Part shown: positions 1 through 64,000 of the stretch, piece after piece
Numbering within the stretch: position 1 is the stretch's first letter
Layout of the letters: each line of letters begins with the position of its first letter
Source of the DNA: Geosiphon pyriformis uo1
Lineage: Eukaryota; Fungi; Glomeromycota
Length of the DNA stretch: 64,000 nt
NCBI GenBank assembly: GCA_016748015.1
Contig: JAAOMT010000128.1
Location: 565,538-629,537 of the forward strand
Direction: 5' to 3'
Made by a program: the position numbers and the translations under genes
Notes under the pieces: model-generated
The model's database searches: none
What the model was told of the DNA's origin: nothing
The model's input: only the letters and a program-made list of their open reading frames with translations

Positions 1-403
1 ATTATTCAAACAGGAAAAGGCCAACAAGTAATCTTTTATCCTAAGATGTTCGGATACTTGAAGGTAGAAAAAGGAAAATTAGTGATAAGAGAGTGATTAA
101 GATGAAAGTTGTTATTTTTATTTATTTATTTGATTCTTGTCTGAGAGATCATTTTCTACAGCTAAGAGACTCATTGCTTATATAGCTATTGAAAATAGTC
201 AATGACCAGGTCAATGACTAGGTCAATAATCAGGTCAATGATTAGGTCAGCAATCAGGTCATTGATCAGGTCAATGATCAGGTCAACAGTCAGGTCATTA
301 ATCAAGTCAACAATCACTATCTAAAAATAGAGTGGCTAATTATATGACATCAGTGACTAATACATGTGATAACTAATAAAAATTATGGGTTTCAATCATA
401 ACA
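1..403 (-). repeat. A1 3' LTR (partial)
   Basis: Matches 6997-7235; begins TGTTATG on minus at 403, right after the PPT (GGAGAGGATGA, 404-414). Confidence 0.93.
198..314 (-). promoter_or_regulatory. 12-bp tandem array (GATCAGGTCAAT)n in family A LTR, upstream of TATA-like GCTATATAAGC
   Basis: About 9-10 imperfect units; found in variable number in the A LTRs. Confidence 0.75.
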
Positions 404-1029
404 TCATCCTCTCCAAAGAGATTGAGCTCTGGTGAAATCAAGTTATTTATAGGGTATTCTAATTGAAGGGTTTTGTCTAACTCAAAACTAACTAGTTTGT
501 TGAAGTCTTTTGTGGATAGAGTATATAGTACTTGAAGCGAAATAAGCTTTGTATCCAAGAGACCAAATCTTTGTATAAGAGTTTTGGCTCTTTTTGCAAT
601 GGTCAAAATTCTTGGGATATCTAAACGTATAATGCCCAAAATTTCCACTTGTATTTCTGAAGTTGTTTTCTTCATGAGCTTCATTTCTTCTATGATTTCA
701 CCAAAACAACCATAGAGTTCTAGTTGCCTTCCATATGACAAGTTTTTGTCTATGGGCAAAATTTTTTTAATCGTTTTTCCAATTTTTATGGAAGGTGTAA
801 GTATTGCTGCTTTTATGCTTTCCAGCAAATACTTATCTATTTTGCTACCAATTCTTTCTCTTCTGGTAGTGGTTTTTTTTGGTCTAATAACAGTATGTGT
901 TCTATTGTTATCAGTTATGGTGGTTTGTTTTCCAATGATCAGAGTAGCATTTGGATAATTTTTGATCCAGTACTTATAAAAAGTGTAGAAAGCATTTTGA
1001 ATGTTTTGATCTAGAAAATAATTGTTCAT
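373..1029 (-). CDS. ORF-X: accessory 3' ORF of family A, ~218 aa, unknown function
   Basis: Open frame (track 373..1125); likely ATG at 1029 (MNNYFLDQNIQ) after the integrase stop; runs through the PPT into the LTR; homologues in A2, A4, A5. Confidence 0.8.
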   Translation of the reverse strand: MNNYFLDQNIQNAFYTFYKYWIKNYPNATLIIGKQTTITDNNRTHTVIRPKKTTTRRERIGSKIDKYLLESIKAAILTPSIKIGKTIKKILPIDKNLSYGRQLELYGCFGEIIEEMKLMKKTTSEIQVEILGIIRLDIPRILTIAKRAKTLIQRFGLLDTKLISLQVLYTLSTKDFNKLVSFELDKTLQLEYPINNLISPELNLFGEDDVMIETHNFY

Positions 1030-1070
1030 GTCAATTGAAAATACCTCTGTTTTTGGAATGGTGCATTTAT

Positions 1071-2345
1071 TTATATCTGATTTTTGTTGATCATTTGGGT
1101 CGGTATTACCACAACAGGTAACCAATCAGGTCATTTGTGATATTTCTTGAGTCGTGTGTCATGAACAGGGCAATTATTGAAGATTGTTCCATATTGATCT
1201 TATAAGATATAAGAACCATTGTTTAAAACTTTGTTGACTATAAAGAGTTCTTTCTACCAGCTAGAAAATTTATCACCATAGACATTGTCTCTGTCTGAAC
1301 AGTATTCTAAAACTAAGTTACTAACACTTAAGGAAAGTGTTTTATATGTTTTCTTTTTCTTAAGCTTCTCTTGGAATTGTTTTATCTTTTCAAAGGCAAT
1401 TATTCATGCTTCTACTAATGAGTCAAGAATAGTACCAAGTCTTCTTTGCAAAATGTCCTTGTAATCTCCTATTGTTATTTCTTCAAAAGATATTGTTTCT
1501 ATATTCATTTCTATTGGTAGAGTTGCCATTTGTCCATAGAGCAGATAAAAGGGTTCATAACTTATTATGTCATGATTCACAGTTCTGTAGGTGAACAAAG
1601 CTGAAGACAATACTTTGTCCCATAGGTTGGTTTCTTCATTGGTTTTGGCTAGGGTTTCACATAGTGTTCTATTGAAACGGGAAGAAAGTTTATAATTTAT
1701 TCCCATTTTTCTGCAAAGTTCTTCAACCAGTGTACTGAGAAAAGCTCTTCCTCTATCAGATAAAAGTTCTTTGGGGCAGCCATGGTGACAGATAATATTT
1801 TCATAAATGAAATTGGCAATTGAGACTGCTGTTTGATCTAGGGTGGCTCTTGCTTCTACCCACTTTGTAAGATAATCAGTAGCTGTGATAATGTATCTGT
1901 TGCCATCAGGAGTTATTGTTAAAGGTTCAACAACATCTATACCAATTCTGTCAAATAGTTGACCAACAGAGATCAGATAGATATCTTCCTTGCAATTGGG
2001 TTTTCCTCTTCTTTGGCAGATATTACAGGTTTTGATGTATTCAGCAATGTCTTTACCCAAGGTAGGCCAATAATAGTGAGCTAAAGTTTTCTGAATTGTT
2101 TTTGTTTTTCCAAAGTGTCTAGCTAATGGATCAGTGTGCATATTGTAGATCACAATTTCTGTTTCTTCAAATCTAATGACTCTCTGGGGGTGGTCAGGAT
2201 CTTTTATATAACTGGTTCTGGTGAATCAAATAGAAATTTAATTGTTTGTGCAAATGTTCTCTTTGCTGTCGAGTATAGTCTAGCGGGTATTGTCCTTTAC
2301 CCAAAATTCCATTAAGGCAGAGTAGTTGTTCAAGTTTATTATTGT
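1071..2345 (-). pseudogene. A1 integrase (stand-alone ORF, disrupted)
   Basis: HTDPLARHFG..CNIC zinc finger, IGIDVV core, degenerate GPF-type C-terminus; stops and indels. Confidence 0.9.
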
Positions 2346-2404
2346 GTTTGTTTGTGGGGGAGTTACAAATAATTAAGTTGGTTTGGTTTGGAAGGGTTTT
2401 ACTA

Positions 2405-5077
2405 TCACTGGATGGTAAGTCTGGAGAGAGCGTCGGCGTTTTGATAATTAGCTCCTTTGCAGTGTTGAATGTCATAGTTGAATTCATCCAAGTGGAGTAT
2501 CCAGTGAGTTATCTATTTATGTTCCAGGTTTTTTTTATTGTGTAGCCAAACCAAAGCTTGGTGATCTGTTACCACCAAAAATTTTACACCCTTAAGATAT
2601 TTGTTCTAGTAGCTGGTAGCCCAAACTACTGCTAAGCATTCTTGCTCAGTGACTGAGTAGTTCCTTTCTGCTGGTGTGAGAGTTCTACTGGCATATGCTA
2701 CAGCATGTTCCCTGCCATTTTCGTCTTTCTGGGAAAGAACAGCACCAAGTTCATAGCCAGATGCATCAGTATAGAGTATAAAAGGTCGATCCAGATTAGG
2801 TTGCATGAGGATGGGTTCTGTAACCAGTTTTTCCTTCAGAATTTCAAATGCTTTTTGTTGATGAGTGCCCCAGTGATAATTGATGTTTTTCCTAAGTAGC
2901 TGATTGAGAGGAGCAGTGATTTTGGAGAAATCCTTGACAAACTTGCAATAATAAAAGGCCAAACCAAGAAAAAAGTGTAGTTCATGAACATTCATTGGTT
3001 GTCTAATGTTTTGAACTTTTTCAATTTTGGCTGGATCAGGGAAGATTTCATCTTTTGTAATAAGATGGCCAAGAAATTGGGTGGATTGACATTCAAAGAA
3101 TGATTTGATTGGATTGATCTTGAGGCCAGCATTTCTAAGGAGATCAAAAATCTTTTGCAAATGTTCAAGGTGTTCATCCCAGGTTTTTGAGTATACCATT
3201 ATGTTGTCCAAGTAGACTAGAACAAAGTTTTCTTTTACTGATTCAAATACTTTGTCCATTAAGCATTGAAAGGTGGGAGGAGCATTTGTGAGATCAAAAG
3301 GCATGACTATGAATTTGTAGGTGCCATACTTGGTAATGAAGACAGTTTTTTTTCTGCTTTCTGGATCCATCTCTACTTGCCAGAATCCAGTAGTTAAGTC
3401 AATGGTTGAGAAGAAAGCGGCACCATGGAATTGGTTTAGTATTGCATCAATCTTGGGAAGTGGGTACATGTTTTTTTCAGTAATGGCATTTAATTAGCGA
3501 TAGTCAACACAAAAGCATAGGGTTTATCCTTTCTTGGATACCACTACAACTGGGAATGCCCATTTATTCTTGGTTTCCTGTATGAATCTAAGGTTTTTCA
3601 TTCAGGTTATTTTCTTTTTGATAAACTCATCATTGCACCGGTTGGATTAATAGGGCTTCAAATGGATGGGGCAAGTTTCTCTGGTGATAATGGTATGTTG
3701 TATCACATGTATACGTCCAGGAAATTCACTTTCTTTTGAGATAACTGGGCTGTTTCTAGCCAGCAGGTTTTCAATGTCTATTTTTCTTTCTTCTGGAGAG
3801 GATTCTCATTGTTCTACAACCAGTAATTGGATTTTAGGTAGTTCGTTTTCAAAGGACTTTTGGACTTTTTTTATTTCCTCTCGGGGTATCAAGCTAATTG
3901 GTTCCCAATCTTTGTAATAGATCAGGCAGGACATGCATTCATCGCTAGGAGAATACAATGGTTTGTCACACCAGCACCAGACACAAGGACCATATCACCA
4001 ATAACTGTATTTGGCTTTTTTGTCTGGTTTTCTGTTAAAGGTTCTTCTGAGCATGTCATAATAAGGCCAGCAGATCAGCTTGCCATTGACAATGATTCCT
4101 TTTTTATCTGCCTTAACATTATCCAGTGGTTTGCTATTGCTGGTGAAGATGGTATAGGTGAGTTCAGCAGTTTCTTTTTGTTCTTCTTGTTTTTCTTCTT
4201 CCTTACTTTCTTCATCATCTGATTCATCTGATTCATTTTCTTCTGGGCTCTGCTTGGGTACTGGGGGAGTTGTCCAATGGCAACATTTAACCACAATGGG
4301 TTTCTTACCACATCTGATGGTTAGTTCACAGAGTTTATAATCAAATAAAGCTTTTGCTTTCTTGAGCCATTCATTGCCAACAATGATGGTGTATTCTTTT
4401 GCTTCAGACACTTTCATATCAGTTTCAATGCTGATGCCATTAATGCGGACAGGAATAGCTTTGGCTATGCCAAGCCTTTTTTTCTTATCACCATGCACAT
4501 TGGTCATTGGTCAAGTGGATGATTCATCAATTTTTCTGCCAATTGCTTCAAGAAAGTGTTTGGCAATAACACTAACAGATAATCCACTGTCTAGGATCAA
4601 ATTGATGAAGTAGCCAGCCACTTGGGCTTTACAAATTAGAGGAGTGACATTGCTATTGTCAGCAAGTCCAGCTTGGTGAGGGCGTTTGTTGGTTTTGGAT
4701 GTCTTTTTCTTTGGAATTAGGAATTTGCAAAAATCTTTTCTGAATTGTGGATGGGTCATCAATTGGCCAAAGGTTAGGTCTTTGACAACAGAATAGGGGC
4801 CGGATTTTTGTACTATTTTTGGGGGTTCCAACTTTGGAGAGTTTTTGAAAACTTTGGCTTTTGGGGGCTCATTGTTGTCAGCAGTTGATGTAGAAGCTTT
4901 ATTGGAGTCCAGAACGAAATCAACTTTGGCTTTCTTCTTCTTTTTTGTTGATTCAGAGAGGTTGATTGCTAGTTTATTCATGTCATAGTTATTATCAGTT
5001 AAGTTAAAAGTGTAAAAGGGGTTTTCTTCTGGTTGGCTTGCATTCTTATCCTTTGAAAGTGCGCCTACCAGTTTAAA
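2405..5077 (-). pseudogene. pol: A1 pol (protease-RT-RNaseH), disrupted
   Basis: LILDSGLSVSVI, YPLPKID, VYLDN (YLDD mutated), YTDASG; ends LSRLTIQ-TGA-TAG-TAA. Confidence 0.93.
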
Positions 5078-6617
5078 GGCTGATAAACAGTGGCTTCAAC
5101 TAGGGGATCCTCTCCAAAGAAATTGTTGTTGGCATGATTGGGTCTTTGGTTGGGAACATTGTTGTTGTTGGGTCTGTTGTTCTGGGCATCATTGTTTCTG
5201 GGAACTGGTGGAGACAGTGGAGGATTGTTGCAATCTCTTGAAAAGTGTCCAGTTAATTCACAGTGATAGCATACAGGTGGGCCATGATTTTGTTGTCTTT
5301 GATAAGGTGGTTGCTGGAACTGATTAAAGCATGGTTCAAATCTGGGTTTTTGTTGTTGTTGATTTTCTCTGACTGCTTGGGCTAAGAGTTCTAATAACCG
5401 GGCAAGATTTGTTGTGAGTCTGTCTATTAACTGTTTATTTGAATCTTGAGTGTGAATGGCAAAAGAAGTAGCAGCCATTTGAGGAGCAGGAGTCATAACA
5501 AGAGCAGAAGCAAAAACTGGTAGTGTGGATCCCAAGTGCATCCTTTGGTTATCTTCAATTTTTTGTGCTAATTCAATGGCCATATCCATGGTGGGGTTAT
5601 TTTTCAGGGCCAGGAGGAGCCAAAGAGCATACAATAGATCAGTTCTCAATCCTTTTGTGAAGGAGTGAATTTTCTGCTCTTCTGTCCAATTTCTCCTAGA
5701 GTCTATACATTTGATTAGCTTTCTAATAGCTTTGGCATATTCAGTCACTACTTTTCCAGGGCCTTGGGTTTTTCTTTCCAATTCTATGCACCATTTAGAT
5801 ATTAATATTGGGATTCTGAACTTGGTCTCAAATCAGATAGTGAAAGAGGTATTTTTTTTTCAGCATTGATTGGTGTTCATTTGATTATTCTGTGTTGAGC
5901 ATTAGCATCTGTTTCTTGTGAGAACCAGGTAGCAGGAGAGCCTTGAAGATAGCCACCAACAATTTGGAACTTGTATTCTTCACCATACTAGTTGGTTGTG
6001 ACAGCTCTCTCAAAATCATCCAACCATTCAATTGGATTTTGTGCATCACCTCTAAATAGTGGTAGTGGGGTATTGTTTCTTCTTCCTAGAGCAGTTTGTA
6101 TACCTTGGAGGGCAGCCAGAATGTTTGCTTGCATGGGATCATTAGCCATTGGTTCAGGGGTAACTGTTTGTATAGACGAGTCTGATTTGCTTGATAAAAG
6201 GTCAAAAACAGAGGCAGTTTGGTAGCTTTCTTCTTCTGTTTCAAAGGGAGTTTCAGTTGTTTGATGGGCAGCAATCCAAATGTGGATTTGATGATTCAAA
6301 TATTCGAAATCAGGAGGCTGTTGTTCAAAGGTTGCAGAATATAAGAGCTGATTGATACTGTTGTTTCTTTCTTCAAAGTCATTTTCAAAATAAGCTTGGT
6401 CAAAGTAATAGATTGTATAAGCTGTATAGGTTTCAGCTGAATGCTCGTTCAAGAACCAGTTCCAAAAGTCTTGGAATTGTCTACTGAATTGTTCTTCAAG
6501 GGGGAAGCAGATCAAGCAGGAGGGCAGAGGATTAAGTTCAATAAAATCTAGGTTGTTCTTGTTGTGTGCTGCAAAGTGTTCTTTTAATTGCTGTGGCAGA
6601 TATGAGTAATCACCCAT
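5065..6617 (-). pseudogene. gag: A1 gag
   Basis: PLFRGDAQNPIEWLDDFE capsid-like start, CYHCELTGHFSRDC zinc knuckle; internal stops. Confidence 0.9.
5071..5077 (-). other. -1 ribosomal frameshift heptamer U-UUA-AAC at the gag/pol overlap
   Basis: In gag frame (ccT TTA AAC tgg TAG); the -1 frame is open into pol; same site at 9392-9398 and 37716-37722. Confidence 0.8.
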
Positions 6618-6646
6618 ACAATGAGGAAATAAGTGAATTTTAACAA

Positions 6647-6663
6647 CCTCACAGGAAGCACCA
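6647..6663 (-). other. Primer-binding site of A1
   Basis: TGGTGCTTCCTGTGAGG, 6 nt after LTR end; complementary to a tRNA 3' end with CCA. Confidence 0.85.
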
Positions 6664-6669
6664 CTTTTA

Positions 6670-7235
6670 TGTTACAGGTTGGAGTAATAAGCTAATGGAT
6701 AGCAAGAAAGAACAGGATTGTAGGGTAATGAAAATTATCAAAGGGGATTCAACTTCAATGAGCGAATTGAATAAGTATGGATTCAATGTGCAAGATTAGT
6801 CTCATAAAATATCTCAGTTGCTATTTTTTTTCAAAGGTAACTGGGAAATCTGAAGGTAGAAGGATAGTCCATACTGTTAATAATTGATAACTGCTGATAT
6901 AATTCTATGCCTCATGTTAGCACTCTTAGAATTCAATATCAGGTATCAACTTGTGCTCTTCAGTCATGTTTATACAAATAGGCTTCAAATACTACAATTA
7001 TTCAAACAAGAAAAGGCCAACAAGTAATCTTTTATCCTAAGATGTTCGGATACTTGAAGATAGGAAAAAGGAAATTAGCAATAAGAGAGTGATTGAGATG
7101 AAAGTTGTTATTTTTATTTATTTGATTCTTGTCTGAGAGATCATTTTCTACAGCTAAAAGACTCATTGCTTATATAGCTATTGAAAGTGGTCAATGACCA
7201 GATCAACAGTCAGATCATTGATCAGGTCAACAATC
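6670..7235 (-). repeat. A1 5' LTR (outer ~90 bp lost)
   Basis: Ends TGTAACA before PBS; abuts the inverted A2 LTR. Confidence 0.9.
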
Positions 7236-7817
7236 TCTATTTTTAGAAAGTAATCATTGACCTAGTCATTGACCTGATCATTGACCACTTTTGGTAGCTA
7301 TATAAGCAATGAATTTCTTAGCTGTAGAAAAGCATGTAGAAATCAAAGAAATCAAATAAATAAAATAACAATTTTTATTTCAATTATTCTTATATTGCTA
7401 ATTTTTCTTTCCCTACTTTCAAGTATCTGAACATCTTAGGATAAAAGATTACTTGTTGGTTATTTCTTACTCTTTTCCTGAAATGTGTAATTGCAGCATT
7501 TAAAAATTATTGAATAAAACATGACTAAAAAGTACATCTGATACCTGATATTGAATTCTAAAAGTGCCAATATAAGGCATAGAATTATACCAGTGTGTGA
7601 TTATTTGTTGACAGTATGGACTATTCTTCTATTTTCAGATTCTTTGGTTATCTTTGAAAAGTATAATAACTAAGATATTTTATGAGACTGATCTTGCACA
7701 TTGAATCCATACTTATTCAATTTGCTCTTTGAAGTTGAATTTTCTTTGATTTCTTTTATTATCCTACAATCTTGTTCTTTCTTGCTATTCATTAACTTGT
7801 TACTCCAATTCATAACA
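7235..7817 (+). repeat. A2 5' LTR (outer end lost)
   Basis: Similar to 20141-20769; ends CATAACA followed by TAAAAG and the PBS. Confidence 0.9.
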
Positions 7818-7869
7818 TAAAAGTGATGCTTCCTGTAAGATTGTCAAAATTCACTTTGTTTCTTATTAT

Positions 7870-9404
7870 ATGGGTGATTATTTATACCTGTTACAACAAT
7901 CAGAAGAACACTTTGAAGCACACAACAAAAATGATTTAGACTTTATTGAACTCAATTTTTTGCTCTTCTGCTTAATTTGCTTCCCAATTGAAAAACAATT
8001 TAGCAGACAATTCCAAGACTTTTGGAACTGATTTCTGAATGAGCATTCAGCTGAAATCTACACAGTTTATACAACCTATTACTTTGACCAAGCTTATTTT
8101 GAAGACAACTTTGAAGAAAGAAACAACAATATCAATCAGCTCTTATATTCTACAACCTTTGAACAACAGCCCTCTGATTTTGAATATCTGAATTATCAAA
8201 TTCACATTTGGATTGCTGCCCATCAATTAACTGAACTTCTCTTGAAACAAAAGAAGAAAGCTATCAAACCATTCCTGTTTTTGATTTCTTTTCAAGTGAA
8301 TCAGAACACTCTACACAAACAGTTATACCTGAACCAATGACTCAAAACCCTCTACAACAAAACATTCTGATTGCTCTCCAAGATATACAGACTGTTTTAG
8401 AGCAAAAAAACAACACTCCATTACCATTATTCAGAAGTAATGTTTAAGATCCAATTGAATGGTTAAATGATTTTGAGAGAACTGTTACAGCAAACCAATA
8501 TGATAATGAATACAAATTCCAAATCATTGGTGGCTACCTCCAAGGCTCTCCTGCTACTTGGTTCTTACAAAAAACCAATGCCAATGCTCAGCAAAGAATT
8601 ATTAGATGGACACTGACAAATGCTGGAGAAGATAACACTTTTTTTACTACCTGGTTTGAAACAAAATTTAGAACTCTTATTTTGATATCCAAATGGTGCA
8701 TGAAATGGGAAAAAAGAATCTAAGGCCCAGGAAAAATAGTAACTGAATACACTAAAGCCATTAGAAAATTAATCAAGCATATAAACTCTGGTAGAAATTA
8801 AACAGAAGAACAAAAGATTCATTCCTTTACAAAAGGATTGAGAACTGATCTTTTATATGCTCTCTGGCCCCTCCTAGCCCTAAAAGATAATCCCACAATA
8901 GATATGGCCATTGAACTTGCCCAAAGAATAAAAAACAACCAAAGAATGCACCTAAGATCTACTCTTCCAGTTTTTGCTTTAGCTTTACAAATGGCTGCTA
9001 CCTCTTTTGCCACTTATACTTAAGACCCCAATAAACAATTATTAAACAGACTTACTGCTAATTTTGCTCAGCTATTAAAACCATTAGCCCAAACAGTCAG
9101 AGACAACCAGCAACCCCAAAAATCTAGATTTGAACCCTGCTTCAATAAGCCCCAACAACCATTATATCAAAGACAACAAAATCATAGTCCACCTGTGTGC
9201 TATTGCTGTGGACTAACTGGACACTTTTTCAGAGATTGCAACAATCTTCTATTGTCTCCTCCAGCTCCTAAAAATAATAACACTCAGAATAACAGACTTA
9301 ACAATAACATTGTTCTCAATCAAAGACCCAATCATGCCAACATCAATTTTTTTGGAGAGGATTTCTTAGTTGAAGCTACTGTTTATCAGCCTTTAAACTG
9401 GTAG
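7870..9404 (+). pseudogene. gag: A2 gag
   Basis: ATG GGT GAT (MGDY) start, CYCCGLTGHFFRDC knuckle, ends VYQPLNW*. Confidence 0.88.
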
Positions 9405-9408
9405 ATGC

Positions 9409-10188
9409 TGTTACAGGTGACTACTTCTGGTGTTAAATTAAATAACAAACCTGTAACTTGGTGCTCAAATCTAGTTGCAGTTGATAGTGCTCTAAAGGTT
9501 TTGTATCTGAAGGTTTCAGTTTGAGTTCTTTGTATAATGGACAGAGATTCAATAGTTGTTTTATTTATAGCTTCCCAGAATTGCAATTCTGTCAATTTTT
9601 CTCTCAGTGTAATGACCAGCAATCCTTTGGTAAGTATTCCATATCTGCTGTACATGTCCTATCTTCTCACAGAGTTCTTTTACTAGGCAATCCTTGACAT
9701 CAGTAATCTAGCGCTTTATTCAACTTATTAGTACACAACAATAAAATCAAAATAAAATAAAGAAAAAAAATAAAAGAAAAATAAAGAAAGAAAAGAAATA
9801 AGTCAAGGTGATTTGCAAGTTAGTATTTCATCAATAGCCATGATCAAAAGCTATTGTTCCAGTGTGGTTAAGTATCAATTACTATCAACATGAAGTATTG
9901 ATAGTGGTAGTGAGTTTGAGATAACAAACAGTTATTTATTTGTGGTTTGGAAAGTTGTCTAAATGAAATCTAAACTGAGAGGTCTGTCTTTTTAGCTTCT
10001 AATCCTATTGCTATATATACATAATTGAGATTTCTCAATTTTTCAATTCTTCACAACAGGAATTCTGGGATTCCTGGAATCCTGCAATTCCTTTGAGAGG
10101 AATTCTGGAATTCCATATTTTACTATGTCTACTTCTAATTGGTTAATAACTATGCTAATATATATTCCCTATATTTCTATGAATAACA
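9409..10188 (-). repeat. B1 3' LTR
   Basis: TGTTA..TAACA termini; direct repeat of 14593-15447. Confidence 0.93.
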
Positions 10189-10201
10189 TTATTCCCTTCT
10201 T

Positions 10202-10445
10202 TTAATATTGAGCTCTGTCAAAATTTAACTTTGTTAATTCCCTTTTTTGAAGTATTTTCTGAATTTCATTTTCGAGAATTACTTGTGTTATTTGAGTCTG
10301 TAATTCTTCAAATTGAGTGTTAGTGATCTTTCTTAATTGATTACTGGTAACTGTATCTATTGCTTTGTTGAGTAAGATTTCTGGTCAATTCTGAAATGCT
10401 GTGTGTATTTAGTATATGGCTTGAGCCTGTGTGGATAAGTTGTTT
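10202..10445 (-). pseudogene. C-terminal remnant of family B ORF-X
   Basis: AIY*IHTAFQN*PEILLNKAIDTVTSNQLRKITNTQFEELQTQI aligns by eye with the ORF-X C-terminus of families C and A. Confidence 0.6.
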
Positions 10446-10449
10446 TTTC

Positions 10450-12332
10450 TTGGATATCTCAGATCAAATCCTGCATTAGTATCATGCACATGTTCTGGCA
10501 TGATACCTTTATTATTATCACTGAACCATTTTAGTTCTTGCTCCTTGATGAGGTCAGAGAGTACAATATATTGTTTGTAGTTTGAATTGGAGTTTGAATC
10601 TGAGTTGGAATTATTGTTATTGTTATAGCCATTTTAAATGGAGCTGGAACCATTATTTTTATTATCGTTGTTGTTGGAGTTTGAATTGGGATTGGAACTC
10701 GATTCCAATTCTGATGCACAGCTGTTGATTGGTTCTTTTTCTTTAGGGATTGTGTAAATCATGCATGGTGGTAGATTGTAGATGAGGTCACAATCATCAC
10801 AGAATTGGAAATCACATGGAATCAAACAGTGATTACATAATTGGGTGTTGATTTCTTCCAAGCACTGCTCTTGCTCTTCTCTCGTGGGTGCTAGATTCTG
10901 ATAGTGTTCATGGAATTTTTCTGGGCTGTTTTCTAAGTTGATAAAGGCATCCAATGTCTGTTGGTTCTGGAGGGTTATTTTTGATCTTCAAAATTTCACT
11001 GGGCAAAGCACTTTTTACTTTGGCATTGGCCATTCACCAGATCTCGTCCTTATCATGTGGATAGCCATCTAGGTGGAATATAGCTCAGTGCCATGCTGCT
11101 GTGATGGGCGTACCATGATTCACCCAGTTGCTAATGAGGATCGTGTATTGGCATGAAGCATCGCACATTCCTCTTTGACCAGAAATGTTGTTCCACATTC
11201 CTTCGTTGAGTAATTGTTCACTGTAAGTGAGACATGGTTTGTTGTCCCACTTGTCTTGTCTTTTTGGGTAGCCATATTATTTCCTATGGCAGGGCTTGCA
11301 ATAGTAATGGGTTTGCATCCAGTAGTCTTTGTCTGGCACTATCCAAGCTCTCATTGAGAACAGTTTCTTCCTACAGTCCTTGTATTTGAGAGATATATAT
11401 GGTGGCTCTTTTATTGGTTCATGTAAGTATTCCCTTTCCCAGCCACTAGTTATTTCTTCTGCAGTGGTGGTTTCTTCAGATATGTTTTCTTTCCTTCCTT
11501 TCTTTTTTTCCTTGTTCTTTTCTTCCCAATCTAGAATTGGTGGCATCTTGCTTTGGTTGTTGTTGATCCAAGTGTTAATGGTGGCTTCCCAGATAGGTTC
11601 TTCTCTTTGTTTCTCTTTTCTGTTGTCATTGTTGTCCCAGGCAAGTATTGGTGGCAGTTTGTTGTGATTGACGTCAGCCCATGAGACTTGGTATGCTTCC
11701 CAGGTGGGTTTCGTTTTTTCTTCTTCGAATTTAATAAGCAGTAGTGATGGCATGATGATAAGCTTGAAGTAGCCACACGTAGCTGGTACCTGTGTGTGTC
11801 AACTGTTCTGGCTAAGCTGGAGCTTTTGTGTGTTCTAATCTAGTGTTACATTGGTTTTGGACAGCCAGTTGTTCCCAACAAGTGCTTGGTATTGAGTGGC
11901 TTCCATGACAAGTACTTTGATTGGTACTATGATGCCATTGACTTCTATGGGGAAATCATTAATCTCTCTAATAGGTGTTTTGGTCACTCCATCAGCTGTA
12001 ATAATCTTGGTGCTGGCAGTGTGATCAACTTGGCAACCTAATTGATCCATGAATTGTTTTGTGATGATGCTGCCAGCTGATCTACTATCTAAGATCAGTT
12101 TGATGAAGTGACCATCAACTTTTACATCAGTGTACATTATGGTGATTGGTTTCTCTTCGAGTGCTGCTCCACTAAACAAAAGTGAATTGATGGTTTCTTT
12201 CAATTCAAAAAAAAAGATGGCTGCAAGAGATTCATTTTTGGTGATTATTGCTGATGAAATATTGTTGGTGAGTGTTGTTTGGGGTGGGTTGAATTCCGAG
12301 TTGTTGGTGATGACATCTTTTGGGGTAACCAA
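10450..12332 (-). pseudogene. B1 protease, Cys-rich domain and N-terminal dUTPase stub
   Basis: KLILDSRSAGSII; YYCKPCH; CNHCLIPCDFQFCDDC; HDTNAGFDLRYP (dUTPase motif 1), then a deletion. Confidence 0.85.
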
Positions 12333-12399
12333 GAGACTTAAATAGTTCTGGGAATTCGGTTTTTAGGTGAAACCAGTATCTAGATTTCGCTGTCGAGAG

Positions 12400-14531
12400 C
12401 CTGATAGTTGGTGAGAGGAGCTGGGGATTGGTTGATAAACAACCATTGCCGATCTCCAGTTTTGAATGATTCTAGGTCTTGGGTTTCTTGATGTTATTTG
12501 AGTGGAGTTTTGGAGTGGTGTTTAAATTGGTTGTTGGGACTAATAAATTATTTAGGGCTGCAGCTGATAAATTACCAGTGGCTGTGGTTGATAAATTGAA
12601 GGTTGATATACTGGCAGTTAATAGATTGGTTGCTGCGTCATCGGCAGGTAAGTGGTTTGATATTGGTCTTGATTTGGGTAGTGATTCTAAGTCTGAAATC
12701 TGCAATTGGGATTTTGATATTGATTTTCCGATCGTGAATTGTTGCTATAAAATTGACAGTCAGCTCTAATGTGATCTTGTTTACCACAGTTGTGGCAAAC
12801 ATGCATTTCTGGCTGTCACGGCTGATTGGGTAACGATAATGATGATAATGTTGATGGATGCAGCTGATTTTGGAAATGATTTGTGTTTTCTGAATTATTG
12901 CATTATTGTGGTGGTTGATAGATTGCACAATTGTCAACTAAGTATTTCTCTAGTTTCTGATTAATTGTATTACTGAATTGTTTTAGTTTGGAATCCAAGT
13001 CAGATGATCTGTTTATTACTAAATTTACAGCTTAGACATGGTTGGCTTCTAGCTTGGCTGCTTCAAAATCTTTGGCGTGGGTGATGGCAGTTGGGAGGTC
13101 AACTGGATGTATTGGATGTATTAGATGTACTCACTGATGAATACTACTGCACAATCCTCTGATGAACTGGTTCAAGATCTGTGGTGCTGTAAAGTAATCA
13201 GCTTAGATTGCCTGAATTTGGTGCAGATTTCTATGAAAACGTCCCAAGTAAGTGGTGACTGCTTCTGTATCCCCTTGTTTGATAGTGGTGAATGTGTTGG
13301 TCAAGCAATTAATACTATTGTTATTACTAAAGTATCTCAAGAATTCTGTTTTGAACTTATTGAAGATTTGTGGTTTGACAGCTAGACTCTGATACCATGA
13401 GTTGGCAGTATCTTTAAGAAAATAAGGGATCACTTAAAAGGCTCTACTGTTATTCCATCTGTTGGTTACTATGGCTTTTTTAATGTTATTGAGCCATATT
13501 TGGGCGTCGTTTTCTTCGCCAGTAAATTTGTCATGTTTTGCAATTGGTGCGTAGGCCATTGGATCTAAGTTGAGTTGTTGTGGTGGTAGTTGAAGTAGTT
13601 GTTGTTGCACAGATTGTTGAGGTGGTAATTAAAGTGGCGGTTGTAAGGGTTCAATTATTGAATTAATTGGTGGTTAATCAATGATGATTACTAGAAGTAA
13701 GTGTTGTTGATTTATTAAATTGGGGTTTCAATTATTCTGAGTTGGCGGTGTCTGAATATTCGGAGTTTCAATTTCCGGATTTTCTGAGTTTAAATTTTGC
13801 TGGGTTTGAAGATTTAGGGTTTCAAATTCCAGGTTTTTAGCGATTAGGTTCTGGTAAGTGAATTTTTAATCTTCAGCTTTTTTTTTTCTGATTCCATTAC
13901 TTTCTATGGATCAGAAATTCCGAAATCTGGGGGAGGCAGTGATAATCAAAGTCCTGATGGCGTTGATGATTGCAAGTTAAATCCTTCAAAATACGCACTG
14001 TATGGTCCTAATAACTCTGCTTTCCTTTGTTTACTTTGGAATAAGAATTATTCAAATGCTAATGTCATGTTTGATGTGGCCACACCAGTAGATGGTGCTT
14101 CTAGGTGTATAGTGATATAATGGATTAGTTGGGGACTCAACTCTTGTTTTCTTCTAAGTAGGTGGTTGTATTCTTTTGGGTATTACTGCTGGTGTTTGCA
14201 GTTTTCCTTTGCCTATGCTCATGTAAGTAATGAAGTATCTTTGCTGTGTATGGTGTTTAATTTTTTTGTTGATTTCAGTGATGATAGATGTGAAATTATG
14301 ATTTGTGGGTAGGCTGGTGTTTTGAATTAATTTATTGTAAAAAGTTTCTCTCGCTAATTCAATATTCATGGATGTTCCCAACAGATAAGCAGTCTTTTCA
14401 TTAATGTAGAAATTGAAAGCTGATTCTGCTGATATGTGATTATGAGTTAATCTCAAATATTGACAATAATGTTGAAATAAGGATTTCGCAAATCCTAGAT
14501 GGTTTGCTCCGATGTTTTCTGATTCTGCCAC
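12400..14531 (-). pseudogene. gag: B1 gag
   Basis: PIAKHDKFTGEE and IPYFLKDTANSWY capsid-like motifs, CHNCGKQDHIRADC knuckle near 12755-12800; lower boundary approximate. Confidence 0.8.
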
Positions 14532-14592
14532 TTTTGGATGGAGTTGTTGGTACTAGTTCTCTGTAAGATTAAACCTCACAGGGAGCACCAAA

Positions 14593-15447
14593 TATTACAG
14601 GCGACTACTTCTGGTGTTGGATTAAATAACAAACCCGTAACTTGGTGCTCAAATCTAGTTGCAGTTGATAGTGCTCTGAAGGTTTTGTATCTGAAAGTTT
14701 TGGTTTGAGTTTTTTGTATAATGAACAGAGATTCAATAGTTGTTTTATCCATAGCTTCCCAGAATCGCAATTCTGTCAATTTATTTCTTGGCATGATGGC
14801 CAGCAATCCTCTGGTAAGTATTCTGTATCTGCTGTACATGTCTTACCCTCTCACAGGGGTCTTTTACTAGGCAATCCTTGACATCAGTAATCTAGCACTT
14901 TATTCAACCAATTAGTGCACAACAATAAAATCAAAATAAAATAAATAAAAGAAATAAAAGAAAAATAAAGAAAGAAAAGAAATAAGCCAAGACAATTTGC
15001 AAATTAGTATTTCATCAATAGCCATGATCAAGAGCTATTGTTCCAGTATAGTTAAGTATCAATTACTATCAACATGAAGTGTTAATAGTGGCAGTGGGTT
15101 TGAAATAACAAACAGTTATTTATTTGTGGTTTGAAAAGTTGTCTAGATGAAATTTAAACTGAGAGGTCTGTCTTTTTAGCTTCTAATTCTACTGCTATAT
15201 ATACATAATTGAGATTTCTCAATTTCTCAATTCTTCACAACAGAAATCTTGGAATTTTTGGAATCCTGCAATTCCTTTGAGAGGAATCTTGGAATTCTGG
15301 AATCCTGCGATTCCTTGTAAGAATCCTGTAATTCCTGGAATCCTGCAATTCCTGAAAGAAATCCTGGAATTCCACATTTTACTATGTCTACTTCTGATTG
15401 GTTAATAACTATGCTAATATATATTCCCTATATTTCTATGAATAACA
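14593..15447 (-). repeat. B1 5' LTR
   Basis: Direct repeat of the 3' LTR with extra GGAATTCC/GGAATCC units. Confidence 0.93.
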
Positions 15448-15451
15448 ATGC

Positions 15452-18095
15452 ATCTCCAAAAAGTAAGAGTGCAAACCAACCAGAAAAAAACTCTTTTTTT
15501 GCTTTTAACTTAATTAATAATAACCATGATATGAATGAACTGGCAATTAATACCTCTGACTTAACAAGAAAGAAGAAAAAAGCCAAGATTAATTTCGTTT
15601 TAAATTCCAACAAAGCCTCAACTTTCACCACTGACAACAATAAGTCACTAAAGGCTAAGGTTTTTAAAAATCTTCCAAAGTTGGAACCTTCAGAAATAGT
15701 ACAAAAATCTAGCCCCTATTCTGTTATTAAAGATCTTATAGAAACCCTAGCACACATTACATTTGGCCAACTAATGATCCATCTACAGTTTAGAAAAGAT
15801 CTTTGCAAATCATTGATACCAAAGAAAAAAACACCAAAAACCAACAAGCATTCTTATCAAGCTGGACTTGCTGACAACAGCAATGTTATTCCTCTGATTT
15901 GCAAAGTCCAAGTGGCTGGCTACTTTATTGATTTGATTCTAAACAGTGGATCATCTGTTAGTGTAATTGCCAAACACTTTTTGAAAGCCATTGGAAGAAA
16001 GATTAATGAACTTTCCACTCGGCCTATGACCAATATACATAGTAACAAAAAGAAAGATCTGGGTATAGCCAAAGCTGTTCTTGTTCATATCAATAGTATC
16101 AGCATTGAAATAGACATGGAAGTATCTGAAGCAAAAGAATATACTATCATTGTTAATAATGAGTGGCTTAAAAAAGCCAAAGCATTACTTAATTATGAAC
16201 TTTGCAAGCTAACCATTAGATGTAGTGAAAAACCCATTGTGGTTAAATGCTGTCATTGGACAACTCTTTCAGTAACCAAACAGAACCAAAAAGAAGAACA
16301 ATCAGATGAATCAGATGATGATGAGAGTGATGATAAAAAAGATCAAGAAAAACAAAAAAAAACTGCTGAACTTGTCTATACCATTTTTACCAGCAATGGC
16401 AAACCACTGGACAATATTAAAGTAAATAAAAAAGAAATCATAGTAAATGGTAAGCTGATCTGCTGGCTCTACTATGATATCTTCAGAAGAACTTTTGACA
16501 GAAAGCCTGGCAAGAAAGCCAAATACAGTTATTGATGGCATGGTTCTTGTGCCAAATGCTGGTGTGATAAATCTTTGTATTCCCCTAATGATGAATACAA
16601 GTTCTGCTTAATCTATTACAAAAATTAAAAGCCAATTAGTTTGATACCCAGAAAAGAACTAAAAGAAGTACAGAAGTCTTTTGAAAATGAACCATCTGAA
16701 ATTCAATCACTAGATGTAGAACAAAGAGAACCTTCTTTTGAAGAAAGAAAAATAGACATTGAAAATCTGTTGGCTAAAAATAGCCCAGTTATTTCAAAAA
16801 AAGGCAACACCCCTGGACAAATCCATGTAATACAACACACCATCACCACCAAAGAAACTTGTCCCATCCATTTGAAGCCTTATCAATCCAATCAATACAA
16901 TGATGAGTTTATCAAAAAAGAAATAAACCAGATGAAAGATTTTAGATTCATACAAAAAACCAAGAGTAAATGGGCTTTCCTAGTTGTAATGGTATCCAAG
17001 AAAGGTGGAACTCTATGCTTCTGTGTTGACTACCACTAATTAAATGCCATCATTGTAAAAGACATGTACCTACTCCCCAAAATTGATGCAATGTTAGATA
17101 AATTCAATGGTGCTGCTTTTTTCTCAACCATTGATTTAACTGTTAGATTCTGACAAGTAAAAATGGATCCAGAAAGCAGAAAAAAAACTGCTTTCATTAC
17201 CAAGTATGGCACCTATAAATTCACAGTCATGTCTTTTGGTTTCACCAATACTCCTCCCACTTTTCAACACCTAATGGATAAAGTGTTTGAATCAGTAAAA
17301 AAAAACTTTATTCTGGTCTACTTAGATGACATAATGATCTATTCAAAAGTTTTTGATCTGCTCAGAAATGCTGGCCTTAAGATTAACCCAATCAAATCTT
17401 TCTTTGGATAACAATCCACCCAGTTCTTTGGTCATCTTATTACAAAAGATGCAATCTTCCTTGACCCAGCTAAAGTTGAAAAAGTTCAGAATATTAGACA
17501 ACCAATAAATGTTCTTAAACTATGTTTTTTCCTTGATTTGGCCTCTTATTATCACAAATTTATCAAAAATTTCTCCAAAATTGTTTTTCCTCTTAATTAG
17601 CTACTCAGGAAAAATGTTAATTATCACTGGAGTACTCATCAACAAAAAGCTTTTGAAATTCTGAAGGAAAAACTTGATACTAAACCAATTCTTAAGCAAC
17701 CTGATCTGGACCAACTTTTTATTCTTTACACTGATACATCTGGCTATAAACTTGGTGCTGTCTTTTCACAGAAAAATGAAAATGGCAGAGAACATGCCAT
17801 AGCATATACCAATAGATTCCTCACACCAGCAGAAAAGAACTATTCAGTTACTGAACAAGAATGCTTAACAGTAGTTTGGGCTACTAATTATTAAGATCAA
17901 TATCTTCTTGATACAAAATTCTTAGTGGTAACAGATCATCAAGCCTTGGTTTGGCTGTGCAATAAAAAAAAGCTAGAACACAAATGAATAACTTGCTGGA
18001 TACTCCACTTGAATGAATTTGACTATGATATTTAATACTGCAAAGAAACAAATCATTAAAATGCTGATACTCTCTTTAGACTTACCATCTAGTAA
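15452..18095 (+). pseudogene. pol: A2 pol (PR-RT-RNaseH)
   Basis: LILNSGSSVSVI, VYLDD, TDTSG; many stops. Confidence 0.9.
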
Positions 18096-18153
18096 TAGTA
18101 CAATCTTTCAAATCAAACAAACTTAATTATTAGTAACTGCTTTACAAACAAAC

Positions 18154-19473
18154 ATGATAATAGACTTGGACAACTACTCTGCCTTAATGGAATTTTTGGA
18201 TAAAAGACAATACTTACCAAAATACATTTAACAGCAAAGAAAACATTTGCACAAACAATCAAATTTCTATTTGATCTGCCAGAATTAATTATATAAAAAA
18301 AACAAAAAAAATCTTGACCACCTCCAAAGAGTCATTAGATTTGAAGAAAAAGAAATTGTAATATACAACATGCACACTGATCCATTAGCTGAACACTTTG
18401 GAAAAACAAAAATAATTCAAAAAACCTTAGCTTACTATTATTGGCCTATCTTGGGAAAAGACATTGCTGAATACATTAAAGCCTGTAATATCTGCCAAAG
18501 AAGAAGCAAACCCAATCACAAAGAAGATATTCATCCAATCTCTGTTGGTCAATTATTTGACAGAATTGGTATAGATGTTGTTAAACCTTTAACAATAACT
18601 CCTGATGGCAACAAATACATTATCACAGCTATTGACTATTTTACAAAGTGGGTAGAAACAAGAGCCACCCCAGATCAAACAGCAGTCTTAATAGCCAATT
18701 TTATTTACAAAGATATTATCTGCTATTATGACTGTTCCAAAGAATTTTTATCTGATAGAGAAAGAGCTTTTCTTAGTACACTGGTTGAAAAACTTTGTAG
18801 AAAAATGGGAATATGTCATAAACTTTTCTCTTCTTATCACTCCTAAACAAATGGCCTAGTGGAACATTTCAATAAAACACTATGTAAAATCTTAGACAAT
18901 ATCAGTGAAGAAACAAACATATGGAACAAAGTACTGCCTTCAGCTTTGTTTGCTTATAAAACTGTATATCATGATATAACAAGTTATAAACCTTTTTATC
19001 TGCTCTATGAATACATGACAACACTACTAATAGAAACTGACATTGAAACAATATTCTTTAAAGAAATCACAATAGAAAATTACAAAGCCATTTTGCAAAG
19101 AAGACTTGGTATTATTCTTGACTCCTTAGTAAAAACATGAATAATTGCTTTTGAAAAAATAAAACAGTTCTAAGAAAAGCTTAAGAAAAAGAAAACCTAT
19201 AAAACACTTTCTTTAAGTGTTGGTAACTTGGTATTGGAATACCATTCAGACAGAGACAATGTCTATAATAATAAATTCTCTAATCAGTGAAAAGGACTCT
19301 TTATAGTCAACAAAGTTTTGAACAATGGTTCTTATATTCTTCAAGATTAATCCAAAACAATCTTCAATAATCATTCTGTTTATAATACACGACTCAAAAA
19401 ATATCATAAATGACCTAATTGGCTGCCTATTGTGGTAATATCAACCCATATGATCAGCAAAAACCAAGTATAA
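18154..19473 (+). pseudogene. A2 integrase
   Basis: Own ATG (MIIDLDNY), HHCC finger, IGIDVV. Confidence 0.88.
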
Positions 19474-19514
19474 ATAAATGCACCATTCCCAAAACAGAGA
19501 TATCTTTAATCAAC

Positions 19515-20192
19515 ATGAACAATTATTTTCTGGATCAAAACATTCAAAATGTTTTCTATACTCTTCATGAGTATTGGATCAAAAACTATCCAAATGCTAC
19601 TCTGACCATTGGAAAACAAACCACCATAACTGATAATAGTGGAACACATACTGTTATCAGACCAAAGAAAACTATTACCAGAAGAGAAAAAATTGGTAGC
19701 AAAATGGATAAATATCTGTTGGAAAGTATAACAGCAGCTATACTTCTACCTTTCAGCATTATTGGAAAGACATTCCAAGAAATCTTATCTATAGACAAAA
19801 ACTTGTCATATAGAAGGCAATTAGAACTCTATGGTTACCTTAGTGAAATCATAGAGGATATGAAACTCATGAAAAAAACAACTTCAGAGATACAGGCAGA
19901 AATTTTGGATATTATATAATTAGATGTTCCAAGAGTTTTAACTATTTCTAGAAGAGCCAAAACTCTAATACAAAGATTTGGTCTTTTGAATACAAAACTC
20001 ATTTCACCTCAGGTATTATATACCCTATCCACAAAAGACTTTAACAAACTAGTTAGCTTTGAGTTAAATAAAACTCTTCAAATAGATTACATCATGAATA
20101 GCTTGATTTTGCTGAAGCTTAATCTCTTTGAAGAAAATAATATTATGGTTGAAACTTACTTCTTATTAAATATCACATGTATTAGCCACTGA
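19515..20192 (+). pseudogene. A2 ORF-X (internal stop)
   Basis: Homologous to 373-1029. Confidence 0.8.
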
Positions 20193-20769
20193 TGTCACAT
20201 AAATTAACCACTCTATTTTTAGAAAGTGATCATTAACCACTTTTGATAGCTATATAAACAATGAATTTCTTAGCTATAAAAAAGCATGTAGAAATCAAGA
20301 AAATAAAATAAATAAAATGACAACTTTCATCTCAATTATTCTCTTATTGCTAATTTTCCTTTCCCTATCTTTAAGTATCTGAACATCTTGGGATAAAAGA
20401 TTACTTCTTGGTTATTCCTTACCCTTTTCCTAAAATGTGTAATTGCAGTATTTGAAGATTATTGAATAAAATGTGACTGAAGAATACATCTGATATCTGA
20501 TATTAAATTCTAAGAGCACCAACATAAGGCATAGAATTATACCAGTATGTGATTATTTGTTGACAATACGGACTATTCTTCTACCTTCAGATTCCCTGGT
20601 TATCTTTGAAAAGTATAGTGACTGAAATATTTTATAAGACTTATTTTGCATATTGAATCTATACTTATTTAATTCGCTCTTTGAAGTTGAATTTCTTTTA
20701 ATTACTTTTATCACTCTACAATCTTGTTCTGTCTTACTATCCATTAGCTTGTTATTCCAACTTGTAACA
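20141..20769 (+). repeat. A2 3' LTR
   Basis: Follows PPT; TA(TG)TTATG..TGTAACA. Confidence 0.9.
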
Positions 20770-21416
20770 ATAGTAACTAATAAAGTTTCAACATAAAAGG
20801 GTTTCTCTATTATTGAAGCAGCTAGACAAAACATTTTAGCTATATTTCTTTTGAAAAATATTAGTGAAAAGCTGTCTTTTGTGGTTTTTGGTTCATTTTT
20901 TTCACTTTTGGCTAGTAGTTTTTCTTCAGTCAAAGTTCTTTTTAAAAAACACATTTAGGTTAGTCCTAGTGTTGTCTTTACTACTTCTAAAAGCCCAAAG
21001 ATTTTTAATAACAGACCAGTTAACAAGTTGGTTTTTCTTGCTCTTACTACTCTCACTACTATTACTACTACTACTGCTTTACATATAACTGCAAAAGCAA
21101 AAAATTCCAAAAAACAACAGCAGACAGTCACAACTGCTATGATCACACCAAACCTCTTTGTGGTTCTAGATGAGATCTTGGGTAAGATTTTTACAGCAGC
21201 AGCCAGCCTTTTTCTTAATATGGATGGCAACAGCAGCAGCACATCTCCCAAGATGGGCCAAGATCAACCACTAGCTATGTTGCCTAATGTGGTAATCTCT
21301 GGTAGATCATTGCCAATTCCAGAAGCAAAATAGTCTATTATTTCAGATGATTTTAAAGATTGGACTGATCAGATGGAAATAGAATCAACTGCTCCTCCCC
21401 CAGTTTTTGGTGCTGC

Positions 21417-23818
21417 TTTTTTTTTTTTGTTAATATGTAGCCACGCTGATTGTTTATTAGTTAAGTCCACAGTAATATGGTGGTTTCATAAAGCCAGCTT
21501 ACCCAATAATACAAAATCACAAGATGCAGCTAATTACAAGTGGAAAGTTTTAACTATATGCTAGTACTATCTTTGTTATCTAATGTATTGAACATATTAA
21601 ACTCATATATCTTACCCATAATGCTAACAAGCTCATGACTATTCTTAACCATACTACTTATTCACTTAGCAGTCTGATCAGAATTGGATTTGATACTAGG
21701 AGGCTGAACCTTCCACAGTTGTATTATCATATCAAAGGTGTCATTATAGACTGAAAAGTCTTTAACCTCATCATCATTATTATCTATATTATTATCATTA
21801 AAAACATCTTCTAAAGAGATCTGATTACATTTTTTTGTCAGGAACTTAATGTCTCAATTCAACATAAAAGCCACAGCAGCCACAGCTTTAATTTGTCTTT
21901 CCAAACTCACCATACTTTCTCTTAATATTATGTTTACAGCTGGTGGAGTAGATAGCAGTTTGGTAACCAGCACAACCAGAAAATTAACAAGTTCAATTAT
22001 AGACTTAACCAATAATGCTAACTCATTGAGATAAGATTCCATAGAAGCCAATCTGAATTCAACAACAGCAATTGGAACAGAGTATATGCCAGAAATCATG
22101 GGTACTACAACTTTGGAGGGTAAATCCAAAACAAGATCTATATCAACAGTAGCAGCAGCAAGAAAAACCACAAAGACAACAACTTTGGCATAAGACTTAG
22201 CTCCAGTGAACAAAAACTTGAAAACTTTGGGACCACCAGTAGAGTTAAGAACAGACTTGGAAGAAAGAGGTGGTAACACCTTGCAGTTTACAGCTAAATA
22301 ATCCAAATCTTGACACCTGTAGCAGCGACAGCATCTAGGAGTCTCCCACCAGATATGACAACCATGCAAAGTACTAGTTTTTAACACAGCATTGTCCAAG
22401 AATTCCAGAGAATTAAAGGTAACCACAGCAAAATGTTGACATTAGTATGAATTAAGAGATCAGGGAATGAAACAGGTTTGGCCACCAATCTGGAAAACTA
22501 AATCACTTATTTCAAAGACAGTACAGCCAAAGAAAAGATTAATCAACTTAGCTTTAAATGTATTTCTTGAAGCAATAACCTTTCTTTGGTTAACTACAGG
22601 AAAAATTCTGACACTATCTTTTTTGACCAGCACAGACCAGTGTTTAAAAGCCTCTGCAGTGAACCATAGCATATTGCCACAAGCCAGCTGGCTTCAACTT
22701 AACAGAAGTGACAACACCAAAAATGCCAAGAGCAGATTTGATGTCATTAAGAAAGGTACCCAAAAGAACATTGCGAAGTGCAACAAACAGAAGAGAAGAA
22801 GATACAGAGGCCACACCAGAAAACTGTGCAATCTTAAGAGTAGTCAGAAAAACTTTATTACCAATGGCCACTTTGATGGCACCATTTAAACTCTCCTGAA
22901 ATGCAAATTCCACACAGAACAACTTGACAGCATCTCATAAAACTAACTTAAGCCCAATACAACCAGACAGCAGCTGAAACAAGGAACTAAGCAAGACCAT
23001 TTTGATCTTAAATGTACTACCAGGCACAAGATTGGAGGCCATCCAACCAGAGAATCTTTGACAACCATTCACATTCTCCCAAGCACCACTATTAGCAGTG
23101 CCAGAAACTGGAGGAGGAGCAGTTGATTCTATTTCCATCTGATCAGCCCAATCTTTAAGATTATCTGAAGTGATAGACTGTTTTGCTACTATGACAGGTA
23201 AAGATCTGCTGGAGAGTACCACATCAGACAACACAGCTTGTGGTTAATCTTTTTTTATCTTGTGAGATGTGCTATTGCTGTTACCATTCATATTAGAAAG
23301 AAGGCTGACTGCTGCTGTGTAAATTTTTTTCAAGATCTCATCTGAAACTACAAAGGGGTTCAGTGTTACCATAGCAGTTGTGACTACCTGCTGCTGTTTT
23401 TTGGAATTTTTGGCTTTTGTGGCCATTTGTGAAGCAGTAGCAGTAGTAGAAATAGTAGTAGTGGTAAGAACAGAAAAGACCAACTTGTTAACTGGTCTGT
23501 TATTAAAAATCTTTGGGCTTTTTGAAGTGGTAAAAACAATACTGAGACTAACCCAAGTGTGCCTTTTTGAAAGAACTTTGACTGGAGAAGAACTTCTAGC
23601 TAAAGGAGAAGAAAATGAATCAAAAGCTGCTAAAAGCAGCTTTTCACTAGTGTTTTTTAAAGAAAATGTAGCCAGAATGTTTTGTCTAGTTGCTTCAATA
23701 ACAGAGAGACCTTCTCATGTTAAAACTTTATTAGTTACAATAGGAAAAGTAATGTTTGCAACTTTTTTACTCTTAGCTTTAGTCATAGTCATAAAATTTA
23801 GGAGAGAAAGAGGTTTTT
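21417..23818 (-). mobile_element. Family D copy D2: 2.4-kb non-LTR retroposon encoding only ORF1
   Basis: 14-bp TSD GTTTTTGGTGCTGC (21403-21416 / 23819-23832), A12 tail 21417-21428, AATAAA at 21453-21458. Confidence 0.9.
21554..23792 (-). pseudogene. LINE ORF1-like protein (~745 aa: S/T-rich N-terminus, RRM-like segments, CCHC knuckle, coiled coil)
   Basis: DIKSALGIFGVVTSVKLKPAGLWQYA; CYRCQDLDYLAVNC (H retained in D1); heptad-like RLASMESYLNELALLV. Confidence 0.75.
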
Positions 23819-24798
23819 GTTTTTGGTGCTGCCAATGGTAGTGCTTGAGAATATATGAATAGTTGTCAAAGGTTCTCTGGTTAGATGGCCTCCAATCTAG
23901 TATCTGGTGCTATATTTAAAATCAAAATAGCCCTGCTTAGTTTTTTGTTTCAGTTACTGTCTGGTTGTATTGGGCTTAAGTCTGTTTCAAGAGATATTGT
24001 TAAGTTGTTCTGTGTGGAATTTGCATCTTAGGAAAGTCTAAATGGCACTACCAAAGTGGCTATTGGTGATAAAAATTTTTTGACCACTTTTAAGATTGCA
24101 AAGTCTTCTGGTGTGGCCTCTGTTTTTTTCTCTCTTTTGTTAGTTGCACTTTGTGATGTATCTTTGGATACCTTTTTTGATGACATCAAATCTGCTCTTG
24201 GCATTTTTGGTGTTGTTATTTCTGTTAAGTTGAAGCCTGCTGGTTTATGGCAATATGCTGTGGTTTATTTTAAAGACACTTTTTCTGCTGTTGCCACTCT
24301 TACTTATTGGTCCAAACTGGTTAGGAAAAACAGTATTAGAATTTTTCTTATTATCAACCAAAATAATGTTATTTCTTCAAAAAATGCTTTTAAAACTAAA
24401 TTGGTTAATATTTTTTTTGGCTGTACTGCCTTTGAAATAAGTGATTTGGTCTCCCAAGTTGATAGCCATAGATGTTTCATTTTTCGCTCCCCTGAATCTT
24501 ACCAATGTTAACATTTTGCTGTGGTTACCTTTGATTTTTTGGAATTTCTGAATGTTGCTGTGTCAAAGACTGGTATTTTGCATAGTTGCCACATCTGGTG
24601 GGAAACTCTTGGATATTGCCACTATTACAGATGTTAAGACTTGAGTCATTTGGCTGTAGACTGCAAGGTATCACTTCTTCTCCCACCCAAATTCTCTTCT
24701 AATGCTTTTAGTGACCCCAAAATTTTCAAACCTTTATTTGTTAGATCTAAATCTTATGCCAAAGCTGTTGTCTTTGTGGTTTTTTCTGTTGCTGCTGC

Positions 24799-26184
24799 TG
24801 TTACCAGATGAAATTAGAGATATTATTTAGCATGAAATTATCTTTATTCCTATCATTAATTAGCATATATTATTGTCTCAAATTATCACCTATTACATTA
24901 ACAAAATGTCCGAAATTATCATTTAATTAATAACCCAATTTGTACATAACACAAATATAACCTAAGTGCAATGATTAATCATGCAATACCCCGAAATATA
25001 TAACATTCAAAAGTTCGCCAAAATTTGTAAAAATTTGCCGAAATAATTGACAGTTCACCAAAATATCTAATAGTTCACAGAAATAACTTGTAATTTGCCA
25101 AAATATATCTTCAGTTCAGCAAAATTGTAGAAAATAGCAAAGTTCAAGTTCATAAAATAGTGTTATGACAAGTTGTATAAAAGAAGAGCTTCTCTCTTCA
25201 AAAAAATGTATTTTACTTTAGATTTATTACTTAGAACCATTTCTATACACACAAAAAGAAATAAATATTAAATAATTTGAAAAACCAAATTCTTTAATTA
25301 TTGCACTTAGAAATCCCCAAAACCCAACTAACGTTTTGAAATTGATTAGCTACCAATTTCAGTAAAACTGTTAGTGACTCTGGGCCTGAATAGAAAACGT
25401 TTCCCTTAACAAAATTCTATTTCTTTTACATTTCTTTTATTTTCTTTCTTTTATTTTCTTATTATAATCATTAGGGTAGTCTACAGACAAAATTCCTGTA
25501 AAAGAATTGACTTTTACAGCAAAGTAACTACACATTTTTAGTAAGCTTCCAGACAAGCAATTCCTGGGAAAGAGTTGACATTTACTACAATGTAACTACA
25601 TGAAGCAACTGGCATGGAATTGGCCATTCCACTTATAAGNNNNNNNNNNNNNNNNNNNNAAAAGAAATAAATATTAAATAATTTGAAAAACCAAATTCTT
25701 TAATTATTGCACTTAGAAATCCCCAAAACCCAACTAACGTTTTGAAATTGATTAGCTACCAATTTCAGTAAAACTGTTAGTGACTCTGGGCCTGAATAGA
25801 AAACGTTTCCCTTAACAAAATTCTATTTCTTTTACATTTCTTTTATTTTCTTTCTTTTATTTTCTTATTATAATCATTAGGGTAGTCTACAGACAAAATT
25901 CCTGTAAAAGAATTGACTTTTACAGCAAAGTAACTACACATTTTTAGTAAGCTTCCAGACAAGCAATTCCTGGGAAAGAGTTGACATTTACTACAATGTA
26001 ACTACATGAAGCAACTGGCATGGAATTGGCCATTCCACTTATAAGCCCAGCAGTTCAAATTATAGGAGATAATTTGAAGATAAAATTCAGTTATCAGAGG
26101 TTCAAACACTTTCTATAGTCGTGAATTAACAGCATTACAACAAACATACAAGAGCTAAGAAGAGACCAAAAACCTCCAGTAACA
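24799..26184 (+). repeat. C1 5' LTR (true length ~980 bp; inflated by a duplication around an assembly gap)
   Basis: TGTTACC..GTAACA; about 25253-25639 is repeated after N20 at about 25660-26047. Confidence 0.9.
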
Positions 26185-26229
26185 TTTGGTGCTCTTCCAT
26201 GGAAACAATACAGCAAAAACAACTTCAAA

Positions 26230-28100
26230 GTGGTGACTACACCAGATGCAACAACTTTAGAGTATTACCAGTCAATTTACATCCACTGCAAGCAAAGATT
26301 CAACATTCCAGACAGAATTGAAGTTGTCAAGAAATCAGTATACCAATACATTGAAAACTGCATCAACAATTATCTTTTTAGAAATTACAATATCTCAGAA
26401 GTTAGAAGCAATTTTTACAATAATTTAGTACACTATTCACAATTGAGAACTGAAAACCTTAACAGTGAAACACTTGCCACTTACTTTCAAAAACTTAATT
26501 TTAACATTATCAAGTACTGTAAAGAAACATATTCAGTGCAGTCTCAATACTCTATTGATTTTGAATTAGAGACAAAAACAAGCAACAAAGGCAAACAAAA
26601 ATTGAAGCAATACTCAAAAACCACCCCAAATACTCCAATACTACCAAAAACAACTGCCAAATACTTACAAACACCTGAACAAGAAACCAGTTCAAAACTT
26701 CCACTTACTATCACACTTTTTCTAGCTTCACTTGCACAAGCACAAACACCTAATTCACCCTTAAATTGATTTGCAAGACTAGAAAATTTTACATCACCCA
26801 GAAGTCCCACCAGACAACAAGAACCCCTTCAAACTAGTTCCAATCTCCTTGACTTTCTAGCTGAAAATCGAAGTGAACACTCTGAGACAGCAGTGAATAA
26901 AGAAAATGACTCTGAAATATCTGAAAAAGAATCAATAGACAGTGAAAACGAAGAGGACAAAATAACAGCATACATCACAAAAATCTCTGAATTTAATGAA
27001 AAAAACATTGAAACCAGTCCCCAAGAATGGCTTGACCAAGTTACTAAAGCTGGAGATGCAAATGGATGGAATGCTGCCAGAATTTTAAGAACAATTTCCT
27101 ACTTTTTTAAAGAAACAGCAGACAAATGGTTCGAAAACTTGACCACCTCTTTTAATGACTGAACAGCTTTCAAAACTGTCTTCTTAGAACAATTCACTAA
27201 TAACAACACCTCAATCACACTTCGAAATTGTTTTCGCAATATCAAACAAGAACTCTCCGAATCTGTTATGACTTATATTGAGAAATTCAACAAACTTTTC
27301 AGAGGAATTTGCCAACTTGAAACTAATGATTATTATTCCGATGCTCAAATCTTGGATCAATTTATCACTGGTTTAAAGAATAAACTGATTAAAAAGGTTT
27401 GTCCACATGTCCCAGAAGATTTAAACTCTGCCATTCAGCATGCAAAGAGATATAAAATGGCCATGAAAGAAGCCAATTGTACAAAACTCATGAACTTAGC
27501 CATTGGAGAGACCAGCTCAGCAGCTGAAAAGAAAATTAACCAACTTACAAAGAAAGTCGAAAACTATTTTACCAACCAACAACAATAGCAACCCCAAAGA
27601 TATTAACCACCCCAAAGATAGAATCAAAACAACTTCGTATTATCCTCTAATAACCAGTCTCAGAATTGCCATTACTGTGGAATTTCTGGCCACTAAAAAA
27701 GAGATTGCAGAAAGCTACAATGAGACCAACAAAACAGGAGTAATTAACATTACTCTTTGCCACAACAATCTTATTACCAACTACCACTACCACCAGCTTA
27801 CTATCCACCAAGACTGCAATATCAAACCGACTACTATCAACTTGCTCCACAGCCAATACAACAACAGTATTGACAACTCATTTAACATTACCAAGTACTT
27901 GTTCGAAGATTGGTTCAACAAAACTAATTTGCACCACAAAACTAATTCACAACAAACAACAACAGAATCAACCCAAATAACCAATTAGTTCCCTGAAATT
28001 CAGCTTAGCCAAGACCCACCCATTATCATACTCAACCTAGCTATCTTACAATATCTGAAGAACAGGATTTTCACCATACTGCACTCTCGGAAGGTAGAGC
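26230..28100 (+). pseudogene. gag: C1 gag (in frame with pol)
   Basis: SPQEWLDQVTKAGDANGW, QILDQFITGL, CHYCGISGH*KRDC knuckle; end approximate. Confidence 0.85.
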
Positions 28101-28266
28101 TGCAGCATGACAACAAAACCCTTCTTATACTCTTACCACAATCCCACCAGCCAGAATTGCTAAAAATACCAACCTTTCAGATATATTCCCTTTTAAGTTT
28201 GAAGCAAATGAGTTACCATTCCTGCTTAGCAATGCAGTCTCCAATGAACAAAAAGCAATCACTGCT

Positions 28267-28614
28267 ATGTACACTGAAGCAGAAGTCGAAGAAAAGACAA
28301 TTTGCTTGATTCTAGACAGTAAATCTGCTGGAAGCATTATCATCTACCAGTTAATGCAACAGTTAAAGAGAAATGTCAACCAACCAGCTCAAACAGTAAT
28401 TGTTACTGCTGATGGCATGAAAAAGACTCCAGTAGGAGAAATTGACAATTTTCCATTTACTCTTGATGGAATCACTATTCCAGTCAAAGTTCTTGTAATG
28501 AACATGCCCCAGTATCAAGCCCTTGTCAGAAATGATTGGCTCCAAAAAGCCAATGCAAAATTAGACTGGGAAACCCAAGAATTACAACTCTCCTATCAAG
28601 GACAACATGCCTGA
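28267..28614 (+). pseudogene. C1 aspartic protease
   Basis: CLILDSKSAGSII...QALVRNDWL. Confidence 0.88.
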
Positions 28615-29589
28615 GTACCCACTACTTGTGGTACATTCAACAAACAATCAGAGAAAGCCCCTGTCTTTGAATTTGAAGAAAAGAAAGAAAATCCTGTAGT
28701 CAAAACATTTATGGCACTTGAATCAACATTTAACTGGACTGAAAAAACTGAGCAAACATATTTTGCAACAAACTCATATCCAGAGGAACCAGAAACCCCT
28801 GAATGAAACATCCCATATTCTAAACCAGAACCAAAGAAATAACACTCTTACATTTCGCTTAAATGCAAAGACTGCCACAAGAAACTCTCCTCAATGAGAG
28901 CCTGCATTTCACCTGAAGAAGAATATGAAAATCATACTTGTTATTACTATAAGGCTTGCCACAGAGAATGATGGGGCCATCTAATAAAAAGAAGCAGAAA
29001 ATGAAACAACACCCCTTGTTTGACTTGTGAAAATATGCTACCAGAAGAATACAATTAGATTGATGTAGCAATGAAAGAAGAAGTCTGCAATCAAACCTGC
29101 CAATATGCTTTATCAATTTCAGAAAAAGTCAAAAGAGGAACACCTTTTGATGCAGCATACAACAATGCTCTCAACAAACTTTATCACTACCCCCATGATG
29201 CTGATATAATTTTCGACCTAGCAATAACATTAGTTAATAGAGCTACCAAAGAAAATGTTCATTAAATAAAAGAAACAGAATACATTGAATACACCATGGA
29301 ATTAGCTGGATTCGATTATAAAGATGAAGTAGAAGTGTACCATCAAATTGCAAGTCACACCTACCCAACTAAAGAAGCTCAAGCTCAATGGTTAGAACAA
29401 ATGAACATTAAATTATGTAAGAAATGCATAATGCCTTGTGATGAACAATGGTGTTCTGAATGCTATGCTCTTAGCATTCCCTTGCTCAGCAAAAGTGATG
29501 AATACAAAATTGAATTTGGAGAACCTAAAGCAACAGAAGAAATTAAAACAACACCCATCTATCTCATCGAAAATCAGTCTGTCTTACAA

Positions 29590-30016
29590 CTCAAATACTT
29601 CAACAACAATAGACAAGGAATAAAACCTGAAAAAGCACATAAAATTGATGCTGGATATGACCTAAGATATCTAGACAAGAATACTTTCATTCTCAAACCC
29701 AAATCTCTCACAAAAATCAATCTCAAAATTGCTCTCGAAATCCTGCCAGGAGCAATGGTTCAAATTGCCTCCCAGTTCTCTCTGGCAAGCAAAAGAATCA
29801 ATGTCAGAAGAGGAATAATTGATGCTAGATATACTGGTAACATAACAGTAATACTCCAAAACAAAACTGACAAGCCATTTAAGATTGAACATGCTGAGAA
29901 AATTGCCCAAGCTATTTATTTACCTTTAATCAACATTTCAGGTTTACAATTAGTCAATCAAAGAGAACTATTAGAAAAAAGTGAAAAAGGAACCCAAGAT
30001 TTTAGTTCAACTGGAC
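29590..30016 (+). pseudogene. dut: Trimeric-type dUTPase domain inside C1 pol
   Basis: Motifs DAGYDL, QIASQFSLA, IIDARYTG, KIAQAI, EKGTQDFSSTG. Confidence 0.9.
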
Positions 30017-30449
30017 AATTCACAGTTCCAGTAAACATAGCCCTCAATGAACAGAAAGAATCTCACCAGATTTTATGACTTCCACAACCAATTACCATTT
30101 CACCCTTTGGAGAACACCCTGAAATTTATACTTGTGAAAAGCCAACAACCAAACAACAAATTTTTGAATCCAATGAACAAATTTGCTTAAAACATAATAT
30201 CTTGATCTTAAACATTTATATTCCAGAAGGAACAAAGAAAATCTGAGTTAATTTTTACAATCTCAACAATTTCCCCATATTTTTATTAAATAACTTAGAA
30301 ATTGGAGTTATTCACAGTAATATCTTTCAACAAGAATTACCCCAAACAGTCTCCGATTTCTCTGAAATTATTGGACATTTACTACCAAAAATTAACCCAA
30401 ACCCCAGCTCTGAAAACTACTATGTTGTCATGGAAAAACTATCTTGAAT

Positions 30450-31853
30450 CAACATGAGACAACTTGAACCACAACAACAGAGCCAGCTCAAAGAGCTAAT
30501 TGTAGAATTTGCTGATATCTTTGCCAAAAACAACAATAACTTAGGAAAAACTGATTTGGTCCAACACCAAATCTATACAGAAGATGCCAAACCAAGGTGA
30601 CAGCAAGCCTACCGAGTTGCTCCAGAAAGCCACCAATTTATCTGCGAAGAAGTACAACAGATGCTCAACAATAGGCTTATTCAACCATTAATGAATCCAT
30701 GGGTCTCACCTGTGGTCTTAGTTAAAAAAAATTGAAAGATATGATTTTGTGTTAATTATTGACAACTATACAGTGTTACCATTGGAGATGCCTATCCTCT
30801 TTCCTGAATTGATAATATGTTGGATGCCCTTGAAAAGGCCAAATACTTTTCAACACTAGATCTAGAAAGCAGATACTGGCAAGTTGCCATGAACCTCAAA
30901 GATTGTCCCAAAACAGCCTTCACAATCCAAAAAGGAAACTATGAATTCAATGTAATGCTTTTTGGATTATGCAATGCACTAGCAACATTTCAGAGATTAA
31001 TGGATATTGTGTACAAAAAACTCTTTTGAAAGTCAGTAGTCATTTATCTTGATGATACTGATGTTTATTCTCCATCATTCAAATTACACTTAAAACACCT
31101 GCAAGAAGTTTTTTAATGATTACAAAAAGCAGGACTGAAACTTAACATCAAAAAATGCTATTTTGGAAAAACAAGCTTGGTCTTTCTTGGTTACATTGTT
31201 AGTAAAAATGAAATTAAACCAGACCCTGGAAAAATCAGCACTGTCAAAAACTTCAAAACTCCTCAAAACACTACAGAACTAAGAGGATTCATAGGGTTAG
31301 CCTTCTACTATCGGAAGTTTATCAAAGAATTCTCAGAAATTGCAAAACCTCTCAACCAGCTTACCACCAAAAATGTCAAATACAAATGGACTGCTGAACA
31401 CCAAAACGCATTTGAAATCCTCAAAAAAAACTAATAACAGCTCCAATTCTCGCCTACCCAGATTTCAGTAACTGATTTTGGTTAGCAACAGATGTCTCTT
31501 ATACTGCCTTTGGTGCCATTCTATCACAGTTAAATAACAATGGAAATGAGTGAGTAATTGCTTATGCTAGCAGAACATTAAAACCAGCTGAAAAAAACTA
31601 CTCTACAATAGAATTAGAAACTGCAGCAGTAATCTGGGCCCTACATCACTTCAACCTTTACCTCAGACCCAAAGAATTTGATATTATCACTGATAATATT
31701 AGACTCAAATGGCTTTAGAACAAAAACACTCAGCTAAATACAAAACAAACCCGATGGACAGGATTTCTAACCAACTACCAATACATTGTACACCACAAAT
31801 CAGGAAAACTCTACACCAACATTGATTGTCTCTCAAGAATGAGGCAAGATTAG
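30450..31853 (+). pseudogene. pol: C1 RT-RNaseH
   Basis: [31 protein letters not shown]; ends DCLSRMRQD*. Confidence 0.92.
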
Positions 31854-31899
31854 AATACAAAACCAACACCCATTTGAATTAACAACAAAACAACAAACA

Positions 31900-33285
31900 A
31901 TGAACTCTGAAAACTACAACAATCTTAAATAATATTTGGAGACATTAACAATTCCAACAGATTGGTTCTCAGATAAAAAACATTGGTTACAACAACAAGC
32001 CAAACAATACTTCTTACACAACAACATGATTTATTATCGAAACTTCAAAAACCCAGACAATCCACTCAGATTAATACAAAAACATGAAAAAGAAATTATT
32101 TTATATAACATGTACTCAGACCTTTCATCAGCACACCTAAAAAAAGACAGCACCATCCAGAGAACACTAGAATATTATTTTTGGCCTCAAATGAGAAAAG
32201 ACATTCATGAATATGTTAAGTCTTGTGATAGTTGTCAAAGAAGAGGAAGAACTTGCCCTACAGAACCTTTAAACCCAATCAAAATTGGACAGTCTTTTAA
32301 CCGAGTTGGTATCAATTTAGTCAGACCACTTCCTATTACAAACCAAGAAAACCATTATATTGCAGTAGCTGTAGACTATCTCACCAAATGGCCTGAAGCC
32401 TGAGCCATTCAAAAAGCAGATGCAAAATCAGTAACAAACTTCATCTACGAAGACATCATTTGTAAACATGGATGCCCAATAGAATTTTTATCTGATCAAG
32501 GAACACATTTCGTAAACAATTTAATCCAGAAAATTTGTGGACAATTTAATGTCAAAAGACCATTATTTTTGCTATACCATCCACAAACAAATGGACTTGT
32601 AGAACATTTCAACAGAACATTGTGTGAATTATTAGCCAAAGTCTCAACCAATTTTGAGCAAGAATGGGATCTCTTTATTCCATTAGTGTTACTAGCATAT
32701 AGAACACTAAAATAAGATACCACAAAACACACACTATTTGATTTAACTTACAGAAGGACAGCAACATTACCAATTAGTTTTACAATGGAAACATACCCAG
32801 TACAACTAATTAATAAAGACAACTTTTAGGAAACACTACAATGAAGAGCTTACACACTGCTTAGCATGTTGGAAGGAAAATGACAAATAGCAGCCACTCA
32901 TATTAAACACTCCCAAGCTCAACAAAAAGAATGGCATGACGACAAATTGCCTTCAGTTACCAATGGATTTAAAATTGGAAACAAAGTTTTCTTACACAGA
33001 ACTAAAGCTAAAAAACAATGGAGTGGAAAATTTGAAAATAAATGGGATAAACCATTCTTTATCTATGAAGTTTTAGACAATAGATTATACAAGCTAAGAC
33101 TTGATGACAAAATCTTAGCAAAAGTTGCACATGGAGATCATTTGAAACACTATAATTCCAGAAACAATTCTGAACTATTAATTCCACAAATTGGTACACA
33201 TTTCCCTTTAATTAATCCTGAAGATATTTCCCAAAATTTAGAACCAATAGTCGTCATTGAACAATCTCCCAACTTAAACACTTAA
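31900..33285 (+). pseudogene. C1 integrase (own ATG)
   Basis: MNSENYNNLK start, AHL..CDSC, VDYLTKWPEA, WDKPF; no chromodomain. Confidence 0.9.
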
Positions 33286-33405
33286 CTTAAATTTATTATT
33301 ATAGTTATCTCCTTATAATTTAGAAATAATCTCACAAAAACAAAGCAAAAATAATAAAAACTCATACACCAAAAATAATTTTCTTTTATTTTCAAATCTC
33401 TTATA

Positions 33406-34125
33406 ATGACTATTCCTTAAAACATTCAACAATTATCTCAAAAACTAATGTTAGCTTTAAAAACAATACCCGAATTATTCATTACTGTTACTGGAAGCCA
33501 CATTAATTATACCCAAACAGAAGTAGTTACAAATTTAGTCCCAAATTCACAAAAATATTACCTGTATAAGAAGAACACAAGAAGTTATTCTGGAATTCAC
33601 CTGCCAGAACTTTTAAAGCTTGCTTTAAGAGAAAACTTAATGCTCACTCCTATTAGTATTCCACCAAATGCTACTATTCAACAAAAACTTCAACTGTGTC
33701 TTAACGAAGAAAACTATGACTATACTCCAATATATAGATATTTTTACATTGGAAAAACACTTTATGAACGAAAACAGGAGCTTACAGCAGCAAACCTCAC
33801 AAAAGAAGCTATTCAGAAACAACTCCACAATGAATTCAAGACAACAGCTGGACCTACAAACAGTTGTTATAAACTAAGAGCTGTTCTTAGACTTTATGAC
33901 CTATTTCACACCTGTAAAAACGTTCTACAAAACCCAATTTTACAATCTTTGAAGATTCAATACATTGAAAAGCTCACAGAACTGAAATTTCAACAATTTT
34001 CAGACCAAATTTTTTCAATAATTTTGGATTATTATCTGGAAATTATAAACAGTACTTGGACTTTGATGGAGCTCAGTCTTGAGGAAGAAATTATATTACC
34101 AGATAAAATTAGAGATATTATTTAG
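33406..34125 (+). CDS. C1 ORF-X (~240 aa; early CAA>TAA stop, open from 33448)
   Basis: 225-aa open frame crossing the PPT into the 3' LTR; homologous to C2 56350-57057. Confidence 0.75.
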
Positions 34126-35074
34126 CATGAAATTATCTTTATTCCTATTATTAATTAGCATATATTATTGTTTCAAATTATCCCCTATTACATTAGCAAA
34201 ATGTCCAAAATTATTATTTAATTAATAACCCAATTTGTACATAACACAAATGTAACTTAAGTGTGATAATCAATCATGCAATACCCCAAAATATGTAATA
34301 TTCAAAAGTTCACCGAAATTTGTAGAAATTTGCCGAAATAATTAACAGTTTACTGAAATATCTAATAGTTTACAGAAATAACTTGTAGTTTGCCAAAATG
34401 TATCTTCAATTTAGCGAAATAGTAGAAAAAAACAAAGTTCAAGTTCATAGAATAGTGTTACAATAAGTTGTATAAAAGAAAAGCTTCTCTCTTCAAGAAA
34501 ATGTATCTTACTTTAGATTTATTACTTAGAACCATTTCTACACACACAAAAAGAAATAAATATTAAATAATTCAAAAAACCAAATTCTTTAATTATTGCA
34601 CTTGGAAAATCTCCAAAACCCAACTAACATTTTGAAATTGATTAGCTACCAATTTCAGTAAAACTGTTAGTGACTCTGGGCCTGAATAGAAAACGTTTTT
34701 CTTGACAAAATTCTATTTCTTTTACATTTCTTTTATTTTCTTTCTTTTATTTTCTTATTATAATCATTAGGGTAGCCTACAGATGAGATTCCTGTAAAAG
34801 AGTTGACTTTCACAACAAAGTAACTACATATTTTTAGTGAGCTTCTAGACGAGCAATTTCTGGGAAAGAGTTGATGTTTACTACAATGTAACTACACAAA
34901 GCAACTGGCACAGAATTGGCCATTCCACTTATAAGCCCAGCAGTTCAAATTATAGAAGATAATTTGAAGATAAAATTCAGTTATCGGAGGTTCAAACACT
35001 TCTCATAGTCATGAATTAACAGCATTACAACAAACATACAAGAGCTAAGAAGAGACCAAAAACCTCCAGTAATA
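34094..35074 (+). repeat. C1 3' LTR
   Basis: Direct repeat of the 5' LTR; termini mutated to TA..TA. Confidence 0.93.
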
Positions 35075-35489
35075 CTGCTAATATGAACTTAGATCTTAGT
35101 GGTCTCTCTAAAACTACAACACCCATGTTGTCTGCTGTTTTTTTTGCTTCTAATTTTGCTATTAAATCTAGGTTGACTTCTCTGGAATTCCATCTTAGTG
35201 AACTGTCTGTGTTAATAAAATCCTTAGTTGAACCTGTTAGTGCTCTGGTTGTATTGGTTACCAAATTGCTGTCTACTCCACCTACCATAGATGTGTTAAT
35301 TAAGGAAAGTATGGCTGAGTTGGCTAAGCAAAATAAAGGCTTGGCTGCTGTTGTTATCATGATGCAAAAAAGAATAATACATCTTAAAAAAAAATGTAAA
35401 TGGGCCTGCTTAGAAGATGTATCAGAAGAAGATGAAGTTATAGATGATAATAATGATGATAATAAAGATTTTTCAGTCTATGATAACAC

Positions 35490-36122
35490 TATTATGGTTA
35501 AAACTTATACTTCTTATTTATTATTACATGTATTAGCCACTGATGTCATATAAATTAGCCATTCTATTTTTAGAAAGTGATCATTAATCTAGTCATTGAC
35601 CTGATCATTGACCACTTTTAATAACTATATAAGTGATGAATTTTTTAGTTGTAGAAAAGTATGTAAAAATCAAGGATCAAATAAATAAAATAACAACTTT
35701 CATCTTAATCTTTCTCTTATTGCTAAATTTTCTTTTCCTTATCTTCAAGTATCCAAACATTTTGGGATAAAAGACTACTTCTTGAAATGTGTAATTGCAG
35801 CATTTGAAGATTATTAAATAAAATGTGACTAAAGAGTATATCTAATACCTGATATTAAATTTTAAGAGCACTGACATGAGACATAGAATTATATCAGTGT
35901 GTAATCATTTGTTGACAGCATAGACTATCCCTTTACCTTCAGATTCTCTGGTTATCTTTTGAAAAGTATAGTAACTGAGATATTTTATGAGACTGATTTC
36001 GCACATTAAATCCATACTCATTCAATTTGCTCTTTGATGTTAAATTCCTTTTGATTACTTTTATCATCCTACAATCCTGTTTCCCCTTGCTATCTGTTAG
36101 CTTGTTACTCCAACCCATAACA
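35490..36122 (+). repeat. A3 5' LTR
   Basis: Family A LTR ending CATAACA. Confidence 0.9.
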
Positions 36123-36174
36123 TAAAAGTAATGCTCCTTGTGAGGTTGTCAAAATCCACTCTGTTTCCTATTGT

Positions 36175-37728
36175 ATGGGTGATTATTTATACCTGCCACA
36201 AGAATCAAAAGAACACTTTGAAGCACACAACAAAAACAATCTAGACTTTATTGAACTCAATCCTTTGCCCTTCTGCTTGATTTGCTTTCCTATTGAAAAA
36301 CAATCCAGTAGACAATTCCAAGACTTTTGGAACTGGTTTCTAAAGGAGCATTCAGCTGAAACCTACACAGCCTATACAACTTATTACTTTGATTAAGCTT
36401 ATTTTGAAGACAACTTTGAAGAAAAAAACAACAGTATTAATCAGCTTTTATATTCCACAACTTTTGAACAACAGCTTTTTGATTTCGAATATTTGAATTA
36501 TCAAATCTATACTTGGATTGCTGCTCATTAATCAACTGAAACTTTTTTTGAAACAGAAGAAAAAAGCTATTAAACTGCTCCTGTTTTTGATCTCTTCTTA
36601 AGTGAATTAGATTATTCTACTTAAACAGTAACTCCTGAACCAATGGCTAATGATCCTATACAACAGAACATCCTGATTGCCCTCCAAGACATACAAACTG
36701 CTTTAGGGCAAAAAAACAATATCCCACTATCATTATTCAGAGGTGATGCACAAGATCCAATTAAATGGTTGAATAACTTTGAAAGAGATGCCACAGCCAA
36801 CCAATATGATAATGAATATAAGTTCCAAATTGTTGGTGGCTACCTTCAAGGCTCTTTTTTTACTTGGTTCTTACAAAAAACCAATGTCAATGTTCAGCAA
36901 AAAATCATTAGATGGGCACCAGCAAATGCCAAAGAAGACAATATCTTTTTTACTACTCAGTTTGAAATGAAATTTAGAACTCTTATTTTGATATTTAAAT
37001 GGCACATGGAACTAGAAAAAAGAACCCAAGGTCCTGGTGAAGTGGTAACTGAATATGCCAAAGCTATCAGAAAGCTAATTAAAAGAGTAGACTCTGAAAG
37101 AAACTGGACAGAAGAACAAAAGATTCATTCTTTTACAAAAAGATTGAGAACAAATCTGTCCTATGCTCTTTGGCCCCTCCTGGCCCTAAAAAACAATTCC
37201 ACAATAGACATGGCCATTGAACTTGTCCAACGAATTGAAGACAACCAAAAGATGTACTTGGAATCCACACTTCCAGTTTTTGCTCCTGCTCTTGTTATGG
37301 CTCTTGTTTTCCAAATGGCTGCTACTTCTTTTGCTGCTCAAACTCAAGACCCAAATGAACAGTTAATAGATAGACTCACAGCTAATTTTGTCTGGTTACT
37401 GGAACCCTTAGTCCAAGCAGTCAAAGAGAATTAACAAACCCAAAGATCCAGATTTGAACTCCATTTTAATCAATCCCAGCAACTTTCTTATCAAAGACAA
37501 CAAAATCATGGCTCACCTGTGTGTTATCACTGTAGATTAACTGGACATTTCTTCAGAGATTGTAACAATTCTCCCTTGCCTCTTCCAGCTCCCAGAAACA
37601 ATGACAATTAAAACAACAGAACTATTAACAACAATGTCCACAATCAAAGACTCAATCATGCCAACATCAATTTCTTTAAAGAAGATTTCTTAGTTAAAGC
37701 CACTGTTTATTAGCCTTTAAACTGGTAA
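36175..37728 (+). pseudogene. gag: A3 gag
   Basis: MGDYLYLPQ..., LFRGDAQDPIKW, CCHC knuckle. Confidence 0.88.
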
Positions 37729-40407
37729 GTGCACCTCCAAAGGGTAATAGTGCAAGCCAACCAGAAGAAAACCTCTTTTATGCTTTTAACCTAACTGATG
37801 ATGACAATGATATGGATGAACTAACAATCAACATCTCTGAATCAACCAAAAAGAAGAAAAAAGCCAAAGTTGATTTTGCTCTGGACCCAAACAAAACATT
37901 CAAATCAACTGTTAATAACAATAAGCTACCAAAAGCTAAAGTCTTTAAGAATCTTCCAAAGTTGAAATCCCCAAAAATTGTACAAAAATCTGGACCCTAT
38001 TTTGTTGTCAAAGATCTTATGAAAACATCTGCTTACATTATCTTTGGCCAGTTAATAATCCATCTCCAATTCAGTAAAGATCTTTGCAAATCTTTGATTC
38101 CCAAGAAAAAGACACCAAAGACCAACAAGCATCCATGCCAAGCTGAACTTGCTAACAACAGCAATGTTACTCCTTTTATTTGTAAAGCCCAAGTGGTTGG
38201 TTACTTTATTGATCTGATCCTGAACAGTAGATCATCTGTTAGCATCATTGCCAAACACTTTTAGAAGCAATTGGCAGAAAAATTGATGAACCATTCACAA
38301 GACCAATGACTAATATACATGGTGACAAAAAGAAAAGTCTGGGCATAGCCAAAGCTGTTCCTATCCAAATCAATGACATCAGCATTGAAACTGACATGAA
38401 AGTATCTGAAGTGAAAGAATACACCATAATAGTTGGCAATAAATGGCTCAAAAAAGCAAAAGCCTTGCTTGATTATGAACTCTGTGAACTGATCATCAGA
38501 TGTAATGAGAAACCCATCATGGTTAAGTGTTACCATTGGACAACTTTTTCAGTATCCAAACAAAGCCAAAAAGAAGAGCAATCAGACAAATCAGATGATA
38601 AAGAAAGTGAAGAAGAAGATGAACAAGAAGAACAAAAAGAAACTGCTGAACTTGCCTACACCATCTTTACTAGTAATAGCAAACCATTAAATAATGTCAA
38701 AGCAAATAAAGAAAGAATCATGGTAAATGACAAGCAGATCTGCTGGTCTTATTATGATATCCTCAGAAGAACCTTTGATAGAAAACCTGGTAAGAAAGCA
38801 AAATACAGTTATTGGTAACATGGTCTTTGTGCCAGGTGCTGGTGTGATAAACTTCTGTATTCTCCTAGTGATAAATGTAAGTCCTGCCTAATTTATTACA
38901 AAGATTGGAAGCCAATTAGTTTGATATCCAGAGAAGAACTAAAAGAAGTACAAAAGTCCTTTAAGAATGAACCATCTGAAATCTAATCACTAGTTGTAGA
39001 ACAAAGAGAATCTTCCTCTGAAGAAAGAAAAGTAGACATTGAAAATCTGTTGGCTAGGAATAGCCCAGTTATCTTAAAAGAAAGTAATACCTCTGAACGA
39101 ACTCATGTAATACAACATACTATTACCACAAAAGAAACTTGTCCAATCCATTGAAGCCTTATTAATCCAATCAACACAATGATGAGTTTATCAAGAAAAA
39201 GATAAACCAAATGAAAAATCTTGAATTTATACAAGAAACCAAGAGTGAATGAACTTTTCCAGTTGTAGTGGTATCCAAAAAAAGTGGAACCCTATGCTTC
39301 TGTGTTGACTACCACCAACTAAATGCCATCACTATAAGAAACATGTACCCACTCCTTAAAATTAATGCAATGCTAGATAAATTGAATAGTGCTGCTTTTT
39401 TCTCAATTATTGACTTTACTGCTGAATTCTGGCAAGTAGAGATGAATCCAGAAAGCAAAAAAAAACTGCCTTTATTACCAAGTATGGCACCTATGAATTC
39501 ACAATCATGTTTTTTGGTCTCACCAATGCCTCTCCCACCTTTTAATGTCTAATGAACAAAGTATTTGAATCAGTAAAAGAAAACTTTGTTCTAGTTTACT
39601 TAGATGACATAATAGTCTACTCAAAAACCTGGGATGAACATCTTGAACATTTGCAGAAGGTTTTTGACTTGCTCAGAAATGCTGGCCTTAAAATCAACCC
39701 AATTAAATTTTTCTTTGAACACCAATCCACCCAGTTTTTTGGTCATCTTATTACAAAAGATGGAATCTTCTCTGACCTAGCTAAAGTTGAAAAAGTTCAA
39801 AACATTAGACAACCAATGAATGTTCTTGAACTATGCTCTTTTCTTAGTTTGGCTTTGTATTATCACAAATTTATCAAAAATTTCTCCAAAATCGCCTTTT
39901 CTTTCAATCAGCTACTCAGAAAAAATGTCAATTATTACTGGTGCATTTATTAACAAAAAGCTTTTGAAATTCTGAAGGAAAAACTTGTTACTAAACTAAT
40001 TCTCAAGCAACCTAATCTGGACCAATCTTTTATTCTTCACACTGATACATCCAACTATGGACTTGGTGCTGTTCTTTAACAAAAAGATGAAAATAGCAGA
40101 GAACATACTATAGAATATGCCAGTAGATTCCTCACACCAGCAAAAAAGAACTATTTAATTACTGAACAAGAATGTTTAGCAGTAGTTTGGACTACTAGTT
40201 ACTGGGATCAATATCTTTTTGGTGCAAAATTTTTAGTGGTAATAGATCATTAAGTCTTGGTTTGGCTGTGCAATAAAAAGAAGCTGGGAACACAAACAAA
40301 TAACTTACTGAATACTCCACTTGGATGAATTCAATTTTGATATTCAACACTGCAAAAGAGCAAATTAACAAAACACTAATGCTCTCTCTAGACTTATCAT
40401 CCAGTGA
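37716..40407 (+). pseudogene. pol: A3 pol (PR-RT-RNaseH)
   Basis: VYLDDII; ends LSRLIIQ*. Confidence 0.9.
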
Positions 40408-40465
40408 CAGTACAATCTCTCAAACCAAACCAACTTAATTATTAGTAACTCTTTCACAAACAAAC

Positions 40466-42453
40466 ATGATAATAGACTTAAAAAACTATTCTGCCTTAAT
40501 AGAATTTTTGGGTAAAGAATAATACCCACTAGAATACACTTGACAGTAAAGAGAACATTTGCACAAACAATTAAATTTCTATTTGATTTACCAAAACCAG
40601 CTATATAAAAAAAATAGAAAAGATCCTGACTGCTTTCAGAGAGTTATCAAATTTGAAGAAAGAGAAATTGTAATATACAACATGCATACTGACTCATTAG
40701 CTAGACACTTTGGAAAAACAAAGACAATTCAGAAAACTTTAGCTCACTATTATTGGCCTATCTTGGAAAAGGACATTGCTAAATACATCAAAACCTGTAA
40801 CATCTGCCAAAGAAAAAGCAAACCCAATCGCAAAGAAGATATCCATTCAATCTCTGTTGGTCAACCATTTAACAGAATTGGTATAGATGTTATTGGACTT
40901 TTAACAATAACTCCTGATGGCAACAGATACATTATCACAGCTACTAACTATCTTACAAAGTGAGTAGAAGCAAGAGCTACTCTTGACCAAACAGCAGTCT
41001 CAATAGCCAATTTCATTTATGAAGATATTATTTGCTGTCATGGCTGTTCCAAAGAACTTTTATCTGATAGAGAAAGAGCTTTTCTTAGTACACTGGTTGA
41101 AAAATTTTGTAGAAAAATGGAAATACATCATAAACTTTCCTCCTCTTATTACCCCCAAACAAATGGCTTAATAGAATATTTTAATAGAATACTATATAAA
41201 ACCCTAGCCAAAACCAGTGAAAAAACAAACTTATAGAACAAAGTACTGCCTTCCACTTTGTTTGCTTATAGAACTGTGAATCATAACATAACAAGTTATA
41301 AACTTTTTTATCTGCTCTATAGATGCATTGCAATACTACTGTTACAGTTGAAACTTATACTTCTTATTAATTATTACATGTATTAGCCACTAATGTCACA
41401 TAAATTAGCCACTCTATTTTTAGTAAGTAATCATTAACCTGATCAATGACCTGACTGTTGACCTGATAATTGAACACTTTTGACAGCTATATAAGTAATG
41501 AATCTCTTAACTGTAGAAAAGCATGAAAAAATTAAGGAAATTAAATAAATAAAATAACAACTTTCATCTCAATTTTTTTCTTATTGCTAATTTTCCTTTC
41601 CCTACTTTCAAGTATCTGAACATCTTAAAGATAAAAAATTACTTGTTGGTTATTTCCTACCCTTTTCCTGAGACGTGTAATTGCAGCATTTTAAGATTAT
41701 TAAATAAAACATGACTGAAGAGCACATCTAATACCTAATATTGAATTCTAAAAGTGCCAACATGAGATATAGAATTATACTAGATGTGATCATTTGTTAA
41801 TAGTACAAACTATCCTTCTATCTTTAGATTCTCTGGTTACTTTGAAAAGTATAGCAACTAAGATATTTTATGAGACTAATCTTGCACATTGAATCCATAC
41901 TGATTCAATTTGCTCTTTGAAGTTGAATTTCCTTTGATTATTTCCATCACTCTACAATCTTGTTCTCTCTTGCTATCCATTAACTTGTTATTCCAACCCA
42001 TAACACTACCAATAAAAACTGACATTGAAACAATACTCTTTGAAGAGATCACAATAGAAAATTATAAAGATATTTTGTAAAGAAGACTTGGTACCATTTT
42101 TGACTCCTTGATAGAAGCACAAATAATTGCTTTTAAAAAGATAAAACAGTTCCAAGAAAAGCTTAAAAAAAAAAACCTATAAAACACTTTTTTTAAGTGT
42201 TGGTGACTTGGTATTAGAATACTATTCAGATAGAGACAATGTCTATGGTAATAAATTTTCTAGCCAGTGAAAAGAACCCTTTATAGTCAACAAAGTTTTG
42301 AACAATGGTTTTTATATTCTTCAAAATCAATCTGGAACAATTTTCAATAATCATCCTGTTCATGATACACAACTCAAAAAATATCATAAATGACCTGATT
42401 GGTTGCCTGTTGTGATAATACCGACTTAAATGATCAGTAAAAACCAAGTATAA
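40466..42453 (+). pseudogene. A3 integrase, split by the solo LTR
   Basis: HHCC finger, IGIDVI; continues after 42005. Confidence 0.87.
41340..42005 (+). repeat. Family A solo LTR
   Basis: TGTTACA..ATAACA, TSD CTAC (41336-41339 / 42006-42009), no PBS or PPT. Confidence 0.93.
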
Positions 42454-42580
42454 ATAAATCCACTATTCCCAAAACAAAGGTATCTTTAATCGACATAAAC
42501 AATTATTTTTTAGATCAAAACTTTCAAAACACCTTCTATACTCTTTATGAGTATTAGATCAAAAACTATCCAAATGCTAT

Positions 42581-42985
42581 TGTTACAAATTGGAGTAACA
42601 AGCTAATAGATAGCAAGGGAGAACAGGTTTGTAGAATAATGAAAGGAATCAAAAAGAATTCAACTTCAAAGAGTGAATTAAATAAGTATGGATTCAATAT
42701 GTAAGATCAGTCTTATAAAATATCTCAATTGCTATACTTTTCAAAAGATAATCAGAAAATCTGAAAGTAGAGGGATAGTCTGTACTGTCAACAAATAATC
42801 ATGCTTAGTATAATTCTATGTCTTATGTCAGCATTCTTAGAATTCAATATCAGGTATTAGATGTATTTTTCAGTTATGTTTTATTTAATAATCTTTAAAT
42901 GCTGCTATTATATGTTTCAAGAAAAGGGTAAAGAATAACCAACAAGTAGTCTTTTATCCCAAAACATTCAGATATTTGAAGATAA
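42581..42985 (-). repeat. Family A LTR fragment inserted in A3 ORF-X and itself interrupted by A4
   Basis: Starts TGTTACAAATTGGAGTAAC (LTR 3' end on minus). Confidence 0.85.
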
Positions 42986-43651
42986 TGTTACGGGTTGGAG
43001 TAACAAGTTAATAACTAGCAAGGGAGAACAGTATTGTATGGTGATGGAAATAAACAAAGAAAGAATTACAATAAGAGAGTGAATTGAATAAGTAGGAATT
43101 CAATGTGCATGATCAGTCTCATAAAAATCACAGTCGCTAATTTTTTCTTAAATCTGAAGGTAGAGAAATAGTCCATGATTGTCAACAAGATAATACCGCT
43201 GCTATTATTCTATGCCTCAACTTGGCGATTCTTAGAATCAATAACAGGTATCATTGTACTTTTCAATTGTTTCTTTATTCAATGAATTACAAGAGCAAGC
43301 CAATTGCTTCTCAGGCTAATTCTAACAAATACAAATCAAGAAAGAGAAAAGATAAGGTATGTGAATGCCAACAAGTAGATACTTGAAAGTAAGGAAAGGG
43401 GAATAAGCGATTATGAGAGGAAGTAATTAATATTGTTTATTTTGTTACTTTGATCATGTCTTTTTACAGCTAAGAGAATTATTGCTTATATAGCTATCTA
43501 AAGTGGTCAATGACCAGGTTAACGATCAGGTCAATGATTAGGTCATTGATCAGGTCAACAATCACTATCTAAAAATAGAGTGGCTAATTATATGACATCA
43601 GTGGCTAATACATGTAATAATTAATAAAAACTATGTGTTTCAACCATAACA
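42986..43651 (-). repeat. A4 3' LTR
   Basis: TGTTA..TAACA; repeat of 49495-50220. Confidence 0.92.
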
Positions 43652-44277
43652 TCATTCTCTCCAAAGAGATTGAGCTCTGGCGAAATCAAACTATTTATGG
43701 GATAGTCTATGTGAAGGGTTTTGTCTAACTCAAAACTAACTAGTTTGTTGAAGTCTTTTGTGGATAAAGTATATAGTACTTGAGGCGAAATAAGCTTTGT
43801 ATCCAAGAGACCAAATTTTTGTATAAGAGTTCTGGCTTTTCTTGCAATGGTCAAAACTCTTGGGACATCTAAATGTATAATGTCCAAAATTTCCACTTGT
43901 ATCTCTGAAGTTGTTTTCTTCATGAGCTTCATGTCTTCTATGATTTTACCAAGATAACCATAGAGTTCTAGTTGTCTTCCATATGACAAGTTTTTGTCTA
44001 TGGGCAAGATTTCTTGTATTGTTTTTCCAATTGTGCTGGAAGGTGAAAGTATCACTGCTGTTATGCTTTCCAGCAGGTATTTATTCATTTTGCCACCAAT
44101 TCTTTCTCTTCTGGTAGTTGTTTTCTTTGGTCTAATAACAGTGTGAGTTCCACTGTTGTCTGTTATAGTGGTTTGTTTTCTGATAGTCAGAGTAGCATTT
44201 AGATAATTCTTGATCCAGTACTCATGAAAAGTATAGAAAGCATTTTGAATGTTTTGATCCAGGAAATAATTGTTCAT
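43621..44277 (-). CDS. A4 ORF-X, intact 218 aa
   Basis: Open frame, same length as A1 ORF-X. Confidence 0.8.
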   Translation of the reverse strand: MNNYFLDQNIQNAFYTFHEYWIKNYLNATLTIRKQTTITDNSGTHTVIRPKKTTTRRERIGGKMNKYLLESITAVILSPSSTIGKTIQEILPIDKNLSYGRQLELYGYLGKIIEDMKLMKKTTSEIQVEILDIIHLDVPRVLTIARKARTLIQKFGLLDTKLISPQVLYTLSTKDFNKLVSFELDKTLHIDYPINSLISPELNLFGENDVMVETHSFY

Positions 44278-44318
44278 GTTGATTGAAGATACCTCTGTTT
44301 TGGGAATGGTGCATTTAT

Positions 44319-45638
44319 TTATATCTAATTTTTGCTGATCATTTGGGTCGGTATTATTACAACAGGTAACCAATCAGGTCGTTTGTGATATTTCTTGAGT
44401 TGTGTGCCATGAACAGAATGATCACTGAATATTGTTCCATATTAATCTTATAAGATATAAGAACCATTGTTCAAAACTTTGTTGACTATAAAGGGTCCTT
44501 TCCACTGGCTAGAGAATTTATCACCATAGACATTGTCTCTGTCTGAACAGTATTCCAAAACTAAGTCACCAATACTTAAAGAAAGTGTTTTATAGATCTT
44601 TTTCTTTTTGAGCTTCTTTTGAAACTGTTTTATCTTTTCAAAGGCAATTATCTGTGCTTTTACCAATGAGTCAAGAATGATACCAAGTCTTCTTTGCAAA
44701 ATGTTCTTGTAATCTCCTATTGTTATTTCTTCAAAAGGTATTGTTTCTATATTCGTTTCTATTGGTAGAGTTGTCATTCATCCATAGAGCAGATAAAAGG
44801 GTTCATAACTTGTTATGTCATAATTCACAGTTCTGTAAGCAAACAAGGCTGAAAGCAATATTTTGTTCCATAGGTTGGTTTCTTCACTGGTTTTGGCTAG
44901 GGTTTCACATAGTGTTCTATTGAAATATTCCACTAGGCTATTTGTTTGGAGGTGATAAGGGGAAGAGAGTTTATGACGTATTCCCATTTTTCTGCAAAGT
45001 TCTTCAACCAGTGTACTGAGAAAAGCTCTTCCTCTATTAGATAAAAGTTCTTTGGGGCAGCTGTGGTGACAGATAATATCTTCATAAATGAAATTGGCAA
45101 TTGAGACTGCTGTTTGATCCGGGGTGGTTCTTGCTTCTACCCACTTTGTAAGATAGTTAATAGCTGTAATAATGTATCTGTTGCCATCAGGAGTTACTGT
45201 TAAAGATCCAACAACATCTATACCAATTCTATCAAATAGTTAACCAACAGAGATTGGATGGATATCTTCCTTGTGATTGGGTTTTCCTCTTCTTTGGCAG
45301 GTATCACAGGTTTTGATGTATTTAGCAATGTCTTTTCCCAAGGTAGGCCAATAATAGCGAGCTAAAGTTTTCTGAATTGTTTTTGTTTTTCCAAAGTGTC
45401 CAGCTAATGGATCAGTGTGCATATTATAGATCACAATTTCTTTTTCTTCAAATCTAATGACTCTTTGGGGGTGGTCAGGATCTTTTTTATTTCTTTTATA
45501 TAACTGGTTCTGGCGAATCAAATAAAAATTTAATTGTTTGCACAAATGTTCTCTTTGCTGTCAAGTATAGTCCAGCAGATATTGTCTTTTACCCAAAAAT
45601 TTCATTAAAGCAGAGTAGTTGTCCAAGTCTATTATCAT
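44319..45638 (-). pseudogene. A4 integrase
   Basis: HTDPLAGHFG..CDTC, SPYHLQTNSLVE, WKGPF. Confidence 0.9.
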
Positions 45639-45697
45639 GTTTGTTTGTGGGGGAGTTACAAATAATTAAGTTGGTTTGGTTTGAGAGGGTTTTACTA

Positions 45698-48369
45698 TCA
45701 CTGGATAGTAAGTCTGGAGAGAGCATTGGCGTTTTGATGATTAGCTCCTTTGCAGTATTGAATATCATAGTCGAATTTGTCCAAGTGGAGTATCCAGCAA
45801 GTTATCTGTTTATGTTCCAGATTTCTTTTGTTGCATAGCCAAACCAAAGCTTGGTGATCTGTTACCACCAAAAATTTCACACCCTTAAAATATTTGTTCC
45901 AGTAGCTGGTAGCCCAAACTACTGCTAAGCATTCCTGCTTAGTAACTGAGTAATTCCTTTCTGCTGGTGTAAGAGTTCTACTGGCATATGCTATGGCGTG
46001 TTCTCTGTTATCTTCATCTTTTTGGGAAAAAACAGCACCAATTCTATAGCCAGATGCATCAGTGTGGAAGATAAAAGGTTGATCCAAATTAGGTTGCATG
46101 AGGATGGGTTCTGTAACCAGTTTTTCCTTCAGAATTTCAAATGCTTTTTGTTGATGAGTGCCCCAGTGATAATTGATGTTTTTCCTAAGTAGCTGATTGA
46201 GAGGAGCAGTGATTTTGGAGAAATTCTTGACAAACTTGTGATAATAAGAGGCCAAACCAAGAAAAGAGCGTAGTTCATGAACATTCATTGGTTGTCTAAT
46301 GTTTTGAACTTTTTCAATTTTGGCTGAATCAGGGAAGATTCCATCTTTTGTAATAAGATGGCCAAAGAACTGGGTGGATTGACGTTCAAAAAATAATTTG
46401 ATTGGATTGATCTTGAGACCAGCATTTCTAAGGAGGTCAAAAACCTTTTGCAAATGTTCAAGGTGTTCATCCCAGGTTTTTGAGTATACCATTATGTCAT
46501 CCAAGTAGACTAGAACAAAGTTTTCTTTTACTAATTCAAATACTTTGTCCATTAAGCGTTGAAATGTGGGAGGAGCATTTGTGAGACCAAAAGGCATGAC
46601 TGTGAACTCATAGGTACCATATTTGGTGATGAAGGCAGTTTTCTTTCTGCTTTCTGGATCCATCTCTACTTGTCAGAATCCAGCAGTTAAGTCAATGGTT
46701 GAGAAGAAAGCGGCACCATGGAATTGGTCTAGCATTGCATCAATCTTGAGAAGTGGGTACATGTCTCTTTCAGTAATAGCATTTAATTGGCAATAATTAA
46801 CACAAAAGCATAAGATTCTTCTTTTCTTGGATACCACTACAACTGGGAATGCCCATTTACTCTTGGTTTCCTGTATGAATCCAAGGGTTTTCATTCGGGT
46901 TATTTCCTTTTTGATAAACTCATTATTGTGCCAGTTGGATTGATAAGGCTTCAAATGGATGGGGCGAGTTTCTCTGGTGATGATGGTGTGTTGTATCACA
47001 TGTGTACATCCAGGAGGTTCACCTTCTTTTGAGATAACTGGGCTGTTTCTAGCCAGCAGGTTTTCAATGTCTACTTTTCTTTCTTCTGGAGAGGATTGTC
47101 TTTGTTCTACAACCAGTGATTGGATTTCAGGTGGTTCATTTTCAAAGGACTTTTGGACTTCTTTTATTTCCTCTTGGGGTATTAAGCTAATTGGTTCCCA
47201 ATTTTTGTAATAGATTAGGCAGGACATGCATTCATCGCTAGGAGAATACAATGGTTTGTCGCACCAGCACCGGGCACAAGGACCATACCACCAATAACTG
47301 TATTTAGCTTTCTTGCCTGGCTTTCTGTCAAAGGTTCTTCTGAGCATGTCATAATAAGGCCAGCAGATCAGCTTGCCATTGACAATAATTCCTTCTTTAT
47401 CTGCCTTAACATTATCCAGTGGTTTGTCATTGTTAGTGAAGATGGTATAGGCGAGTTCAGCAGTTTCTTCTTGTTCTTCTTGTTCTTCTTCTTCCTCACT
47501 TTCTTCATCATCTGATTCATCTGATTCATTTTCTTCTGGGCTCTGCTTGGGTACTGGGGGAGTTGTCCAATGGCGACACTTAACCACAATGGGTTTCTCA
47601 CCACATCTAATGGTTAGTTCACAGAGTTCATAATCAAGCAAAGTTTTTGCTTTCTTGAGCCATTCATTGCCAACAATGATGGTGTATTCTTTTGCTTCAG
47701 ACACTTCCATATCAGTTTCAATGCTGATGCCATTGATGCGGACAGGAATAGCTTTGGCTATGCCAAGTCCTTTCTTCTTATCACCATGTACATTGGTCAT
47801 TGGTTGTGTGGATGGTTCATCAATTTTTCTGCCAATTGCTTCAAGAAAGTGTTTGGCAATAACACTAACAGATAATCCACTGTCTAGGATCAAATCAATG
47901 AAGTAGCCAGCCATTTGGGCTTTACAAATTAGAGGAGTGACATTGCTATTGTCAGCAAGTCCAGCTTGGTGAGGGCGTTTGTTGGTTTTGGGTGTCTTTT
48001 TCTTTGAAATCAGGGATTTGCGAAGATCTTTTCTGAATTGTGGATGGGTCATCAATTGGCCAAAGGTTATATGTGTTGGGGTTTCCATAAGGTCTTTGAC
48101 AACAGAATAGGGACCGGATTTTTGTACTATTTCTGGGGGTTCCAACTTTGGAGGGTTCTTGAAAACTTTGGCTTTTGGGGGCTCATTGTTGTCAGCAGTT
48201 GATGTAGAAGCTTTATTGGGGTCTAGAACGAAATCAACTTTGGCTTTCTTCTTCTTTCTTGTGGATTCAAAGGGGTTGATTGCTAATTCATCTATGTCAT
48301 GGTCATCATCAGTTAAGTTAAAAGCATAAAAGGGGTTTTCTTCTGGTTGGCTTGCACTCTTACCCTTTG
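45698..48369 (-). pseudogene. pol: A4 pol (PR-RT-RNaseH), one TGG>TGA stop at 46673
   Basis: 490-aa and 321-aa ORFs in one frame; LILDSG, MPFGLTNAP, YLDD, DASG. Confidence 0.95.
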
Positions 48370-48388
48370 AGATGTGTATAAGAGACAG
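48370..48388 (+). other. Tn5 mosaic end / Nextera adapter (sequencing artefact)
   Basis: Exact AGATGTGTATAAGAGACAG; translates as VSYTHL on minus. Confidence 0.97.
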
Positions 48389-49442
48389 GTGCTAATTCAA
48401 TGGCCATATCCATGGTGGGATTATCTTTTAGGGCAAGGAGGGGCCAAAAAGCATACGATAGATCAGTTCTCAATCCTTTTGTAAAGGAGTGAATTTTCTG
48501 CTCTTTTGTCCAATTTCTTCCAGTGTCTACTCGTTTAATTAACTTTCTGATTGCTTTGGCGTATTTGGTTACAACTTCACTGGGATCTTGGGTTCTTCTT
48601 TCCAATTCCATATGCCATTTTGATATTAATATTGGGGTTCTGAACTTGTTTTCAAACTGGGTAGTAAAAGAAGTGTTAATTTCTCCCACATTTGTTGGTG
48701 TCCATCTAACAATTTTTTGCTGGGCATTGGCATCTGTTTCTTGTGAAAACCAGATAGCAGGAGATCCTTAAAGGTAGCCACCGACAATTTGGAACTTGTA
48801 CTCATCATCATATTGATTGGCTGTAGCGGCTCTTTCAAAGTCATCCAACCATTCAATTGGATCTTGTGCATCACTTCTAAATAATGGTATTGGGGTGTTG
48901 TTTCTTCGCCCTAGAACAGTTTGTATATCTTGGAGGGTGGCCAGAATGTTTGCTTGCATAGGGTCATTAGCCATTGGTTCAGGGGTAACTGTTTGTGTAG
49001 ATGAGTCTGATTTGCTTGATAAAAAATCAAAAACAGAGGCAGTTTGGTAGCTTTCTTCTTCTGTTTCAAAGGAAGTTTCAGTTGCTTGATGGATAGCAAT
49101 CCAAATGTGGATTTGATGATTCAGATATTCGAAATCAGAGGGCTGTTGTTCAAAGATTGCAGAATATAAGAGCTGATTGATACTGTTGTTTCTTTTTTCA
49201 AAGTTGTTTTCAAAATAAGCTTGGTCAAAGTAATAAGTTGTATAAGCTGTGTAGGTTTCAGCTGAATGCTCATTCAAGAACCAGTTTCAAAAGTCTTGGA
49301 ATTGTTTACTGGATTGTTCTTCAAAGGGGAAGCAGATCAAGCAGGAGAGCAGAGGATTAAGTTCAATGAAACTTTGGTCATTTCTGTTGTGTACTGCAAA
49401 GTATTCTTCTGATTGCTGTGGCAGATATGAGTAATTACCCAT
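48389..49442 (-). pseudogene. gag: A4 gag (C-terminal ~500 bp absent at the adapter)
   Basis: LFRSDAQDPIEWLDDFERAATANQY. Confidence 0.88.
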
Positions 49443-49494
49443 ACAATGAGGGAATAAGTGAATTTTGACAACCTCACAGGGAGCACCACTTTTA

Positions 49495-50220
49495 TGTTAT
49501 GGGTTGGAGTAACAAGCTAACGGATAGCAAGGGAGAACAGTATTGTATGGTAATAGAAATAAACAAAGAAGGAATTACAATAAGGGAGCGAATTAAATAA
49601 GTAGGAATTCAATGTGTGTGATCAGTCTCATAAAAATCACAGTCACTAATCTTTTCTTAAATCTGAAGGTAGAGAAATAGTCCGTGATTGTCAACAAGAT
49701 AACACCACTGCTATTATTCTATGCCTCAACTTGGCAATTCTTAGAATCAATAACAGGTATTGTTGTACTTTTCAATCATTTTTTTATTCAATGAATTACA
49801 AGAGCAAGCCAATTGCTTCTCAGGCTAATTCTAACAAACACAAATCAAGAAGGGAAAAAGATAAGGTATGTGAATGCCAACAAGTAGATACTTGAAGGTA
49901 AGGAAAGAGGAATAAGCGATTATGAGAGGAAGTAATTGATATTGTTTATTTCATTACTTTGATCATGTTTTTCTACAGCTAAGGGAATCATCACTTATAT
50001 AGCTATCTAAAGTGGTCAACGATCAGGTCAATGATTAGGTCAACGATCAGGTCAATGATCAGGTCATTGATCAGGTCAATAATCAGGTCAATGATCAGGT
50101 CAATGGTCAGGTTATTGATCAGGTCAACGATCATTATCTAAAAATAGGGTGGCTAATTATATGACATCAGTGGCTAATACATGTGATAATTAATAAAAAC
50201 TATGTGTTTCAACCATAACA
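49495..50220 (-). repeat. A4 5' LTR
   Basis: Next to PBS; about 10 units of the 12-bp array at 50014-50132. Confidence 0.92.
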
Positions 50221-52762
50221 ATGCCATAACATATGTCAGTAGATCTCTTATACCAGCAAAAAAAATTATTCAGTTACTGAACAAGAATGTTTAGCAGTAG
50301 TTTGGGCTACTAGCTACTGGAATCAATATCTTCTTGGTGCAAAATTCTTAGTAGTAACAGATCATCAAGCCTTGGTTTGGCTGCACAATAAAAAAAAGCT
50401 GGAACACAAATGAATAACTCACTGAATACTCCACTTGGATGAATTCGACTATGATATTCAATACCACAAAGAAGCAAATCATCAAAATGCTAATGCTTTC
50501 TTTAGACTTATCATTCAATAATAGTACAACCTCTTAAACCAAACCAACTTAATTATTAGTAACTCTTTCACAAACAAACATGATAATAGACTTAGACAAC
50601 TACTCTGTCTTAATAAAATTTTTGGGTAAAGGACAATATCCACCAGAATACACTTGATAGCAAAGAGAACATTTGCAATAATAATCAAATTTCTATTTGA
50701 TCTGCCAGAACCAATTATACAAAAGAAACAGAAAAAATCCTAACTGTTCTTAGAGAGTCATTAGATTTAAAAAAAAAAATTGTAATATACAATATACACA
50801 CTGACTCATTAGCTGGACACTTTGAAAAAACAAAGACAATTCAGAAAACTTTAGCTTGCTATTATTGGTCTATCTTGGAAAAAGACATTGCTAAATACAT
50901 TAAAACCTGTAACATTTGCCAAAGAAGAGGCAAATCCAATTACAAAGAAGATATCCATCCAATCTCTGTTGATCAACCATTTAACAAAATTGGTATAGAT
51001 GTTGTTGGACTTTTAACAGTAACTCTTAATAACAACAGATACATTATTACAGCTACCAACTATCTTACAAAATGGGTAGAAGCAAGAGCCACTCCACACC
51101 AAACACCAGTCTCAATAGCCAATTTCATTTATGAAGATATTATTTGCTGTCATGACTGCCCCAAAGAACTTTTATCTGATAGAAGAAAAGCTTTTTTCAG
51201 TACACTAGTTGAAGAACTTTGTAGAAAAATGGGAATATGTCATAAACTTTCTTCCTCTTATCACCTCTAAACAAATGGCCTAGTAGAACATTTTAATAGA
51301 ACACTATGTGAAACCTTAGCCAAAACCAGTGAAGAAACAAACTTATAGAACAAAGTACTGTCTTCAGTTTTGTTTGTTTATAGACCTGTGAATCATGACA
51401 TAACAAGTTATAAATCTTTTTATCTGCTCTATAGATGCATAGCAACACTACCAATAGAAACTAACATCGAAACAATATCTTTTGAAAAGATGACAATAGG
51501 AAATTACAAAAACATTTTGCAAAGAAAACTTGGTATCATTCTTGACTCCTTGGTAGAAGCATGAATAATTGCTTTTAAAAAAATAAAACAGTTTCAAGAA
51601 AAAGAAAACCTATAAAACACTTTCTTTAAGTGTTGGTAACTTGGTACTAGAATACTATTCTAACAGAGACAATGTTTATGGTGATAAGTTCTCTAGCCAA
51701 TAGAAAGAACCCTTTATAGTCAACAAAGTTTTGAACAATGGTTCTTATATTCTTTAAGATTAATTCAGAACAATCTTCAATGATCATTCTGTTCATAGTA
51801 CATGACTCAAGAAATATCATAAACAATCTGATTGGCTGCCTATTGTGGTAATACTGATTTAAATGATCAGCAAAAATCAAGTATAAATAAATGCACCATT
51901 TCCAAAACAGAGGTATTTTCAATTAACATAAACAATTATTTTCTGGATCAAAACATTCAAAATGCTTTCTATACTCTATATAAGTATTGGATTAAAAACT
52001 ATTCAAATGCTACTCTGACCATTGGAAGACAAATCACTATAACTGATAACAGTATAACACATACTGTTATTAGACCAAAAAAAACTACTACTAGAAGAGA
52101 AAAAATTGGTAGTAAAATAGATAAATATCTATTGGAAAGTATAACAGCAGCTATACTCTTATCTTTTAACACAATTAAAAAAACACTCCAAAAAATCTTA
52201 TTTATAGACAAAAACTTGTCATATGGAAAGCAATTAGAACTCTATGGTCGCTTTGGTGAAATCATTGAGGATATGAAACTCATGAAGAAAACAACTTCAG
52301 AGATACAGGCAGAAATTTTGGGCATTATATGATTAGATGTCTCCAGAGTTTTAATTATTGCTAAAAGAGCCAAAACTCTAATACAAAGATTTGGTCTTTT
52401 GAATACAAAACTCATTTCACCTCAAGTGTTATATATCTTATTCACAAAAAACTTCAACAAACTAGTTAGCTTTGAGTTAAATAAAACCCTTCAAATAAAT
52501 TACTCCATAAATAGCTTGATTTTGCTGGAGTTTAATCTCTTTGGAAAGGATGATATTATAGTTAAAACTTATACTTCTTATTAATTATCACATGTATTAG
52601 CCACTGATGTTATATAAATTAGTCACACTATTTTTAGATAGTGATTATTGATCTGATCAATAACTTGACCATTAATCTGATTATTGATCTAGTTGTTGAC
52701 CTGATCATTGACCACTTTTGACAGCTATATAAGCAATAAATTTCTTAACTGTAGAAAAGCAT
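50221..52762 (+). mobile_element. Family A copy A5, 3' part only (RNaseH end, IN, ORF-X, start of 3' LTR at 52554)
   Basis: Collinear with A2 from ~17795 onward. Confidence 0.9.
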
Positions 52763-53408
52763 TGTTACTTATAAAATATAGGAAGTATATTAGCATATAA
52801 ATTAGCCAATTATAGATAGACATAGTAAATGTGGAATTCCAGGATTCTTTTCAGAGAAATTGCAGGATTCCAGGAATTGCAAGATTCTTACACAAGAAAT
52901 TGCAGAATTCTAGAATTCCAGGATTCCTCTTAAAGGAATTGCAGAATTCCAGAAATTCCAGGATTCCTGACATAAAGAATTGAAGAATTGAGGAATCTCA
53001 AATATGTATATATAGCAGTAGTATCAAAAGTTAGAAAATTAGTCAATAGGACTTAGAGTCAATTGATTCACAGAGTCAATTAGACTCATAGAATTAATTA
53101 GACTCACAAAATTATAATTATTAAAATTACAAAAAAAAAAAAGAATCCTTTAGTGAGACTTCTCAGTTTAGATTTCATTTAAACAACTTTCCAAAACCAC
53201 AAATAAATAACTGTTTGTTATCTCAAACCTGCTGCCACTATCAACACTTCATGTTAATAGTAATTGATACTTAACCATACTGGAACAATAGCTCTTAATC
53301 ATAGTTATTGATGGAATATTAACTTGCAAATCACCTTGGCTTATTTCTTATTTTCTCTTTTATCTTTTTTTTTATTTTTTTTATTGTTTACTAACTTGAT
53401 TAAAGAAA

Positions 53409-53572
53409 TTACTCTTGGAGGACTTATAGTGGAATAAACTTACTTAAACAATACTTACTCTTGGAAGACTTATGGAAGAATAAACTTACTTAAACAATAT
53501 TTACTCTTGGAGGACTTATGGAAGAATAAACTTGCTTAAACAATACTTACTCTTGAAAGACTTATGGAAGAA
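53409..53572 (+). repeat. 46-bp tandem repeat x3.6 in the B2 LTR
   Basis: TTACTCTTGG at 53409, 53455, 53501, 53547. Confidence 0.9.
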
Positions 53573-53983
53573 CTGATGTCAGAAAACAGCACTAGTATAC
53601 ACTTACGGAGGATATCATACCAGGAGAATCATCAACCTTCAAGCTGAGCAAGCAATTGACGAAACTACGGTTTCAGGAAACTACTGATAAACTGTTACCA
53701 TTGAATCTCTGTCCATTATACAAAGAACTCAATTGGAAAACCTTCAGATAAAATATCTTCAGATTATCATTATCACCTATTGCTTTAAGCATCAAGTTAC
53801 AGGTTTGTTATTTACTCAACACCCCAAAGACTTACTTATAATATTTGATGCTTCCTGTGAGGTATAATCCAACAGAGAACCAGTACTAACAACAACCATG
53901 CAAAAAAGTGGCAGACCAAAAAAAAACAAGGGAAAATTACTTAAGATTCACAAAATCCTTATTTTACCATTACTTTTGAAAAC

Positions 53984-54560
53984 CTCGTTAAATTAAAACT
54001 CTGATTATTCAAGACCCGATTGTTAAAACCCTGACCATTCGAAATATACCATTGATAAATTTGTTAAAACTCGTTAAATTAAAACTTCAATTATTCAAGA
54101 CCCGATCATTAAAATCCCGAACATTTGAAAATTACCATTGATAAACTCGTTAAAACTTGTTAAAACTCCAATTATTCAAAACCCAATTGTTAAAACTCTG
54201 AACATTCGAAACTCATCTTTGAAAAAAAAAAATTTGTTAAATTCAAACTCCAATTATTTAAGACCCAATTGTTAAAACCCCAAACATTTAAAAATTACCA
54301 TTGATAAATTCATTAAAAACTCATTAAATTAAAAAACTCCATTTATTCAAAATCCAATCATTAAAACCCTGACTATTTGAAATGTACCATTGATAAATTT
54401 GTTAAAAACTCATTAAATTAAAAACTCCAATTATTCAAGACCCAATTGTTAAAACTCCAAACATTCGAAAATTACCATTGATAAATTTGTTAAAAACTTG
54501 TTAAATTAAAACTCCAATTATTCAAGATCCGATTGTTAAAAAAAACCCAAACATTCGAAA
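53984..54560 (+). repeat. ~86-bp tandem array x7 in the B2 interior
   Basis: TTATTCAAGACCC-like core recurring every 81-89 bp. Confidence 0.88.
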
Positions 54561-54887
54561 CCTGATAATTCCAACTCCACTATTGTACAAAAAAACTTAC
54601 TGTCAATAAAACTTGTTAAATCTTTAGCAATTCAAACTCCAGAAATTATCCAAAAACCCGAACATTTAAAGTCCAATAAATTCCAAACTCTGCTATTATA
54701 CAAAGAAACTTATCTCCAATAGCCCAATAAAACCTAATTCTTACAGTACCAATAAATCAGCAAAACTCACCTGACAGCTCTGAGTCAGAATATTAGGACA
54801 TAGTCACAATCCACTCCCATATGTCATATATTTGAAGAAAAGCCAATCAGTGAGAACAAATGGGAATCGGAATCGGAACTTAATCTT

Positions 54888-55060
54888 GATTCAAACTCCA
54901 CTGATGACAGCAATGATTCAAACTCCACTAATGACAGCAATGATTCAAACTCTGCTGATGACAACAATAATTCAAACTTCACTGATGACAACAACAATTC
55001 AAACTCTACTAATGACAAACGATGATTTAAACTCTGCCAACAACAATTCAAACTCTGTTT
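54888..55060 (+). repeat. 27-bp tandem repeat (DSNSTDDSN linker remnant)
   Basis: GATTCAAACTCC at 54888, 54915, 54942 and onward. Confidence 0.85.
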
Positions 55061-55395
55061 CAAACACCAAACAATATATTATGCTTCTAGATCTTACAAT
55101 AGAGCAGGAATTAACTCAATTCAGTAATAATAATAAGGGCATTATGTCTGAACATGCATATAATATAGATACAAGATTTGAATGTGAATATTCTGAACAG
55201 ACCACTACAGTTAAAAACCACAGTCACATATAAAATTAAATTTACAAATAGCAATAGAAATTACCACAACAACATTGATATAAAAGAGAGATTTAGAAGA
55301 TTTTGTGGGAGCTCAATATTAAAGAAGGGAATAATGTTACTCATAAAATATAGGAAGTATATTAGCATATAAATTAGCCAATCATAGGTAGACAT

Positions 55396-56369
55396 TGTTA
55401 CTAGAGGTTTTTGGGTCTCTTTTCTTAAATGTTGGTAATGTTGATTTGCTGTGAATTCACGTTTTCAGGAAGTAGTTAAACCTCCAGTAACTGAATTTAT
55501 CTTCAAATTATCTCTTATAATTTGAACTGCTGGGCTTATAAATGGAATGGCCAATTCCTTGCCAGTTATTTTATGTAGTTACATTGTAGTAAATGTCAAC
55601 TCTTTTCCAGGAATTGCTCATCTAGAAGCTCACTAAAAAAATGTGTAGTTATTTTGCTGTGAAAGTCAACTTTTCTACAGGAATCTCGTCTGTAGACTAC
55701 CCTAATGATTGTAATAAGAAAAGAAAAATAAAATAAAAGAAATGTAAAGGAAATAGAATTCTGTTAAGGGAAACGTTTTTTATTTAGGCCTGGAGTCACT
55801 AACAGTTTACTGAAATTGGTAGCTAATCAATTTCGAAATGTTAGTTGGGTTTTGGGGATTTTCCAAGTGTAATAATTAAAAAATTTGGTTTTTCAAATTA
55901 TTTGATATTTATTTTTTTCTGTGTGTATAGGAATGGTTCTGAGTAATAAATCTAAAGTAAGATACATTTTTTTGAAGAGAAAAGCTCTTCTTTTATACAA
56001 CTTGTTGTAGTACTAATCTATGAACTTGCACTTTTTCTCTTTGCTCAAATTTTGGCGAACTAAAGATACATTTTGATGAACTACAAGTTATTTTGCTGAA
56101 CTATTGATTAATTTGGGTGAATTATTCATAATTTCGGCAAATTTCTGTAAATTTCGGCGAATTTTAGAATGTTACAAAGTTCAGGGTATTGTGTAATTTG
56201 ATCATCCTACTTTTTGTTATACTAATTGAATTATTTAATTGAATTGTGATATGTGATAATTGATTAAATAATAAATGATAATTTGAAATAATATTAATAT
56301 ACTAATTAATTATAGGAATTATAAGAGTAATTTTCCTGCTAATTAATAGCTAAAATTCTACTGGTAACA
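55396..56369 (-). repeat. C2 3' LTR
   Basis: TGTTAC..GTAACA; related to C1 LTRs with a diverged U3. Confidence 0.92.
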
Positions 56370-57057
56370 TAATCTCTTTCTCAAGACTGAGCTCCATCAA
56401 AGTCCAAGCACTATCTGTAATATTGAGATAGTGATCCAAAATAATTGAAGTAATCTGGTCTGAAAATTGTTGAAATTTCAGTTCTGTGAGTTTGCCAATA
56501 TATTGGACTTTCATTGGTTGCAGTATTGGATTTTGTAGAACATTTTCACAAGTATTAAACAAATTATAGAGTCTAAAAGCTGTTCTAAGTTTGTAGTAAG
56601 TGTTTGTTGGTCCAGCTGCTGTTTTGAATTCATTGTGGATTTGTTTTTGTATAGCTTCAGAAGTGAGATTTGTTGCTTTAAGTTCTAGTTTTCATTCATA
56701 AAGTGTCTTTTCAATGTGAAAGTATTTATAGATAGAAGTGTGTTCATTGTTCTGTTCATTGAGAAGTAGTAGAAGTTTTTGTTGCATTGTAGCATTTGAT
56801 GGAATGTCAATAGGGGCAATTAAAAAATTTTCTTTTAGTGCTTGCTTCAAAAGTCTTGGTAACCTATTTTCAGAGTGACTTCTTATTTTTCTTCTATAGG
56901 GGTGATAGTTCTGTAAATGATTTGCTACTGGAGCTGTGGTTTTTTTCTGAATGTAATTAATTTGACTTCTATTAATCATTATGGATAAGTCAGGAAGTGT
57001 TTTTAAGGCTAATATTAACTTTTGGGATATTTGTTAAATATTTCGGAGAATAATCAT
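56350..57057 (-). pseudogene. C2 ORF-X
   Basis: Homologous to 33406-34125; internal stops. Confidence 0.8.
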
Positions 57058-57175
57058 GATAAAATTGACTAATTATAAAAAGAGAGAATAAGGAAAATTA
57101 TTTTTGGGATATGGGATTTTTATTTGTTTTTGGGTTTGGGTGTTTTTGTAATTTATTTACTATTTTTGTCTTTGT

Positions 57176-57215
<40 letters not shown>

Positions 57216-57665
57216 NNNNNNNNNNNNNNNNNNNNNNNNNNNNNNNNNNNNNNNNNNNNNNNNNNNNNNNNNNNNNNNNNNNNNNNNNNNNNNNNNNNNN
57301 NNNNNNNNNNNNNNNNNNNNNNNNNNNNNNNNNNNNNNNNNNNNNNNNNNNNNNNNNNNNNNNNNNNNNNNNNNNNNNNNNNNNNNNNNNNNNNNNNNNN
57401 NNNNNNNNNNNNNNNNNNNNNNNNNNNNNNNNNNNNNNNNNNNNNNNNNNNNNNNNNNNNNNNNNNNNNNNNNNNNNNNNNNNNNNNNNNNNNNNNNNNN
57501 NNNNNNNNNNNNNNNNNNNNNNNNNNNNNNNNNNNNNNNNNNNNNNNNNNNNNNNNNNNNNNNNNNNNNNNNNNNNNNNNNNNNNNNNNNNNNNNNNNNN
57601 NNNNNNNNNNNNNNNNNNNNNNNNNNNNNNNNNNNNNNNNNNNNNNNNNNNNNNNNNNNNNNNNN

Positions 57666-58184
57666 TGCTCTTTGGATGGCTCTAGCTTCAGGCCATTTGG
57701 TAAGATAATTCACTGCAACTGCAATATAACAATTTCTTTGGGTTGTGATAGGTAATGGTCCAACTAAATCAATTCCAACTCTGTCAAAAGGTTGTCCAAC
57801 TTTGATTGAATTTAAAGGTTCTGTAGAGCAAATTCCTTCTCTTCTTTGACAACTATCACAAAATTCTACATATTGTTGAATGTTTTTTTGCATGTAAGGC
57901 CAAAAATAATGTTCAAGAGTTCTTTGAATTGTTCCATCTCTTCCCAAGTGTGCTGAAGACGGATCTGTGTGCATGTTGTATAAAATTGTTTCTTTTTTAT
58001 TCTCTTGTATTAATCTGAATGGTTGGTTTGGATTTCTGTGATTTTTATAATAGATTTTGTTCTGGTATATGAAATATTGTTTTGATTGGTGTTGTAAACG
58101 ATGTTTTTCACTTGGAGACCAGTTTTCTGGCATGGTAAGAGTTTTCAAATAATTTTTAAGATTGCTGTAATTTCTGGGATCTAT
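57666..58184 (-). pseudogene. C2 integrase N-terminal half (remainder in the gap)
   Basis: HTDPSSAHLG..CDSC, VGIDLVGP. Confidence 0.88.
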
Positions 58185-58241
58185 TCTTGTTTGGTTATTT
58201 TGTTGATAAGTTGGTAAGTTGTGGTAAAATTGTTGTTGGTA

Positions 58242-59640
58242 TTAATTTTGTCTCATTTTTGAAAGGCTATCAACATTGGTATGTAGTTTTCCTGGTTTGT
58301 GGTGTACAACATATCTGTAGTCTGCTAGTAAGTCATTCCATCAAGACTGTTTGGCACTTTGTTCAGTTTTTTTTTATTGAGCCATTTGAGGCCAATGTTG
58401 TCTGTTATTATGTCAAATTCTTTTCCATTCTTCAGATATTGTTGAAAATATTTAAGAACCCAAATAACTGCTGCAGCTTCTAATTCGTATTTTAGTTCTG
58501 TTGGTTTGAGTGTTCTACTAGCATAAGTGATGACTTGTTCTTGCCCATTTTCATTTACTTGTGATAAGATGGCACCAAATGCTATGTGTGAAGCATCAGT
58601 GGCTAGTTGAAATTGTTTGTTGAAGTCTGGATAAGCAAGAACTGGGGCTGTTTTCAGCTTTGTTTTAAGAGTTTCAAATGCTTTTTGTTGTTCTTCAGTC
58701 CATTTGTATGGCACATTTTTATTGGTGAAATAATTGAGTGGTTTGGCAATTTTTGAAAATCCTTTAATAAATTTTCGGTAATAAGAGGCTAATCCTACAA
58801 ATCCTCATAGCTCTGTGGTATTTTTTGGGATTTGGAAGTTTTTAACAGCACTAATTGTTCCAGGGTTTGGTTTGACTTCATCTTTGCTAACAATATGTCC
58901 AAAAAAGATTAAGCTTGTTTTTCTAAAGTGACATTTCTCAATATTCAACTTCAATTCTGCTTTCTGTAATCATTGAAAAACTTCTTGCAGATGAATAAGA
59001 TGGGCTTCAAAGCTTGGTGAATACACATCAGTATTATCAAGGTAAACAACTACTGATTGCCATAAGAGTCTTTTATATACAACATCCATGAGTTGTTGGA
59101 ATGTTGCTGGTACATTACAGAGTCCAAAAGACATAACATTGAACTCATAGTTTCCTTTTTGGGTGGTGAATGCTGTTTTGGGTCGGTTTTTTGGGTCTAT
59201 TTCGACTTGTCAGTATCCACTTTCCAAGTCTAGAGTTGAGAAGAACTTGGTCTTTCCTAGAGCATCTAGCATGTCATCAATTCTTGGAAGAGGGTAGGCA
59301 TCTCTAATTGTAACACTATTCAGTTGTCTATAATCAACACAGAATCTGATTTTTCCGTTTTTCTTTTTAACTAAAACTACTGGTGAGGCCCAAGGACTTC
59401 TTGATGGTTGAATCAATCCATTATTGAGCATTCTTTGGACCTCTTCTCTGATAAATTGGTGGCTGGCAGGTGGCACTTAATAAGCTTGTTGACGTTTTAG
59501 TGGGGCATCTTCTGTATGGATTTGATGTTGAACAATGTCTGTCTTTCCCAAGTCATTGTTGTCTTTTGCAAATATATCTGCAAATTCAGCTATCAATTGT
59601 TTCAATTGTTTTTGTTGTTGAGGTTTTAAGGGACCCATGT
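58242..59640 (-). pseudogene. pol: C2 RT-RNaseH
   Basis: [33 protein letters not shown]. Confidence 0.92.
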
Positions 59641-60079
59641 TGATTCAAGAGAGTTTTTCTTCCACAAAGTGGTAGTTTTCAGTAGTGGGAATGATATTTG
59701 GATTTGGGAGTAGAGTGTGTCTTACAATTTTGATAAAATTAGAAACAATTTGAGGGTTTTCATCTTGAAAAATATTGCTGTGTATGATTCCAATCTCTAG
59801 TTTGTTTAATAAAACAATAGGGTAATTATTGAGATTGTAGAATGTAACTCAAAATTTTCTCATTCTTTTGGGAATATAAACGTTTGGAATTGAGATTTCA
59901 TGCTTCAAACAGATTTGTTTATTGGATTCAAAGATTTGTTGTGTGGTGGTGGGTTTTGAGCAAGTATAAATTTCGTGATGTTCTTCAAAAGGGGAAATGG
60001 TAATTGGCTAAGGAAGTTGAAGAATCTGGTGAGATTCATTTTGTGTATTAAGAGCTATGTTTACTGGAACTGTAAATCG

Positions 60080-60510
60080 TCCAGTTGAACCAAAACCTTG
60101 AGTTCCTCTTTCACTTTTTTCCAATTGTTCTCTGTTGTTACTGATTGTAATCCCGAAATATTGATTAAGGATAAGTAAATTGCTTGAGCAATTTTTTCAG
60201 CATGTTCAATTTTGAATGGTTTGTCTGTCTCATTCTGTAACATAATGGTAATATCTCTAGTGTATCCTGCATCTATAACTCCTCCTCTAATATTGATTTC
60301 TTTGCTTGCCAATGATGATCTGGAGGCAATTTGAACCATTGCTCTTGGTGGAATTTCAAGAGCAATTTTGAGATTGATTTTTGTTAAGAACTTTGATTGG
60401 AGAACCAAAGTATCTTTTCCTAAGTATCTTAGATCATATCCAGCATCAATTTCGTGTGCTTTTTTTGGTTTGATTCCTTGGCCATGGTTGTCAAAATATT
60501 TAAGTTGTAG
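60080..60510 (-). pseudogene. dut: C2 dUTPase domain
   Basis: DAGYDL, QIASRSSLA, GGVIDAGYT, KIAQAI, ERGTQGFGSTG (last motif frameshifted). Confidence 0.92.
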
Positions 60511-61479
60511 AGGTGGTTGCTTTTCAAGAAGATAGATAGGGGTGGTTGGTAGTTTTTCTACTAGTTCAGATACTCCAAATTCGATTTCATTTTCATCATT
60601 CTCATCTGGCAGAGAAATGCTAAGAGCATAACATTCTAAACACCATTGGTCATCACAAGGCATAACACATTCTTCACACAATTGAATGTTTATTTGTTTT
60701 AATCGTTGAATTTGAGCTTCTTTGGTCAGATATGTGTGGCTTGCAATTTGGTAGTAGGTTTCTACTTCATCTTTATAATCAAATCCAGCTAATTCCATGG
60801 TATACTCAATATATTCAGGTTTTTTCATTTGGTAGACGTCTTTTTGGGTGGCTTCATTGATCAATGTTATTGCTAGGTCAAAAATTATTTCAGCATCATG
60901 AGAGTAGTGGTAAAGTTTATTGAGAGCACTGTTGTATGCTGCATCAAATGGTGTTCCTCTTCTGACTTTTTCCGAAATTAATAGAGCATATTGACAGGTT
61001 TGATTACATACTTCTCCTCTTATTGCTACATCAATCCAATTGCATTCTTCTGATAGCATTTCTCCACATGTAAGACAAGAAGTTTTGTCCCATTTTCCAC
61101 TTCTCTTTGGAGATCCAAATCGTTCTTTATAACATGTTTTACAGAAGTAACAAGTGCAAGTTTCATATTCTTCTTCTGGGGAAATATAGGCTCCCAAAGA
61201 TGAAAGCTTCTTTTTGCAATCTTTGCATTTTAGTGAAATGTATGGTGGTTCTTTTTGTGGTTCTGGTGTGGAATATCTAACTTTCTTCCATTCCCTTGAT
61301 TCTTCAAAAATCTCTTGTTCTGTTTCCTCAGCCCAATTGGATGGTGATCTAAAAGCCATGTAGGTTTCAGTGAGTGGCATTTCCTTCTTTTCTTCAAATT
61401 CAAATACTGGAGCTTTTTTTGATTGTTTGTTAAAGGTACCACAGATTGTAGATATGATGGTATATCGTCCTTGGTATGA

Positions 61480-63855
61480 GAGTTTAAGTTCTTGAGTTTC
61501 CCAGTTCAGGTTTGTATTGGCCTTGAGAAGCCAATTATTTCTGACTAGAGCTTGATATTAGAATGCATTCATAATAAGAACTTTAACTAGAATGGTGATT
61601 CCATCAATTGTAAAGGGGAAATTATCAATTTCTCTTACTGGAGTCTTCTTCATACTATCAGCTGTGACAATAACTGTTTGAGCTGGTCTGTCTACATTTT
61701 GTTTGAGTTGTTGCATCAGCTGGTAAGTGATGATACTTCCAGCCAATCCACTATCTAAGATTAAGCAAATGGGTTTTCCTTTTACTGTAGCTTCTGTGTA
61801 CATAGCAGTAATTGCTTTCTGTTCATTGACTGCTGCATTACTAAGCAAAAATGGTGATTCATTTGCTTCAAATTCAAATGAAAATATATCTGACAGATTG
61901 GCATTTTGGGCAATTTGAGCTGATGGAATGATGTGGTTGGAAGGGTTTGATCTTGGTGTTACAACTTCACCTTCAGAAAGTGCAGTTTGTTGAAAATCCG
62001 ATTCCTTTAGTATTGTAAGATAACTGAGTTGAGTGTGATAGTGATTGGGTCTATGCTGACCAGAATTTCGGGGAACCAACTGGTTATTTGGATTGATTCT
62101 GTTGTTTTTACTCTGCAATTGATTTTGGGATGTGAATTGATTATGTTGAACCAATCTTTTTGCTGGTACTTGATATTGTTGAGTGGGTGGTGTCTGATAT
62201 GGCTGAATTGGTAAAGGTTGCTGATATTGTTGCTGCATTGGTTGTGGAGCTGATGAATAGTAACTGTTTTGATTTTGTGGTCTTGGTGAATAATAGGTTG
62301 GTAGTGGAGATTGGTAATAGGATTGTTGTGGTGAAGAGTAACGTTGATTACTCCTGTTTTGTTGGTCTCTTTGTAATTTCCTACAATCTCATTTCCAGTG
62401 TCCTGGAATTTCACAATAATAACAATTTTGAGGTTGGTTTTTGGATGGTGATCCAAAATTGTTTTGGTTGTGTCATTGTGGGGGTTGATACCTTTGTGAT
62501 TGTTGTTGCTGTTGTTGTTGGTTTGTGAAGTAGCTTTCAACTTTTTTTGTGAGTTGGTCTATCTTTTCTTCAGCTGTTGAGCTGGTTTCTCCAATTGCAA
62601 GGTTTACAAGCTTGATGTGATTTGCTTCTTCCATTGCCATTTCATAGCTCTTTACATGTTTAATAGCAGTTGCTAAGTCTGCTGGAGCATGTGGACAGAC
62701 TTTTTTAATCAGTTTGTCTTTTAACTCTGCTATAAACTGATCCAGAATTTGAGCATCAAAATAGTAGTCATTGGTTTCCAATTGTTGGATTCGTCTGAGA
62801 AGTTTGTTAAATCTTCCAAGATAGGTTATAACAGTTTCAGATGTTTCTTGTTTAATATTGTGAAAGTGGTTTCTGAGAGTGATAGAGGTATTGTTGTCAG
62901 TAAATTGTTATAGAAAAGCATCTTTGAATGTTTGCCAGTTTTCAAATAGTTCTTCTAAATTTTCAAACCATTTTCCTGCTGTTCTTTGGAAAAAGTAGGG
63001 AATTGCTTTGAGCATTCTTGCTGCAATCCAACCATTTGCATTTCCTGCTTTTTGAACTTTGTCAAGTCATTCTTGAGGACTGGTATCATTGTCTTCACCA
63101 GTGAATTCTGGGATTTTTGCAATGTAAGCAGTTGCCATTTCTTCTTTGTTTTCTGTAATTTCTTTTGGTTCTGATTCAGTTTCTTCACTTTCCAAGCTTT
63201 CTAAATGATTACTTTCGTTTTCCTGTAAGTAATCAATGATATTGGCACTTGTTGATATTGGTTCCTGCTGTTGGGTAGGGTTTCTAAGTAACTGAAAATC
63301 TTCTGGTCTGGAGAAGCGGTTGAGTGGTGAATTTGGTGTTTGTGGTTGAACAAGTAAAATTGGAAATAGTGTAATAGAAAGTGGTAATTTGACACTGGTT
63401 TCTTGTTTAGATGTTCGCAAGTGTTTGGCAGTTGTCTTTTGTAGTGTTAGAGTGTTTGGAGTGGTTCTTGAGTATTGCTTCAATCTTTGTTTGCCTTTGT
63501 TGCTTGTTTCTGTCTCTGATTCAAAGTCAAAAAAGTATTTAGACTGTACTGAGTATTTTTTTTCACAATACACAATAATGTTAAAATTAAATTCTTGGAG
63601 GTAGGTAGCAAGTGTTTCACTGTTTAGGTTTTCTGTTTTCAATTGTGAATAGTGCACTAAATTATTGTAGAGATTGCTTCTAACTTCTAAAATGTTGTAG
63701 TTTCCAAAAAGATAATTGTTGATGTGGTTTTTAATGTATTGGTATACTGATTTCTTGACAACTTCAATTTCGTCTGAAATGTTGAATCTTTGCTTGCAGT
63801 GGGTGTAAATTAACTGGTAATACTCTAGAGTTGCTGTGTCTGGTGTGGTTACCAC
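61480..63855 (-). pseudogene. gag: C2 gag and protease
   Basis: AYIAKIPEFTGED, CCHC remnant, CLILDSGLAGSII; Q-rich gag tail is continuous with PR. Confidence 0.88.
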
Positions 63856-64000
63856 TTTGAATTTGTTGTTGCTGTGTTATTTCCATGGGAGAGCACCAAA
63901 TGTTACCAGAGGTTTTTGGGTCTCTTTTCTTAAATGTTGGTAATGTTGATTTGCTGTGAATTCACGTTCTCAGGAAGTAGTTGAACCTCCAGTAACTGAA

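What the first reader, a model, noticed from the sequence alone, without database searches (positions are those of the whole stretch)
373..1029. ORF-X: a conserved, non-env accessory protein at the 3' end of three divergent Gypsy families
Seen: a 218-240 aa ORF lies between integrase and the 3' LTR in families A and C. It is fully open in A1 and A4 and open for 225 aa in C1, and it reads through the PPT into U3. Family B keeps its C-terminal tail. Although the LTRs of these families are unrelated, the proteins align by eye. The N-termini read QNIQ..IKNYPNATLTI (A) and QNIQ..LKTIPELFITV (C). The C-termini read AKRAKTLIQRFG..ISPQVLYTLSTKDFNKL (A), AVLRLYDLFH..LKIQYIEKLTELKFQQF (C) and AIYxIHTAF..VTSNQLRKITNTQFEEL (B). 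There is no signal peptide or TM helix, so this is not Env. Inference: an ancient soluble helical accessory factor, such as an anti-silencing protein, transactivator or integrase-targeting cofactor, that defines an undescribed fungal LTR clade.
Basis: partly seen in the sequence, partly recalled or inferred. Interest (0 to 1): 0.85.

Follow-up and report, generated by a model that had tools for sequence, protein, structure and literature searches.

The report
Extra soluble gene in fungal retrotransposons
Several families of jumping genes in the fungus Geosiphon carry a real, unnamed extra gene just after their integrase; it is clearly shared by two of the three families in this window and probably by the third, it is predicted to be soluble and helical rather than an envelope protein, and it likely acts as a nucleic-acid-binding regulator of the element itself.

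Summary
The ORF is real. At 373-1029 (-) a 218-aa gene lies between integrase and the 3' LTR of a Geosiphon pyriformis Gypsy element and runs through the PPT into U3. Copies show purifying selection after correcting for the transition-rich mutation spectrum (omega 0.33-0.51 between subfamilies; RT 0.41). Families B and C are homologous (hhalign 94.9%, E 4.5e-8). A profile search added at least six more families, three from unnamed metagenomes; one contig shows the same RT-RH-IN, ORF-X, PPT, LTR order. Family A, the ORF at these coordinates, fails direct profile-profile tests against B and C. It is linked only through a bridge protein, a motif-chain test (p about 0.01) and shared cis-elements, so homology is probable (about 75%), not proven. 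No transmembrane segment and no significant Pfam match; the best PHROG matches (E 0.001-0.003) are unnamed families. An AlphaFold model of the bridge protein (pLDDT 80) has a helical core with a helix-turn-helix-like element; ParB-type matches are at noise level. Best guess: DNA-binding regulator of its own LTR (about 40%). Extra ORFs at this position are a known kind; this family appears undescribed. This scan noted similar extra genes in other fungal genomes.

The parts
373..1029 (-). ORF-X, family A copy A1, 218 aa, open; last 10 codons lie in U3 of the 3' LTR
404..414 (-). polypurine tract inside ORF-X, directly before the LTR start
421..429 (-). GAGCTCAAT motif before the PPT, shared by families A, B, C and the metagenomic family F
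1..403 (-). 3' LTR of A1 (cut by the window edge; 667 bp in copy A4)
1065..1075 (-). pol stop codon within a TATA-like stretch 46 nt upstream of the ORF-X ATG; present in 5 of 5 A copies; promoter role untested
1407..2225 (-). integrase of A1 (zinc finger and core), decayed
   Evidence: Pfam PF17921, PF00665
2606..3493 (-). RT / RNase H of A1, decayed
   Evidence: Pfam PF00078, PF17917, PF17919
6647..6663 (-). primer-binding site beginning TGGTGCT, a start shared by A, B and C
6670..7230 (-). remnant of the 5' LTR of A1
43621..44277 (-). ORF-X copy A4, 218 aa, open
19515..20171 (+). ORF-X copy A2 (second subfamily), stop at codon 135, tail shifted; end approximate
51928..52584 (+). ORF-X copy A5, start codon lost, stop at codon 135
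42495..42579 (+). truncated 5' piece of a family A ORF-X
33406..34125 (+). ORF-X copy C1, 239 codons, stop at codon 5, reads through the PPT into U3
56350..57057 (-). ORF-X copy C2 (second subfamily, 64% identical to C1), two internal stops
10202..10444 (-). C-terminal third of family B ORF-X, left by an internal deletion; full-length family B protein is P0257 (209 aa)

Best explanation
ORF-X is a selected third gene of a group of chromodomain-less Gypsy retrotransposons that encodes a predicted soluble helical protein of 209-245 aa, and it likely works as a DNA-binding regulator of its own element, probably made from a shorter subgenomic RNA. Shown: fixed position between integrase and PPT, purifying selection, homology of B, C and six further families, no transmembrane stretch. 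Predicted: a small N-terminal helix plus beta-hairpin, a basic flexible linker, a helical core with a helix-turn-helix-like element (turn G-K-T-N, next helix carrying an invariant Arg) and a long C-terminal helix. Inferred: the protein enters the nucleus, binds the LTR or nearby element DNA and raises transcription or shields it from methylation-based silencing. Family A is probably a divergent member of the same family (about 75%).
For: Selection: spectrum-corrected omega 0.33-0.51 in the 4 between-subfamily A pairs and 0.49 for C1-C2, each 0 of 2000 null draws; RT-RH of A4-A2 0.41, dUTPase region 0.39; two non-coding LTR controls not significant. Homology: B vs C hhalign 94.9%, E 4.5e-8, 174 columns; shuffle z 10-12; 112 representatives at E<=0.001 with the B+C profile, including families D-I at 24-45% identity to each other. 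Position outside this genome: L001 has RT-RH-IN-SH3, a 316-nt spacer, ORF-X, PPT, LTR; L002 has the pol end upstream. The spacers in C (about 120 nt) and F hold stops, which argues against a pol fusion. Model: pLDDT 80, pTM 0.65, core 80-200 at 86-96. Conserved across nine families: Arg155 9 of 9, Phe160 9 of 9, Ile195 9 of 9, Asn145 8 of 9, basic residues at 131, 143, 151, 182 in 6-7 of 9. Weak fold matches spanning the core include Spo0J (Z 3.8, rmsd 4.0, 87 aligned), Raf1 (3.4, 5.3, 91), KorB (3.3, 4.3, 92), ParB (3.2, 3.1, 59); Pfam DUF1016_N E 0.12 in 1 of 26 members. Host context: CpG observed/expected 0.14 and 50 of 51 A4 LTR-LTR differences are transitions; DNA methylation and small RNAs act on TEs in a related fungus (10.1101/2021.03.30.436303, passages). 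For family A: against bridge protein P0336 mean z 4.3-4.4 over 22 members with the PPT tail removed, above all 16 controls (highest mean 2.05); five motif blocks from non-A families fall in order at near-matching positions, 0, 2, 3 and 5 of 300 shuffles reaching the score for the four members tested, and the mean of 22 members (39.9) lies above all 38 other window ORF tiles (max 33.4); A is also the outlier in pol (IN tail 25-37% to the others vs 50% C-F).
Against: No functional data at all. The ParB-type Z-scores are tied with unrelated helical proteins and lie below the tool's noise level (top row Z 4.6 is a designed protein). The Geosiphon proteins are basic (pI 8.5-9.5) but the two intact metagenomic ones are acidic (5.4, 5.9). 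The model is of P0336, not of the family A protein at the finding's coordinates.
Confidence: 0.4

Rival explanations
1. ORF-X is an RNA-binding accessory protein: a Rev-like export factor, a particle-associated RNA chaperone, or a suppressor of RNA interference.
For: Basic flexible linker (residues 42-51, pLDDT under 50) and conserved Arg/aromatic residues fit RNA as well as DNA. Gypsy elements are a main source of small RNAs in Rhizophagus. Retroviral accessory genes with such roles lie between pol and the 3' LTR (PMC7264820, passages).
Against: No RNA-binding family matched in Pfam or PHROGs; gag already has a zinc knuckle.
Confidence: 0.25
2. ORF-X is an integrase cofactor or chromatin tether that stands in for the missing chromodomain and steers insertion into TE-rich regions.
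For: The integrases end in an SH3-like domain and a short tail with no chromodomain hit; ORF-X divergence follows pol divergence; the window is almost wholly nested copies.
Against: It is a separate ORF with stops upstream in C and F, not an integrase fusion; nesting is expected from copy density alone (41.2% LTR in this genome, PMC11952901, passage).
Confidence: 0.15
3. Family A's ORF-X is a real gene but unrelated to the B/C family: two different genes were taken up at the same permissive site, and the likeness comes from helical periodicity, AT-rich codons and the shared pre-PPT DNA motif.
For: All profile-profile tests negative; no A-type hit among 112; composition-corrected BLAST mostly loses the bridge.
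Against: Bridge signal survives removal of the PPT tail and exceeds 16 controls; motif chain in order at matching offsets; same size, strand, site and reading frame over the pre-PPT motif as C and F.
Confidence: 0.25
4. ORF-X is an env-like or cell-to-cell movement protein.
For: Same place and strand as env and plant env-like ORFs (PMC7264820).
Against: No hydrophobic stretch (maximum 1.29 over 19 residues, 8 of 8 proteins); no env family in Pfam; short length.
Confidence: 0.04

Closest known systems
Sense additional ORFs between pol and the 3' LTR (aORF-3S) of LTR retrotransposons (review PMC7264820; passages seen)
   Same: Position, strand, presence in most copies, unknown function.
   Different: Those described are plant and insect ORFs, often with transmembrane segments and called env-like; ORF-X is fungal, has no hydrophobic segment and overlaps the PPT and U3.
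'add. ORF' of unknown function and dUTPase in fungal Gypsy elements (PMC2864245; figure legend and passages seen)
   Same: Fungal Gypsy elements with an extra ORF; dUTPase between PR and RT as in families B and C here.
   Different: Other fungal lineages; the figure itself and the ORF's sequence were not seen, so kinship is untested.
TRP28 ORF of plant Retand elements (PMC11963269; abstract, Background and Discussion read)
   Same: [quoted passage not shown]
   Different: Antisense, plant, has a Pfam domain that ORF-X did not match.
ParB/Spo0J/KorB helix-turn-helix domains and DUF1016_N
   Same: Helix-turn-helix-like arrangement followed by a helical subdomain (pattern recalled); Z 3.2-3.8 over 59-92 residues.
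   Different: Scores at noise level; no ParB nuclease-fold domain; no significant sequence match.
Retroviral accessory genes such as HIV nef (overlap with PPT and U3 recalled), tat and rev
   Same: Small non-structural gene at the 3' end that runs into U3.
   Different: No sequence or fold relation found; analogy of layout only.

Membership tests
Ty3/Gypsy LTR retrotransposon (host element) | gag, then PR-RT-RH-IN order between direct LTRs | tested here: met
   Pfam hits in order and LTR pairs
Ty3/Gypsy LTR retrotransposon (host element) | TG...CA LTR ends, PBS, PPT, target-site duplication | tested here: met
   TGTTA...TAACA ends, TGGTGCT PBS, PPT; 4-bp duplications at B1, C1 and a solo A LTR, not at A4
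Chromovirus | chromodomain at the integrase C-terminus | tested here: not met
   no chromo hit on the IN tails of A4, C1, L001 or family B gene models; window copies are decayed but L001 is nearly intact
Ylt1-like or other named non-chromoviral clade | RT phylogeny with reference elements | not testable with these tools
   no reference RT sequences could be fetched
Sense additional ORF (aORF-3S) | sense ORF between pol and 3' LTR | tested here: met
   8 window copies or remnants; L001, L002
Sense additional ORF (aORF-3S) | kept across copies and families under selection | tested here: met
Sense additional ORF (aORF-3S) | expression from a spliced or subgenomic RNA | not tested
   no reads were laid on the element
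Env / env-like proteins | transmembrane anchor and hydrophobic signal peptide | tested here: not met
   hydropathy maximum 0.27-1.29 in 8 of 8 proteins; no dedicated signal-peptide predictor was run
ParB/KorB-type HTH domain | significant structural match | tested here: inconclusive
   Spo0J Z 3.8 (rmsd 4.0, 87 aligned), KorB Z 3.3 (4.3, 92), tied with unrelated chains
ParB/KorB-type HTH domain | profile match to ParB-HTH, KorB or DUF1016_N | tested here: inconclusive
   DUF1016_N E 0.12, 12.9 bits against a cut-off of 32.8, in 1 of 26 members; single-sequence scans only
ParB/KorB-type HTH domain | DNA binding | not testable with these tools
   needs a binding assay
ORF-X family (B-I) for the family A protein | significant profile-profile similarity | tested here: not met
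ORF-X family (B-I) for the family A protein | bridge homologue and ordered motifs | tested here: inconclusive
   positive but modest; sensitive to composition correction

The most novel reading that the evidence does not exclude
ORF-X is a ParB/KorB-like helix-turn-helix protein carried by a whole undescribed clade of fungal Gypsy elements, family A included, that binds its own LTR sequence-specifically and counters host methylation: a transposon-encoded anti-silencing factor of a fungal LTR element, and a reason why LTR elements fill 41% of the Geosiphon genome.
Probability: 0.15. Interest if true: 0.8.

Novelty: new variant of a known kind. Interest (0 to 1): 0.5.

Why it matters
Fungal LTR retrotransposons are usually described as gag plus pol. 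A selected, soluble third gene kept across at least eight families whose members are only 24-45% identical gives a concrete protein with which to test how these elements expanded in a genome with strong CpG loss. It also explains several hundred 'hypothetical proteins' in the Geosiphon annotation as transposon genes (122, 204 and 49 hits). The kind of gene is known and its function is not shown, which caps the score.

Tried and rejected
Fold searches of the P0336 model gave no clear match: Foldseek PDB 0 hits at E<=0.001, BFVD 0, VIA wide 0 chains at Z>=5 of 48,161, VIA second look 0 at Z>=5 of 982; this shows neither a different nor a new fold. Homodimer prediction of P0336: no answer, score 0.01, no evidence either way. 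RNA runs: none was listed for the A4 element, so no reads were laid. PDB sequence searches: best E 0.11 importin-5 and E 0.01 FtsQ, judged chance. PHROGs: only unnamed families at the top, best E 0.0012; phrog_23683 in 7 of 26 members, best E 0.0028, not followed up. tblastn of P0336: phages no match, plasmids best E 2. Viral contigs: 0 of 601 pattern matches confirmed. The ESM Atlas gave no answer. No whole genome was held, so genome-wide linkage counts were not possible. Raw Nei-Gojobori omega (0.14-0.24 between subfamilies) was set aside because transition bias lowers it; the corrected values are those, where A2-A5 (0.80) and RT A4-A1 (0.68) are not significant. That two A copies are open is not read as host-level selection: pol of the same copies also has long open stretches. 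A frameshift fusion to pol is possible in A (open 32 codons upstream, overlapping the pol end) but not in C or F. The TATA-like stretch upstream of the ATG is weak evidence in AT-rich DNA. A profile-profile test against ParB or DUF1016 alignments was not run because no such sequences were obtained. Literature: eight searches listed no description of this ORF; subscription journals, Repbase and supplements were not seen, and the repeat libraries of the Geosiphon genome papers may bear on this.

Full report
Setting. The window is a nest of decayed Gypsy LTR retrotransposons. Homologue searches name the source: of the 120 listed hits for the family A protein 119 are Geosiphon pyriformis hypothetical proteins and one is the window's own (122 hits among 459 candidates); likewise for family C (204 among 358, 120 listed) and all 49 hits for the family B tail. 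LTR sequence is reported to cover 41.2% of this genome (PMC11952901, passage). Copies decay almost only by transitions, and CpG observed/expected is 0.14.

373-1029 (-) encodes 218 aa without a stop, starts about 40 nt after the pol stop, crosses the PPT (404-414) and ends 31 nt inside the 3' LTR. The window holds five A copies (two open), two C copies (each with stops) and the last 80 codons of a B copy. In B the gene ends just before the PPT. Full-length B (P0257, 209 aa) was found elsewhere in the genome.

It is a gene. Differences pile up at third positions (23/18/58 for A4-A2, 55/39/89 for C1-C2) and the other frames are closed. Because transitions lower naive dN/dS, I redrew the same base changes at random sites: corrected omega is 0.33, 0.43, 0.47 and 0.51 for the four between-subfamily A pairs and 0.49 for C1-C2, each with 0 of 2000 null draws as extreme; A1-A4 gives 0.51 (6 of 2000) and A2-A5 0.80 (382 of 2000). 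RT-RH of A4-A2 gives 0.41 and two LTR controls were not significant. ORF-X was therefore constrained about as strongly as pol while the lineages were active.

The family. B and C align end to end (hhalign 94.9%, E 4.5e-8). The B+C profile found 112 representatives among 1.84 billion proteins, including six more families (D-I) at 24-45% identity. Of 19 newly found hits that I looked up, 16 are G. pyriformis and 3 are unnamed metagenome proteins; no other named species turned up among them. A metagenome scan confirmed 3 of 413 pattern matches. L001 carries RT-RH-IN-SH3 with one stop, a 316-nt spacer, ORF-X, PPT and the LTR start; L003 gives the whole LTR; L002 shows the pol end upstream of another family's ORF-X. 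The layout is thus not peculiar to this assembly.

Family A is the weak link. Direct profile comparisons fail: probability 0.2 (A-C), 0.3 (A-B), 0.4 (A vs B+C), 0.6-0.9 against a nine-family profile, and 15-27 of 40 block-shuffled controls do as well. No A-type protein is among the 112 hits apart from a chimeric gene model. A, B, C and F share TGTTA LTR starts and a GAGCTCA(A/G)T motif before the PPT, and A, B and C share a PBS beginning TGGTGCT. That motif dictates the ELNL/ELSL tail, so the tail is evidence for shared DNA ends and not for protein kinship. A is also the outlier in pol and lacks the dUTPase of B and C. I put homology at about 75%.

Structure. With a 26-sequence alignment AlphaFold2 gave P0336 pLDDT 80, pTM 0.65: helix 7-21, hairpin 25-38, a disordered basic linker 42-51, helices 54-66, 82-95, 100-119, 126-141, 146-160, short helices and a long helix 185-221. 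Across nine families the conserved positions are a Y-x-Y-F-x-I-G helix, the turn G-K-T-N, invariant Arg155 and Phe160, and an I-N-x-I-G-K-I-T-like segment. The helix-turn-helix with a following helical subdomain recalls ParB-family DNA-binding domains (recalled pattern), and Spo0J, Raf1, KorB and ParB appear in the VIA list with Z 3.2-3.8 over 59-92 residues, tied with unrelated helical chains. Pfam gives DUF1016_N at E 0.12 in 1 of 26 members. This is a lead only. No protein has a membrane-spanning stretch (8 of 8).

How it most likely works. A downstream ORF behind stop-filled spacers needs its own RNA or re-initiation; a TATA-like stretch sits 46 nt upstream in 5 of 5 A copies but is weak evidence. 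A soluble protein with a basic linker, conserved Arg and aromatic residues and an HTH-like core is most simply a nucleic-acid-binding regulator of the element. I favour DNA binding at the LTR with activation or protection from silencing (0.40) over RNA binding (0.25), integrase tethering (0.15) and env-like roles (0.04). Every step beyond position, selection, homology of B-I and hydropathy is inferred.

Comparison and novelty. Sense extra ORFs between pol and the 3' LTR are known (PMC7264820, passages), a DNA-binding regulator has been proposed for the antisense TRP28 ORF of Retand (PMC11963269, abstract, Background, Discussion), and fungal Gypsy elements with an 'add. ORF' or a dUTPase are on record (PMC2864245, passages; PMC6431247, passages). 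A survey of fungal LTR elements describes gag and pol as the usual content (PMC3248453, passages). Eight literature searches listed no account of this protein family. This scan's own notes report similar small helical genes after integrase in other fungal genomes; sequence look-ups with A, C and F proteins found no look-alike there, so whether they are the same family is open. Verdict: a real, apparently undescribed protein family in a known kind of slot; function unproven; interest 0.5.

Noticed in passing
window 421-429 (-), 43669-43677 (-), 34069-34077 (+), 56386-56394 (-), 10207-10215 (-), 55309-55317 (+); L001 about 3093: A GAGCTCA(A/G)T motif sits a few bases before the PPT in all four families and is read in a different frame in B, so it is probably a cis-element of reverse transcription rather than a protein motif.
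   Followed up: partly
L002 425-811 (+): A second 128-aa ORF lies between pol and ORF-X in this metagenomic element; no Pfam hit; faint likeness (E 0.02-0.3) to the C-terminal half of family C ORF-X, possibly a tandem paralogue.
   Followed up: partly
window 29602-29955 (+), 60133-60492 (-), 10256-10519 (-): dUTPase between protease and RT in families C and B; none found in family A.
   Followed up: partly
window 34127-34225 (+) and the matching 5' LTR near 24832: A 32-codon ORF with a hydrophobic, signal-peptide-like start begins right after the ORF-X stop in U3 of C1; not kept in the C2 LTR, so probably chance.
   Followed up: partly
window 41340-42005 (+), 9411-15450 (-), 24799-35072 (+): Target-site duplications are 4 bp (solo A LTR, B1, C1); the flanks of A4 do not match, suggesting recombination between copies.
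   Followed up: partly
window 25254-26045 (+): A 386-bp stretch of the C1 5' LTR is duplicated at 100% identity amid copies that differ by about 8%; likely an assembly artefact or a very recent duplication.
   Followed up: no
window 20770-21417, 21738-24802, 35148-35489: Fragments of another repeated element (Ser/Thr-rich and basic ORFs, no Pfam hit) lie between the Gypsy copies; related text also appears fused to ORF-X in several gene models (P0289, P0290, P0318).
   Followed up: no
window 53961-54560 and 54784-55233: Tandem repeats of about 86-89 bp and short Asn/Ser-rich repeats inside a family B element.
   Followed up: no
window about 57200-57670: An assembly gap (run of N) removes the end of the C2 integrase just upstream of its ORF-X.
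   Followed up: no
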